From positions 1,392,987 through 1,456,986 of the forward strand of contig NW_018408919.1 in assembly GCF_002113885.1 (NCBI RefSeq): a DNA stretch of 64,000 nt. Direction: 5' to 3'. The translations under genes and the position numbers were made by a program. Origin of the DNA: Mizuhopecten yessoensis. Taxonomy: Eukaryota. This document shows, one piece after another, positions 1 through 64,000 of the stretch (positions within the stretch are counted from its first letter, which is position 1; every line of letters begins with the position of its first letter). The notes beneath the pieces were generated by a model. It was given only the letters and a program-made list of their open reading frames with translations, was not told where the DNA came from and did not search any database.

Positions 1-999
1 TGACAACTGTGGGGTAAAGAAAGCATAAAAACAGCTCATATATTTGATTTTAATGGCTTTTCAACAACACAGTAATTTAAAAACTTAATAGTGAATGCTG
101 ATCTAAAAATAATGCTAGCACAGAAAGTGCTCATAGACAAGCTTGTTCCCTAAAGTCACATTTGAACCTTAACGTAATCAACGACTGCGCAAGACCAGTT
201 CAAATAGTAGGGGTGAATGAGTTTAATGATTATTGACATGATGAAATGATATTAAACAACATCCAAATTTTCAGTTAAAATTTAAATATATACCTACAAA
301 CTGACAAATAACAGTTTTGAAAACAAAATTATTTAAAACATTCTTTTCTCAATATCGCTGCATTTTTGACTTTTAACTTTTTGAAAATTGCATGGGGGAG
401 ATTCTGCATGCTCATAATTAAAACAGATAAAATATGTGTATTACTCCTTAGAGACAAAATGACCCTTTAAAGTGACATTTTTTGAGTTGTTCTTTAAGAT
501 GAAATCATTAGATCTTAGAATATATGAACAGCTAAGCAAATTCACGGGTTGAAAACACTTAATTTAAGGGTTCCAAAATAAGGAGTCTCCCTCATAAATA
601 TATAGAGTTGGCAAGTATGGATTCTTTTTGACAAGTCTGTGATGAGGGTAATGAAACAAATCAGGTGGAACAGCCATTTAGTAGGAGCAAGGTGTCCAGA
701 TTTCTATGGTTACTTTTTTTAGTTTGGCAAAAAATATCAACACAATAGGAAACTATTCAGAAATTTCTATCAAAGGTTGAATTTCACACTATGACATGAT
801 TGGTCCCCTATTACTCAACAAGAAGGAAAGATCCAAACAGTTTCCTATCTGAAAATATTCATGTGTAATAGCTCCTGATGTAATTCTTTCATAATAACAT
901 TTTGAAATGGTAGGTTCATCTTAAAGCTGTACAACAAAAACGTAAATATTTTCAAATAAAACATTTTTATAAAATCAGATATTAAAGTCAGAATAAGAA

Positions 1000-1115
1000 C
1001 ATTTGGTTTTATTTTATTTTATTTTAAAACACGTCCAATTAACAGCTAATGTCATTTAAGGACGTGCCTCCATGTGTAATGTATGTGTGCTTGTGTGCTG
1101 GAGGCAGGGTATGTT
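1000..1115 (-). mobile_element. 3' fragment of a SINE
   Basis: Reverse complement of the SINE tail GCACGTCCTTAAATGAC...AAACCAAA seen at 35680-35737; the adjacent GT-rich/GGAGGC segment matches 31600-31650. Confidence 0.5.
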
Positions 1116-1835
1116 GAGATTAAGAAGAATTGCTTGCTCATATAAACACAAATATTGTAAGGAAATCTAGAATCATAATGTTTGGTATAAACACAAATAT
1201 TGTAAGGAAATCTTGAATCATAATGGTATTTTTATATTAACCCTTTTAATAGTTTTTTCAATGGGAGTGTAACAGAGATGGGCTCCTAAATGATGCAATG
1301 CTGATTTTAAAACGAAGCGTCAATAAAAAAGTTTGTAAAATCTTGGCAGCCAACAGAAATGAGGTATGACATCTACAGAGACATGATTAAAGAGTATTTC
1401 TATCACAAAGTCAGTGCAATAATATAGTATTGTCAAAATGAATAAAAGCAAGAATTCTTGTTTTAAAAGTGGGTATTAAATATATTTAAAAGCATTGCTA
1501 TCACATAAATGTCTAAATTCTGCATTTCTAAAATCTGTTTTAAGTATGTACCCATATAACAGGTAAAGGTTGAATAACAACACTGCTGGTATATAATACA
1601 TTGTACACAGGTTTGCCGATGATCATGCAGGTACATGGTTTAAAACACCACCATGCTACCATACTAAAATATCACAGATAAACTGGGGAGATCCAGAAAA
1701 ACTTGCAACCACTTTTTCTCTCTATATAATTTACATGCAAGTCAATTTCATTATTGAGACATAGATATTGAACAAGAATTGCCCTTGGGACTGAATAATT
1801 TTAGATTTCCTGGACTACTAGGATGTTCGCTGTGG

Positions 1836-4800
1836 TCAAGACAGTTTCATATTTCCCAGATCAGCGACGAGATCAAGTGTGGCATCACCCTGCAAATAAC
1901 CCAAAGGAGATGTTTTAGTGGCCAAGTCATCGAAAAAAGTAAAAAGTTTCAGGGATTTTTTCTACACTGTACAGTTATGTGGTGGGGTTGGTGAGGATCT
2001 TATTTTGTGAAAGTGACAATCAAAAGTACAGTGAAAATTGTCTTATGTGACCCTTGAGCATTATGACGTTCTATTCTACTCAACATGATGCAATCCCTTT
2101 TTAAACGAAAATTACCAAAATAAGACCTGTGTATTCTATTTTACAATCTTTTCTATAATGTTACTATCGACCAAAATATATGAGAAATATGATATTTCCC
2201 ATATCAACACAACAGTTAATCTTTTTTTATTTATTGAAGTATTTTCCATTGATCATTACAGTTAAATTTTAAAACATTGTTCAAAATAGTATTTTTCAAT
2301 ACATTATCGATTATTTCTCAAATCTGATTTTAGGCCAAATAAGGAAATGTATAGGCCTGTCTAGGGTTTCTCTACCTAAACCAATGTTCACAATTCTGAC
2401 CCTTCAGATTTCATATGCAGTTTTACGATTTTTAGGATTTTTCATTCGCAGATACAATATTATATCATTTAAATTAAACTACCTACTGTAACATTTTTCT
2501 GGATGTTTTTATCAATAGATTTTTTTTATTTAGATTTATTTGAAGAATTCACACAAAAACTGTGAAAATCAGTAAAATAAATGACTTGAATTCAATTAAT
2601 ATATTGCACTCTAAAGAAAATGTTCAAATTTAAGCAAAAATTGGAGGAGGGCTTACAAGTAAACATGGCTTAATCAGTGTTAAATGTGGGATGGGGTGGG
2701 TGACGCCACACTTGACAAGTTATCCGAGATAGGTCAGGGAGGTAAAATCTGACTCAAGTCTGGAGTAGTCAAACATGTATGAATACGTTATAATAAACAA
2801 TTCCTCAGAAAATAAAACATTTTAATGACAAAATAGTATATTCGTGTCAGAACTCATGAGAATTTTTTTTTTATCAACATGTATGACTGAATGTTAGCAT
2901 CCAAAATATTGTATAAAATTTACAGGAATCAGCAGCGCAGGACCCCATTCACAGCCAATCAATGTTTGGGAATACCAACTCCAGCTATATATACTGTATT
3001 ATACAAGGTTTTATAAACTGTTAAAAGCAGTAGATACTGTATTCAGTTGTATTCAGTATATATACAGTATAAAGTTGCTAATATACTGCATTTAGGATTA
3101 TATATAGGAAATCAAGCCTTAGTACAGTAATTAGTAGTGAGGGCAACAGAAAGTCATCAGATATATGAGGAGCTGTGATTTACCTAGGCTGTACCACTGC
3201 AAGTCTTACCTGTTTTTCAGGACTGATGGCCTTCCCTTTCACTTGTAACTCTGGGTCGTCCACCGCATCCCCATCTTCGTCTTCCTTGGCCTCGACCTCC
3301 TACAACAGTAGTTCACACCCTCGGTATTGACAACACATATACAAGTAGGGATGGGTATGCCAAGCAATTTTTATATTGCAATATATTGTATTCCAAGAAA
3401 TTTAGTACAGTACATTTATATTGTGTTTAGTGTCACTTGTTATGTTCATTTATATTGACTTTATACAACGGTAGAAAATATGATAAGTGAGTGTCAGGTC
3501 ATGATCAGCAGCAAGATATATCACACCAAGCATGCTGTCTTTTGATAAATTTGATAAACTATCAATGTTATTTCTGTACAATTATTTCGAAACNGCTTGA
3601 CGTTTGACATTTGGACTTCAAAAAGAATCGCAAGGAAGCAAAATATACATTTTACATGTACTATGATGTGATGTGTTTCCTTCCACCTCCATATTTGCTG
3701 GGCTAACAGAAATGTAATTACTGGTGCAATACTCATTTGTTAGCTTTGATTTGTTTTATTTCACCTTAAATACCTCCCCCATCAAGAGCCAGGGTCAGAG
3801 TCAGAGATCCACTTTGTCTTTCACCTTTGGACCCAAATGACCTTGACCATTAACCCAGTGACCCTGATCTTTGGTCAGTTGACTTATTCTTTAATTCAGA
3901 CCAACTTTGCTTCTTAATATCATAACAAAATGTTCATCAGTGAAAAATACAAAACTTGACCTTGACCCTTTGGACCCAGTAACCTGGAACTAAGGTCAGT
4001 TGACTCTGTGTTAAGTTCTGAGCAACATTGCTTCAAAGTGTCATAGCGAAATGTTCAACAGTGAAAAGATACAAAATTTAACCTTGACCTTTGACGTAAT
4101 GACCTTGACCTTTGGTCAGTTGCCTCGTTTGATTCTGATCAACTTTGCTTCATCATGTCATAACAAAATGTTCATCAGTGAAAAGATGCAAAATTTGACC
4201 TTGACCTTTGAATCTCATGACCTTGACCTTTGACATCAACTTTTTACCTCAGTGTGTCTCTTTGTTTAATTCCAAACAACTTTGCTTCATAATGTCATAG
4301 CGAAATATTCACTAGTGAAAAGCTACAAAATTTGACCTTGACCCCTGACCCGATGACCTTGACCTTTGGTCACTTGACTCCTTGTTTAATTCTGATCAAC
4401 TTTGCTTCATAATGTCATAACAAAATGTTCATTAGTGAAAAGATGTAAAATTTGACCTTGACCTTTGAACCTAATGCCCTTGACCTTGACTTTTTACCTG
4501 AATGTGTATTTTTATGAACTGAACATCTTGACCAAGTTTCATGTACATCGGTCAATAAATACCAAAGTTATCAGCCAAGAACAAAATTTGTGGACGGACA
4601 GACAGACAGACAGAGTGATTACTATAGGGCACCCATATTTCCGATACGGAGCCCTAATTATTTGAAAACCTATTGTAATATATTGGTATTATATACACAA
4701 GGTAAATAAATTCAAACCAAGGGATTAAAAGGACTGCAGTATTAAAATTTTAATATTTGTCAAAGCTTATCATGAATTGTGTACCCTAAAACACCAAATT

Positions 4801-7800
4801 TCTGCCCCAAGTTAGTTTCACCATTCACATTATGTCATGTTGCCAACTTATATATGCTGTAATGATAAATTTGCCCTCATCACAGAGGGCGAAAGGCGAG
4901 AATTAAACAATAGCGAAAATGTCCTGGTGTATAGTCTACAATGTGACTTATACCACCTGTACAGAAAAAAACACATGATGATTACTAGAGTAATTTTGCA
5001 CAAACCTCTCCATGAACATCACCTTCCTCCTCATCTTCATCATCTGTTCCTTCGTCTCCACTACAACAAAATAGGTCACCTTATAATCTCTGTACTAGTA
5101 CAATACAACCTTACAATGACATCTTCAATAAAAAAATATATACTTCCTGATGCCAGCCTTAACTTGGAGCAATGATTTTACCAACCAACATCTTGCATCT
5201 CAAAATCTGATTCTCAGGAATATTACGATTCTTATAAAAGAGATAATTTGATGGGTCAACTAAATAAAAAAGGACTGTATCATATCAAATGTTTTACAGT
5301 ATCACTATACAGTAAAACATCACTTGTCATTTAGACATGGCAGTCACCATTGAGACCTTAACTCTAGACAACAAGATGGGGGAGTTAAGGAGACATGGAA
5401 GTTTTCCAGAGCCAGTGAGAGTCGAGGAAAGGTAGGATCAGTGTCAGTGCTCATACAGACAATTGCAGGGCTAGAAATTAATTTTGAATACCACTAGTCA
5501 ATAGGGGTAGTAGTTTCCAAGTTTTATTAGTCCATGTGAAGATTCCACTAAGTCAATACTATTCAACAAGATAAGCAATATCATATTTTGACTAGTCAAT
5601 TGGGCTAGTAGTTTTAAGAACCACTAGTCCAGCTGGAGATTTCACTAATCTCAGACTATCTGGCTACTCTTATTGCCTAGCCCTGATGTTATTCAGTCGA
5701 AAATAATAATGATAAGTCAGCGAGAATGGTCATAGAAATTAGTTAACTTGCTGACATGACACATAACATTAAGGGGGCCATACAGGTGGTGGTCAAGTGG
5801 TTAAAGTCGCCAGGTTCTGGCGGCAGGCCATAAGTCGGTGTTTTTTCTCTGGGTACTGCAGTTTTCCTCCAGTGCCAAAACCTGGCTAGACCTTAAATGA
5901 CCATACCTGTTAATAGGCATAAAACAACCAAACAAATCAGGAAGACATATCAGTCAAGGAGGTATTGCACTAGTCACAAAGACAAGACTCATCAAGATTT
6001 GAGAGTAGAGGATACCTGGCACTATTCATAGACATGAGTCGGTGAGAGTCAACGAGAGACATGATCAGCAACTTTGGAATTGAAGATTTGATTCATGGAG
6101 ACTTGAAAGTCATTGAGTCATTGAACGTTACCTGTCATCTCTCAGACGTAAAATAATTCATGAAGAAATGACAGTGTTGCCTACCTGAGAGATCCAAGTT
6201 TATCGGATTTGTTTATAGCCTCCATTGTGCCCTTCACCTCTTCCACTCCATCTTCTCCTAGCTGATTGGCTGTTTATGACAAAATCGAACACACCAATCA
6301 TATAGCTGTATATAGTACATCAAAGTTAAAAGTAAGAATCTTAACAAAATCGTACAATTATGGACTCAGAAAAGAAAATACAGGGAAAAATAACAGGGAT
6401 CATAAAATTTCATCAGTGCAAAAAAAGAGAGAATTATTCCTTCACATGAATTAAACACAATTTCATCTCTCTAGGTCTTTGAACATAGCAAAACCTCAAT
6501 ATAATGTCTTACGGTACATATGACACATCACATTACTGAAAATGTATTTGAAAATTACATTTTCTTGAACAATTTTGCATATATATATATATTTTCCTCG
6601 ATATATTGCCAAACCCCTTTATAATGCCAACATTAGGCTAGAAAAACAGTGCCAATATACCCACATTAAAACTTCGCTATAATGCCCTTCATTTGCCACT
6701 TTGCTTATCACCAAGATATTTGACGATACCATTTTTCTTAAGAATTCCTTTATTTGTTTTCTTTAATTTATCACCAAACCCCATTATTTCTCTGGACAAA
6801 TGGTGGCAGTATAACGATGCCTTACTGTATAGGTTTACTATATGGCATGAGCACACAACAAATGTCCAAGGCCTCTGTATGATCTGCAAAAAGTCTGAAC
6901 TTTATAAAAAGAAAGCTTTAACCGGACCTACATGTTACATCAACGATAAGAAGTGTGCGATTGTTCGACATGCGTACAAAAAATCTCGAAGGACGTGTAT
7001 AAAGATATATTTAGATATGAATTTTCAGCTTTGAAACATTGTTATCTAACCTCTCCCAATATACTGTCCCACAAATGTAGCTGGTTAGTTAGTGAGCTTA
7101 AACATACCAGCAGACAGTAAAAAAGTTTAACCAGTCAAGTAGTTTGTTAAAGGAGGAATCTCCTACAAATGGCTCATGTTACAGGGTAAGGAAGATTTTG
7201 TTTGCAGACTTCAAAGTATTTAGAAATATCTAAATTTCTGCAGTGTTCAGTCCGACCTCTTTAGGTAGGTGGTCAGTTAAGAGTTGATGTGTACTTACAG
7301 TCCAAATCTAAGAGTTCCAAGTTCACTTTATTCTCCATAGCATCAGCTATCGCCGTGGCGCCTGGCTTGCTTATTTCATTTCCAGAGAAATTTACTTCCT
7401 ACAAAGTAAAGATGGGGCCCATTTTAATATGGTTCACAAGTCCAAATCAAATCTCTGATCATATTTTAGTAGTGATTGATGAGTGGACATAACAAATTGA
7501 TAGTATTTACCCAATATTTCATTCTAATTCCCTATTAAGATGACAACATAGACATTTGCAGGTAATCATTTAAATGTTAATGCAATTTCCCACATTTCAT
7601 ATACAAAGTCCTAAATCACCTGTATAATGTTATAATGTAACATTATCTATAGCATGGCTGTATTTCATAATTGTTTCAATTAAGTCATTCTTTCTTACAT
7701 TTTTATCACATACCTGTTGAATCTTGTTCTAGTAATACAAGCAATTTTCAGACCATGAAATACAACGTTTTGTATTGCACATGTGCAATACGGAATGTTG

Positions 7801-10800
7801 TATTTACCTACAAGCCAGAACTACTTTTTATGGGAATCCCATTGTCATGGTGAACTGAAAAGTTCCTGGTATTTGCAAAAAATATCAAAGTTTATAAAAT
7901 CTTTGTATCGATCTCTACTAAATACGGAAGGTATGTGATAAAAGCAAGACCACACACTTGTGTTTTTCTAAAGAATCAGACAGCACTCATTTATTGCGCG
8001 GATGTATATATTCACTCTTGCGTGGAGCGCACTCTTGAATATACTCGTTTGCACAATAAACTTGTGCTTTCTGATTCGTTAGAAAATCACAAGTGTGTGG
8101 TCCTGCATATATACCCTTAACCTCAGCCAAGGAAAAATGCAGATTTTTTCACTTCTATCATCTTATGTTCTTAAAATGGTAGCTTCAGAAATGTTCAGTA
8201 CCCGACTTACCCTAAGACTAGTATGACTATCAGCAATGGCACTGGCCAACACCTTCGCTCCATCTGTTCGCACCAAACAGTCTCCGAAATTTAATACTTC
8301 TAACTTTTGTACGTGAGGTAGAACCTAAAACAATCTCAAAAGTGTTATTAACCCAAACAAATTTAAATGTACATGTAAGGAAACTGTTAACAATTTGCTT
8401 TTTAACAAGATATATCAGGAATAACATTTTAAAATAACAATCATCTTAGTAAGGAAATTGTCTTTGATATGATAGTAGTGAAAAGCATACAATCATGTAC
8501 ATTATATATGCCTCTGGTGATTTGTCACTTTTCATACATGTATATAAATCTACATTAATGATATCATATGCACCATGACATGGGTTTTCGAGTTTTGCAT
8601 CAAAAATCCTCTTAATTGCTGGAAAGATCGCTAGTACTCTACCGTCAATTTTTTCCTAAAAGAAAGAATAGAGTAGTTTTTTATGAGTTTTTGTTTATTT
8701 AATAATTGTTAACAAGAGGCCCATAGGGCCTGTATCGCTCACCTTGATATCTAAGCAATCATGGCAGAATATTCTCCAAATGAGATCCAAGGGAATATGC
8801 CAGACCCCAAGGCCAATCCTTGTAGCATATATATCTGTATTCAATTTTTCATGCCCAGCAATTTTATGTATGGTTATGGGGTGGGGATCTCAACTGTTTC
8901 CAAGCTGTGACGCAGAAACTAGGTCCCTACGGTTGTGGCCAGACCCCAGGATCAATTCTAATATCATGACTGCATTTGTCTCTTTTTNNNNNNNNNNNNN
9001 NNNNNNNNNNNNNNNNNNNNNNNNNNNNNNNNNNNNNNNNNNNNNNNNNNNNNNNNNNNNNNNNNNNNNNNNNNNNNNNNNNNNNNNNNNNNNNNNNNNN
9101 NNNNNNNNNNNNNNNNNNNNNNNNNNNNNNNNNNNNNNNNNNNNNNNNNNNNNNNNNNNNNNNNNNNNNNNNNNNNNNNNNNNNNNNNNNNNNNNNNNNN
9201 NNNNNNNNNNNNNNNNNNNNNNNNNNNNNNNNNNNNNNNNNNNNNNNNNNNNNNNNNNNNNNNNNNNNNNNNNNNNNNNNNNNNNNNNNNNNNNNNNNNN
9301 NNNNNNNNNNNNNNNNNNNNNNNNNNNNNNNNNNNNNNNNNNNNNNNNNNNNNNNNNNNNNNNNNNNNNNNNNNNNNNNNNNNNNNNNNNNNNNNNNNNN
9401 NNNNNNNNNNNNNNNNNNNNNNNNNNNNNNNNNNNNNNNNNNNNNNNNNNNNNNNNNNNNNNNNNNNNNNNNNNNNNNNNNNNNNNNNNNNNNNNNNNNN
9501 NNNNNNNNNNNNNNNNNNNNNNNNNNNNNNNNNNNNNNNNNNNNNNNNNNNNNNNNNNNNNNNNNNNNNNNNNNNNNNNNNNNNNNNNNNNNNNNNNNNN
9601 NNNNNNNNNNNNNNNNNNNNNNNNNNNNNNNNNNNNNNNNNNNNNNNNNNNNNNNNNNNNNNNNNNNNNNNNNNNNNNNNNNNNNNNNNNNNNNNNNNNN
9701 NNNNNNNNNNNNNNNNNNNNNNNNNNNNNNNNNNNNNNNNNNNNNNNNNNNNNNNNNNNNNNNNNNNNNNNNNNNNNNNNNNNNNNNNNNNNNNNNNNNN
9801 NNNNNNNNNNNNNNNNNNNNNNNNNNNNNNNNNNNNNNNNNNNNNNNNNNNNNNNNNNNNNNNNNNNNNNNNNNNNNNNNNNNNNNNNNNNNNNNNNNNN
9901 NNNNNGGGGGGGGCAGAAACAAGTCTATTACTCTTGCCCCCAGCAAGTGGGCCTACTTTTTTGCACTTGCCCCAAGCAATAAAACCTGTTGTCCTTGGCA
10001 TCAGGCAAGTGGATTATTACACCCCTCACTTCATGGTCAGCATGTCGTGAAAATCTACTTATTTCGAAAAGCTACACCACCTGGACATTTTGGACTTTTA
10101 ATCTATCAATTGAATTTTCTACAAAACTCTCAGAAGTGCATCACCTACCTTTGCTATGCTTTTGGCACCCGCCACTGTAAAGGTGTTGTCGTTTAAATTA
10201 AGTCTTTTTAGTCCCTTGTTATGAGCTATAGCGTCGGCCAGGGCACTTATCCCGGGAGGGTTGATCCCGTTCTGTGGCATGGTGATCTCCTCTAGGGTTC
10301 CAATTGCCTAATAACAGATACCATTAGCATGTGTTTAGTGTCACTGGTTATGTTCTAATTGGATGTTATATCACTAAGGTAAATTATTTTATTTGAAAAT
10401 TTTAGTCATGTTACATACATGTAACTACTTTTAATAATTTCACAAGCTGTACCCACGTCCATTATTATAAGTTGAACATTATCCCACCTCTGACGCAAGT
10501 TATAGTTTGTAAGTTAATATAAATCAAAGGGACAAATAGACCAATTGGGTCAGGTGCTAGAATCTTGTTTTTTTAATTGTAAATCAACTTGAACGTATGA
10601 AATTATGATGCATACATATGACACAATCGTAATATATACATTGTATTGCATCAATTAAATCAATAGAAATTGTAATTTGTATCGATTATGTGAAAAATTG
10701 AAAAATTGTTGCATTTAATATTCGATACAATTAAAGAGAGGCGATTACATTGCATATACCAGTTCATGTACTGTATATCTGTAAACTTTCACCTTCGCTG

Positions 10801-13800
10801 GTAAACTCTGTATTCGTTTAGTGTTAAGGTTGCCCTCCACATTTGATCTTTATTTTCATATGTTGTTTACTAATGTTCGCTCTTACAATAAATTCAACCT
10901 CATTACGGAGAGTGAAAAAGACAGTTAAAACTGTGGTGAAAATTTCCTGGAATACAGTATTCCCAGACTCCATAACACAATACCTTGAAGGCTGCGGCGA
11001 GAGCAGTGGCTCCATCGTTCTCCAGCCTGTTACGTCCCGATATAAACACCCGCAGGGCCAGAGGTTTGCCTGCAGCACAGCTCGACTTGTGACAGTCCAG
11101 CAGGCACTGTGAGAGTATCTGTACCAACATGGAAAACAACAATGTAACAACTGATTCTAGGAAGTTATAACAACAATGTAACAACAGATTCTAGGAAGTT
11201 ACAACAACAATGTAACAACTGATTCTAGAAAGTTACAACAACAATGTAACAACAGATTCAAGGAAGTTACAACAACAATGAAACAACAGATTCTAGAAAG
11301 TTACAACAACAATGTAACAACTGATTCTAGGAAGTTACAACAACAATGTAACAACAGATTCAAGGAGTTACAACAATAATGTAACAACAATAGATTATAA
11401 GAATTTATAACAACAATGTAACAACAGATTCTATGAAGTTACAACAACAATGTAACAACAGAATCTAGGAGTTACAACAATAATGTAACAACAATAGATT
11501 ATAGGAATTTATAACAACAATGTAACAACAGATTCTATGAAGTTACAACAACAATGTAACAAAATATTCTAGGAAGTTACAACCCAAATGTAACAACAGA
11601 TTCTAGGAAGTTAGAACAACAATGTAACAACTGATTCTAGGAAGTTACAACAACAATGTAACAACAGATTCTAGGAAGTTACAACAACAATGTAACAACA
11701 TAATCTAGGAGTTACAACAACAATGTAACAACAGAATCTAGGAGTTACAACAACAATGTAACAAAAGATTCTAGGAAGTTACAACACCAATGTAACAACA
11801 GATTCTAGGAAGTTACAACACCAATATAACAACAGATTCTAGGAAGTTACAACAACAATGTAACAACAGAGTCTAGGAAGTTACAATAACAATGTAACAA
11901 CAGATTCTAGGAAGTTACAACAACAATGTAAAAAAAGATTCTAGGAAGTTACAACACCAATGTAACAACAGATTCTAGGAAGTTACAATAACAATGTAAC
12001 AACATATTTTAGGTTATTACAACAGACACCAAATACAGAAATAATTCAGTATAGAAAATATTCAGGTATGTCAACTACCCCAATTTGGTCTGGTTTCACA
12101 AAACAAAGGAGGAGGTGGGTTGGAGGAAATCACACAAACAGTATCCTATATTATCAATCAAATAACAATTTCTGGTAATAAGCCCACCCATACCTATCGC
12201 AATTTAGACTTGAAATGTCAAAACAAAACATTTTGTTGTCCTTTAGTAAGCCCATCCCCTACTTTGAGTAAGAGATTAAATTAAGTGTTGCCCAAAGAGA
12301 TATTTCAAGATAAATATTTTACTTAAATAAGGTCATTTAACAGACAAAGAAATTAAGAGTAAAACCTTGCTATAATGCAACTGTCCAGGGCAGAGTTGGG
12401 TTTTTGTGGATTTTCGTAGGAAGGCCAAAAAAAAAGGAAAATGAAACAAAGAAATAGGTTGGTGGGTAAACCAGGTTGATAAGATAACCTTTCTGCCCTC
12501 AATGTCCATGTTGGTGGGTAAACCAGGTTGATAAGATTACCTTTCTGCCCCCAATGCCCATGTTGGTGGGTAAACCAGATTGATAAGATTACCTTTCCGC
12601 CCCCAATGCCCATGTTGGTGGGTAAACCAGGTTGATAAGATTACCTTTCCGCCCCCAATGCTAGTGTTGATGGGTAAACCAGGTTGATAAGATTACCTTT
12701 CCGCCCACAATCCCCATGTTGGTGGGTATACCAGGTTGATAAGATTACCTTTCCACCCCCAATGCCCATGTTGGTGGGGAAACCAGGTTGATAAGATTAC
12801 CTTTCCGCCCCCAATGCCCATGTTGATGGGTAAACCAGGTTGATAAGATTACCTTTCTGCCCCCAATGCCCATGTTGGTGGGTAAACCAGGTTGATAAGA
12901 TTACCTTTCCGCCCCCAATGCTCGTGTTGATGGGTAAACCAGGTTGATAAGATTACCTTTCCGCCCCCAATGCCGAGACCATTGTTGTTGAGTTTGAGTT
13001 CCTTCAGGGTATAGCAGCTAGGACTCTTCAGCAGTTCTATTAGACCATCCACTCCGGTCGGACCGAAGGCATTATCACTGAGGTCAAGCTCCACTAATCC
13101 AGCTCCAGCAGCTATGATTGCCTTGCCTAAATGTTTCTGTAAAATAAATCAGTATTATTGTGACATTTTGGATATCATATATTTATACATGTTTTAGCTG
13201 TTTTAATGTTTTGTTTTGATGAACAAAATATAAATAGCTATGAATTCATTCAAGTATTAGAAAGCCCATACAATTGGCATTATACCAGCCTGTTCTGATG
13301 CAGAATTTTGAGTACAGATTCCAATTTCACTATTAAAACATGTTAACTTAGATCATTTCCTTAACCTAAAGTAATTCTTAAGTTTAGGAAAAATGCCAAC
13401 TTTAGCTGTTTATGACATGTTCTTGAAGCTGGGGCCTGTAATTTTTTCATTTTGGCCAAAATGACTCAATTTATCTTAAATAGTTACTCATAAGGCCAAA
13501 ATATATATATGGTCTGTTTAGGGTTGCATGGGCCAAAAAACTAGGGTAGGAAGGTCAGACTTTTTTTTTGATTTTTTTTTTTATATTTTTGGTCATGTAA
13601 TTATGACCCTACTATTGCATGTAAAACAAAGAATTACATAAACAACGTTCGTTTGAGGGCAAATTGTGCTCCATTTGATGACATTTAGCGCCTAAACGGC
13701 GCCGGAAGCCATTTTGAAAGGCAAGGAACCTTCTAAAATTCGAAAATCATCAGGGTTTTTGGGGTTTTTTCATCAAAAAGTTTTGGGTCGGGGGTAAAAA

Positions 13801-16800
13801 GCTTGGGTCGGTCAGGAACCCTAAACACCCTTTTTTGTTTGGCCTAACGTGAAATATTATTCTTATAGGAAGTCAAAGGTATTTTTAAATTATTGACAGG
13901 GACTTGTAAAAAATATTTTGCAAAAGTTTTTAACTCTAATAATAAAATGGGACACTTTCTCTATGTTTTAAGATACCTCAATTCCAATGAATCATTTGAA
14001 AATTTGAAAAAAAAATAGCTGATGCATTCTGTCCTTCCTAGCTGCTATTATTGATGCAGTGTTAAATTTGATCTGTTGATCTTAGAAATTATACAGTGAA
14101 ACACTTGATGCGTTTCAAAGTTTCATATTTGACCTAAATGGCTAAAAATGAACAGGATGTCACCACAAATGTTTTATTTTTCAATAAAAGCAAGACAAAT
14201 TGAAAATCCTGATGTATATGAGCAACAATATGATACAAACTTCGGCCAGAGCAAGACACATTGATATATCTTTATAAGCCTAGTTCAATGTCTCACCAAG
14301 GCAGGAGGGATCTCCGTTTTCAATCGACCCGTGAACATGTCACTCCAGTGTGCTCTCTACAAAGAAACAAACACAATATTACACATATTGCTATACAGAT
14401 TTGTAACTAAATTAAGTGTTACAATATCAATGACAAAATATAATAACAAAAATTTCCCTCCTGGTATTAATGATACTAAAATTTGGCACCAATCCCAATT
14501 ATATTTAGATATTTATTTCCTAATTTAGGAGAGAAAAAAAAAAAAAATGTTATTGGATATTCCTGAAATTAATATAAGAGGAGGGGAAATTGGAAGGGAG
14601 AAGAGGAGCACTTATACTTGGTTATAAATGACGTACTGGGTCTATAATTTTTGTAAAGTTTACACCAGGTGATAATTTGGGTCTCAATTTGATATAATTA
14701 TATAAATAATATATAAAAAAAAATGTGTACATTATTATTCTGAAGCCTTCTCTAGGAATTTCATTAGACCCTTGACACTGAAAGTATGTTTCTGTCCCCC
14801 AAAAGTTAGCTTTTACACAATAGTTTGAAAAGACAATGTCACATGTCTATATTTGACATACATATGTACATGTTTTGACCCTCAAATTTCTGGGAAAATG
14901 TGATCATTGACCTCTAAAATTGAAATGATCAGGGCCGTCAGTTGACTCTTGTCATTCCGATTTTGAGGTCAATGATCCCTCCAAATCAGTGATTTTTACA
15001 GTGAATTTGCAATTTGAGCTTTTATTTATAGTTAATAAAAGACCCTTTCCCCACATATATGCTGTATTTTCCAAATTCAATGTAGAATTGGTTTATTTTC
15101 CCAAAACATCACTGCAAATTTTCTCTTGTCTGTTATAATTCTTTGATAATCCATGACATAACAATTTCAACATTAGAGCATTAAATATACCTGAAATTCT
15201 GGATGTTTTTGTAAAGCTTCGGCTATGACTTCAGCAGCATCAGCTCCAAGGGTGTTCCCTTCCATTCTCAGGGCTGTCATTGTTTTGCATTCTTCAATCT
15301 CATTAGCTATAACTTCGGCTGAACAAAAGAAACATATAACAACCACTTGAAGAGACCTCATACAAATATGTTCTACTGTACTACACATGTACACCTAACA
15401 AGCTTTGAAATAAACTTTTATACATGTAACACTGGCACTTTCGATGCTTCCCATTATTAGAATATATTATATATAGAATTTTATTATATTTAATTTTGAA
15501 TCAAATCTTCCTGATCAAACTGACTTGACTAGACCAGTGTTTTAGGCTGTACATTGATATTGTAATATGTCCCTAATTAAAGTCAGTGTGCCCAAATTGA
15601 TATCCATTTCCAACATTTACCTTAATATCTTATTTGCCACTTGATAATTTCCAAATCCTTGTTTTATTTTGACAAAGAGTGAATATGAACCCTTTTTCCG
15701 CACGTTGGTTTTGGTAAGACTAGTTAAGGCTTTTTGTGTATATCTGATGACTGAGTGTTTTCCCTTTGTAAAATCAGTGGCGGATCCAGAGACCTAACTC
15801 TGTTGGGGTTTCCATGTGGGGGGAAATTGAGGAAAATGGTGAAAATACTTGATTTTTTAAAGAAAATTCTCATGGTGGGAAAATTATAAAACTCTCTTGA
15901 ATTTACTTCACGTTTTGTAAAAGAAATCACAAAAGCTACATTAGGGCCCAGTTGACGATCTTTCCATATTTAACGATGCCACTGTTTACTGAAAACACAG
16001 GAATTTTCAGATTCTTCAGACTTCCTTAGAATATTATCACCATCATAAGCTTAAGACTCGAGTTTGAAGGGAAAATCAATAACCAAATCAAATAGTACGT
16101 ACAGGAAGGATTTTTTTACTTACATTATACGGTATAATAAACTTAGACTTACTATTAAATGGCAGTTCAGATTTGTCTCTTGGGGAAAACATCCATGTAT
16201 TCAAATCAGTACAGAAGTTTATTAAAGACAGTGGTTGGTTCAAATTTCTCGCTCTCTCCTTCGTTATTTTCATCATCGATTTGTGTAAAATCTGTTGATG
16301 TTGCCATGTACATTGTATAAAATATTTCTGGGAGAAGGCTTCATAAGTTGGAATAACTTGTGCCTAATCTATTTGCAAATTCTGCAATAGAATATGTTTA
16401 TATCAAGTCAAGGATTGTTTTGCCCACATTTGACAAAAGGTAGTCAAATAATTCCCACGTCTTCAAAGTAATGCTGTGAAATCGAGTGTTAGTAATCAGT
16501 TAATGTTAATGGTGTTTCAGAGGTTATTATCTTTACCTTTTTTGAAGGGAGGGGGGGGGGGGGGGGGGGGGATAAGAATAACCTAGTTGGAGACCTCATT
16601 CCGAAGAAAATGGGTCTTTGCCAGAAATGAATTTGGGTAATTTCATAAACAATCCATTTCAACATCATTTTCTATATGAGGTAAATTAAACACCATTTTT
16701 GTTTCTATTTATCAATTTGTATTTTCATTCTGGTGAATGGCACATGTACAAATATAACTCGAGATAACGTCGGATAATGCGAAAGATAGACAGATATTAT

Positions 16801-16949
16801 TTAAAACATTCACATGAACAGATCGACATTTTACCATCTTTTGCTGTATTAAGTTTAAGTCCTCGGCCTTTGAAACTTAATTCGTATGTTTCGTCTACTT
16901 TGGTTTTAGCTAGCTGGTCTGTAACTTGTGATATGTCAGAGGATGCCAT
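1836..16949 (-). CDS. RANGAP1: Ran GTPase-activating protein 1, 12 coding exons (16949-16835, 15318-15191, 14356-14297, 13136-12957, 11118-10984, 10307-10149, 8324-8211, 7398-7299, 6269-6185, 5060-5006, 3299-3210, 1889-1836), ~424 aa
   Basis: All exons are GT-AG bounded and phase-compatible (1275 nt). Translation has RanGAP hallmarks: [94 protein letters not shown], then an acidic tract. The last exon (1889-1836) is less certain than the LRR exons. Confidence 0.95.
3830..4660 (+). mobile_element. Non-autonomous repeat element of HINE/pearl-like architecture with internal tandem repeats
   Basis: Several ~120-135 bp internal repeats carrying TGACCTTGACC, followed by a GGAC/GACA microsatellite (~4592-4612) and a terminal palindrome TAGGGC...GCCCTA. 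Confidence 0.65.
5466..5685. mobile_element. MITE with CAGGGCTAG terminal inverted repeats
   Basis: CAGGGCTAG at 5466 and CTAGCCCTG ending at 5685; internal ACTAGTC repeats; no clear TSD. Confidence 0.55.
5775..5936 (+). mobile_element. Degenerate tRNA-derived SINE
   Basis: Box-A-like GTGGTCAAGTGG, core TTTTCTCTGGGTACTGCAGTTTTCCTCC, tail CCTTAAATGACC...AAACAACCAAAC shared with 35520-35737. Confidence 0.6.
7940..8106. mobile_element. Palindromic MITE-like element
   Basis: GACCACACACTTGTGTTTTTCTAAAGAATCAGA is mirrored by TCTGATTCGTTAGAAAATCACAAGTGTGTGGTC. Confidence 0.55.
8988..9905. other. Assembly gap
   Basis: Run of N. Confidence 1.
11135..12010. repeat. ~34-bp minisatellite, ~26 copies
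   Basis: Unit TTCTAGGAAGTTACAACAACAATGTAACAACAGA, in RanGAP1 intron 4 next to the exon 5 acceptor. Confidence 0.95.
12458..12975. repeat. 52-bp minisatellite, ~10 copies, each containing the RanGAP1 exon 4 end and splice donor
   Basis: Unit GTTGGTGGGTAAACCAGGTTGATAAGATTACCTTTCCGCCCCCAATGCCCAT; on the minus strand it carries GGGGGCGGAAAG|GTAATC. Confidence 0.95.
13494..13844. mobile_element. Non-autonomous DNA transposon with GGCCAAA TIRs and TAA TSD (Zator- or Harbinger-like)
   Basis: TAA|GGCCAAA...TGTTTAGGGTT at left; AACCCTAAACA...TTTGGCC|TAA at right. Confidence 0.65.
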
Positions 16950-17010
16950 TATATTAGGCTGTTATTTCTGTTGGTATGCCCGTTGTTTTTTCACCATGCA
17001 ACTTATAGAT

Positions 17011-17041
17011 TATGGCGGCGTTTTTGAACCTACTTCCGGTT
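17011..17041 (-). promoter_or_regulatory. Putative RanGAP1 housekeeping-type promoter motifs (ETS-like CCGGAAGT and YY1-like CCGCCAT)
   Basis: Minus strand reads ACCGGAAGTA...CGCCGCCATA about 60-90 nt upstream of the ATG. Confidence 0.5.
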
Positions 17042-17392
17042 CAACAAGGGGAGTAACAATGTGTGTCTATTTTAAAGATACATGATTCGGAAAAGCAAAT
17101 TTACGAAACTTCAAATTCTGGAGCATGTATTTAAAGAAAATTATTTTTGAAAAAAGCAGGAAAACGTATAGGCCTAGTGGTAATTATAAGGACGATTTCG
17201 GAAAATTGGGATTAAGTCCCGAAACATCTTGTTTCACGTCCCGAAACGACTTGTTACCGAAACGACCTGCATGTTACCGAAACGACTAGCATTCCCCGCA
17301 ACCACTTCCAAAAATGAACCACCTCTACTACCCCATAATTGTCACAACATCATTTTCTGCGTCCATAACACCATAAAACCACTGACAGATTA

Positions 17393-18272
17393 GTGTCTAG
17401 CGTGGTTCCTAACTGGTTTAACAAAAAGCACATGAGGGCAAATCCTGATAAATTTCAGGCCATATGTCTAGGTAGGAAAACTATTGAGACTTCTAATTCT
17501 TTCAAAATAGAAAAAACTGTGAAGTTACTTGGTGTCAATTTTGACTCATTTTTAAATTTTGATACACATGTTTCAGAAATTTGTTCAAAGGCTTCTAGAC
17601 AGCTTAATGTTCTTAAAAGAATTGTAGTTTTTGTAAACAAAACAAGGTAGGAGAGTCATATTCAATTCTTTTATTATATTTAGTTTTCATTTCTGCCCAA
17701 TGGTTTCAGTGGTTTGGCATTTTACTAGCTTGAAAAGTGTGAGAAAGATGAAAAGATTCAGGAGCGTGCACTGAGATTCGTGCATGGAGAGTGATTATGT
17801 CTCAACTTTTAGTCAGCTTTTACATGTTAAGAGGCTAAAAGATATGGGCTGTGAATTTTTAAAAAAAATCACAGCCCATATCTTTTAGCCTCTTAACATG
17901 TAAAAGAGTACTATTAGTATATTTTAAAAGCTGACTAAAAGTTGAGACATAATCACTCTCCATGCACGAATCTCAGTGCACGCTCCTGAATCTTTTCATC
18001 TTTCTCGTAGTAGCTACACAAGAGTTCTCCTAATTATATACGTGATTTAGTAAAACTAAGGGAATCTGCTTATGATCTCAGAAGGGACTTCACAGTCAGC
18101 ATCCCATCTGTAAAAACTACAAGGTATGGACAGAAATCCTTCTCGTTTGAGGCGGCCCGGGTGTGGAACAGTCTTCCAAATGAATTGCGGAGATGTGAAT
18201 ACTTCCCAGAATTCCGGAGGCTGGTCCACACCTGGGCTGGTCCCATCTGTACAATTGATTTTTGGTGCTAGG
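17393..18272 (+). mobile_element. Decayed 3' part of a non-LTR retrotransposon ORF2 (CR1/L2-group-like), with an internal inverted duplication
   Basis: WFNKKHMRANPDKFQAICLG...VKLLGVNFDSFLNFDTHVSEICSKASRQLNVLKRI (RT thumb region); later PSVKTTRYGQKSFSFEAARVWNSLPNELR, typical of LINE ORF2 C-termini; stops and frameshifts present. Confidence 0.8.
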
Positions 18273-21200
18273 TTGTGGTTTTTATTGCTCCAGAAATAGT
18301 TGTCATGCACAAGTTTTAGTTATTAGTGCTGCTTTACTTTCTTTTGTGTAAGTTTTCTTTTATGCTGTAAATTCCTAAATATTGTTTAATAAATGTTTGT
18401 ATTGTTGTTTTAGATTATGTTATATTAGCATGTACTCTGTCAATTTTTAGTTTTTGCCATAGCGGCAGATATGTACATTAGACTGAAACGTCTCTTAAAT
18501 TACTTTATATGCTGCATGAGCTTTATGTTCGCATGACCTTTAATCTTTCCGTGCTATTTTACCTTTTATTCAACCATCTGTGATGCATGCTACCTTCGTG
18601 ATATTTTATTGTTTCTATTAATTATGATTGTTATAATAGTCGTAAGAATAGCTCTTCTGAGCTAAATTTGTATTGTCACAACCNGGGGGAGAAAATAATG
18701 CTGAAACGTCTCTGTTTCAGTCGGTGAATACTTGGAATATCCCTTAGCATTTATGGGCCAAAATATACCCACACTTACATTAAACAATTCAACGAACACT
18801 TGGAAACAGAATAATGTCGTGGTATTCCGAATACGAGGATAATCTTTATTATTTTTTAAGTCAGTTGAACCATCATGGTGTCAATTTTAAAAACAAGCGA
18901 TATAAAAAGAATTCCACTTCTTAGAAAAACATGTACACATGTTAGTATGCTTTAAAGACATTGTTATACTAGAATAGCCAACGCTTGCAAAAAGCACTTA
19001 ACAAATCCTAAAAATCACATCGTTTGATTTTATAATGTTAACAAATACGTATATTATTTTCAAAGTTTTATGACATTTGAAATGGCCTGTATCACCTGAA
19101 TACCGAATATATGTTGGCTTTGGCTCTAACATATATAAGTCAGTGGGTCAAATTATTTCAATGGATTCTTAAGTCTTGATTTTAAATGACTTCAACCAAA
19201 GATAATTTAATTATATATTGCTGATAATATTTGCAATAATACTTGGGAAGTGAAAATTGGATTCGTTCCTCTATAAGCGTTTCCAGAAAAAAAAATGCAA
19301 TTTGATCAGCGTCCTTGTGAAACTTCTCCTTACTTCATGACTAAAAGCCAGACAACCTTAGAAGCAAACATTGTGGTGACGTAAGATTGTTCCAGGAGTC
19401 TCGTTTGCACTGACGACACAGACACTTCAATATCGAAAACATATGGGAATACCTATATTTAGATATTTAATAACTAAAAAATCAGAATTTGAGGACTGAT
19501 CAAGAACGGCCTTTTTTTTAATATTCATGCTTGTATGAACGCCAATATGTTACATGAATATTTATGTAACCGATTTGATATCATATAAGGATTGAACGGC
19601 ATTTTTTTTCAACTTCATACCGGCATGAACATTTAAAAAAAAATACCGTTCAATCGTTATTATAGATAGATATTCTCTCATCTTTTCGATATTTAAGTGT
19701 CTGTGTCGTCAGAGTTTCATTGAACACCATAACGTCACCAAAATGTTTGATTAAACTTAAAAAAGATGCGGATCGAATTGTGTTCATAGCTCTGTGAACG
19801 CAATTCTCCTGGTAGTACTTATACAGGAACTTGCAATGGAAATGGAAATATACCAGCATGTTAATTGAAAATTGCCTTTTAATCCTTATATAAGCAGAGA
19901 CGTTGTAGTATATATAGGCTCTGGCATAGGTGGTATTTATATGTTTGAATTTGTACCATCCTATAATTTAATTGTATATGAGTCAAAGAAGTAATATCGA
20001 GGGTAAAATCCCCGAATCCTTACAAAAGTATATTTGTTGGATACGAATAACTTAAAATTGATGTACGGACAAAGAAATAATTCCAACAGTGAACACAAGA
20101 TTTCCTGGTCGATCCGCTCCATGGTATGTATAAGTGCTAATCTATATTAGGCGATTCACTTGATAGATAGTGTACATCTTATTATTATGAATTACATATA
20201 CAGTTTCTCACGTGTAATATATACTGTATCAGTGTATCTTGTTTGTGATTATTTTCATTTAAAACAGACAAAAATCTCGTTTTATACAGTAGGAGTTTAA
20301 AGATAACTACGCCAAGCATTTACTGCCGTTAATCTAGTTAACTAATATGCTGTAATGTGTTTATTTTTGCCGAGGGCACTGGTAAATACATGTCCTTGGC
20401 ATTTAACATATACTTAAGCACATTGAAAGTGTCTAGTCGTCCAGCGTAACGCTAATAACCCCGTTGTTCCCTATATCGGTCTGACACGTAATATGACGTC
20501 GTAAAGTCCCTACATTTGCATTTCACAATGGTTTTTATTACACTTGCGTTCCAGATAATTTTCATTAAACCCCCCAATGTTTGGATTAATTCTTTCCACT
20601 TTCTCTTGATAAGCAGACTCTTTTTATAGTCATGTTTTTATGTGTATGCCATTGCAGTATGGTGGCGTTTCTTCGATTTTAACTGTACATATAGTGTCAC
20701 CTGTACGAACAACAACAAAATGTGTATGTAAATTATTCTGACAATTTTAACTAGCTTTTAAACGTGAAAGTGGGACCATGCCACGGAACAAATTCCACCA
20801 AGTTGGTGCTGTCTGACGACCCTTTGGCGTATTCCAATATATAAGGAGATACAAGTTGACCGACACGATACAGTCATGGGGGACCAGGTAAGCTACTGTA
20901 CCTGTTTTCATAATATATTTGTTTGTGTATTTTACTTACTTTTCTTTCGAAACTTACTTCCATGTTTGTGATAATATGAAGCCCTCTGCTAACATAATAC
21001 GATGTTTTAGATTTCGAGTTTGTCTTTAACCTTGTATTTCTGCGCTTGGTTTTGCCAGTATTCATCTAATTTATTTTAAAATTGTTTTACTGTACTTAAA
21101 TTCACAACATTAGACGGAAGATTTTTTTTCTATAAATCATGAATTCTCTTTGTAAAGGATTGTTTTCTTATGTTTAATTCTGAATGCGATTTGTAAATTT

Positions 21201-21361
21201 TAAAATTGTGGAGATGAACTTTCCCTGATTTTTAATATGTTTGGATACTTTACAGTCAGATCCGGACATTAATTTGTAGACCTCTATCATGTCGTCGCGG
21301 GATCTCCTATTTATTGGGGTGGAGGTAGCTAGGGGTTGCTAAAAGACTGAACCTCGTCGAT

Positions 21362-21432
21362 AGACTTGGTGGTGTAATGTATTGGACTTGGTGGTGTAAT
21401 GTATTGGACTTGGTGGTGTAATGTATTGGACT
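21362..21432. repeat. 22-bp tandem repeat x3
   Basis: GACTTGGTGGTGTAATGTATTG repeated. Confidence 0.9.
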
Positions 21433-21546
21433 TTCTATTCGCTGCTTATTGATATATTGACCTCTACATGTCTGAGCTAGTACTCTTTTATACGTTAAGT
21501 ACAGCATTTACTCCGACGGAAATGGTCGTCTGTGATGGAACAATCG

Positions 21547-21771
21547 CAGGGACCTGATAATTTGTTACAGCTATATTTGGACCTAAACTAAGATGTTCAG
21601 AGTAATTTTACACATTTTAGGGGTTTATATCAACTTCCGATAAAAAAAATGTATACCCCCAATGATCGTATATGTGATCATTTATACCGAAAGTTGATAT
21701 AAACCCATAAAATTACTCTGAACACCTTCGTTTAGGTAAAAATATAACGGCAACAAATTATCAGGCCCCTG
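21547..21771. mobile_element. Palindromic MITE with CAGGG termini
   Basis: CAGGGACCTGATAATTTGTT... mirrored by ...AACAAATTATCAGGCCCCTG; imperfect arms of ~90 bp. Confidence 0.65.
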
Positions 21772-22184
21772 TGGGTTCATTAGATTCCAAAAGTCCTTAA
21801 GGACTGGGGTGAACCTTTTTGGCTGTTTTTGAAAAGGCGTACTGCGTTATTCGATCATTGCCTGACTTTTAACTTCGGTTCTTTTCAGTACCTATTGTTT
21901 TTACAATACATCTAAGTGCTTTTGATCTTTTATGCTGAAAATACATATCCCTGTTCTTCTTTCTTAAACTATTTGTTCATGCGATATCTGCCGATTGATG
22001 GCAAAATTGTTCACGAATTGTCATTCCGATTGGTTAAGGTCGGTTAAAAAGAACAACCGTAACTTGTGATGCACTACTAACTTATCTATGTCAGCTGCCT
22101 ACCCTATATCATAACTCCCCACGTGACCAACTGGGACGACAATTCTGTACGATAACAGTGGTGGTTTCTATTTTTCTACCTGGC

Positions 22185-22502
22185 CCTAGGGCTGATATTG
22201 GTCGAGGGTTGATACTGGGTGTGATATGGAAAAGGGCGTGTTTTATTATGTTTATTACATACTTACTAATAAAAACTTCTATCTTATGATTCATTTTTAT
22301 TTTTGAAATATTGAAAAACGATTTTTTTCTCTCAAAGGGTTGTGATACGGGTTTTGCGGGCTGATACGGGTTTTGGGGTGTGATACGGCGGGGGCTGATA
22401 CGGGTTTTGGGGTGTGATACGGCGAGGGCTGATATGGGTTAGAGCAATTGTGTCGCATCGCATATACAAAAAACCCGTATTTATTAGTAAGTATGTAATA
22501 AA
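22185..22502. mobile_element. MITE-like element with internal GGGCTGATACGGG repeats
   Basis: Inverted TATTACATACTTACTAATAAA / TTTATTAGTAAGTATGTAATA flank short tandem G-rich repeats. Confidence 0.5.
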
Positions 22503-23907
22503 TGGTATTTTCGTACTACAATCATTAATTAATAGAACTCTCAAAAAACGAAACAGACTTTACTGCTGTTTTATAGATTATATAAAGCTTTTGATTTTGT
22601 TAGTTGACAAAATCTTTGGTATAAAATGATTAAGGAAGGTATAGAAGGGAAATTCCTGAAAATAATAAGAAGTCTCTATGCCAATGTAAAATGTTGTGTT
22701 AAATTCAAAGGTGTTACTGAATTTTTCAAATGTGATAGTGGTTTATTCCAAGGGGAAATATTATCTCCCTTGTTGTTTACATTATTTGTTAACGATTTAG
22801 AAATGGATTTTATAAAAAATAATTGCTTATCACTAAAAATTCAAACTATTAATTTATTTTTAAAGCAGACGATATGGTCATACTATCGGAAACACTAGAA
22901 GACTTGCAGAAAATGTTAGATTCACTATCAGATTATTGTAGAAAATGGAGCTTAACTTTAAATGTAGATATAACAAAAATAGTTATCTTAAGAAATGGTG
23001 GTTTAATAAGGACAAAAGAAAAATGGTTTTATAATAATGATGCGATTGAAGTAGTTGATGAGTTTAATCATCTTGGTCTCACTTTAAACTATAATGGAAA
23101 ATTTACAAACAAAAAACAAAAAAACCTAGCAGAACAAGGTCGAAAAGCACTATTTGCCATAACTAATGCATGTAAAAAGAATTATTTTAATATGGAATCT
23201 CGTCTTGCCGTTTTTGACACGTTTGTAAATAGTATTTTGATGTACGGTTCAGAAATTTTGGGATTTCATAAAGCACCCGAAATAGAAAAATTGCATATTG
23301 GATTTTTGAAATCATTATTAGGATTAAGAAAATCTACGAACACTGCATTTCTTTATATTGAATTTGGAAGATCTCATCTAGAGCTGTAAAGAAAAAGATA
23401 AAAAAAAAGATAAGTATTGGATTAAATTACAACGTTCTGATAACTGTGTGCTGAAAGCTTGTTAATGATGATATGGTTGAAAATAAAGACCCCTGGATCC
23501 TTAACTTAAAACATGATCTTTCAAGAGTTGGCCTTGGATACATGTTTGTGACTGATAGTGTTAATCATTCTAGTGAAGTATATAAGCAGCGATTATGTGA
23601 TAGTTTTCAGCAAGATTGTCTAGAGAAAGTTCATTCTTCTTCTAAAGGAGTATTATATCAGCATTTAGTGGAATGTGTTAAATGCAACTATATATTCATA
23701 AGGCAATTCATTTAAATTATCTAAAACATATTTCTAAGATGCGTTTATGTGCGCATGACCTGTTCATTGAACGTGGCCGTTACAGGGATATACCTAGAGA
23801 AGAAAGAAAATGTATTTAATGTAATGAAAAGGATATAGAAGATGAATTTCATTTTATAATTAAATGTAATCGCTATTCAGACCTCCGGTCTAAATACATA
23901 AAGCAAT

Positions 23908-26900
23908 CAGGCGCGTAGCTAGCCTATAAAGAATGTGGATTCAAAATAATCTAGGGGGGTCAGGGGGCATGCCCCCCCTGAAAATTTTGAAATAAATGGT
24001 GCAATTTGGTGCGTTTTGGGGCCTCCGGAGAGCTTTCTTGACCAACGAAAATCCATTTATTTTAGCATAAAAATGGAGATGAATAGCTTTACTTTCGTTT
24101 ATTTCAACTAGTCTACATTTCACAGCAAGTCTAACTTGCGGCCTTTGCTGGCCGCAAACTCGTTAATGATAATATCAATATCTATTTCCATGTGTCTGTA
24201 GGCGTGCAACAGGGCTAGTCCAGACATCCGTTCTGTGAGCATCGTTGATCTCATGTAGTTTTTCAGGCGTCTCATGATACTAAACTGCCTCTCGGCGGTA
24301 GCGGTAGACACTGGCATCGTAATTAGTACAACTAGACAGGTGAAGATGTCTGGATACAGAGTCTTGTTCGTAGCCTTCAATGTGTCAGTAAGATTTGAGG
24401 GTTTTGTCCCCTCCAGCTCCCATCTTACTTTCCATCGAGAAACCTCATTTCGGAAGGCTTCCCGATCCCCACTGAGGTCACTCTCATACTCCTGGAAGAT
24501 GGAATCCTCGTGATCTCGGCTGAGCTCAGGAAGAAGGCTTGGGATGAGATATTGAGCCTTAAACCTCTCATTGCTGGATACAAGACGGTCTTCTAGTTCC
24601 ACAACTAGATGATCAAGAAATGGATAGAACAATGCTCTTTTCCAGTATTCCGAAACAGAGTCGGCAGGCACGTTGCCACGGTGCTGTTGGCGTCGAGCTG
24701 TTCTAGGCTTTGAAGGCTCGACTCCTTGGTCTTCTGCCATGGCAACTGCTTTGTCGTAAAGCCCATCCCACACAGCATCATCGGCTCTCTCTGCACGAAA
24801 TGTGGCTATAAGAACTCGACTCTCCTTGGCTGCTTCGATCAAGTCGATATTCTGCTTCTGTAGCAGCTTGTTTAGAGGCATAACACCCTGGAGGACGAAT
24901 TCAACCACAACTAGAGAGATGATGAAGTCGAACCCAAGGATACTGCATCTGTAGCTCCGTGCTTTTGAGTCTCCCTCTCGTTCTAGCACCTCCAGTGCAC
25001 TTACAATTGATGTGTATGCAGCTTTGAAAGTGTAAAGTGCGTCAGCCCGACTAGCCCATCGCGTCTCACACAGACTTTGAAGACGTGTTCTCTTCTGCAT
25101 CTCTTCCTGTGCCACGGGATCGTTGCCAAGCTCCTCTTTGAAAGCTAAAAGACGTTTGGCAGAGTACTTGAAAGCAAATCCGATTTGTTGTACTGTGTCC
25201 AACAAGTTTCTGACGAGTGCCTCTTTACAGGCATGCACAATTGACAAATTAAGGCTATGGGCTTTGCAGTGCACATACATTGCTTGGGGAACTACTTGCT
25301 GGACCCGAGCTTGCACACCTCGATGACAACCAGACATATTACTGGCCCCATCATACCCTTGTCCCCTCATCTTGGAGATGTCTAATCCTGCGTCCCGCTG
25401 CCCCTCAATAAACTTGTTAAAAAGAGCCTCTCCTGTTGTAGATTCTGCTTGCACAAATCCCACAAAGTCTTCACGCACGTCCTGTTCAGTTTCAGAATAA
25501 TATCTTACACACATAGCAATTTGTTCCATAGTGCTCGCGTCAGTAGCTTCATCTGCAAGAAATGAATAACAAATAGCATCGTTGCACTGCTGAACTATCT
25601 TGCCTTTTATGTTATTTCCCAACAAAGTGATTAATTCATTTTGGATCATAGGCGAAGTGTAAGTAACCTTAGATTTAGAGGACAGGTGTGTTTTCAGGAT
25701 TTCATCCCTGTTGGCCTTGTCTTTCAACAGGACAGTAAAGTTACTATTGTTGTCATCATGACCTCTAAGTGGAATATTTTGTCGACCGCACAGAATGATG
25801 ACCTCTATAACAGATCTAAGCACCTGTCTATTTTTAGCAACAGTTTCGACTTTGTTTCTCGACAGTTGTGCTGTAATGCTTGCTTGTTTCCCTTCGATGA
25901 TTTTCATAAAACTACTAGCACTAGCGCAGCAGCTATGATGACTCGAACCAGGCTCGGTATGTCTCTTGATGTACTTTCCAAGGTTAGACCATTTTGATAC
26001 TGGGGTATTGATGAATGTTTTCTCCTTTGGAGATGAAGCACCAAACAAAATACAGGGAGCACAATACACTGAATTCTCGGAAACTGAATATCGAAGCCAG
26101 TCATACTTCTCTAGCCAATCTACCGAGAACTGACGCTTCGTTCCATACTCAATACTGAAATAATAAAATAAAGAAATAGTGTACGAACTTGAAATGGAAC
26201 AATTTTGCAACCAAATACGTAGAAATCCGGAAAGCAGGGAAGCAAATGATTCCATTTTAATAGTATATATCTAGTATCTTACTAGTATACTTATGATACT
26301 GGTACTTCAATAACGTTATCAGATATATGAGTATATTCACTATACTTTATTCGTCTTAATTATATAGTAAACATGTCATTAGCGCGCTAATATAATTATA
26401 ATGGAACCAAACATCGAACAAGTGGAAGAAGCAGTATATTAATATGGGTTTACAATCGAGTGGTAAGAGACGGGCTTGCGTCTATTTTCCCACATGTACC
26501 ACTCACAAAAAGACCTCAACATAAACCATCGATTTTGAGACCTCGGGACTGTGTTTAGAGATTTTAACGGTATTTTTCTATACAATACTGGTTGACTAAA
26601 CTACAATTTTCTATTGATCTGCAACCGTTATAACTTCACATCTTTAAATCAAATGAATCAGAATCAGTTTACCTTGACGGAAACTTAAAAGTTTTGGCCC
26701 ATTCTTTGTTGTTTTGCAGCACTTTCACTTTTATCGAGTCATCTGAAGCCTTTGTTAACCTTGCTGGATCAGGATACAAGTCATCGGGACTGTACGCAAT
26801 CCCCACGAGCTCATCTTTATCTAAAGTCATAGGTTCAGGACCCTCCTTCACACCAGACGTACCGGGCGCTATAAATATACATATGGAATACATATGACGA

Positions 26901-27946
26901 TACTTGGACAAGTGTTAGAATTTTTGGTGCATAAAATTGACTATAGAATCAATTTGATTTCGAATATTTAAAGCATGGATTGCAATGAATGTAATGTAAA
27001 AGTTTGAAATCATACTGTCCTTGAATCTTGAAAAGTTTAAACAAAATTAAAAGTTACAATTGTTGTCATCATTAACTATACATGTATAACTTAACATGTA
27101 CTGACTATTGTTTGTAGCTTTTTATGTTAAAAGCATGTTAAAGTAAACATACATGTACTAGGCTCGGTTGCATCGGTGCCTTTTTCAGACAGCCCAGTTT
27201 TTGGACCTACGCTGAAGAAGCTGTCAATTCTCTTCTGTGCCATATTTCTTGCGTAATTAGAACCTGGAAGAATAAATTGTGGCTCCGTACATGTATGAAA
27301 TCGGAATACTTTTGACCTTTATGCGCTTCCGTAGATGAAAAAAATGACGAGCGTTGTGTTTACCAGAAATGTTTTTTTCATAAAAATTCCATGTATCAAT
27401 ATAACTAATCTACCAAGAAGGAACTATTTCAAAAATGCAGAGTAACTAATACGACAAATGCACCAGAATTTTTCACATTTGCATCATGAATTCACTGATT
27501 AAGGTTGGTTAGTTCAAAATGTTGTCAGTCTCGCTAGAATCGGTTCACAGACATGGTCAAACATGTCATTACTCAACAAACAGACCGAAACAAATAAACA
27601 CTAGGCATACATAGTAACATTTTAGTTATAATTACCTCTTTTCTATCGCTGATTCTGCTGATGACTTTTTTAAGAACTCGATGTAAACATTTGTTTACAT
27701 TTCGAAAATACGGCGCGTGCAAACTTCCGACTTTGAAGAGCTGCAAAGGCCGACAACTTTTCAAAAAAATACTACGGTATGGTGTACGATTTAGGCTATA
27801 TGATTTATAAAGTATTCAGTGTGGTAATTATCAGATCTGGCGAACGCGCTGAATTTCAAACCACATTTTTTTTACTAAAAAAATTTTTTGTTGTCAAAAT
27901 AATGTGGATTCAGCTGCGTACTCGCGTATAGGCAGCTACGCGCCTG
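23908..27946 (-). mobile_element. Apparently autonomous hAT-superfamily DNA transposon, 4039 bp, 5-bp TSD
   Basis: TIR CAGGCGCGTAGCT at 23908 and AGCTACGCGCCTG ending at 27946; GCAAT duplicated at 23903-23907 and 27947-27951. Confidence 0.93.
24120..27243 (-). CDS. hAT transposase (ZMYM1/THAP12-like, TTF-type zinc finger, DUF4371-like region, C-terminal dimerisation domain); 3 exons 27243-27153, 26868-26673, 26154-24120; ~773 aa
   Basis: WLRYS...YCAPC zinc finger, LADEATD, GYDGAS, HCKAH, ETRW, TAERQFS motifs; introns GT-AG with matching phases (1 and 2); no internal stop. Confidence 0.9.
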
Positions 27947-28152
27947 GCAATATTATTTCAAAAGGCCTAGTATGTATAAGTTTGTTCAATTACTCAAAAT
28001 CGAAAACACAAAAGAACTTAATAATTTAAGAAAGTATTCATCACTAGCGTTTAAACGTAGAGCAGATTTATTAAGAGGTCATCAATAGAACAGGTCATGT
28101 TAAGATACATGTTGTATATCAGTTTATTGAATACAAATTATGTAATATACCA

Positions 28153-28408
28153 TGATGATGAGGATGGTGTGTGCGAGTTAGTGTGAGTGTTCTTGAGGAT
28201 GAGGATGATGTGTGCGAGTCAGTGTGAGTGTTCTTGAGGATGAGGATGATGTGTGCGAGTTAGTGTGAGTGTTCTTGAGGATGAGGATGATGTGTGCGAG
28301 TTAGTGTGAGTGTTCTTGAGGATGAGGATGATGTGTGCGAGTCAGTGTGAGTGTTCTTGATGATGAGGATGATGTGTGCGAGGCAGTGTGAGTGTGTCCT
28401 TGTGAGTG
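28153..28408. repeat. ~41-bp tandem repeat, ~6 copies
   Basis: TGAGGATGAGGATGATGTGTGCGAGTTAGTGTGAGTGTTCT repeated. Confidence 0.9.
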
Positions 28409-29227
28409 TCTTTGTCTTGTCTGTAAAAGTTGTAAAACTTCAGCAAATAAAGAACTTGGGTGTGCGCTGTTGTTTTGTTGTTCCATTTGACAAAACATTA
28501 ATCAGAGGTGTCTGCCCCGAAGAAGAGAGAAAGATATTTTATTAACATAAAAGAACATTTTTGTAATAGAGTGTCTCCCCACCCCCCCTTTCCCGTTACG
28601 GAAGGTAGTCTCTGAGAAGTAATCAGTACTATAGTACTGGTAGCGATAATTACAGGGATTAGTAGCGGTATCGGGAGGGATCTAACTGTAGTATGTATAC
28701 CTGATACAGAATAAAACAAATCAAGAGTTACCTACCACCTTACTCATCTTTGAATCAACCAAAATAATTTAATTTTGATGTTTTACTTAACTTTTTAAAA
28801 CATAATTTAAATGTACATTGTAATTGTTCAGAAAACACTCAAGTATATTTCATTCAGTTCTGTGATAGTATGATACCGTTGTTATATGATTATTAATGTA
28901 ATCTGTACACCTGCGTATATCGATTTTATTTAATATACAACTACAATGTATACGCTTTTTCCTACAGGTACTGTGCTTGTTTCAAACACAGAAGTGTCTA
29001 ACTATGCGCTGATGTGTAATCAAAGCTCCACTAATCCCTGATTGGCCTGACACGTAGTTATTTGACGTGAAGCGATTGTCGGTAGTTACGTACGTGTACC
29101 AACACTGCACTACATTTTCACGGTCATTTCTGATCGGAATCTGCTACTGTAGCAGTTGTACCTACTTTGTTAAGTCAATTTTGATTGCTCCTTGCTCTTG
29201 TACCAGATTTTTGATTGGAGATATATG

Positions 29228-29682
29228 GGTGAGAGTGAGTGGATGGGAGAGAGTGAGTGGAATGCAGTGTGGGAGAGTGAGTGGATGGGAGAGAGAGTGG
29301 ATGGGAGAGAGAGTGAGTGGATGGGAGAGAGAGTGAGTGGATGGGAGAGAGAGTGAGTGGATCGGAGAGAGAGTGAGTGGATGGGAGAGAGAGTGAGTGG
29401 ATGGGAGAGAGAGTGAGAGGATGGGAGAGAGAGTGAGAGGATGGGAGAGAGAGTGAGAGAATGGGAGAGAGAGTGAGTGGATGGGAGAGTGATCATGAGT
29501 GGATGGGAGAGTGAGAGGATGGGAGAGAGTGAGTGGATGGGAGAGAGAGTGAGTGGATGGGAGAGAGAGTGAGTGGATGGGAGAGTGAGTGAGTGGATGG
29601 GAGAGAGAGTGAGTGGATGGGAGAGAGAGTAAATGGAATGCAGTGTGGGAGAGTGAGCGTGTCAAGAGAGAGAGAGAGAGAG
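29228..29682. repeat. Purine-rich ~20-bp minisatellite
   Basis: GAGTGAGTGGATGGGAGAGA repeated ~20 times, ending in (GA)n. Confidence 0.95.
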
Positions 29683-31569
29683 TAAAACTTTTTTAACTTC
29701 AATCGGGAAATCGAAGGCAAGTGCGGCAAATGCGTTATCCACTGCCCCACCCAACCATGCCTTATTTTGAACCCCATAGAAACCGAATGTAAATAGTCTC
29801 GAAATAATGTTGATCGAAAATGGCGATCGTTGTGCCAGCATAAAAGAAGTTATCATAAACCTTATTGGAAATATGCTTTTAGGAAAAGTAAGTGTTCTTG
29901 TAAAAAGTTACAATAATAGGCGATGTTGATCTTTTTAAAATCACTATGGCAACTCTTCGAAGGTTAAAAATAGTAGTTGCGTCTGCGCTCACTTCTGTAA
30001 CCGGGTCACACAAGTGGGAAGGGGTACACTATGGATGTTTCATTGCGCCTTTAAAATTTGGCAATAGATACTGTATGCAAAAAACATGAATTACACTCCA
30101 TCATACAGCTATTTCGTCTTTATGTCTCGTCGGTGATGATAGGGGCCAAAAAGTAGGATATACAAATTGATCTAAACGACGGTTGAGGTAGAAGGGAAAG
30201 TGCGTTATATCCTTTAATTCCCAAACTTTTTAAATTTAAAAGTGTACTGGTTTAATTTTCAAATTAAATAATTTGTGTAGAGAGTATATTATATAGTATT
30301 AGATTAATACTAGTATGCGCAAGGCATTTGTACAATGAAGTATGACTATCTATGACTGACAAGGGATACTTTGTCTATGGTTAAAACCGTACTTATCAGT
30401 ACTCTTACTTTAAGAAGGTTAATATCACCTTTTTTTCCCCAAGAAGAAATAAGAATACAGCCGTTTACATTTTTAAAAGTAAGTACTGACGAATCGGTCT
30501 GCCGAAAATTTGTGACCCTTACCTTTTTCGTATTAAAAGTGTGACCGTCACCATTTATTTTTTATTTTTTTTATTTTAACATATATCCATATACATGGTT
30601 GTAAAAATGTTTTATTTCATGCTACATCACTAAATATGTAAATGTATTCTATAGGCTCTCGATAAACGTGATAACCGTGCAAAATGTAATGAAATTCGAA
30701 AAGTGTGTGACCGTGTTCTCCGCATAAAAAACCCTAGAAAACACTGAAGCGTTTAGCAAAACTAGATGTATCTGGTCAATATATAATTGATATATATCAC
30801 ATCTAGAATGTTATCTGCCTTTCGCACACTTAGTGTGAAGTTCAGTAAAATACTTTAAACGCATTTTTTTACGGAAATCTTACCTCTGAAACGTCAAAAT
30901 GGCGGCCAAAAGTTTGTCCGTGATCTCCGCCTGACGTAGGTTAGTAGACTTACCCCTAGAATTTACAGAACTCTTTGAGGAGATATTTGACCTTATGCTT
31001 GTGGTAACCATGGCCGGGAAAATTCAAATTGTGTATATTTCTGGCGAAGTCGTGGCGTTGTTATACTTTCAACTGACGTGCGTCGCACCGACGACAAAAA
31101 CAGATAAATCGTATTCGTAATGAGTTCTTATTTCGTTTCATTGCATCTTTATATATATATATATGAATTTAATTCCAGACAAATCATATACATGAGAAAC
31201 CGTCTGAGGATGGAAAACAGGTAAGGTCCTTTACATCAATATTCTCTTAATTAAGCATACGTATTCAAGTTTCATCATAATTAATATTCTGAGCAACTCT
31301 GTTCTACAAGAAGGCTTTGAATCAAAATAAATGTTTCTCACCAAAATTTCACTCATTTTTTTGTTGTTGTTGTAAATAACCAGTTTATCACTAATTTGAA
31401 ATTTGGTTCACAAATATAACTTGCATAACATACGCCTAGAAAATTAAATTAACAATGAATTGACTGGAATTAATTGGAAAGGGGATTGAGAGAAAGTTTG
31501 GTTAAAAAGCATAAATTGATCGAGAAAAAGAGAGAAAGGGATAAGAGAGACTTAAGAACAATACGAGAG

Positions 31570-31900
31570 GTTTGGTTTGGTTTGGGTTTGTATTGTTTAA
31601 GATGCTTGTGTGTAGTGTATGCGTGTGTGTTTTGGGAGGCTGCGATATGTTCATGTTTGTCTCCTTGTGATAACGCGGAACTGATGCCGACTTTATAGTG
31701 CTACTCACTGAAACATACTGCCGAAGACACCCAGCAGGACACCCCACCCGGTCACATCATACTGACAACGGGCGAACCAGTCGTCCCACTCCTAAATTGC
31801 TGAGCGTTAAGCAGGAGTAGAAACTACCATTTTTACAGACCTTGGTATGTCTCGGCCAGGGGACAGAACCCAAAGCCTTCCTCACAAGGGCGTACGCTCA
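31570..31900 (-). mobile_element. tRNA-derived SINE, resembling bivalve Meta-domain SINEs
   Basis: Minus strand: box-B-like GGGTTCTGTCCC, then GTCAGTATGATGTGACCGGGTGGGG...CTTCGGCAGTATGTTTCAGTGAGTAGCACTATAAA and an (AAACC)n tail. Family name is from recall. Confidence 0.6.
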
Positions 31901-32452
31901 ACTAAAGGCCAAAAGTGAGGCATTGTCAATGGAGACATTAGGAAGAAGAAAATTGTTAAGAAAGAAGAGAAAGAGGGATTCCCGACGAAAGCAATGATTA
32001 TTCAAGAAAGGGTGATGATTGTTAATATATCAGTAAATGAAAACAAAAAATCAATAAACAATCCTGCAAGAAGAGGAGAGAAAAAAAATTGGTTTACTTA
32101 GTTTTCATCCACAATGACAATATTTCATCTTCATAATAAGTCATTAGCGTATCCATGGAGTGTATGAAAAAGAAATTGTCAATAAATATGCATTGATTTC
32201 TTATAGCATTCAAAGCAAATGTGCGGATTAAGAGTGAAAATATAAAATTAAAATAAATTCCAGGTTTTCGTTGGAACGACCTTCCTGCCTCTCCTACCCC
32301 ATAAATCGGGAAACGTCGGCACTTCCCGTAATCGGGTAAGTATTAACATGTATGTCGTCGATGTAATGACTATATAACCGGAAAGTTCAAGAGCGTTCTT
32401 TATATTTAAAAAAAATAAAAAAAAATGGCGATTTAATGTTATACGGTATTGG

Positions 32453-32642
32453 TATTCCGTCTTTTCGTATTGCAGAGTTATCTGCTCTTGTGAGCAGGTA
32501 TCGATTGTTACGTCATTAGTTTTTGTGAGAAAATTACGTCGTTTTCTCAAAAATTTATGACGTAACTCTCACAAACAAATGACGTAACAATCAATACCTG
32601 CTCACAAGAGCAGATAACTCTGCAATACGAAAAGACGGAATA
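32453..32642. mobile_element. Palindromic MITE flanked by TA
   Basis: ~65-bp near-perfect TIR TATTCCGTCTTTTCGTATTGCAGAGTTATCTGCTCTTGTGAGCAGG...; a second copy lies at 53304-53480. Confidence 0.85.
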
Positions 32643-32796
32643 TTGACAAAAAGATCATTAACCTTTTATGGAGAAAAAAAACCTGGACTATCACGTAATC
32701 AGTATAAGCTTCTAGCTAATTTTATGCAATACGTGTAATATTTAGTGAGTAAATTATGGAATGAAATATTATTCATGCCCTTTTTCGATATTTCAG

Positions 32797-35700
32797 CTAC
32801 ATTTTGGTAAACTGGACCCGCGCCCATTGATTCGCCAACGAGGTATCACCCGCGATGCCATAGTGATAGCACGGAGAAAAAGCGAGCTTGCGTTGCCTGC
32901 CTCGAGAGACACGCTTATTTACCCATCCAAACCATATCAACAACCTCCTCCAGCTTTAGTGTCCGACAAATATGATGATTCGGATGGTAAGTCGGTATCA
33001 TCGCTATGTTTGGAGCTACACATCAAGATGAGTGATATTAAATGTATATGAGGTGATAGAAGGGCGAAATGACATCATTGTTTTGTTTTCATTAAAAGAG
33101 GATATAGTCTAAGATTCTTGATGAGTAACAGCTATATTTCACGCGTGGGATGAATATTTCAGAATATCATATATAATATTCACCCAATATTTATATTTTA
33201 CTCTTGAGTAGAGTATTTCTTATGAATATCAAAATGTTCATGTTACCCAACAAATACAACTGTTTTGTTATAAAGACACGTTCTCATGAACAGGTGGTCA
33301 AGTTACCACAAAAATGTTGAGATAATTGATGCTATAATGGAACAACAATATAATTAGAAAACGTCATAATTGACAATGTCCGTTATTAACATTTATCACA
33401 TTAATCCTTGCGTTATAATTAGTCGTTAAATGCGAAAATAAACAATTTATCTATTTCTAACAATAATTAAGGAATAACCAAAATTAATTTTGGGGTTTTA
33501 ACGATAGACCAAAAACATTATTTGAGTTGTTTCGGTACATACCGTATAATCCTAAAAATAATCATGTCTATCATTTATAATTTAATTTAAAAAACATTTA
33601 TTAATTTATGTTAAACAAAAATGCACAAAACACCACATTGTGCAATAATTTCATTTCAAGGCAACTTCAACCAATCAGAAGTTAGAATTACAAAGACCGC
33701 GCCAAACATTCCGGTGTACAACGTCATCTCTTTCTGTGTTGTCTATTTTAAGGTTATATGCTATAACTTAAATAAAAGTTTAGCATTTTGGGGAATGGCC
33801 AAAATTAGAATATAAAATTATCAACTTTATTTTCAGTATTCAAACCACACTTTGCATGAGGTTTAAATTGAGTAAAACACGGTAGCCATGTCATAAATGT
33901 ATTGATTGACTAAATTCCCGTTTTGTGTGATACTGATGTGAAAACTACAGATACCTTAATACCCATATCTACTGGATATGTTGCAATACGTCATCATAAA
34001 GTGGAATGGTAAAAGACACCGAATACTACTTCCTTTTAAAGGTTATTGACTATTTCTAGATCGTTTACTAGCTCATAGTGTTACACATCCTTATGTTTAA
34101 TAGATACAGTATGCCAAAAAAGAATTACACTAAACTTAACGGTTTTGTCGTTCTAGGACTCATCCGTGATGCTAAGGGCCAACAAAAAAAAAAGGGGGGG
34201 NNNNNNNNNNNNNNNNNNNNNNNNNNNNNNNNNNNNNNNNNNNNNNNNNNNNNNNNNNNNNNNNNNNNNNNGGGGGGGGTATAGATTACTGTTGAAACAG
34301 GAGGGGAGGTTGTTTGTAGTTCCTCTGAATTATATAATTTCAAAATTTAGAGGAGTAATAGTTCATTTATTATAAGAATGAATAAAGTGTGTATATTACA
34401 AACTGTGCCACTACTCAAAAGGACAAACTGTAGCCATCAAGGTTATGTTAACCTAGGGGACTAAGATATCCACCCTAACATATCCATCAGTTGAGTTTTT
34501 AACTATTTACGTTTTCCATTTATGTTAATTAAGGATTAGCTTGAATATATTTTTCATGTTGTGGAGATATAACACAAACGCGAAGCGGTTTGTGATGAGA
34601 GTATACACTCCGGTTTTTTTGTGTTATAGCTCCATAACATGAACAATATATTCAAGTTAATCCTTATAATTTAATCTACTATACGCAATCCCTGTGGAAA
34701 TCCACTTTTATTGATGGACCCTTTTCTCTTAGAAATTATTAGGCTGCTGTATCAGCCAATCAAAAGCGACATTTCAAACGGCAACGTCATCTTTTTACGT
34801 TATGGGCTGATAACGTAAAATGTTAAGCCAATGAAAAGGCTTGTTACAAGCAAGATTAAATTATAAAAGATTATCCTATTTCTTGTCAGTTTCAGAAGAG
34901 TTGTATATTTCGGAGGATACTGCGCCCCCTACTCCGATAAAAAGGACAACGGAAGTGAGTGGGTTGAAGGCATACCTGACAGCATGCAAAACATACAGCC
35001 TCGTTCCCATAACTAAATTCAAGCGACAACTTGAAGGTGAAATGGTTTCGCTAAAGAACCACAATATCCAAGGAAACACCGCCAAGGCCATCGCGCTAGC
35101 ATTGGAGGTGAATATCAACTAGATTGTACAATTGTCAAATCATAGGACATCCGATGTGCATCGGTTTTGTCAGTCTGAACACACTCGAGTTTTCCGTCTC
35201 GTCAATAATGTTGAAAAGTAAATCGTCCCCAGATCTTTTCAGAACATTTCCAAATTGTCATATATTTTCAGTTCGAATTACGACATTGTTTACACTTCGG
35301 TATTTATACAGCTGGATATTTTCACTATCAATTTTCTTTAAGTCAAGCTACAGCATCACCAACGTTGACCTGGAAGGCAGTTTTCTAGGACCAATCGGCG
35401 CCATTTACATAGCTGACATCTTAAATAACAGTCATAACATCACGGTATTGGTGAGTAGGTCTTACAGTTTTTTCGATATGATATTTATTCCTCAATCTTA
35501 TAAATTCCATAAATCGCGTGGTAGCTGTGGCTGGGTGATTAGTGCTTGATCGTTTACGATCACTAGCCATCCACCACTGGATCGCGGGTTCGAGGCCTAT
35601 GTGGGGCAATTGCTAGGTACTGGTCGCAGGTCGGTGGTTTTCTTACGAGTACTCCGGTTTCCCTTCACCACCAAAACCTGGCACGTCCTTAAATGACCGT

Positions 35701-38700
35701 TACTGTAAATAAGACGTAAAACACGAACAAACCAAACTATATACGGCCTTGAGAAGAAGTTAAGTGTGTTTAATTATTATTCAATTGATAAGAAGAGAAA
35801 GTTGAATTTATTGACATCATGAAAAGTGTTTAATAAAGAATAAACAATTCGAACTCTTGATATAAAAGTATAATGCAATTTCATGATATTAGATTAATAT
35901 ATTTCTTGACATTAGAAATTGACTTTGACATCATTAATAAGATATGATGATATCAAGACTGCGAATTCATGATATCTGGAAATAGGCAATAAGTGGTAGG
36001 TGGAAGTCCAAATAGGTCTAAACTACTGTTAAAAGGGGAGGTGCATAAAATAATATTACATATACATATATGTATATGATTTTTTTTTTTGAATAGAGGA
36101 ATACTGGTTAATTGCAAATAAATAACGAGTAAATTCTGTCTTGTGTGAATCCTGTTACTACTCAAAATATTTTTAAAATATTTACTTCCTTTTTTTACAA
36201 GAACCTGAGCGGGAACAAGCTGATGTCACGTGGTCTTCAGGTTATAGTGGAAACCATGCAGAAAAACACATCACTTCTGTCGCTTGATTTGTCCGGTAAA
36301 TGTTTTCTTCTGGTATTTCATACGTTCTGTAAGAGATATAGTCTACCATTCATATATATTAACATTCTTTTTTATTTTGTCAAATAATATGAGTTGAAAT
36401 AGTGTTGATAGAGCTATAGAAGTAGTTTAACGTCCTCGAACTTCTCTCCACCCCTGGGATATGTCATGAAGAAATCGAATGAAGGTTCGCAGTGAGCTTT
36501 TTGAATGATTTAAGGCTTTGAAATTAAACCTGACCAATTGCTAAGCTAAATATTACAGAAGATCCATATCAAATTTTAAAGCCTGCCTGTTTTACCGTTA
36601 CACTGCTGTGATATTCTATTTGATCTTCATGGAAAATCTTAGAGTAATCGATGTTCCATTTATCAACGTATGTCATAAGGAGATGACGTAATAAATATCA
36701 TACTCCGTCAGTAACACTAATCGAATAACTGATAATATTAAACATGTCTGGATTTCGTATTTCCCTTGCATTTGAATGAGAGATGACTATAAAAGACATA
36801 TTACCTGAACCTGAACTCCAGAGTTTTTGTTTGTTACATTCTGATAAATGCATTTGACACTTTGCACCATGCCCAATCCTACATGAGTTTAACAAAACAT
36901 AGCTTTAAATACGTTTACTTTACTTCTAGATAATAGTTTCACAGACAAGGATACCAGCTGTCTGAAAGACCTCTTACTGGTAATGTATTGGCCCATTCGT
37001 TTGTAATTTCCTTGGTAATTGAAGGGATTCAGTTCAACGTTGAATATGTTTGCAAGCTGGCACTGCTTATGCCTTAATTCATGGATACTTAATTATGTTT
37101 ATATTTTTAACTCTCTGCATTGGATTTTTAAGATAATTGCCTCCATACTTCTAATGATTATTTTACAATTGGTGTTATTTGAGAAGCGATAAATAAGCAA
37201 TGTGTGTCATTGTGTGGTCACTGCATGTGCTCAATACATTTTATATATGATGTTGAGTTGGCTCCTTTTCATAATTTTCCCGATCGGCACATGTCGCGTT
37301 TACGTTTACAATTTTGGCTTAGAGATTACTTTTTACATTTTTTTAATTTCAGTCTAGCTGTGTTCTGCGGGAGTTGAACCTGTCGAAGAACGGATTTGAG
37401 GACAGTGGCGGCGTTCTCATCGCCCAAGGACTGGGTAACATCCCTCTTTATATTAACATATCTTATGATGAGCGGGACAATTATCTATAATTTTGTTTGC
37501 ACTACCCTTTGTTAAAGCAATTATTTTCTACATTTTGCCGAATTCACGATATCTAAGAATGACATACAGACTACCGAATCGAAAGTCTTACAAAAGAAAC
37601 CACCACCCTGTCTAAACCACCACACTGTCTAAACCACCACCCTGTCTAAACCACCACACTGTCTAAACCACCACACTGTCTAAACCACAACCCTGTCTAA
37701 ACAACCACACTGTCTAAACCACCACCCTGTATAAACCACCACCCTGTCTAAACCACCACTCTGTCTAAACCACTACCCTGTCTAAACCACACTGTCTAAA
37801 CCACCACCCTGTCTAAACCACCACCCTGTCTAAACCACAACACTGTCTAAACCACCATCCTGTCTAAACCACCACACTGACTAAACCACCACCCTGTCTA
37901 AACCACAACACTGTCTAAACCACCATCCTGTCTAAAACACCACACTGTCTAAACCACCACCCTGTCTTAACCACCACACTGTCTCAACCACCACCCTGTC
38001 TAAACCACCACACTGTCTAAACCACCACACTGTCTAAACCACCATCCTGTCTTAACCACCACACTGTCTAAACCACCACACTGTCTAAACATTGAGACTT
38101 CGGATATTGTGTGAACAACTAATAACGGTTTGTGTACAACATCTGAACAATTACACCATCTTGTCTATAACCCATAGCAAGTGTAAAACACCTGAATCAT
38201 TGGGTACAATATGTATATTTGTATCGAAACACCACATTATAGAATAAACTTACACGAACAATGATAGACCCTCTCTGATAATTCAAGGACTGTGCAGTAG
38301 TACCTGAACAATTACAACACCTTGTCTACCTCTATGGATTGTAGTTATGTCGAAATACGATATGCTCGAGAAATTCTGAGTAAATCTGTACGTGATTTAA
38401 CTTAACGTAGTTTAACATATCTAAATAAATTAAAATAAAAACATCTAATCGGATTCACGTATTTAACCAATTCATTTTTCTTTTCTTGTTTTCAGCTCAA
38501 AATAAAACGATAAAAAAACTGAACCTCAGCTGGAACCATCTGAGAAGAAATGGAGCATATGCCATCGGACAGAGCATAAAGGTAGGTCAAAGGTCATAAG
38601 GTCATAAGGTCACAGCTTTTTTTAAACAACGCAATGTATCCTTTATTCCGCATTGTAGCAGACTGTCCATGTTGTCCAAATGTTTGAGAAATCATTCGAA

Positions 38701-41700
38701 ATAATACGAAATCTAATTTGATGTAAATATATCAATCGAACAAGTTTAGGTTTCTTCTTGTGTTGTCATTGGAACACTTTCATCAGCATTTGTACTGTTA
38801 TAATTCTGGAATAAAGGAGACGTTGATCATGGTGTGGCACATTTTAGAAGTTTGTCTTGAATTACCGACATTCAAACGGGCATTGAAGATGGAGGGTCGG
38901 AAGGAGTTACAAGTGATGGTCACTCTTAATATAAATATGTATATATTAAATATTGTCTGGGGGAACCTAGGAGTAAATCAAATATATTTCATTTCAATGT
39001 TTTATGGTTACATGTATTATTCATAGACACTTGTAGTTTTGAAATCACGAAATAACAAAAATGCTTCAAAAAACGGTTACTAACTTACTAGCATGTTTTT
39101 CATTGGTCTAGACTAACACTAAATTGGAGGTCCTAGATGTTTCATGGAATGGATTTGACGTTCCTGGTTGTCATGGTTTCAGTCAAGGTCTAGATGCTAA
39201 TACGTCACTCCGAGAATTAAACATAAGCTCGAACAGAATTGGACCCAAAGGCGTGGCCAAACTCCTGGAGGGCCTCAAGCGGAACACCACGCTGGCCTGT
39301 CTCAAGGTTGGTGAAAGTATATACAAACTTTACTTAATGACGTACTGAGTTGAACAAAGTGAGCGATAGCCGATGAATATGGCTTTCCTGAGTAAGAAGA
39401 AGCGTCCGTCAATCCGTGCGCAACTTTGCTTTGGGGCTTATGTCATTACTCTGCCACCTACAAACATAACAAAAACATTTTTGGATGTACTAAAATGCCT
39501 CGCTATATGTAGAGTTAGGACCCATTTTCACCGTGCGCCAATTTGTTGGATGTATGAGTAGATGTATCATACCGGTAAAATCTCCACACATTTTGAGGAG
39601 GGGTGTGGAGGGGTGTGTAGGGTGACCTTTGACCTAGATATGCATGGAATGTATGACGCAATAGGGGGGGGGGGCAGATATGCATGGAATGTGTGGAGGG
39701 AGTTTGACCTAGACATGCTTACAGCAAAGAATGTGTGGAGGGGTTTGACCTAGACATGCTTACAGCAAAGAATGTGTGGAAGGAGTTTGACCTAGACATG
39801 CTTACAGCAAAGAATGTGGGGGGGGAGTTAGACCCAGACATGCTTACAGCAAAGAATGTGTGGAGGGAGTTTGAGCAAGACATGCTTACAGCAAAGATTG
39901 TGTGGAGGGAGTTTGACCTAGACATGCTTGGAACGTGAAACGTCACAACAAAGAATGAGTGGAGGGAGTTTGACCTAGACATGCTTGGAACGGGAAACGT
40001 CACAGCAAAGAATGTGTGGAGGGAGTTTGACCTAGACATGCTTGGAACGTGAAACATCACAGCTAAGAATATGTGGAGGGAGTTTGACCTAGATATGCTT
40101 GGAACGTGAAACATCACAGCAAAGAATGTGTGGAGGGAGTTTGACCTAGACATGCTTTTTGTGGAAAGAATGTGTGGAGGGATTTTGACCTAGACATGCT
40201 TACAGCAAAGAATGTGTGGAGGGAGTTTGAACTTGACATGCTTACAGCAGAGAATGTGTGGAGGGAGTTTGACCTAGACATGCTTACAGCAAAGAATGTG
40301 TGGAGGGAGTTTGAACTAGACATGCTTACAGCAGAGAATGTGTGGAGGGAGTTTGACCTAGACATGCTTACAGCAAAGAGTGTGTGTAGGGAGTTTGACC
40401 TAGACATGCTTACAGCAAAGAATGTGTGGAGGGATTTGACCTAGACATGCTTGGAACGTGAAACGTCACAGCAAAGAATGTGTGGAGGGGACATTCAGGA
40501 CTGAACATGCCCACAACAGACGATGATGTAAGGTCTTCCCTTTAATTTTATTGTTAGACTGAACACTTCCCGAATAAAAAGTAGAGCTATCATATGAAGA
40601 AGTCGACTTTCAAAATGTGGAGGTAAAGTTTGTTATTGTAAGAAAAGACATGTTCACAGTAACCCAACTCAGTCAAGCTTTTAAAATGATGTTATCAGCA
40701 AGAAACAATTTTCACACTCCGCTAAACTAAACGCTTTTAATTCATAACTCGATGTATCGCACTAGTGACATTTCAAGAGAAATGTTATAACCTTAAGGTC
40801 TAAACATAGCCAAACATCCAGAGAAAAGTTTATCCCAGCAGCTTAGTAGGTTAACTTTATAGAATTATGAAGAATGAAGAATTATGTGTAAACTTTAACT
40901 TTGTTGATTATTAAATTTGTTAGTTTTGAAACTTTCATTCTGTGTTCATTTTTATTCTCATTTTAGGTAGTGTTGATGCTTCATTGCAACAGGTGTAGTG
41001 GAAGGTGTTCCTCCCTTATTCCTGTTCCATGGTTGACATGAAATATACTTTGCAGTAGAGTATCCTGGTGATAACATCATTTAAATACTTTAACATTCTC
41101 GTGTGATTCATTGTAAAGTTGATTATATTTGATAAATCAAATGACTGTATAGGGAATTGAATCCTAGATTTTTAGCCTAACGTTCTAACCTACTAAGCTG
41201 CTTGGATAAACTTTTCTCTGGATGTTTGGCTATGTTTAGACCTTAAGGTTATAACATTTCTCTTGAAATGTCACTAGTGCGATACATCGAGTTATGAATT
41301 TAAAGCGTTTAGTTTAGCGGAGTGTGAAAATTGTTTCTTGCTGATAACATCATTTTAAAAGCTTGACTGGGTTGGGTTACTGTGAACATGTCTTTTCTTA
41401 CAATAACAAACTTTACCTCCACATTTTGAAAGTCGACTTCTTCATATGATAGTTCTATTTTTAATTCGGGAAGTGTTCAGTCTAACAATAGCATGAACGG
41501 GAAGACCTTACATCATCGTCTGTTGTGGGCATGTTCAGTCCTGAATGTCCCCTCCACACATTCTCTGCTGTGACGTTTCACGTTTCAAGCGTGTCTAGGT
41601 CAAACTCCCTCCACACATTCTTTGCTGTAACCATGTCTAGGTCAAACTCCCTCCACACATTCTTTGCTGTAAGCATGTCTAGGTCAAACTCCCTCCACAC

Positions 41701-44700
41701 TTTCCATGCATATCTGGGTTTTCCCTCCCCTATTGCGTCATACATTCCATGCATATCTAGGTCAAAGGTCACCATCCACACCTCTCCACAAAAAGTGTGG
41801 GGATTTTACCGGTATAATACATCTACTTGTATGTCTAGTATACAATGTTAAAACATCGCCAAATTGTGTAGTGCACTACAAGTCACATGAAATGCTATAA
41901 ACATAACGCTCAAACAATTTATTTACATATTTGTTTCTCCGATACAACTAAGAAACCAAAGTTATTTCGTGGTGTTTTCAGCTTGCTGATAATCCTCTAG
42001 GCCCTAACGGAGCGTTGGCGGTGTTGAACGCTGCAATGAAATCTCACAGCATCGAGGAGCTAGATTTCGGGGTAAGTACGTGCTCATTGATTGGCAGGAA
42101 TCAGTTTTTGTTACCACATGTCTCTTGTTTATGTATGAGACAAACTCCATTCAAGCATTGATAGTTTTAAGAAAAGAAAAAAGAAAAAAGGAAAAAATAG
42201 CAAATAATCAAATAAACATAATGTTTGAAAATAATTATTCAGGACTCGTTTAAGTAGAGTCACTTGTGTTTGTTAGAAGAGTTCCAATAATAAGTTTGCT
42301 TGCTTTCTTTATTAAAGCAAAGCGTTATGTACGAACGAAATCAGGACATCAGATCCTCGGGTCTCTTCGTCATGATATTTCTTATGTTAAGGCTTTCCTC
42401 CAAACTGATTGGATCATTTCAAAATGTTCGTACTCCTTAAAAGAGTCCGCAAAGTATGATTGTCAGTGCAAAGGTTTCGAGAAAAAAGGAATAACTTTAA
42501 GGATCACCGTACTACTGCCCAAAATTTTAACTGTGCAATAAAAACTGATTTTTTTCTGGCATTACTACAGCTTTGATAAATCAATTCTGAAAAGAAAAGC
42601 ATACCTTGCGGGGATAAGGCAATAAAGTCATAAGGCAATCAAACAATGTTTAATCAAAAGTAATATTCTGAGTGTAAAAATTCAGCAGGGCTAGACCGAT
42701 ATTCGAACCCTGGACCTCAGACTGTGATACCATCGCTATACCGAGTGTGCTTCCTAGTCAACGGAAGCATCCTGATCCAACTTTGCTACATAATATCGAA
42801 AAGGAAATTAAGTGGAAGTTTCACCAGGGTGCAGAAGGACAGGGATCCTGAACAGGAAATCCTTTTCAAGGCCATTAAAAGCTGAAAGATTCTTACATAG
42901 CTTAATCAGGCTATAGTCACTTGACCACTGGCTTATGCTTTTTTGATTAAATGACAGCATAATACATATAAAATATAAAAAAAAGCTTAAAACAAAATTT
43001 CTATATGTCAAACTTTCTGAAGGAGAAACGTTAATTGGCTTTTTTCACCTGTAGTTATAAGTGAATGGTATTATTTTTCAGAACCAACCGGTGACGGCGG
43101 AGTTCGAAGACCTTCTAACAAAAATCCAGGCTGGCAGGGATATAAAAGTGCGCTATGGAAAAGAACCATCTAAAGCTAAACGGGAAGTTTGTGATGAAAC
43201 TCTGTACATTGCCGGGAATCCTCTTATTATCCTCTTTGAATTCATTCGTATGAAGAAACTGGACATCCTAAATCTGTTTAAGACCCTCGATGCCGACAGT
43301 AACCATTCTATATCATGGGAAGAATTTAGGATTGGAGTAAAGGTAACATACTGCGCATCCATTGTTTATATTAAGAACTCCCGCTGATGGCATAATGAAC
43401 AACAAATAATTTCCGAAGGGAAAACAAGATTTTTCGGCCTACTGGCCTTCTTCAAGCGCACAAGTCAACGATTCTTTCAAGTAACGTTTATCTTGCTTCC
43501 TTCGGAGAGGAAATGACGTAGAAAAGTATGACGTCACAATGACTCGTTGAATATATGACGTCCTAGGAAAAGTGTGAAACGTAGTTTTTTTACTCCAATA
43601 TAAAACAAAATACGCACAATATCTGCACATTATCAAGTTTGAATAATTACCTGACGTAATGAAACATAAAAAATCTCACAGCGTCTAAAACTATATATCG
43701 ATACCAAAAAGGCAACCGACCCTGTGTTTGTTGATGGGTGTTTTCTTCTCCTTTTAATGAAAGAAAACATTAAACTTCACCAAATTTAACAAAAGTTATC
43801 TGTTGCAAGTTATTCACACAGGTGAATAAATGGCTCAACATGTTGCGTTTTGACATGGTTACATTCAGGAACATATAAACAATAAATGATTTCTGGGAAA
43901 TGTTTGCCTCCATCGGTTATGTCAAATATACTGTCAAATATGCGATTGATTTTATGTTAAAAATTATTAAATCAATCTGATTCAATAAGGTTTGGAAGGT
44001 ATAAATCTGTAGATAAGTTTGAACACTCATATGAAAGAAGTAAAGCTGAAAAAAGTGACCATTTTTGTTCAACAGAATTCTACTATATGTATGAATTTAC
44101 ATATATATATGAATGCATATAATTGGTTAATTAAGCATAATACAACGACAGTGGAATGTGTTGATATTAAATATCAATGAATAGCAAAAACATGTTTAGT
44201 CTTAAATCATTATCACACATGATTGAAATACAATACAATAATAATATTGTTTTTCAATTTACTCATTACTGTACTACATGCGATTGATCATTGTTGAGGT
44301 TAATTATAAAAAGGTGGTATTGCTATGAAAACACTACATGCTATAACAAGCCGTAACACTACATTCAAATGCTTATGAATGTGTTGATACCAGTACATTT
44401 ATAGTACATGTTATAGGTAAAACACGCTGTACTATGTAGTAACTGATATTTACCTTTTTTTGTTAACAGAAAAGCCACATACCTGTCCGGCCAAAAGACC
44501 TTGAACAGATGATTGACAAAATGGACCTTGATAAGGACGGAGAAATAAATTTTAGGTATCTTATTTAGTATCATTTAACTATGATGAGACACCAAAAGAG
44601 CACAGGGTTATTTTTCTAACCAATGCCGGAGTAAACATAATTTTGTTAACCCGAAAGCCTCATATGATCTTTTGAGTATTTGACAACGGCTGAACGTCGA

Positions 44701-45025
44701 AGTAATGTGCGACCGGGTTTTACTCAAGTTGGAAGTCGCCACTGTCCAAAGAGAAAACGATTTAAATGACCATATAACGTAAATACAAAGGCTGTTATAC
44801 GATATGCTTTCAAAATACATAACCTGTATAATAATATATGGATACGTTGTTTGTTTCAGTGAGCTGATTGTTGCTCAGAAGGCCCACAACATGCAAGCGG
44901 AAAAACTGTTGGCCTGGAGTCTAGATGCCTTCCACGACAGCCCCATTGGCCAAATCTATCGCGATCTTCATAAGCGGTGCAGCGATACAAATATCTACCT
45001 CAAACAATATAAGCTCGTTAAATGA
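32797..45025 (+). CDS. LRRC74A-like leucine-rich repeat protein with two C-terminal EF-hands, paralog 1 (5' end unresolved); exons 32797-32986, 34890-35107, 35343-35450, 36202-36295, 36930-36979, 37353-37434, 38496-38581, 39112-39306, 41982-42071, 43082-43342, 44470-44555, 44860-45025
   Basis: Phase-consistent GT-AG exons; YLTACKTYSLVP N-cap, RI-type LRRs (NLSGNKL, LNLSWNHLR, LDVSWNGF, LNISSNRIG), EF loops DADSNHSISWEE and DLDKDGEINFSE. A possible upstream exon lies at 31179-31220. Confidence 0.85.
34201..34271. other. Assembly gap
   Basis: Run of N flanked by poly-G. Confidence 1.
34529..34672. mobile_element. Hairpin-forming MITE-like repeat
   Basis: AAGGATTAGCTTGAATATAT...GGAGATATAACAC mirrored by GTGTTATAGCTCC...ATATATTCAAGTTAATCCTT. 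Confidence 0.55.
35520..35737 (+). mobile_element. tRNA-derived SINE with V-domain-like core
   Basis: Box A-like GTGGCTGGGTG, box B GGTTCGAGGCC, core GTACTCCGGTTTCCC, tail CACGTCCTTAAATGACC...AAACCAAAC. Confidence 0.75.
37597..38090. repeat. 17-bp minisatellite, ~29 copies
   Basis: TCTAAACCACCAC(A/C)CTG repeated. Confidence 0.95.
39557..41827. mobile_element. Non-coding fold-back element with very long TIRs and 6-bp TSD; putative non-autonomous Polinton/Maverick
   Basis: TGTATG|AGTAGATGTA...TACATCTACT|TGTATG; arms 39557-40853 and 41186-41827 are reverse complements and contain 42/57-bp tandem repeats; ~330-bp spacer. Confidence 0.8.
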
Positions 45026-45113
45026 GTGTCAATGCATTAAGTGATATTGGTCATGAAGTTAAGTGACGTGGACATTAACCTGGGATTTAATACACACATG
45101 AAATAACGCATCG

Positions 45114-45452
45114 TCGATATCCAGGGGTAACGCTCACTTTCGCTTTATGCACCCTTGGAATATGTCATAGCAAAATCGAAGGCTCAGTCTGCACTGCATT
45201 GTGGATGAGACGAGAAGGCTAATTTGGTCCTTTGATGTACATCAAAAGAATCTAGCGGTCGCGTAACGGTAAAACTTTGTGGCTTTGAAGTCGGGCGTCG
45301 CTCCTCTGTAATCTTCAAAGGACAAGTATCAGTGTCACTAGTGATTGGTCAGGTTTCTTTTAACTGACACCAATCAAATAGCTAGCCGCGTGCCTTCAAT
45401 TTTGCTATGAAATATTCCAGGAGCGAAAGTGAGCGTAACCCCTGGATATCGA
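45114..45452. mobile_element. MITE with ~70-bp imperfect TIRs
   Basis: TCGATATCCAGGGGTAACGCTCACTTTCGC... mirrored by ...GCGAAAGTGAGCGTAACCCCTGGATATCGA. Confidence 0.75.
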
Positions 45453-48036
45453 GAATGAAAATAACGTCATTAAATTAAGAAGTGTTTATTTTTACTAAGT
45501 TAAACAACAAATGACGTTGGCCACCTCAAAGAGGAAGTGTTATTAAGCGATAGCAGTGGACATTAACCCTCAACTTCAATATACCATGGAACGATATCAT
45601 GAAGGAGGAGGTTTTATTTTAACGCGAATGACATCATCAGCGAGGGAGTGTGTTGCAATCTTAAGTGTAACAAAAAAAGTTTTGTCACATTGTTTCAACA
45701 AATACTGGTGCAATCGCAATCCTTTTTGTGTAATAAAAACGCACGTTTTTAAACAAATATATTACTGACCTTGATTTAATATCAAACTCTGACTCCTGAA
45801 TGTTTTCCGTCTATGGGTTCTGGGTTCAAAACTGAGGAAACTGAAATCTAAAGTTGGTTGAACCCATGTTACAATAAAATGTTAATTCTCTGTTATTGGG
45901 ATATAAATAATGAAATTTTCTAAGATTCCCGATGGACTTATATCGAGACATCCATATCAAATAAAACCTGTCGATAACGGATGACAACTCAGATAATCAT
46001 ATGACTAACCACGAAGGCAAGATTGTTGTTTTAATGACGGTACAAAAATATTAAAAACATCTTTATCTATTTTTTTCTGTATTATATTTTGTTAGTTTAT
46101 CAACGTTATTCAACCATTTTAAAATAAACCAAATAGAAATGTACATACAGTGTTTCTCTTAATATGTCCAAGGTACAGTACCAACGTGATAGTTAATGCA
46201 ACTAATTTCATTTTCCTTTTTCCCCTGAGAGTTAACGCTGTGGCAACTGTTAGACTTCAATTTATTGAAATAGATTTTTCAGATTTTGAGAATGTGAAAA
46301 TCATTAATATCTAACCCATTTTCACAATCCATGCTTCATTTTCCTTGGATTTTCAAACAATTCTAGAATAACATAAATATGTTTAATACAAATACATGTA
46401 GATCTTCTATCTGCAGCGTGTACGAATATGTGTTGCATAACTTACGAATTTTGAAGGAAGAAAGGACAATTTAAAATTCGACTTTTAATTTTAGACTCCT
46501 CAGGAATTGAATTGATGCATTGAAAAGGATAAGGTGAGATTTTTAAATCGTGTTTTCATATACACAGAACAAAATCTGCTTCAACAGTACGTGTGATAGA
46601 CTGTATTCATGCGTTCTAACAACAACAAATATAAGAATATACCAAAGTGCAATCAAAATTCGTCATACGTGCACAAATTTAAAGAAACGGGTAACATATG
46701 AGGAGAGAAAATATTTACTTTGATACACTTTAAGAGGAGATTAAAACCAGGCGTTTCGGAAGGGTAATTTCTTTTGAAGCACAGAAGATGTTCTTCGTGT
46801 TTCCTAGAATGGCTTTGACGTAATGGTTGTCATGGTTTCAATCTCAGTGGTAGTACGACTCATCACATCATGGACAGACCTTTAAGAGTACCTGTAAAAC
46901 AATGATTATGGTCATGCTTGAGTACCTACTACACAGACGCTCATGCTACAAGAGACACGTGATGAGAGTCGAACACGTGTCTATCAATTAGCCTTAATCG
47001 AACGGAGTGTGTTAATATCATGCATTTTCATAAACGGCGTTGAACTAGGGATTAAAGAAATATAGCAATTGGAATGTTTAATGTTAGATCAGCCATCTGT
47101 GGTCGGTTACTCAAAACCTTATCAGCTTAACGAGTCAAAATTCAAAATATATTTTTTGAGAGAAATCTTTAAAATTACATTTTTTGTTTTAATTCTTTCC
47201 TACAAGAGATCATTTTTAAAAATCTCTATAAAAGAGTGTTAGTTTGAATTTCAATATATTTTGTATATTATAAGTATAATGAAGATGAAAACTTTGCGTT
47301 AAGTTGCATTTCTTTGGTCAAGCTTTGAGCAACAAGGCCCTGGATATTAGTAACGGATCAATAGTTTTATTACTACACAAGATTAACCCGTCTCAATGTT
47401 TAGTATACGATAAACATGGGGTCGTACTAGGATTACCATGAAACTCTGTGTATTGTTATTAATCCGTTAAGCCTATGGTCAATGACGACTCAGCCCACAC
47501 CTTTCAACGGTGATGTGGTACAAGTAAAACAAAATTACAACATTCAGAGAGGTTCATGGTCGGACAGGTCAGTTGTAGTAACTGGACATCATTAACAGGG
47601 TAGCGTGAATGGTCACTCATGAAATACCTTGACATCAGCATGTTATAGATAAACCGTATATACCTACATCTACCTGGATAAAATCCACAATTCTCTGGGC
47701 AGGTTATGTTAGAGGACATGCTTCGAGAAAATAATGTTTTATTAGGAGAGGGACGTGTACTTAAAGTAAATTAAAACGCCATACCTGGACACAAGAATGA
47801 ATTGGATTAATATACGTGGATAGACAAAAGCATTGGAATTTCTTACATGTTATAATAATTGTGATCAATATCCATTACAGCGATAAACAAGATGCAATAT
47901 TCAAATATCGATTATGAAAGCCAGACAACTGTGACATTTACGTAGAAAAGTTTCTAGAGGATAAAGCTATCATCTTACCTGTACATCCACAGGTGTCACG
48001 TTGAGTGTAGGTGTCACATACAGGTGACACACAAGG

Positions 48037-51000
48037 ATGGATACTATGGAGCTACGACAGGGGTCAGTGATGTCTGATATCACAAGTAAGGCCAAAACAT
48101 CACAGGTGAGTTATAAAATTTCGTTCGTCAAACAGTTGGGTTTCAATAAAGTTCAACAAAAAGGCCAATATTAATCCGTATTGGCATAATAAGGGAACAA
48201 TTCGTGAACATCAGTGTTTTAGTTCCTATAATATGTTTTTCAAAAGAAAATAATTCAATGTTTGATCATACATATTGCTCTATCATATTTGTCCGTATCC
48301 TAATACAATCGCGCTTACTTTTATACTGTAAAACGGGAAATGTTTCGCCTAGTTTTAGTTTCGCATTTTTCCTTCTTCATACTGTGGATAAATTTATCCC
48401 GACAGCGAATATTGTTACACATCATACTTTGTTTAGTCATTACATATGAAGGGCGAAATTAACGTTGTGCGAATACTGATTATGCAAGTGAATGGGCGAA
48501 AGATTCCTGGTATGCAGTATTAATGGTTATGTTTCTGTAGTAAAAACTGAGTTGACCAAAAGATGTTTTACTTTCGCATTTTCTGATTGGCATCTGTTAC
48601 TCCAGGTTATATGGACAAGTTTATGTTAATATGTAATTGAGACGGGTTCATTTACTAAATGAATTTAAAAACTGTTTCCTGGTTACCATACTTTGAGGGC
48701 TTTGAACCTGATTTTCTTCCAGCTTTGGACCTTGCGGTCTGAAGAGTACATCCAGGTGCCTAAGTAATAACCGATAAGGTTACCAACTATTGTGCATGAC
48801 GTTAATATTTTCAAGGGCAACCCCAACAGGCGACAGAGCTTGGCAGTTGATTAAGATGAATAAAAGCAGGGTAACTTGAAAGGCGTCTTGATAATATGAT
48901 TAACTAAAATGTGAATGTCAAGTCTGAGAGGTACAAAACACTGTGAAGACAGTCTTACGCTTATTCGTCACTAGTACTTATTTACATCAGCTTATTTTTA
49001 TTGTTTTATTTGAAATAGTTTTGAGAAAACAAATTGATATTGTGCAACTAACTGTGAATCACGTTGATTTTTACGTTAATTCCGTCATCAAATTAATTCA
49101 CGAATTCAACTTTCCCACAAATATTGAATTTACAGAAAATTGAAATAATGAACCGTCGAATTCAAGTGAATAGTTTACTAAATAAATTAAAAGCGAAAAT
49201 GAATTATTAACAGTATTTCCAAATTATTTGTTTCCTTATTTCTGCTGATTTAATGTAAGCTCGTTCTTGTATACTTATATAAATTTGGGCCAGGAGACAA
49301 CAGAAAGATTTAAATAGTCACAATGGTCCAGGTTATTGGTAAGAATGATGCCGAAGTTAATGTTATGCTCTGAATATCATGACTTCTCTAATAGATGTCG
49401 ACTGCTGACGGACAAACTTACGACACTCAGTTTCAAACGATACATGTTGAAGAAGACCATGGGCAAGTTTAATGGTCGCTATCATGATCTGATAGGGAAA
49501 TATGCAATTTCTTTGTGTGATATGAAAGTCGATGCATAAATTTTGCTCAATAGTTTGCCTTGTGGTTTTGTTGTCACTTCCCAGGTTCTGGGTGTGATGA
49601 CGTGACATGATGAAACAGAAGACTGTTCATTTTAAAGGGTTTCCATGTAAATGTTTTCTTTGTTCATACTTTGCCTTAATTTTATCAATTTTGAGTTAGA
49701 GTTATGGTTTTGTTGGCACTTCGGTATCCACTTATATATTTTTCTTACTTCCAGCCGTTAATCTTCCCGATCACAAGGTAATGGCTATGTCTTTCTGCAT
49801 TTTTTGTATGTCTCTTGAATTCGATTTTTTGTTTCCTCAGTTCTTGCTGTTGTCCTTCCGTGTTGATTTCTTGTCCACATTAAAAGATAGCTAGCTATGT
49901 CAATTTATCTCAAATCAAGGGACAACTTTATCTACCAGGTTTTAATCACCTTCTTTATGTTACTCTGTGTCGTTCTCATTCATGTTTTTTTCTAATATAT
50001 ACAACTCCTGATTATATTACTTCATCGCCTAACGTGGTCTTCCCTGATTATCTTTACTATCTCACTGCGATTACCACTCATAAATATTATTATGTAGAAG
50101 AAGCAAGATGGACATAACTCGAATCAGTCGTTGACTTTCGCGATTGAAGAAGGCCAGGAGGCCGAAGTATTGGGACTTAGAATGACATTTGTTCGGTTAT
50201 TTTTTACATTATTTTGCTAGAGTTAACTAAAAATTGTACTATACCAGAGAGTCTACACAAACGGACAAAATTGGAAATCAAGATCAATGCAAAATATTAT
50301 CGCTAAAATATGTACATTAAAAGTAATACACATTTGTATTAACAAAAAGTCCCCTATCCTCTTGTTTAACGACGCTTGAATTGACAAGGTGCAAAATGTA
50401 AAATGACTTCTGAAAAAAACTGAAACTCAAAAGTAAGTCTGAGGTGCACATCTACATGAGAAATTATTCATTAGTAGAAATTTGCTAAATATGTCCGCAA
50501 GTCTCGAAGAAGTTGCCGAACAAACGTTTCATACAGACGGACGAAGGCACAGGAGAAGGGCGGACAAGTAGACTGCACCTTCGTTTCAAGAGCATGATAA
50601 CATATGCTTAAATTAAAATATATAATTTCATGTTACAGAGGAGGACCTCGATAATGACGAGGAACAACAACAGCACGAGCCTGGCCGCAACAAGTGTCAA
50701 GGCCCAAGCGCTGGCCAATAAGTACCGCCTCTCCAAGACTCCCAGCAAACGAGCTCCACCCACAAAAGTTCTAAGGATAAAGAAACTCAACGAGATGCAC
50801 GCGGCTGGCGGTTTTGATGTTAAAGAAGAGTCACTCGAAAAGGAGAGAATTCGGAAACAATCTCAAAGGACAATTGGTCAGGGGTTGAACTTCGACGAGT
50901 TCGATGATTTTGATTTTGATGGTAAGTAGCTCCCCCCCCTCCTCCTCATTGCGTTCCTGCCGCTTATATTCAAGTTGGTGAATTTAAAACAAAGTCAATG

Positions 51001-54000
51001 AATGACGTTGTAATACATCAATAATAATTTTAAGGATACAACAGGGAAATATCAACTGTAGGATCCCGAAAAAGTTTTTTTTGTGCAACTTTTCCTACAA
51101 AATATTGCAAAGACTTTTGTGTCAGCTATAAATGCAAATATCTTTTGAGGAAATTATCAGATTTTTGCGAAAATTGTCTCGGTATACTGTCATCAACAAA
51201 ACAATCCCTCAAGATGGGATAGGTTGGCAAAAATAATGCATATTCCATGAAGGGAATTTTATCTGATTGGTAGATGGGTTCTGAATGGTATTCATTGAAT
51301 GGATTATCATATAGCAAAGAAACTTGTTTAAGAGATATACAACATAAAACCCTCGCTCAAGCTTGATACCCAGCTAGTATAATAGTATACCTAATATTAG
51401 ACAAGGCTGCTGCGAAGCTGCATTTGCTTCCTTCATTACGGTTTGAAGTTTGCCAAATATTTTTATATATATATCACTTGTATGGCAACCGATATTTATA
51501 TGCATCTCCAATAAACCAATGCATGCCTTCTATTTACTCTATCACAGAGGAAGAGGAGTATTACTATGTTGACAACAGTGATGAAGACGCCAGTCAGAAG
51601 ATCTACACAGATGCATGCAAGGAATTCGGGGCCAAATACATGAAGCTAATTTACAACCAGCTCGTGAAAGAGACATTAAGTTTACTCAGTGTGGTACTTA
51701 GAACCTTGGACAGTAAGGCGTTCGCTACATCCCTAGTGGTAAGTAAGATGTGATTGGTCGATGTGCGAATTCGGTTGCTTAGGAACGTTGGCCGTTTTAA
51801 CCATAGTTTGAAACTCCCTTGTAATATGGGCAATCCAAACCGATGCGATGCATTGAATTCACGATGTCCATTCTGTCAATGAATAAGGATAATGCATTCC
51901 TGCAGTATTGTATGAGGAGCAATATTGCCATATGAGGGAGTGATGGTGCACGTTTTAATAAGCCATAACCTTATATCCTATTATAACGTTTCCACAAAAC
52001 CGACTTTATTTCATTGATTATTATTGTATTTCACAATTTTATAGCATAAATAAAATAATGATTTTCTGTTCACCAGAAAAATTCGTCCATTGACACCTTG
52101 ATTCTGGAGAATAACCGGATTGGGGGTCGAGGGGCGAGATACTTTGCAGAGGTGCTGACTCGGAATACCTATCTCACAGACGTGGTAAGCCAATCAAATC
52201 GCCGGTTACAACGCCGTTACAGGTTTGGGAAAGAAAAGATCTGCTGTAACCCACTGCATGTTTCTGTTAGAGGCGACTAATGTAGAGCCAATATGAGCCG
52301 ATCCCATGCGTACATTGAATTAACACGAGAGAGCTCTTTATACATTGGTTACGCGACTAAAATTTGACAAAAAAATGATATGGTTCAACTATGAAGAAAA
52401 AAGACAATTGAATAAAAAAAAAAACCACAGCATTCACGAGGAAGTGGGCTGTTGTTTATGTTTGCTATAGCGCTTTATTTAATATGATAAACTTACGAAA
52501 AGTCTCAGAAAAAAATAGACCCTTGGTGAGTGTGGTAACAAAAGAGAATATTGTATGTGATAGTGGATATGATAGATATTATTATTTCATGCTTAATATT
52601 AGGTGGAAAGAGCATTCTTCTCTTGTGGATCACAAATTGAGGTTTGGTTTCATCCAAGTTGTGATCCCGTCTGGAGAAATACTTTATCCATCTCGATTGA
52701 TTACGAAAGGGTCTTATCGGCTTATATCTATATTCACCAAAGTAATGTTTTTCGTTTAAGTTAAGTGAATATGACTCAAAGAAATTGTCCTGATTTCTTT
52801 TCTTCAAATATATCAAAACATAATAAGTTACAATGCATTAGAATAGCGATTTCTTTTCCAACAGAAAATCGTCGAGAATCATTTAGGTTCGGAAGGTGCC
52901 GAGGCGATATGTAAAGCACTATGTCACAACAACTACGTAAGACGACTCGATCTATCAGGTAGAAACTTCAATATATATTTAATCTTAGATATTCATCGTC
53001 TGTGGAACATAATGCATGACCGATAATTGATTTTGTTTAAAAACAACTTTGTATAAGAATGGTTAGAAGTCAATACATAAACATGTATTTTACCTTTTTC
53101 CTTTATATATATATATTCATTTCTTATTTAATTGATTATCATTTATCATTAATTTCTTAATAGAAAGTGTATTTTATTATATACCGATATACAACAAAAC
53201 CTCGATATAATGCCCTTCGTTTTTATTTGCCACCTCGTTTACCGCCAAGATATTTCAATGTCCCTTATTCTCTTTTTCCTAAGTATAACGAGGTTTTACT
53301 GTATATTCCATCTTTGTGTATTGCAGAGTTATCTTCTCTTGTGAGCAGGTATTGATTGTTACGTAAAAAATTACGACGTTTTCTCAAAAATTGATGACGT
53401 TACTCTCACAAACAAAGGACGTAACAATCAATACCTGCTCAAAAGAGAAGATAACTCTGCACTACGAAAAGACGGAATTACTGTCTGCTTAATGTTTTAC
53501 AGTAAAGGGTTTTCTAGAAATATATGTCATGTTTTTATTTGACAGGAAATGGTTTCATTGAAGATGATGCACTCTTCTTCAAAGACATGTTAGACGTGAG
53601 TAGAGTAAAGGAGCGTCACTATTTTTTTTTATATGTTTTCCCATATCATTGTCATCTTGTTTCTGCATTTCTCTAATAAGGGTTTAAGTTAGGGATATGG
53701 CAATACGATTTTTGAACGAAATTTTATGGTTACAAAATTTCGCAGTCTGTGATAGATAAACTGGTTTGGAAAAAAATGTATGACATCCAATAAAACAATA
53801 CGAAACAAAATAGTTCTGTCAGACGGTTTTATGGTATTTACTATAACAAATGACTGGTCAAAAAAGGTGTAGGACGGGTGAAGCAACATTTTATTTGAAG
53901 CTGAAAAAAAGAAATGATAAAAATATTATTATTATTATTTATTTATTTTTTAATCACCAACTGCAAAGGATTCAAATATAACAGCAATGTTTCTTTCTGC

Positions 54001-57000
54001 AAGAGGTGGAAACAAAAATGGCTCTAGAATCCTTCAATAAACATTTTTAAAAATTAATTGAACGCATCTTGTAAAGAACATGCTTGTTAATGGGAACTTG
54101 ATCCATTAATAACAAAGTAAAACAAAATCTGTAACATACAAAAAAAGTTCCTTAAATACATCAACCTTTCTGTAAACTAAAGGTAAACCACATAATATCA
54201 AAACACATTGCAATTAAGCAACAATCGTTGGACGCTTCTGACGAACGCGACCTCTGTCGCTGCCGAAGTCTACCCTTATATTATATTTCCATGCATAGAT
54301 ACATGGACTCTATGCCATATATGTGAACAATAAATTAATCAAGTCATAAAATGATATCATTTTCCTGTCTATCCAGGAAAACCACGCCTTACGAGAACTG
54401 TACCTTGGTCACAACGAGTTCCGGGAGAGAGGCGGTGAGGTGTTTGCAGACGGGCTTGGTAGGTGGTCTGTATAAAAATAATAAAAATGCTTTCTCAAAT
54501 TTGATTTATTTTTTGTTTCCTTTTATTTTAAATTGAATTCATGTACTGTAAAGTTCTAATCAACAAGTGGTTAAAGTATAAAGAACAATATTTGAGTGAT
54601 TTTTTTTATAATATTTCACGACACATCTACGTTCAGGTTAATTTGCAATGAAAGATGTTCTCCATGCAAATTATAATTCATTTAAACTTTAGATCGAAGG
54701 CCATTTGTCCTTTCGCGAGACTCATTCTCGCAAGTATGTCGCTGGATGAACAATGGGGAAACTAGCTATCTATAAAAATGAAATTTACATCATGTCGAGT
54801 GTGGTGTGTTAGTTGTGCCATTAAATGTCGTAAATTAGCATATGTTGACGACTCCTCTTCCGTGAAGAACACGTTTCTCCCCCAATAAATCGTTATTTTT
54901 TTTTTACTTTTAATCTCTGATGTTTTCAGATTGGATTCATCCATACATGCGTGTCAGTTGCACGACTAGTTGTCTTTCTTGTGGTTTAATTTCTTTTTTT
55001 ATATATATACTGAAAAACAACATAATCTAACAATACTTTAAAATAATATAAAAAATTCAAAAGGATTATTTTATGTTATAATGTAAGCAGCTTTTACCAA
55101 GATAATTAAGTCTTTTCTAGTGTCTTACATTGATTTAGATAGTAGCTTCATTACACTGTAGGTATGTTGAAACTCTCTTACGAATACAGGTACATGTAAA
55201 TACGTCTCAAACTGAGTGAATTTATGTTCATATTGACTATACCTTATCTTTGGTTTCCATAGCTACGAACGACTTCCTAAGGGTGCTTGATCTTAGTTGG
55301 AACCACCTGCGTATGGCCGGAGCTACAGCAATAGGAAAGGCGCTTCAGGTAGGCGAGAAAATTCTGCAGGAAAGAATTACTGTTCTCTTAGAAAAAGTAA
55401 AGGCGCCTGAAGAGAGACATATGGCACCTAGTGTGATGTCTCCCGTAAACTCCAGAAATATGTGCTGGCCACCAACAATCTACGACACAGCTAATGATGA
55501 TGTCTTTCATTTTTGCCGATATGAAGGATAGTACACTGCACAACTGAAGAGGGTCTATTAAGAAATTTAAATGATATATTTGAACCAAATGTGAAGTTAA
55601 ATTAATTATCGTACAGCTTCTAAACCACGCCCTTTTTACAGGTCAATCGTCATTTAGAAAAGCTGGATATTTCATGGAATGGTTTCCACGTGCGGGGCGC
55701 CATCACAATGAGCAAGGCGCTTGAGACAAATCAAGCTCTCTCGTATCTCGACATAAGCTGCAATCGCCTCACTGACGCTTGTATCACGTGTCTGCTACAA
55801 GGACTGAAGCACAATTCTACGCTGAGAGTCATTCGGGTTCGTATAACCTGTTTGCTGTTTATTACATAGAGACGGGTATTTATATTAACTGTTCCTATAC
55901 TTTCTTTTTGTGTATACATTGATATACATTATTATTTACAAACACGATGTTGTTTATTTGCTGACTACACGCGGCATTTAGTAAGAATGGTGTTCATGCT
56001 GCTTTCCACTTTTTTTTCAGATGGCTAAAAACCCTATGTTCCCGGCCAGTGCCCAAAGGATCCTTGAGTGTGTCCAGGAAAATCCTAACATAGGATTGGA
56101 TCTCATTGACCTCGGAGTCAGTAATATTTTCACTTCATAATCTCAGAGAAAATCTTGTATTGAAAAACAATTGTTTTTGTTTTGAGACATATTTGTGCTT
56201 TGAGAGAAGAGACCATCGTTTTTTTAAAATATTGTGAATATTCATTAGGATATATCTACAGTGGAAAATGTAACTGTTGCTGCTAAAATCGAATAAAAAT
56301 CAAGAAACGTTAAAAATAATTTCAAACATTTTTTTAACCTCATTGTCGTCTTTTGAAACCAGTAAAATACCGTACATATTGGTTTTTGCTTAGTTTTAAA
56401 TTGTTCCTTGCACTTATCTAAAAATTAAGTTTGTTTGATGCAGAAACCTAAACAAAGTAAATAATTACTCTGCCTATATAAACTTGGTTAGTTTTGTGCA
56501 AGAAAAGCTCGCCTCATGCCCTACCTACTTGGTGCGTGATAACCCCTCTTGGTATGTTTGTCTCTTCGTTTCTCTTTCTTCATATCGAGTTTGTGTTCCG
56601 ATGTTTTCTTTTCGTTATTCTGTTTTCGATTATATTTGTCACTTCTTTATGGTCTCTTTGGCTTTATGCTTGAAAGTGATATAAATGCATATCTATAATC
56701 CGCTTGATCAATATGATTAACTGCCACAATCAGTTAGTTGACTTGGATTTATGCACATCATTCCAATTTTGAATTTAACTCATATTTTTATCCCTCACAG
56801 GACCAAAGTGTGACAGAAAAGTTCTACGAGATCCTGTCAGGCCTGAATAAGAAGCGACAAGGGTTCAAGGTGAAATACGGCGTGGTTTGGAAGGCTGACA
56901 GGGAGGTTCTAGGCAAACAGGATGACGATGAGGACGAGGACGATCTCATCAACGAAGACCCTCTTCTCGTCCTTATGGAATATGCGCGCATGGAGAACAT

Positions 57001-57890
57001 TTCACTAGTGGAACTCTTCGTCAAACTCGACAGTGACAAGAGCGGGTCGTTATCACGAGAGGAGTTTATGGACGGTTTGGAGGTACTTATGGCTCTCCTC
57101 CGGAATATACTTTATAGTTATTAAAAATAGCAGCATTATGCGTCTAAAGTTTCAAAGAAATAATTATCACAATAAATATCATATAAATAAAATGAAGAAA
57201 TCACAATTGACCCTGCTGAATATGTTTGAAATCTTTGTGAATTTTCCAAATTGTGAAACAGCCAAACATGAATAAGATTTAAATCTTTCTTTAGCGTCGA
57301 AACATTAGAATATCATGTTAATTGATAATAATACGTCCCGAAAGATATACACTAGCTACTGTATGATGGCAGCAGTGCTATGTATTGGAAACACTGTTTT
57401 TATTTTCAACAGCAAGTCAACATTCCAATGAGGAGAAAAGCTCTGAATAAATTGATCGACAAGATGGACCAGGACGGCGACGGAGAAATTGATTTTGAGT
57501 AATTATACCTGCACACTCTTGTTTATATTAATCTCCTGAATACTACTAGATAACGGAAAATAAAAATCTGCAAAGAGTCGTTTCTATGATCGGATAATAT
57601 AATTCATATCTTATATAAATAATTAAGTCCCAACTATCACATAAACAATGATTTGTATTTTGTCTAAGGTGTAATCTGGTTAGTCGATATTCGTATTGAC
57701 CTCAAAACTGGTCAATGATGATTTTTCTTAAACATCTTTCAGTGAACTGATGAGTGCTCATGACGAACACAAAGACAAGCTCAAAGAGTATTTACAGGGT
57801 GATGTCCCTTTGGAAGAAACGGAAATTGGACGGATTGACAAATCTCTGAGAAATGTCATGAATAAACGGTATATAATGCATAAGTTTTAA
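48037..57890 (+). CDS. LRRC74A-like LRR + two EF-hand protein, paralog 2; firm exons 50639-50921, 51548-51738, 52077-52184, 52865-52958, 53546-53595, 54377-54458, 55263-55348, 55642-55836, 56021-56116, 56801-57082, 57413-57498, 57743-57890; tentative 5' exons 48037-48085/48105, 49755-49777, 50098-50166
   Basis: Phase-consistent exons; YTDACKEFG N-cap, LRRs (LILENNRIG, LDLSGNGF, LDLSWNHLR, LDISWNGF), EF loops DSDKSGSLSREE and DQDGDGEIDFDE; exon sizes 108/94/50/82/86/195/86 are identical to paralog 1. Confidence 0.87.
49340..49539 (+). mobile_element. Penelope-like element RT C-terminal fragment
   Basis: CSEYHDFSNRCRLLTDKLTTLSFKRYMLKKTMGKFNGRYHDLIGKY resembles the post-RT helical region of Penelope-like elements (from recall). 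Confidence 0.6.
53304..53480. mobile_element. Second copy of the palindromic MITE at 32453-32642
   Basis: Shared TATTGCAGAGTTATCT...GTGAGCAGGTATTGATTGTTACGT arms. Confidence 0.85.
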
Positions 57891-58660
57891 TCATTGTCAT
57901 TAGTTTCGCGGACGCTTAAACACTTTTAACCATTAAGCTCATAAGTCTTCATACCGATTGGCGCAACTCCATATGTATAAACTAGACGAAATCATATTAA
58001 AATCACTCAAATTCAACACCTATTAATTTTGTTGTTTTATTCTTTTTTGCTTGATTTCATGTTTGTTGTACAATTTACAACTGCATACCATTAAAACCAC
58101 ATCGAGTCTGCACACTATGTCACGAGTTGATATTCACATCTCAGCCCGAGTTTCCTATGTCTCGCCCTGACACCAGACTCGGCCATTTTAACAGCCCACG
58201 CCAGACATCTATCTGTCAATTGTCTTAGTCTGGTGTAAGGGCCAGAGGAAACTCGGGCTATTCACATCTCTGGAGTAAATTCACGTTAAACATCCTGTAT
58301 TGACACATACTTCAAGAATGCTTGTTTTTGATACTGAAACTTCAATAACACAAAACACTACGTAACGGCCGTCATCACTTAGTGGTTTTTCACAGAAGAA
58401 AGTTTGACTCATTAATCTTTCACAAGAGGGATAGGAGACACATCGGAACAACTCGATGCTACCAGTGTGTGTTTAACTTGCTAAATTGAGGTGAGTTATA
58501 ATCTTGTTTTGATCTTTTGAGTAATGACTCGTTTATTATTAAAAACAAAATTGTATTGTTTTGTTATATTCACTTTCCATCTATTGTAAAATCAATTTCC
58601 GGATATCTCCGATACTTGGAAGACATATCATCTGACGTCATCAAATTCTGTTATCTTTAG

Positions 58661-59021
58661 GTCATATGACAATAGACGGGCATCAACGACCCCTGGTGGG
58701 AAAAGGAGGTTCGCCAATGACATCAATATCGACGACTGGTTCATAAAGGAGCAGGAAAACAACCAAAAACAATTTCGTGATATAATTGCCCGCAATTATC
58801 CTCGTTCAGCGAAAGTGCGAGGCTGGGTCCAGAAATTTCTCGTTGACGAGGTTTCCAACGCTCCCGATTCCTCCACTGACACTAATGCAAACACAGTTGA
58901 CACAACCTCCGAAACAACAAATACCAAAAACGATAATTCTGTCGCTGATGACAACGGAAATGGTAACAGGGAACAAAGTTCTTCGGCTGATAAGCCGCAA
59001 AATCCTAACGTTAATGGTTAA
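58661..59021 (+). CDS. Putative terminal coding exon of unknown affiliation (~119 aa, S/T/N/D-rich tail)
   Basis: TCTTTAG acceptor followed by an open frame SYDNRRASTTPGGKRRFANDINIDDWFIKEQ...NPNVNG*; phase fits a donor at 57868 in LRR paralog 2. Confidence 0.4.
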
Positions 59022-59299
59022 AAACATAAAATGAGTTAAGACATGACAAATATTTCGATATTCTTTAGCCGTACATGAACAAATATTGGATTTAATATCT
59101 TCTTACCGCTTCTTATAACTCTAATCAAATAAACTGTGTAAACCACTGCGCAGCCTACGTTGAAATTATCTGCGACCTCAGTCTTCTACGGCTGGTTCGT
59201 CACGAGGAAAACCAGGTTGTAAACTGCAACAGCTAAAGAATTTGAGGAGAAAATACTGCCTTACTGGCAAGCGATGTGTTATAACCCGGGAACCCGCTC

Positions 59300-59595
59300 A
59301 CTAGTTCAACAACGTCGAGCGTGGGCAGTAGTGTATTGATGGGTGACCGCCCGCAGGAAACATTTGGTGGCAGCGGTGGGACTCACATGTGTGATCATGT
59401 AAGGCCAGTTCCCGGTGGTAAGGGAGCGTGCATTGGTACACATGGAGGACCCACGGGATTCCCCACGCAAAGTCTTAGAGGTGGAAATGCTACTTTACTG
59501 GCAAGCCAGCTTTTCCAGCCATGCGGTATAAACCGAGGAACTGCTCACTAGTTCAGCAACGTCGACCGTGGCCAGTGCCTGGATGAGTGACCGCA
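59300..59595 (+). other. Two degenerate 5S rRNA-derived fragments (pseudogene or 5S-derived SINE)
   Basis: CAACGTCGAGCGTGGGCAGTAGTGTATTGATGGGTGACCGCC and CAACGTCGACCGTGGCCAGTGCCTGGATGAGTGACCGC resemble the 5S internal control region. Confidence 0.5.
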
Positions 59596-61166
59596 TGCAC
59601 GTTATATAACATACATTATTAGTCTCTTTCATAGGTTTCCAGTTTTCCATTTAACTATTATTTCACACAATCTATATGACGAAACTGTGACTCACATTGT
59701 GGTCTGTTAGGGTACTACTGTTGATTAAACTCAATAAATATACCTACAAACAATTTCTTACCTCGGCTGCCATCTGTTTGAAGTTCGCTGAAAGTAATCA
59801 TAAACTTCGGCCTTGTTTCTGTGATGTTTGTAGCTCCATATTTCTTGGACCCGACCGATAGTACCCAGAATATCTAACGATCAGCGGAGCTGGTAAACAG
59901 CCACTGAACCAAACAAAATATGTTGTTGCTTTGTCTTTGATATTCAGCTTGTATGGTATGATGACAATAAATGCAGATTTGAAGTTTTTGAAGTAGTTGA
60001 AAAAAATTAACTTTAACAAACAAATGTTAGCATGCGTTTTACAATTCCAACGTATATTATTTGCATATCCTAGATTTATTTTATTTAAATAGCAAAATGC
60101 ATCCTGTAACTATTACCTTGTAAATAGTGGTCACCTATAAATTCTCTCACGTAATTTATGCAGATATTGACAAAAAGGTACCTTTATAATAAAATTGTAG
60201 GGTCGCAAAACGTTCCCCAGAATGCATATTCCTAAAGGCCAACTATCAGCAAGCTATCCGTCGACAGATCGAGTTGTGAACACGGTAACCTGAATGATTT
60301 CAACGTAAAAGATACAAGTATGTATTTGATTAACACCGTTGAGCGGTCCTTCCGGTAAGGCCAACGGAAATGACGTACAACAAAGATCTCGCTGACTTTA
60401 CACCATCCTCGATACTCCAAGGGTATGCTGTAGAGTGCAGATTGTGACAAGCAGAAAGATTTAACGGTCAAGATCTGACTGAGTTAAAACTGGCCGGTAT
60501 AGCGGCAAGCATACGTGGAACCGAACGATCAAGATAAACTTATTTCCTATTGATCGTCTTCTTTAAACATTGGCCAAATGACAACCACAACAAATTTCAA
60601 TGTATATATATATATATTTTAATACGATAATTACTGGACAAGATCAGTAACAATCTTAACGATAAATACAACAGCGATCCCGCAGAATTCTTCGTAAGAA
60701 GACCACTTGACGGTATCATGATGCACAGTGTTAGAATCAGTCATTAGCCGTGGTCAAGAACTGACCGTGACAAAGACAAATAATTGAATGATCAAGGCGC
60801 ACCGAATCAAAACTTTGATCGATATGCCTGTTATCACACCATCGTCAACCATCTTCTCGGACACTGGGGCAATAATCTGTAAGAAAACGATAACTTTTGA
60901 TAAATGAGGTTATTTTTTTCAATTGGTGACAGTTAATTTATAATATTTAATAAGAACAATTAATCTTCTGATTGTTTTAGTAAGACCATTAAATATGTAC
61001 GAGGTTTGGGTAAGTTGGGGAGGTTCTTTATATATCTGCCACATCCAGCCTCTTCGCTTTCAGTTTCAAAAAATGCAAAATCATTTTAAAATAACAGCTT
61101 ATCAAACCTGTCTCCTAGATGAACCCTTTCCAAAAACAGAAATGTTCGGCCTGACAGACTACATAC

Positions 61167-62743
61167 CTAGGGAGGAACAGGGTACCAGAGGTTGACCTGA
61201 CGCTGGATGCACAGTGGGAACAGAACCATATGCTTCTCCTCAAATTGATCACAGAATTTCCTCTGCCAGTACAGGTCGTCCTGTGGCAGCTCCTTGGTCA
61301 ACTGGACAGACAACTCCAGTCCATAGCTGAACAGCATCATTGCCTTTGACCGCTCCGTGAAGTTGGCTTTGCTCCTCTTACGAGGTCCGGAGGGCATCCA
61401 TAGGCATTTCATTTTGACTTGACAAGGGGTAGTTCCGCAGTGACGACAGCGGGACGGGCCTGTGCACAAGTAATATATAAGTTACGACAGAGGGACGGGC
61501 ATGTGAATAAGTAATATATAAGTTACGACAGAGGGACGGGCAAATGTACAAGTAATATATAAGTTACGACAGAGGGGCGGGCCTGTGTACAAGTCATATA
61601 TACGTTACGACAGGGGGACGGGCCTGTGTACAAGTAATATATAAGTTACAACAGAGGGACGGGCAGGTGTACAAGTAATATATAAGTTACGACAGAGGGA
61701 CGGGCCTATGTACAAGTAATATACAAGTTATTACAGAGGAACGGGCCACGGTACAAACAGATATATAATTTCTACAGAGGGAAATACCTGTACATGTAGA
61801 TATGTATGTAAAACTGTGAGAATACAATTATATAATTCCAAAATTCGACAAAACCTGTCAGTGATAGTCCGAAAACCCCCAAAAACGATTTTGTAAACAC
61901 TGGTCAAAGCATAAAGACAGAACATTCATTTCCAAACTACTCGATCACATAAAAGATCAAATGAAGACAATACGTCTATCATTATTATCAGAAATATAAC
62001 TCAATTAGTTCATTTGGTCAGCAACTATAGCGAATAATAGAGGATGGTTCTAATTTATAAGGAAATGATTTGACAGTGAATGGATGTTTCGATAGCGAAA
62101 GCCACACAAAAGGTTGTAAAATTGCAATCAATAACATTATTTATTCAGAAGAAAAACATTACTTACGAGCTCTCCATCCTTGGAACATTGACACCATGGC
62201 TGACCATTTCTCTCTGGCGATGTTTCCAATAGACGGCACATAGCCCAACAGCAGGGCTAGAAGCTTACTTAGTAGGATACAGAATACTTCATTTCCTATT
62301 CGCTAAAATAAATTAAATTTTAAATATTTACTGGGGTATTGCACTTACATAAAATATTTCAGACTCGCGAACTACAGACGTTAGATGGACCAAAATGATC
62401 ATAAATGGAGAACATTCTATATTTACCCGTATGAGATCGGCAGGCGCTGGGCATACTTTCTCAATTCCAGATGCGGTGAAATAATGGAACAATCTTGGGG
62501 CATATCCTGGCTCGGGTTCCACGCTGAAAAATTCAAAGACATGATTAAGTGTTTCTAGATTTTCAATGACACTACATAACGCAAACTTGAATTGTCATTT
62601 GCATTGAAATAAGCTCTGTGTGCTGTCCGTATGAAATGTCACAAAACTGCCTTAACTTACCACGCAAGGTCCCGATATACAGCAGGAGCTTGATGCACAG
62701 CGCACAGCATTACCACAAATATCAAGAGTAACCTGATAGTCAT
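61167..62743 (-). CDS. Unknown small spliced gene; exons 62743-62661, 62523-62427, 62295(or 62256)-62167, 61459-61167; reading frame ambiguous
   Basis: Strong donors (GTAAGT, GTAAAT, GTAAGT, GTATGT) and acceptors bound GC-richer blocks; signal-peptide-like MTIRLLLIFVVMLCAV; a Cys-containing 97-codon open exon. Confidence 0.55.
61442..61756. repeat. 41-bp minisatellite, ~7 copies, amplifying a splice acceptor
   Basis: Unit GACAGAGGGACGGGCCTGTGTACAAGTAATATATAAGTTAC; minus strand TTGTACACAG|GCCCGTCCC. Confidence 0.92.
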
Positions 62744-63018
62744 TGTGGTAATCCAAGAATTGTAATACAAATTAAAAATTAGGAGAGAGACTGATCATCT
62801 CCACCTTACAAGTTGCCAGGCAGTTTAGCAACAAAGTCATGACGTCACAAACGGCCTCATTAGTTGAGCATCATGACGTCATACAATTGTGATTGCAACA
62901 AGGTCAAAACTACAATGCTGGAGGCGTGTATGCTTGAAATAGGAGAAATGTTCTGCTATGAATGCTCTCTACTCAGTTTGAAGCTTACATGTACATGTAT
63001 ATGCTAGTAAAATGATAT

Positions 63019-64000
63019 TGTGGTGAATTTCGGGAGAGTTATCTCCCTTGGACCGTGGACCGCGCCGACACGAGATCTCGTGAGCTACGTGATATCATCG
63101 CTGTGACGCGTTGGCGCGGTCTCTTATACTTCTAGATATCGAACCAGCAACACGTGAGTGAATTTCCTCCACCTTGTCTTTGATTTCAGGAGCTGAGAGC
63201 GTTTGCAACTACTTGTTGTGACGGTGTGTGAATAACACACACCGAATTCACGACAATTGGTGTCATAAGTGAGAAAGAACTCACGCTATTCGCGCTATTT
63301 TGACATTTTTTTCCATATATTTTTTTTCTACCTTGCTGGTCCCCTCTCGCTCGCACGTGCGCTGGCCATTTTGTTGACCAGTGCGCGAATTACGAGTGAG
63401 AGATTTTGGGACAGTTCTAGCAGTTTATTATTGTTTATTTAATTATTTATTAGGGGTAATTCAGAGTCGGCGGTGTTTTCACTGCCGTTCTGAAATTTAA
63501 ATTTAATTTAATTTAGTTTACTTGTTAGGTTTTCACGGAACTTCATTCGCCTGTATAGTGGGCCGCCCATATTGGCGGAATACATATGACAGGCGAGACT
63601 TGAGTTATCGTTAGTATAGGATATTATTTTTATATTGTAGGGAAATTATTATATGTTTAGTTAGGTTATTATTACATTAGGTTAGAAATTAGTTATTTTA
63701 GGAATTAGAAATTATTTTGTAAACTGTAAATCGTAGTTGTAATCGTTGGAATTTTGTACGGGACGGTGGCACGTGTCTACTATAGCACTGTTGATATAAG
63801 TCCCTGTACATAATTGTGTAATTGTTTAATTAAGTGTGTTGACTTATTTCTTTCTTGGAACTTTATATTTTGTCATGGCTGTCATAAATATACGGACAGC
63901 TACAGAAAATGAGCTGTGCACGTTGGAGGGTTTAGGCCCCGCGACGGCACAGAAAATCTTGAGTATAAGAGATGATGAGGGGCTCACTCTGCAGAAACTG
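63019..64000 (+). mobile_element. 5' end of an LTR retrotransposon (Gypsy-like): LTR 63019-63255, tRNA-Leu-like PBS 63258-63275
   Basis: LTR starts TGTGGTGAATT and ends AATTCACGACA (inverted termini TG..CA), followed by TGGTGTCATAAGTG, close to the tRNA-Leu PBS TGGTGTCAGAAGTG. Confidence 0.8.
63875..64000 (+). CDS. Start of retrotransposon ORF1 with a ComEA-like helix-hairpin-helix domain (truncated by window end)
   Basis: GTCATGG start; MAVINIRTATENELCTLEGLGPATAQKILSIRDDEGLTLQKL matches the pattern ININTAxxxELxxLxGIGxxxAxxIxxxR. Confidence 0.72.
   Translation, partial: MAVINIRTATENELCTLEGLGPATAQKILSIRDDEGLTLQKL

Follow-up and report, generated by a model that had tools for sequence, protein, structure and literature searches.

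An intron of an LRRC74B-like gene of the Yesso scallop (M. yessoensis) contains a 2271-bp element (39557-41827) that is flanked by exact 6-bp repeats, TGTATG, and that, judging from its sequence, is probably a non-autonomous Polinton/Maverick foldback, mobilised in trans and by now 3-4% decayed. Because its ends resemble those of Polintons/Mavericks, the element probably rides on the enzymes of these transposons. Positions throughout refer to the window, the whole 64-kb stretch of scallop DNA that we analysed.

Boundaries of the element

The element starts with AGTAGATG and finishes with CATCTACT (AGTAG...CTACT). Both the direct repeat and the termini had been described in a first-pass annotation of this DNA, and we found the termini directly inside the two TGTATG copies, at the positions given there (Table 1). 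Both arms have A as their sixth base, which makes the end AGTAGA, with AG recurring at a 3-base period. We tested the boundary at 20 symmetric offsets, with flanking repeat lengths of up to 14, and found a flanking repeat longer than 4 bp at only one of them, the chosen boundary, which is also the outermost of the 20 offsets with complementary ends. Alternative boundaries, namely a start at TA and the 4-bp repeats at offsets -1 and -3, were rejected, as either complementarity or the duplication was missing, and a TAGATG...CATCTA frame had no flanking duplication in the same test. TGTATG has a frequency of 4.4e-4 among the 6-mers of the window, and the probability of AGTAG at the start of a random arm is approximately 1e-3. 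The 64-kb window has 90 starts and 57 ends of the AGTAG/AGAGAG...CTACT/CTCTCT type, and the element was the sole pair of these with a 6-bp duplication.

Table 1 Positions of the element, its domains and the surrounding host gene in the window
Feature	Position	Strand	Details
Host exon upstream, LRRC74B-like	39112..39306	+	39115-39306 = residues 308-371 of P0001, 64/64 identical
Host intron with element	39307..41981	+	GT..AG, phase 0, 2675 bp
Left target-site duplication	39551..39556	+	TGTATG; sequence
Left terminal (flanking) domain	39557..39704	+	Starts AGTAGATG, G-rich; one TGACCTnTGACCT motif at 39623
Left tandem (outer) domain	39705..40489	+	17 units; alignment, TRF
Left inner non-repetitive domain	40490..40853	+	364 bp; 97% identity to right counterpart
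Middle spacer	40854..41185	.	332 bp, 30% GC; without long frame or Rfam match
Right inner domain	41186..41549	-	
Right tandem domain	41550..41686	-	3 units: two 42 bp, one 57-bp type; alignment, TRF
Right terminal domain	41687..41827	-	Finishes CATCTACT; TGACCTnTGACCT motif at 41759
Right target-site duplication	41828..41833	+	TGTATG; sequence
Host exon downstream	41982..42071	+	Residues 372-401 of P0001, 30/30 identical

Arms, tandem arrays and spacer

The left arm (39557-40853) is 1297 bp long and the right arm (41186-41827) 642 bp, and together they make up 85% of the element. Aligned to each other, the arms are identical at 614 of 639 columns, with 25 differences plus indels, and their inner block is identical at 406 of 419 positions, giving a divergence of 3-4%. 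Arm lengths of approximately 1300 and 640 bp had been reported previously and stand, but the two arms do not simply mirror each other as reverse complements: the length difference is almost wholly due to a 42/57-bp tandem array with 17 units on the left versus 3 on the right (TRF copy numbers 18.8 and 2.7). This foldback-type array was missing from the earlier description, although it constitutes most of the left arm. Of its left units, 11 measure 41-43 bp and one 44 bp, and five belong to the 57-bp type, ending with a shortened one. The tandem-unit motif count is 20 TGACCT hexamers, with TGACCTnTGACCT found once per arm. Between the arms lies the AT-rich spacer of approximately 330 bp without an ORF that had been noted before. 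Folded as a single strand, the element is predicted to form a panhandle because of its inverted repeat, with 620 arm-to-arm pairs and the first 7 bases paired with the last 7.

It is very improbable that this structure arose as an error of assembly, or from a dispersed repeat that was by chance duplicated in inverted orientation. N gaps in the window mark the assembly as scaffolded; tandem arrays in it may have been collapsed or inflated, and 17 versus 3 units are perhaps not the true counts. However, 25 differences over 639 columns plus indels are unlike a chimeric fold-back read, a duplication exactly at the ends has a chance of about 4e-4, and words of the element were found in independent sequencing runs (see below).

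Coding content and host gene

Outside the arrays, the longest stop-free frame, across inner domain, spacer and inner domain, has 55 codons, in agreement with the initial view of a gene-less 2.27-kb element. Longer stop-free frames, of 75-156 codons, span the tandem arrays. When three array-crossing frames were compared with Pfam, two were without any match and one had two hits below the curated cut-offs, and none of the element frames tested had a convincing protein-family match. The spacer had no Rfam match at E<=1 and no detectable coding remnant. A scan of the spacer for sigma-70 sites found 5, compared with 1.8+/-1.6 in shuffles, and was discarded as meaningless in an animal. The element is therefore gene-less, lacking the genes for protein-primed polymerase B and retroviral-like integrase of an autonomous Polinton/Maverick, which in most cases also has those for ATPase, protease and capsid proteins, and its 2271 bp compare with 13-25 kb for such transposons (12.7-24.6 kb in PMC8097293).

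After subtraction of the element and one duplication, the host intron is 398 bp long, and the element would be spliced out together with it. As both arms lie within one intron, the host pre-mRNA could form a hairpin of approximately 600 pairs, which might give rise to small RNAs or to editing.

Search for copies and relatives

A search of the 64-kb window for other copies found nothing beyond the element itself at E<=1e-3. At word size 7, the best outside hit (22 bp, E=0.084) fell within the flank of a hAT element and was rejected; the neighbouring hAT frame (24126-26270) has no DNA similarity to our element, and a search for the terminal ends of this frame found none. Nor did we find relatives in three public collections (viral contigs, metagenomes and prokaryote genomes). 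A 19-mer of the terminus was absent from viral contigs, and its two metagenome loci were rejected as one GC-rich bacterial intergenic stretch whose likeness is limited to the 19 bases. A 16-mer of the terminus had 101 viral loci, rejected as chance. Across all 103 terminus loci, no alignment was better than E=0.02, and a single one was longer than 27 bp (56 bp, 75%, E=0.26). Tandem-unit patterns were found in neither prokaryote genomes nor viral contigs, and a 30-mer of the inner domain was absent from prokaryote genomes.

Among the sequencing runs listed as matches, all 15, from 5 studies, contain 0.62-0.67 of the words of 38700-42700. Flanks and junctions could account for at most about 0.49 of these words, so the element sequence is present in independent samples.

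A second explanation is that the element is a one-off remnant of a full-length Maverick that was gutted in place, its short form never having been mobile as a family. Copies with two ends are usually members of non-autonomous families, and here neither end is damaged, nor is the duplication, and the spacer holds no coding remnant, all of which count against a remnant; we regard it as quite unlikely. It would nevertheless account equally well for the Polinton-type ends, the arms are 3-4% diverged, a second copy was not seen within the 64-kb window, and degradation affects 96% of Maverick loci in vertebrates (PMC8097293).

Comparison with Polintons/Mavericks

Maverick ends combine 5'-AG with a 6-bp duplication (PMC6839031), and vertebrate Maverick termini read (AGT)2, (AG)3 or (AC)3A, on arms of 46-1447 bp (PMC8097293). 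The scallop element shares the 6-bp duplication, seen in a single copy, and the 5'-AG termini on long inverted arms, which in Polintons/Mavericks measure hundreds of bp to approximately 1.4 kb (PMC8097293, PMC4196379, PMC3014272). It differs in its 2.27-kb size, the absence of core genes and its terminal micro-repeat, AGTAGA in both arms, which is none of the three vertebrate motifs and matches (AGT)2 at 5 of 6 bases. The original proposal of Polinton/Maverick-type ends thus holds for the duplication, the 5'-AG and the long inverted arms, but the hexamer departs from the canonical form. We found no mollusc Maverick terminal motifs in the literature, the published ones being from vertebrates. 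Mavericks are reported from every mollusc genome in a survey covering M. yessoensis (PMC10294476). Its 33 supplementary files contained no occurrence of four element motifs, 'Maverick' or 'Polinton', a weak miss because the text searched was shorter than the files and sequences are possibly wrapped or cut. One paper gives Polinton duplications as 5-8 bp, which makes their length a soft marker when taken by itself; the Repbase classification rule takes equal duplication length together with positions 1-11 of the ends aligned with at most one mismatch (PMC4455052).

Repbase has names for non-autonomous Polinton families (Polinton-1N1_DR, PMC9341505; Polinton-N1A_NV, PMC11296320), and polB-less Polintons are described from butterflies (bioRxiv 2025.02.07.637071). 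As far as these excerpts go, all share with the scallop element the proposed dependence on a helper; however, Polinton-N1A_NV retains a capsid gene and the butterfly forms retain other genes or cargo, whereas the scallop element is gene-less. A survey of Anolis lizards found no non-autonomous Polinton copies. We found no published description of a gene-less foldback Polinton, with known non-autonomous families compared by name or short passage.

Comparison with foldbacks and other 6-bp groups

The element has the structure of a foldback: its long arms consist of a terminal, a tandem (outer) and an inner domain, and the middle between them is non-coding. This anatomy is mostly known from Mutator and P elements (PMC4079207). 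A third explanation is therefore a cut-and-paste DDE foldback, of hAT6 or an unclassified group, whose tandem units would be extra transposase-binding sites as in Galileo, with no polymerase involved. The end, tandem, inner and middle domains follow the same order as in Tetris, and the internal repeats of Galileo bind transposase (PMC4079207). The departure of the element's end from (AGT)2 also suits this explanation. In contrast, Tetris duplications are 8-10 bp and the assigned foldbacks among Tetris, Galileo and FB belong to Mutator or P (PMC4079207), whereas the scallop element has 6 bp and AG..CT.

Groups with 6-bp duplications are closer in that respect. IS3EU and GingerRoot share the 6-bp duplication and inverted ends, but their ends are TA..TA or TG..CA rather than AG, and GingerRoot arms are 100-150 bp (PMC10045372, PMC6839031). 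We found no TA-start frame of the element with a duplication. hAT ends are YA..TR, unlike the AG..CT of the element, and the duplication is lost at shifted boundaries. For hAT6, 6-bp duplications and inverted ends are described, as in the element (PMC12730594), and the comparison with hAT6 covers these two features. Considering both sides, we think a cut-and-paste foldback unlikely. Of the 6-bp groups with described ends, Polinton/Maverick is the one that the structural signature fits best.

Proposed mobilisation

For a Polinton/Maverick foldback, the steps of mobilisation can be inferred from the published Polinton model. The retroviral-like integrase of a helper Maverick would recognise the ends, excise the element and insert copies with a 6-bp stagger. 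Through its long arms, a displaced single strand would fold into a panhandle, and the helper's protein-primed polymerase would copy it, starting at the terminal AG; AGTAG would let the polymerase jump back from bases 4-5 to bases 1-2. We propose that the arms are unequal because slippage or unequal exchange lengthened or shortened the tandem domain, or because assembly partly collapsed it. If every round of replication equalises the arms, this copy, whose arms differ by 3-4%, is not fresh. A further-reaching version, which we put forward only tentatively and consider doubtful, is a minimal true Maverick satellite: a gene-less, multi-copy panhandle replicated by the helper polymerase as a free linear molecule and possibly packaged in Maverick capsids. 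In this version the tandem units (TGACCT, TGACCTnTGACCT) could serve as binding sites for helper proteins or for host nuclear receptors.

Significance

Should the element be a foldback of the cut-and-paste kind, or a one-off remnant, it would count as an ordinary unclassified repeat of the scallop. The Polinton/Maverick replication model, with its racket-like intermediate, is sequence-derived (PMC4196379), and as of PMC8097293 nobody had observed Maverick virions. A 2.3-kb gene-less rider, if true, would represent the cis-acting minimum for Polinton/Maverick replication, and the satellite version, if true, would confine the cis replication signals of Mavericks to about 640 bp or less at each end. 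The copy history of such a rider could test the per-round arm identity that the panhandle model predicts. It would also mean that foldback anatomy arose outside Mutator and P, in a virus-like lineage.

Boundaries and anatomy of the element

The first-pass annotation had read an exact 6-bp TGTATG direct repeat at the ends of a gene-less foldback element with AGTAG...CTACT termini, and both readings held: the termini are AGTAGATG...CATCTACT, and the sixth base is A in both arms, giving AGTAGA. When we slid the boundaries through 20 symmetric offsets and sought repeats of up to 14 bp, a flanking repeat longer than 4 bp appeared at the assigned boundary only, which was also the outermost of the 20 offsets with complementary first and last 8 bases. 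Among all 6-mers of the window the frequency of TGTATG is 4.4e-4. When 90 AGTAG/AGAGAG starts in the window were paired with 57 CTACT/CTCTCT ends, the element's own was the sole pair with a 6-bp duplication.

Features of the window, with strand where reported
Feature	Position	Length	Observation
Element	39557-41827	2271 bp	Flanked by two exact TGTATG hexamers
Left arm	39557-40853		Aligned to right arm
Right arm	41186-41827		Aligned to left arm
LRR-coding frame	12852-13148 (-)		Belongs to another host gene, presumably RanGAP1-like
Reverse-transcriptase fragment	22853-23386 (+)		Decayed retroelement; RVT_1 E=1.6e-5, under cut-off
hAT transposase frame	24126-26270 (-)	715 codons	Uninterrupted; DUF4371 E=4e-21, Dimer_Tnp_hAT E=8e-8
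Palindromic MITE-like repeat	32453-32643 and 53303-53478	~190 bp	Two copies, 86% alike
Paralogue of the host gene	~52000-57500 (+)		Tandem, diverged, LRR/EF-hand; ~35-46% identity in matched exons

The arms had been described as reverse complements, and in alignment they agree at 614 of 639 columns, with 406 of 419 for the inner block; the description fails in the tandem domain, built of 42-bp and 57-bp units, which has 17 units on the left and 3 on the right, counts that may be affected by assembly because the window contains N gaps. The arms differ in length by 655 bp, almost entirely because of this array. The terminal domain is 148 bp in one arm and 141 bp in the other, and a non-repetitive inner domain of 364 bp occurs once per arm. 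Jukes-Cantor distances between the arms are 0.040 overall and 0.032 in the inner block, a difference of 3-4% that would indicate an older copy if arms start out identical. In a single-stranded DNA fold the first and last 7 bases pair and 620 pairs form from arm to arm, as expected of any such inverted repeat.

Several smaller observations concern the interior. The 419-bp block shows 13 differences between the arms, and four of them fall within 8 bases (40541-40548), a cluster that suggests a single multi-base event. At 40580-40594 the inner domain echoes the opening 15 bases of the element (13/15; reached by 12 of 1,000 shuffles, a post hoc comparison); the right-arm mirror of this echo differs at two positions. 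A 26-bp stretch of the spacer (41060-41085) resembles the inner domain (41333-41358 / 40681-40706) at 85%. The motif TGACCTnTGACCT, which we take to be a 'nuclear-receptor DR1 site', occurs once per arm (39623 and 41759), that is, twice in 2271 bp versus once in the 60,930 bp outside. TGACCT hexamers number 20 inside the element versus 48 outside, those inside being non-independent because they derive from the tandem unit.

The spacer, first annotated as AT-rich and without an open reading frame, measures 332 bp with a GC content of 30%. No stop-free frame within it or the two inner domains exceeds 55 codons. Array-crossing stop-free frames run to 75-156 codons; two of the three tested had no Pfam match and the third had two matches under cut-off. 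Rfam returned no match to the element at E<=1. An autonomous Polinton is ruled out by the size of the element and by a longest frame outside the arrays of 55 codons.

Host intron and independent samples

An exon query against longer proteins gave one match among 74 candidates, an LRRC74B-like protein of Mizuhopecten yessoensis (73 residues, 100% identity), and five exon stretches agreed with it at 315 of 315 residues. The exon before the element encodes residues 308-371 and the exon after it continues with 372-401; the element is thus skipped in the protein model. The intron between them is GT..AG, phase 0 and 2675 bp long, and would measure 398 bp minus the element and one duplication. The homologous intron of the paralogue measures 184 bp and lacks the element.

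With 38700-42700 as query against sequencing runs, 15 were listed, from one organism and five studies. Each shares 0.62-0.67 of 369 sampled words, and one of these runs may be the assembly's source. Flanks and junctions could yield at most 0.49 of distinct words (0.44 by position); element sequence is therefore present in independent samples, a result that is silent on copy number and on presence at this locus. The insertion and its foldback anatomy are real, and an artefact, for which the N gaps might be cited, is highly improbable. The 64-kb window contains no second copy, and searches for patterns of the element in viral, metagenome and prokaryote collections had either no hits or hits attributable to chance.

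Comparison with Polintons and other groups

Maverick/Polinton elements are described with 5'-AG ends and a 6-bp duplication (PMC6839031), although one account gives 5-8 bp (PMC10748475). Vertebrate Mavericks carry end motifs (AGT)2, (AG)3 or (AC)3A, to which a role in jump-back priming is ascribed (PMC8097293); AGTAGA matches (AGT)2, a vertebrate motif, at five of six bases in both arms. A random arm would start AGTAG about once in 1,000. The ends are probably Polinton-type. Intact vertebrate Mavericks span 12.7-24.6 kb, and their arms measure 46-1447 bp (PMC8097293); the element is 2271 bp. That a Maverick was gutted in place is to us improbable.

A cut-and-paste foldback with 6-bp duplications is also unlikely, though slightly less so. 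In layout every domain of the element has its counterpart in the foldback Tetris, but Tetris duplications are 8-10 bp; most foldbacks are placed in Mutator (PMC4079207). IS3EU and GingerRoot share the 6-bp duplication, but their ends are TA or TG (PMC10045372, PMC6839031, PMC12730594), unlike AGTAG; hAT6 duplications are also 6 bp (PMC12730594). For the hAT frame in the window, element ends were sought and not found, and it has no DNA similarity to the element.

Repbase is described as assigning a non-autonomous element by the length of its duplication and by a match over its 11 terminal bases (PMC4455052). Published names of non-autonomous type include Polinton-1N1_DR (PMC9341505) and Polinton-N1A_NV (PMC11296320), the latter with a capsid gene; the label non-autonomous Polinton has also been applied to Tlr1 (PMC5499653), and butterfly Polintons without polB seem still mobile (bioRxiv 2025.02.07.637071). 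An Anolis survey found no non-autonomous copies (PMC3014272). Titles and abstract openings yielded no gene-less foldback Polinton derivative and nothing on the present scallop element; Repbase Reports and most subscription papers, which lay outside this search, may describe such derivatives. A mollusc survey reports Mavericks in all its genomes, including M. yessoensis (PMC10294476); a search of its supplements found neither four motifs of the element nor the words Maverick or Polinton, a weak miss.

The ends, the duplication, the arms and the lack of genes are observed; that the element is a non-autonomous Polinton derivative, presumably one of a family, is likely rather than established. The mechanism that we hold moderately likely involves a helper, an autonomous Maverick acting in trans, whose integrase would excise and insert the element; the arms would form a panhandle that the helper's protein-primed polymerase would copy, and a published model of Polinton replication has a single-stranded racket-like intermediate (PMC4196379).

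What the first reader, a model, noticed from the sequence alone, without database searches (positions are those of the whole stretch)
63019..64000. LTR retrotransposon whose first ORF starts with a ComEA-type helix-hairpin-helix DNA-binding domain
Seen: a 237-bp TG..CA LTR, a tRNA-Leu-like PBS, a ~600-nt leader and an ORF missed by the ORF track (63875 to window end): MAVINIRTATENELCTLEGLGPATAQKILSIRD. Known: INxxTAxxxELxxLxGxGPxxAxxIxxxR is the HhH motif of the bacterial DNA receptor ComEA, also found in kinesin KIF22 and EEPD1; it binds dsDNA without sequence specificity. It is not a standard Gag N-terminal module. Inference: a Gypsy-like lineage with an HhH-Gag fusion that might tether particles to chromatin or shield cDNA, functionally similar to BAF. 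Only 42 codons are visible.
Basis: partly seen in the sequence, partly recalled or inferred. Interest (0 to 1): 0.85.

Follow-up and report, generated by a model that had tools for sequence, protein, structure and literature searches.

The report
Scallop retrotransposon with DNA-binding HhH start
The window ends in the 5' end of a Ty3/gypsy-type jumping gene of the Yesso scallop whose single long gag-pol protein unusually begins with a bacterial-ComEA-like DNA-clamping (helix-hairpin-helix) domain, an add-on I could not find described for such elements.

Summary
Window 63019-63255 is a 237-bp TG..CA unit with terminal inverted repeats. A primer-binding site follows 2 nt later and matches the tRNA-Leu site published for bivalve Steamer/C-clade Gypsy elements at 11 of 12 bases. 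The 619-nt leader is strongly depleted of ATG. The ORF at 63875 opens with a ComEA-type helix-hairpin-helix (HhH), above Pfam's cut-offs.

I obtained 5 kb beyond the window from the same contig (Mizuhopecten yessoensis, NEDP02005592.1). The ORF stays open for at least 1715 codons. In order it encodes:
- a complete (HhH)2 domain
- a long coiled-coil helix
- a low-complexity region
- a Retrotrans_gag/PNMA-like capsid region (just below Pfam's cut-off)
- an Arg/Gly/Pro-rich region with no CCHC zinc knuckle
- aspartic protease, reverse transcriptase and RNase H (Ty3 RT/RH, E 5e-78)

So this is a Ty3/gypsy LTR retrotransposon with an in-frame HhH-Gag-Pol fusion, not a host exon.

Not seen: integrase, polypurine tract, 3' LTR and target-site duplication, which lie past the fetched DNA. 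No second copy was found, so whether HhH is a lineage feature is untested. DNA or chromatin tethering is inference only. I rate it a new variant of a known kind, of moderate to high interest.

The parts
63014..63018 (.). 5' flank (GATAT), candidate half of a target-site duplication
   Evidence: Read directly. It cannot be verified without the 3' junction, which lies beyond the fetched DNA.
63019..63255 (+). 5' LTR, 237 bp, TG..CA, 50% GC
   Evidence: Terminal inverted repeat 10 of 11 bases, 26 nt at 77% (I1). It is the only site in the window that passes the strict inverted-repeat + TG..CA + TGG test, with 0.16 expected. GC. Only one LTR was seen, so its repeat nature is inferred.
63258..63273 (+). 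Primer-binding site, tRNA-Leu type (TGGTGTCATAAGTGAG), 2 nt after the LTR
   Evidence: Single hit in the window to the tRNA-Leu complement, 0.03 expected. Matches the published Steamer/C-clade PBS TGGTGTCAGAAG at 11 of 12 bases (PMC8905726).
63256..63874 (+). 619-nt leader (5' UTR), AT-rich and ATG-depleted
   Evidence: All three frames closed. 2 ATG against about 13 expected; 0 of 5000 shuffles had 2 or fewer. 35% GC.
63875..64000 (+). First 42 codons of the gag-pol ORF: first HhH motif and the start of the second
   Evidence: Pfam HHH 34.9 bits and HHH_3 33.1 bits, both above cut-off.

The ORF continues on the same contig as L165:25839-30983 (window coordinate = L165 coordinate + 38036) for at least 1715 codons. 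Domains by residue:
- (HhH)2, aa 1-62
- coiled-coil helix, aa 83-131
- Retrotrans_gag, aa 508-595
- protease, aa 879-975
- RVT_1, aa 1209-1366
- RNase H, aa 1432-1560

Best explanation
SHOWN. The window ends in the 5' part of a Ty3/gypsy-type LTR retrotransposon of the Yesso scallop. It has a 5' LTR, a tRNA-Leu primer-binding site, an ATG-depleted leader, and one long gag-pol ORF that is open for at least 1715 codons. The first 62 residues of the polyprotein form a complete ComEA-type (HhH)2 domain. After it come a roughly 50-residue coiled-coil helix, about 340 residues of low-complexity sequence, a capsid-like Gag domain, a basic Arg/Gly/Pro-rich stretch with no CCHC zinc knuckle, and then protease, RT and RNase H.

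INFERRED.
- (HhH)2 domains grip the dsDNA backbone without sequence preference, as established for ComEA, KIF22 and EEPD1. The adjacent coiled coil would make the module multivalent.
- The protein is translated from the full-length RNA, so every Gag or Gag-Pol molecule in the particle would carry the module.
- The most likely role is to hold double-stranded DNA. That could mean tethering the particle or pre-integration complex to host chromatin, as MLV p12 or foamy-virus Gag do by other means. It could also mean coating the newly made cDNA.

I put the structural claim at about 0.9. I put a dsDNA or chromatin-binding role of the module in the element's life cycle at about 0.4.
For: - LTR, PBS and leader.
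- ORF continuity: the fetched locus L165 is identical to the window over its 25,964-base overlap. It carries 1715 open codons from the ATG at 63875.
- Domains: Pfam finds HHH, HHH_3, gag-asp_proteas, RVT_1 and RT_RNaseH above cut-off. Retrotrans_gag reaches E 1e-4 (22.9 bits against a 24.1 cut-off) and PNMA E 4e-4 when the Gag piece is scanned alone.
- RT/RNase H: Ty3 structures 7q5b and 4ol8, E 5e-78. YLDD and DAS motifs are present.
- HhH: both hairpins align with 45 bacterial ComEA domains. The AlphaFold2 model has mean pLDDT 87, four helices in (HhH)2 order, and a helix at aa 83-131 with pLDDT above 95. Foldseek's top matches are ComEA 8dss and 2duy (probability 1.0, rmsd 1.9-2.5 A over 62-63 columns), followed by Tex, XPF and the KIF22 C-terminal domain.
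- No CCHC motif anywhere in Gag.
Against: - Only one copy was seen. No second copy is in the window or in any fetched scallop locus. So family-wide conservation of HhH is unknown.
- Integrase, polypurine tract, 3' LTR and target-site duplication were not seen.
- The capsid assignment rests on sub-threshold Pfam hits. The single-sequence model of that region was unusable, with pLDDT 43.
- No protein with this N-terminus turned up in the large protein libraries. Length limits and the flood of bacterial ComEA hits make that blank weak.
- The protease motif reads DTAA, not D[ST]G.
- No binding data exist. HhH could bind something other than chromatin.
Confidence: 0.8

Rival explanations
1. The HhH module is a passenger. 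A host or bacterial HhH exon was captured by this one copy or a very young sub-lineage. It sits in frame but plays no part in retrotransposition.
For: Only one copy was observed. No eukaryotic relative of the N-terminus was found in any protein or contig search. About 340 residues of low-complexity linker separate it from the capsid domain.
Against: - The module lies between the PBS and Gag and supplies the initiator ATG of an otherwise intact ORF of at least 1715 codons.
- The leader is purged of upstream ATGs up to exactly this ATG.
- Both hairpins and the conserved Gly and Ile positions are intact.
- The model is confident.
Confidence: 0.2
2. The HhH and coiled-coil module, together with the Arg/Gly-rich stretch, replaces the missing zinc-knuckle nucleocapsid. 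It would bind the element's own nucleic acid inside the particle for packaging, for chaperoning reverse transcription, or for shielding the cDNA, rather than binding host chromatin.
For: There is no CCHC motif in Gag. Steamer-like relatives do have NC zinc fingers (PMC11046912). A basic Arg/Gly/Pro-rich region lies between capsid and protease, with net charge +11. HhH domains bind nucleic-acid backbones (established knowledge).
Against: (HhH)2 domains of the ComEA type are dsDNA binders, not RNA chaperones. The module sits at the far N-terminus, where retroviral Gag carries targeting or tethering functions, not next to the capsid C-terminus where NC lies. None of this was tested.
Confidence: 0.25
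3. The ORF is an exon of a host HhH gene (KIF22-like or EEPD1-like) and the upstream LTR-like unit is a chance match or a short inverted-repeat element.
For: The loose LTR signature is no more frequent than chance. The genome is rich in short inverted-repeat structures. The genome's annotators placed a 202-aa minus-strand gene model over 61167-63369.
Against: - The frame runs without a stop from the HhH into Gag, protease, RT and RNase H.
- No kinesin or EEP nuclease domain is present.
- The strict LTR signature and the PBS each single out this site.
Confidence: 0.02

Closest known systems
Steamer and related C-clade Ty3/gypsy elements of bivalves (PMC8905726, PMC11046912)
   Same: Bivalve host. 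Short LTR (153-219 bp there, 237 bp here) starting TGT. A tRNA-Leu PBS right after the 5' LTR (11 of 12 bases identical). [quoted passage not shown] PR-RT-RH order.
   Different: - Steamer-type elements are 4.5-4.9 kb. This one already spans 6 kb without its integrase.
- Their LTRs start TGTAACA; this one starts TGTGGTG.
- Their Gag shows only nucleocapsid zinc fingers. This Gag has none, and starts with an (HhH)2 domain plus a coiled coil.
- Placement in the RT tree was not tested.
Ty3 of yeast (Metaviridae type element; PDB 7q5b, 4ol8)
   Same: RT/RNase H similarity at E 5e-78 over 410 residues. Protease, RT and RNase H in the same order. Retrotrans_gag-type capsid.
   Different: Ty3 has separate GAG3 and POL3 frames, a CCHC nucleocapsid and no N-terminal DNA-binding domain.
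Bacterial ComEA C-terminal (HhH)2 domain (Pfam HHH_3; PDB 8dss, 8dfk, 2duy)
   Same: Best sequence and fold match. Both hairpins are kept, with up to 45% identity over 67 residues.
   Different: ComEA is a membrane-anchored or periplasmic DNA receptor with the domain at its C-terminus. Here the domain is the N-terminus of a eukaryotic retroelement polyprotein.
Animal HHH_3 proteins KIF22 (Kid) and EEPD1 (PDB 2edu, 9yi2)
   Same: The same domain type used for non-specific DNA or chromosome binding. EEPD1 scores about as well as ComEA.
   Different: There is no kinesin motor or EEP nuclease domain here. Whether the element's domain came from a host gene or from bacteria is unresolved.
Chromatin tethers of retroelements: MLV p12, foamy-virus Gag chromatin-binding sequence, chromovirus integrase chromodomain
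   Same: A possible functional analogy: a Gag- or Pol-borne module that holds the integration complex on chromatin.
   Different: Those are short peptide motifs or a chromodomain that read nucleosomes or histone marks. This is a folded DNA-backbone binder. The analogy rests on my own knowledge and is untested.
Orchid Ty3/Gypsy elements that acquired an m6A demethylase domain (PMC9289625)
   Same: Another example of an LTR retrotransposon fixing an extra protein domain, which that paper calls a rare event.
   Different: Different domain, different host kingdom and a different position in the element.

Membership tests
LTR retrotransposon, Ty3/gypsy (Metaviridae) | Two long terminal direct repeats flanked by a target-site duplication | not testable with these tools
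   Only the 5' LTR is visible. The fetched DNA stops inside pol. No tool call could reach further along the contig.
LTR retrotransposon, Ty3/gypsy (Metaviridae) | LTR ends TG..CA with short inverted repeats | tested here: met
LTR retrotransposon, Ty3/gypsy (Metaviridae) | PBS complementary to a tRNA 3' end next to the 5' LTR | tested here: met
One search, published Leu-tRNA PBS matched at 11 of 12 bases. No scallop tRNA-Leu gene was available for a direct check.
LTR retrotransposon, Ty3/gypsy (Metaviridae) | Gag with a retroviral-type capsid domain | tested here: inconclusive
   Retrotrans_gag 22.9 bits against a 24.1 cut-off (E 1e-4). PNMA 20.2 bits. The single-sequence structure model was unusable.
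LTR retrotransposon, Ty3/gypsy (Metaviridae) | Aspartic protease, RT and RNase H in that order | tested here: met
   YLDD is present. The protease motif reads DTAA.
LTR retrotransposon, Ty3/gypsy (Metaviridae) | Integrase downstream of RNase H | not testable with these tools
   No rve or integrase hit lies between protease and RT, so the Copia order is excluded. The region after RNase H runs off the locus.
Steamer-like / C-clade Gypsy of bivalves | Placement in the RT/RNase H phylogeny (the only reliable criterion according to PMC8905726) | not tested
Steamer-like / C-clade Gypsy of bivalves | Size 4.5-4.9 kb, LTR starting TGTAACA, zinc-finger nucleocapsid | tested here: not met
   At least 6 kb without integrase. 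The LTR starts TGTGGTG. No CCHC motif.
ComEA-type (HhH)2 domain (Pfam HHH_3) | Two HhH motifs scoring above Pfam's gathering cut-off | tested here: met
ComEA-type (HhH)2 domain (Pfam HHH_3) | Four-helix (HhH)2 fold | tested here: met
   AlphaFold2 pLDDT 83-95 over aa 1-60. Foldseek matches ComEA 8dss and 2duy at probability 1.0.
ComEA-type (HhH)2 domain (Pfam HHH_3) | Sequence-independent dsDNA binding | not testable with these tools
   Needs a binding assay.
Host HhH genes KIF22 / EEPD1 | Kinesin motor or EEP nuclease domain in the same protein | tested here: not met
   none found. The protein continues into Gag-Pol.

The most novel reading that the evidence does not exclude
A lineage of bivalve Ty3/gypsy elements swapped the usual zinc-knuckle Gag layout for one that starts with an oligomerising (coiled-coil) ComEA-type dsDNA clamp. 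The clamp would have been taken from bacteria or from a host gene such as KIF22 or EEPD1. The element uses it to fasten its particle or integration complex to chromosomes. That would be a new, DNA-backbone-based solution to the chromatin-tethering problem, which retroviruses solve with p12, the foamy-virus Gag chromatin-binding sequence or LEDGF.
Probability: 0.3. Interest if true: 0.75.

Novelty: new variant of a known kind. Interest (0 to 1): 0.6.

Why it matters
LTR retrotransposons rarely fix extra protein domains (PMC9289625). When they do, as with chromodomains, env or extra RNase H, the domain usually reveals how the element targets or protects itself.

An N-terminal (HhH)2 dsDNA binder with a coiled coil, in a Gag that lacks zinc knuckles, would be a new accessory module. 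It suggests a different way for a retroelement to hold DNA or chromatin.

The visible part of this copy is intact, so the domain can be expressed and tested directly. The case also shows that a ComEA-type domain, best known from bacterial DNA uptake, has been recruited by an animal mobile element.

The full-text searches found no paper linking helix-hairpin-helix with retrotransposon Gag or ORF1, apart from an unrelated structural use of the term in Cer1 CERV.

Tried and rejected
- **Searches with the 42 or 57 visible residues.** These were phmmer against 1.84 billion representatives, the word-indexed search, and scans of viral, metagenome and genome contigs. They returned only bacterial ComEA-like proteins, at most 63% identical, or nothing. 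The ten longest hits carry only bacterial domain sets. A blank here says little, because of length windows and swamping.
- **Alignment query A1** (the 42 residues plus a long bacterial HhH protein), used to lift the length window. Again only bacterial hits.
- **Exact look-ups.** A look-up of a small leader ORF found nothing. A look-up of XP_021339089.1 also found nothing.
- **Rfam.** The PBS region gave no tRNA signal, as expected for a 16-nt fragment. Nothing in the whole window passed a gathering score.
- **tRNA genes.** None are in the window or in scallop loci L161-L164, so the PBS could not be checked against the host's own tRNA-Leu.
- **Viral contigs.** Scans with the LTR/PBS DNA, the Gag part and the RT part all found nothing.
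- **Capsid model.** The single-sequence AlphaFold2 model reached only pLDDT 43 and was not used for a fold search.
- **Empty-site test.** In the orthologous Pecten maximus locus (L166) exons align up to window 58.9 kb, but the intergenic DNA does not.
- **Joined spliced models, left out as instructed.** The annotated product was reached through one exon frame given by reference inside alignment A4. A look-up of the 202-aa model might have given 4 kb more to the right, but it would have needed a joined model, so it was not attempted.
- **Masked bases.** L161 carries letters where the window has N (34201-34271). They were not read or used.

Full report
**What is in the window.**
- A 237-bp unit starts TG and ends CA. 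Its ends are inverted repeats, 10 of 11 bases, extending to 26 nt at 77%.
- Two bases later comes TGGTGTCATAAGTGAG.
- A 619-nt AT-rich stretch follows, closed in all frames.
- An ATG at 63875 opens a frame that is still open at 64000. An in-frame stop lies 15 codons upstream.
- The 42 residues hit Pfam HHH (34.9 bits, cut-off 24) and HHH_3 (33.1 bits, cut-off 27). They also hit NCBIfam comEA and ComEA and EEPD1 among solved structures.

**Is the LTR/PBS signature more than chance?** A loose signature is not. Ten of eleven terminal matches, TG..CA and a nearby TGG occur 11 times in the window, against 9.7 in Markov shuffles. A stricter one (at least 18 of 24 terminal matches as well) occurs once, at this site, against 0.16 expected per window.

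The PBS is independent evidence. The match is exactly at 63258, with 0.03 expected. A citable source then turned up. PMC8905726 reports that bivalve Steamer and neighbouring C-clade Gypsy elements carry, right after the 5' LTR, the 12-bp Leu-tRNA PBS TGGTGTCAGAAG, with one or two substitutions in some families. The window has 11 of 12.

The leader holds 2 ATG where about 13 are expected, and none of 5000 shuffles had so few. That is the mark of a 5' UTR scanned to the ATG at 63875.

**Getting past the window end.** Searches with the 42 or 57 visible residues gave only bacterial ComEA-like proteins or nothing.

An exact look-up of the hAT transposase at 24120-26255 showed where the window comes from. 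It is NCBI assembly GCA_002113885.2, contig NEDP02005592.1, and the contig coordinate is the window coordinate plus 1,392,986. The assembly carries a eukaryotic, intron-aware annotation.

An EF-hand exon at about 57.0 kb was given by reference inside a two-row alignment. The other row, from an unrelated bacterial protein, served only to make the query long enough for the tool's length window.

That query returned the LRRC74B-like cluster. Its members name the organism, Mizuhopecten yessoensis. Looking up member OWF37294.1 gave locus L165, which equals window 38037 to window-equivalent 69021. L165 is identical to the window over the 25,964 shared bases and contains no N.

**What the ORF encodes.** From the ATG at 63875 (L165:25839) the frame stays open for 1715 codons and runs off the end of the locus. 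The parts by residue are:
- aa 4-51: Pfam HHH and HHH_3.
- aa 1-62: both hairpins align with 45 bacterial ComEA domains, and the second hairpin reads VSRVG. An AlphaFold2 model built on that alignment has mean pLDDT 87 and four helices in (HhH)2 order. Foldseek's best matches are ComEA 8dss and 2duy (probability 1.0, rmsd 1.9-2.5 A over 62-63 columns), then Tex, XPF and the KIF22 C-terminal domain. The E-values are weak, as expected for a 60-residue domain queried together with a long helix.
- aa 83-131: one continuous helix with pLDDT above 95, most simply a coiled coil.
- aa 136-470: low complexity, ending in a strongly basic and then acidic stretch, with no Pfam hit.
- aa 472-595: Retrotrans_gag at E 1e-4 (22.9 bits, cut-off 24.1) and PNMA at E 4e-4 when the piece is scanned alone. 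This is suggestive but below threshold. The single-sequence structure model was too poor to use.
- aa 641-870: rich in Arg, Gly, Pro and Ser, net charge +11, with a duplicated short motif. There is no CCHC knuckle anywhere in Gag.
- aa 879-975: aspartic protease, with the motif DTAA at 894.
- aa 1209-1366: RT, with YLDD.
- aa 1432-1560: RNase H. RT and RNase H match Ty3 structures at E 5e-78.
- No integrase lies between protease and RT, so the order is Gypsy-like and not Copia-like.
- The last 135 visible residues are acidic low complexity. The integrase must lie further on.

**Verdict on the interpretation.** None of its testable refutation conditions was met. The host-exon rival is excluded by the continuous frame.

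The genome's annotators called no gene over the ORF. They did place a 202-aa, Pfam-less model on the opposite strand over 61167-63369. It overlaps the LTR, the PBS and a 41-nt tandem repeat and looks spurious.

**What remains unknown.**
- Integrase, polypurine tract, 3' LTR and target-site duplication lie beyond window-equivalent 69021, and I could not fetch further.
- I found no second copy in the window, in 88 kb of other scallop loci, in the Pecten maximus orthologous locus or in viral contigs. So I cannot say whether HhH is a stable feature of a family or peculiar to this copy.
- The origin of the domain is open. Bacterial ComEA and human EEPD1 score alike.

**How it most likely works (inference).** (HhH)2 domains contact the phosphate backbone of dsDNA without sequence preference, and a coiled coil next to one would multiply the contacts. 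The module sits at the N-terminus of every Gag or Gag-Pol molecule. The most likely role is to hold double-stranded DNA, either host chromatin (tethering the integration complex) or the element's own cDNA. The lack of a zinc knuckle and the Arg/Gly-rich stretch keep a nucleic-acid-handling role inside the particle in play as a rival. I put about 0.4 on a dsDNA or chromatin-binding role in the life cycle and about 0.2 on the module being a functionless passenger.

**Comparison and novelty.**
- Architecture and PBS are closest to the bivalve Steamer/C-clade Gypsy elements. But this element is much larger, its LTR start differs, it lacks their zinc fingers, and it has the extra N-terminal module. 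Membership in that clade needs an RT tree that I could not build.
- Full-text searches for helix-hairpin-helix together with retrotransposon Gag, ORF1, polyprotein or Gypsy found nothing relevant. The single hit uses the term for a different fold element of Cer1 CERV.
- I file it as a new variant of a known kind: an ordinary Ty3/gypsy backbone with an unusual accessory domain.

**Constraints observed.** Masked N positions were not read from L161. A functional assay that would require engineering the element is listed under referred steps.

Noticed in passing
window 23899-27951 (ORF 24120-26255, minus strand): A hAT-type transposon (DUF4371, FAM200-ZBED5 RNase-like and hAT dimerisation domains). 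The identical 711-aa transposase is encoded at four places in the genome. The elements share 99.4-99.8% DNA identity over about 4 kb, which suggests very recent activity. This copy sits inside an intron of an LRRC74B-like gene.
   Followed up: partly
window 20876-45025 and 48037-59021 (plus strand): Two tandem LRRC74B-like genes (LRR plus EF-hand; 583 and 702 aa in the GenBank annotation). The same tandem pair is present in Pecten maximus (L166). A RanGAP1-like gene lies on the minus strand to the left of 16949.
   Followed up: partly
window 61167-63369 (minus strand): An annotated 202-aa gene model with no Pfam hit. Its first exon starts at 63369, inside the retrotransposon's PBS/leader, and runs through the LTR. 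Its range also covers a 41-nt tandem repeat. It is probably a spurious prediction.
   Followed up: no
window 61439-61782: A 41-nt tandem repeat, 8.4 copies at 86% match, which creates a series of similar short ORFs on the minus strand.
   Followed up: no
window 39687-40452 and 41592-41704: A 42-nt tandem array and, 1.1 kb away, its reverse complement. Together they form a large inverted structure that produces most of the inverted-repeat hits in the window.
   Followed up: no
window 62837-62847 and 62871-62881: Two exact copies of TCATGACGTCA, each holding the palindrome TGACGTCA (CRE-like). They lie 34 bp apart, 140-180 bp upstream of the LTR. This may be a host promoter element. It is outside the element as delimited here.
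   Followed up: no
L165:27759-28448 (aa 641-870 of the polyprotein): In place of a zinc-knuckle nucleocapsid there is an Arg/Gly/Pro/Ser-rich basic region with an internal duplication of a motif of about 12 residues. The protease active-site motif reads DTAA, not D[ST]G.
   Followed up: partly
L165:30579-30983 (aa 1581-1715): An acidic, low-complexity insert of more than 100 residues follows a Cys-rich patch after RNase H and comes before any integrase signature. It has no Pfam hit.
   Followed up: no
window 11135-12024, 12458-12974, 37597-38090: Further long tandem arrays, with periods of 34, 52 and 17 nt.
   Followed up: no
tool behaviour: With an alignment as the query, the search for homologous proteins listed proteins of 61 to 1539 aa for a 1033-position profile. 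So the stated 0.55-1.75 length window did not apply as it does for a single protein.
   Followed up: no
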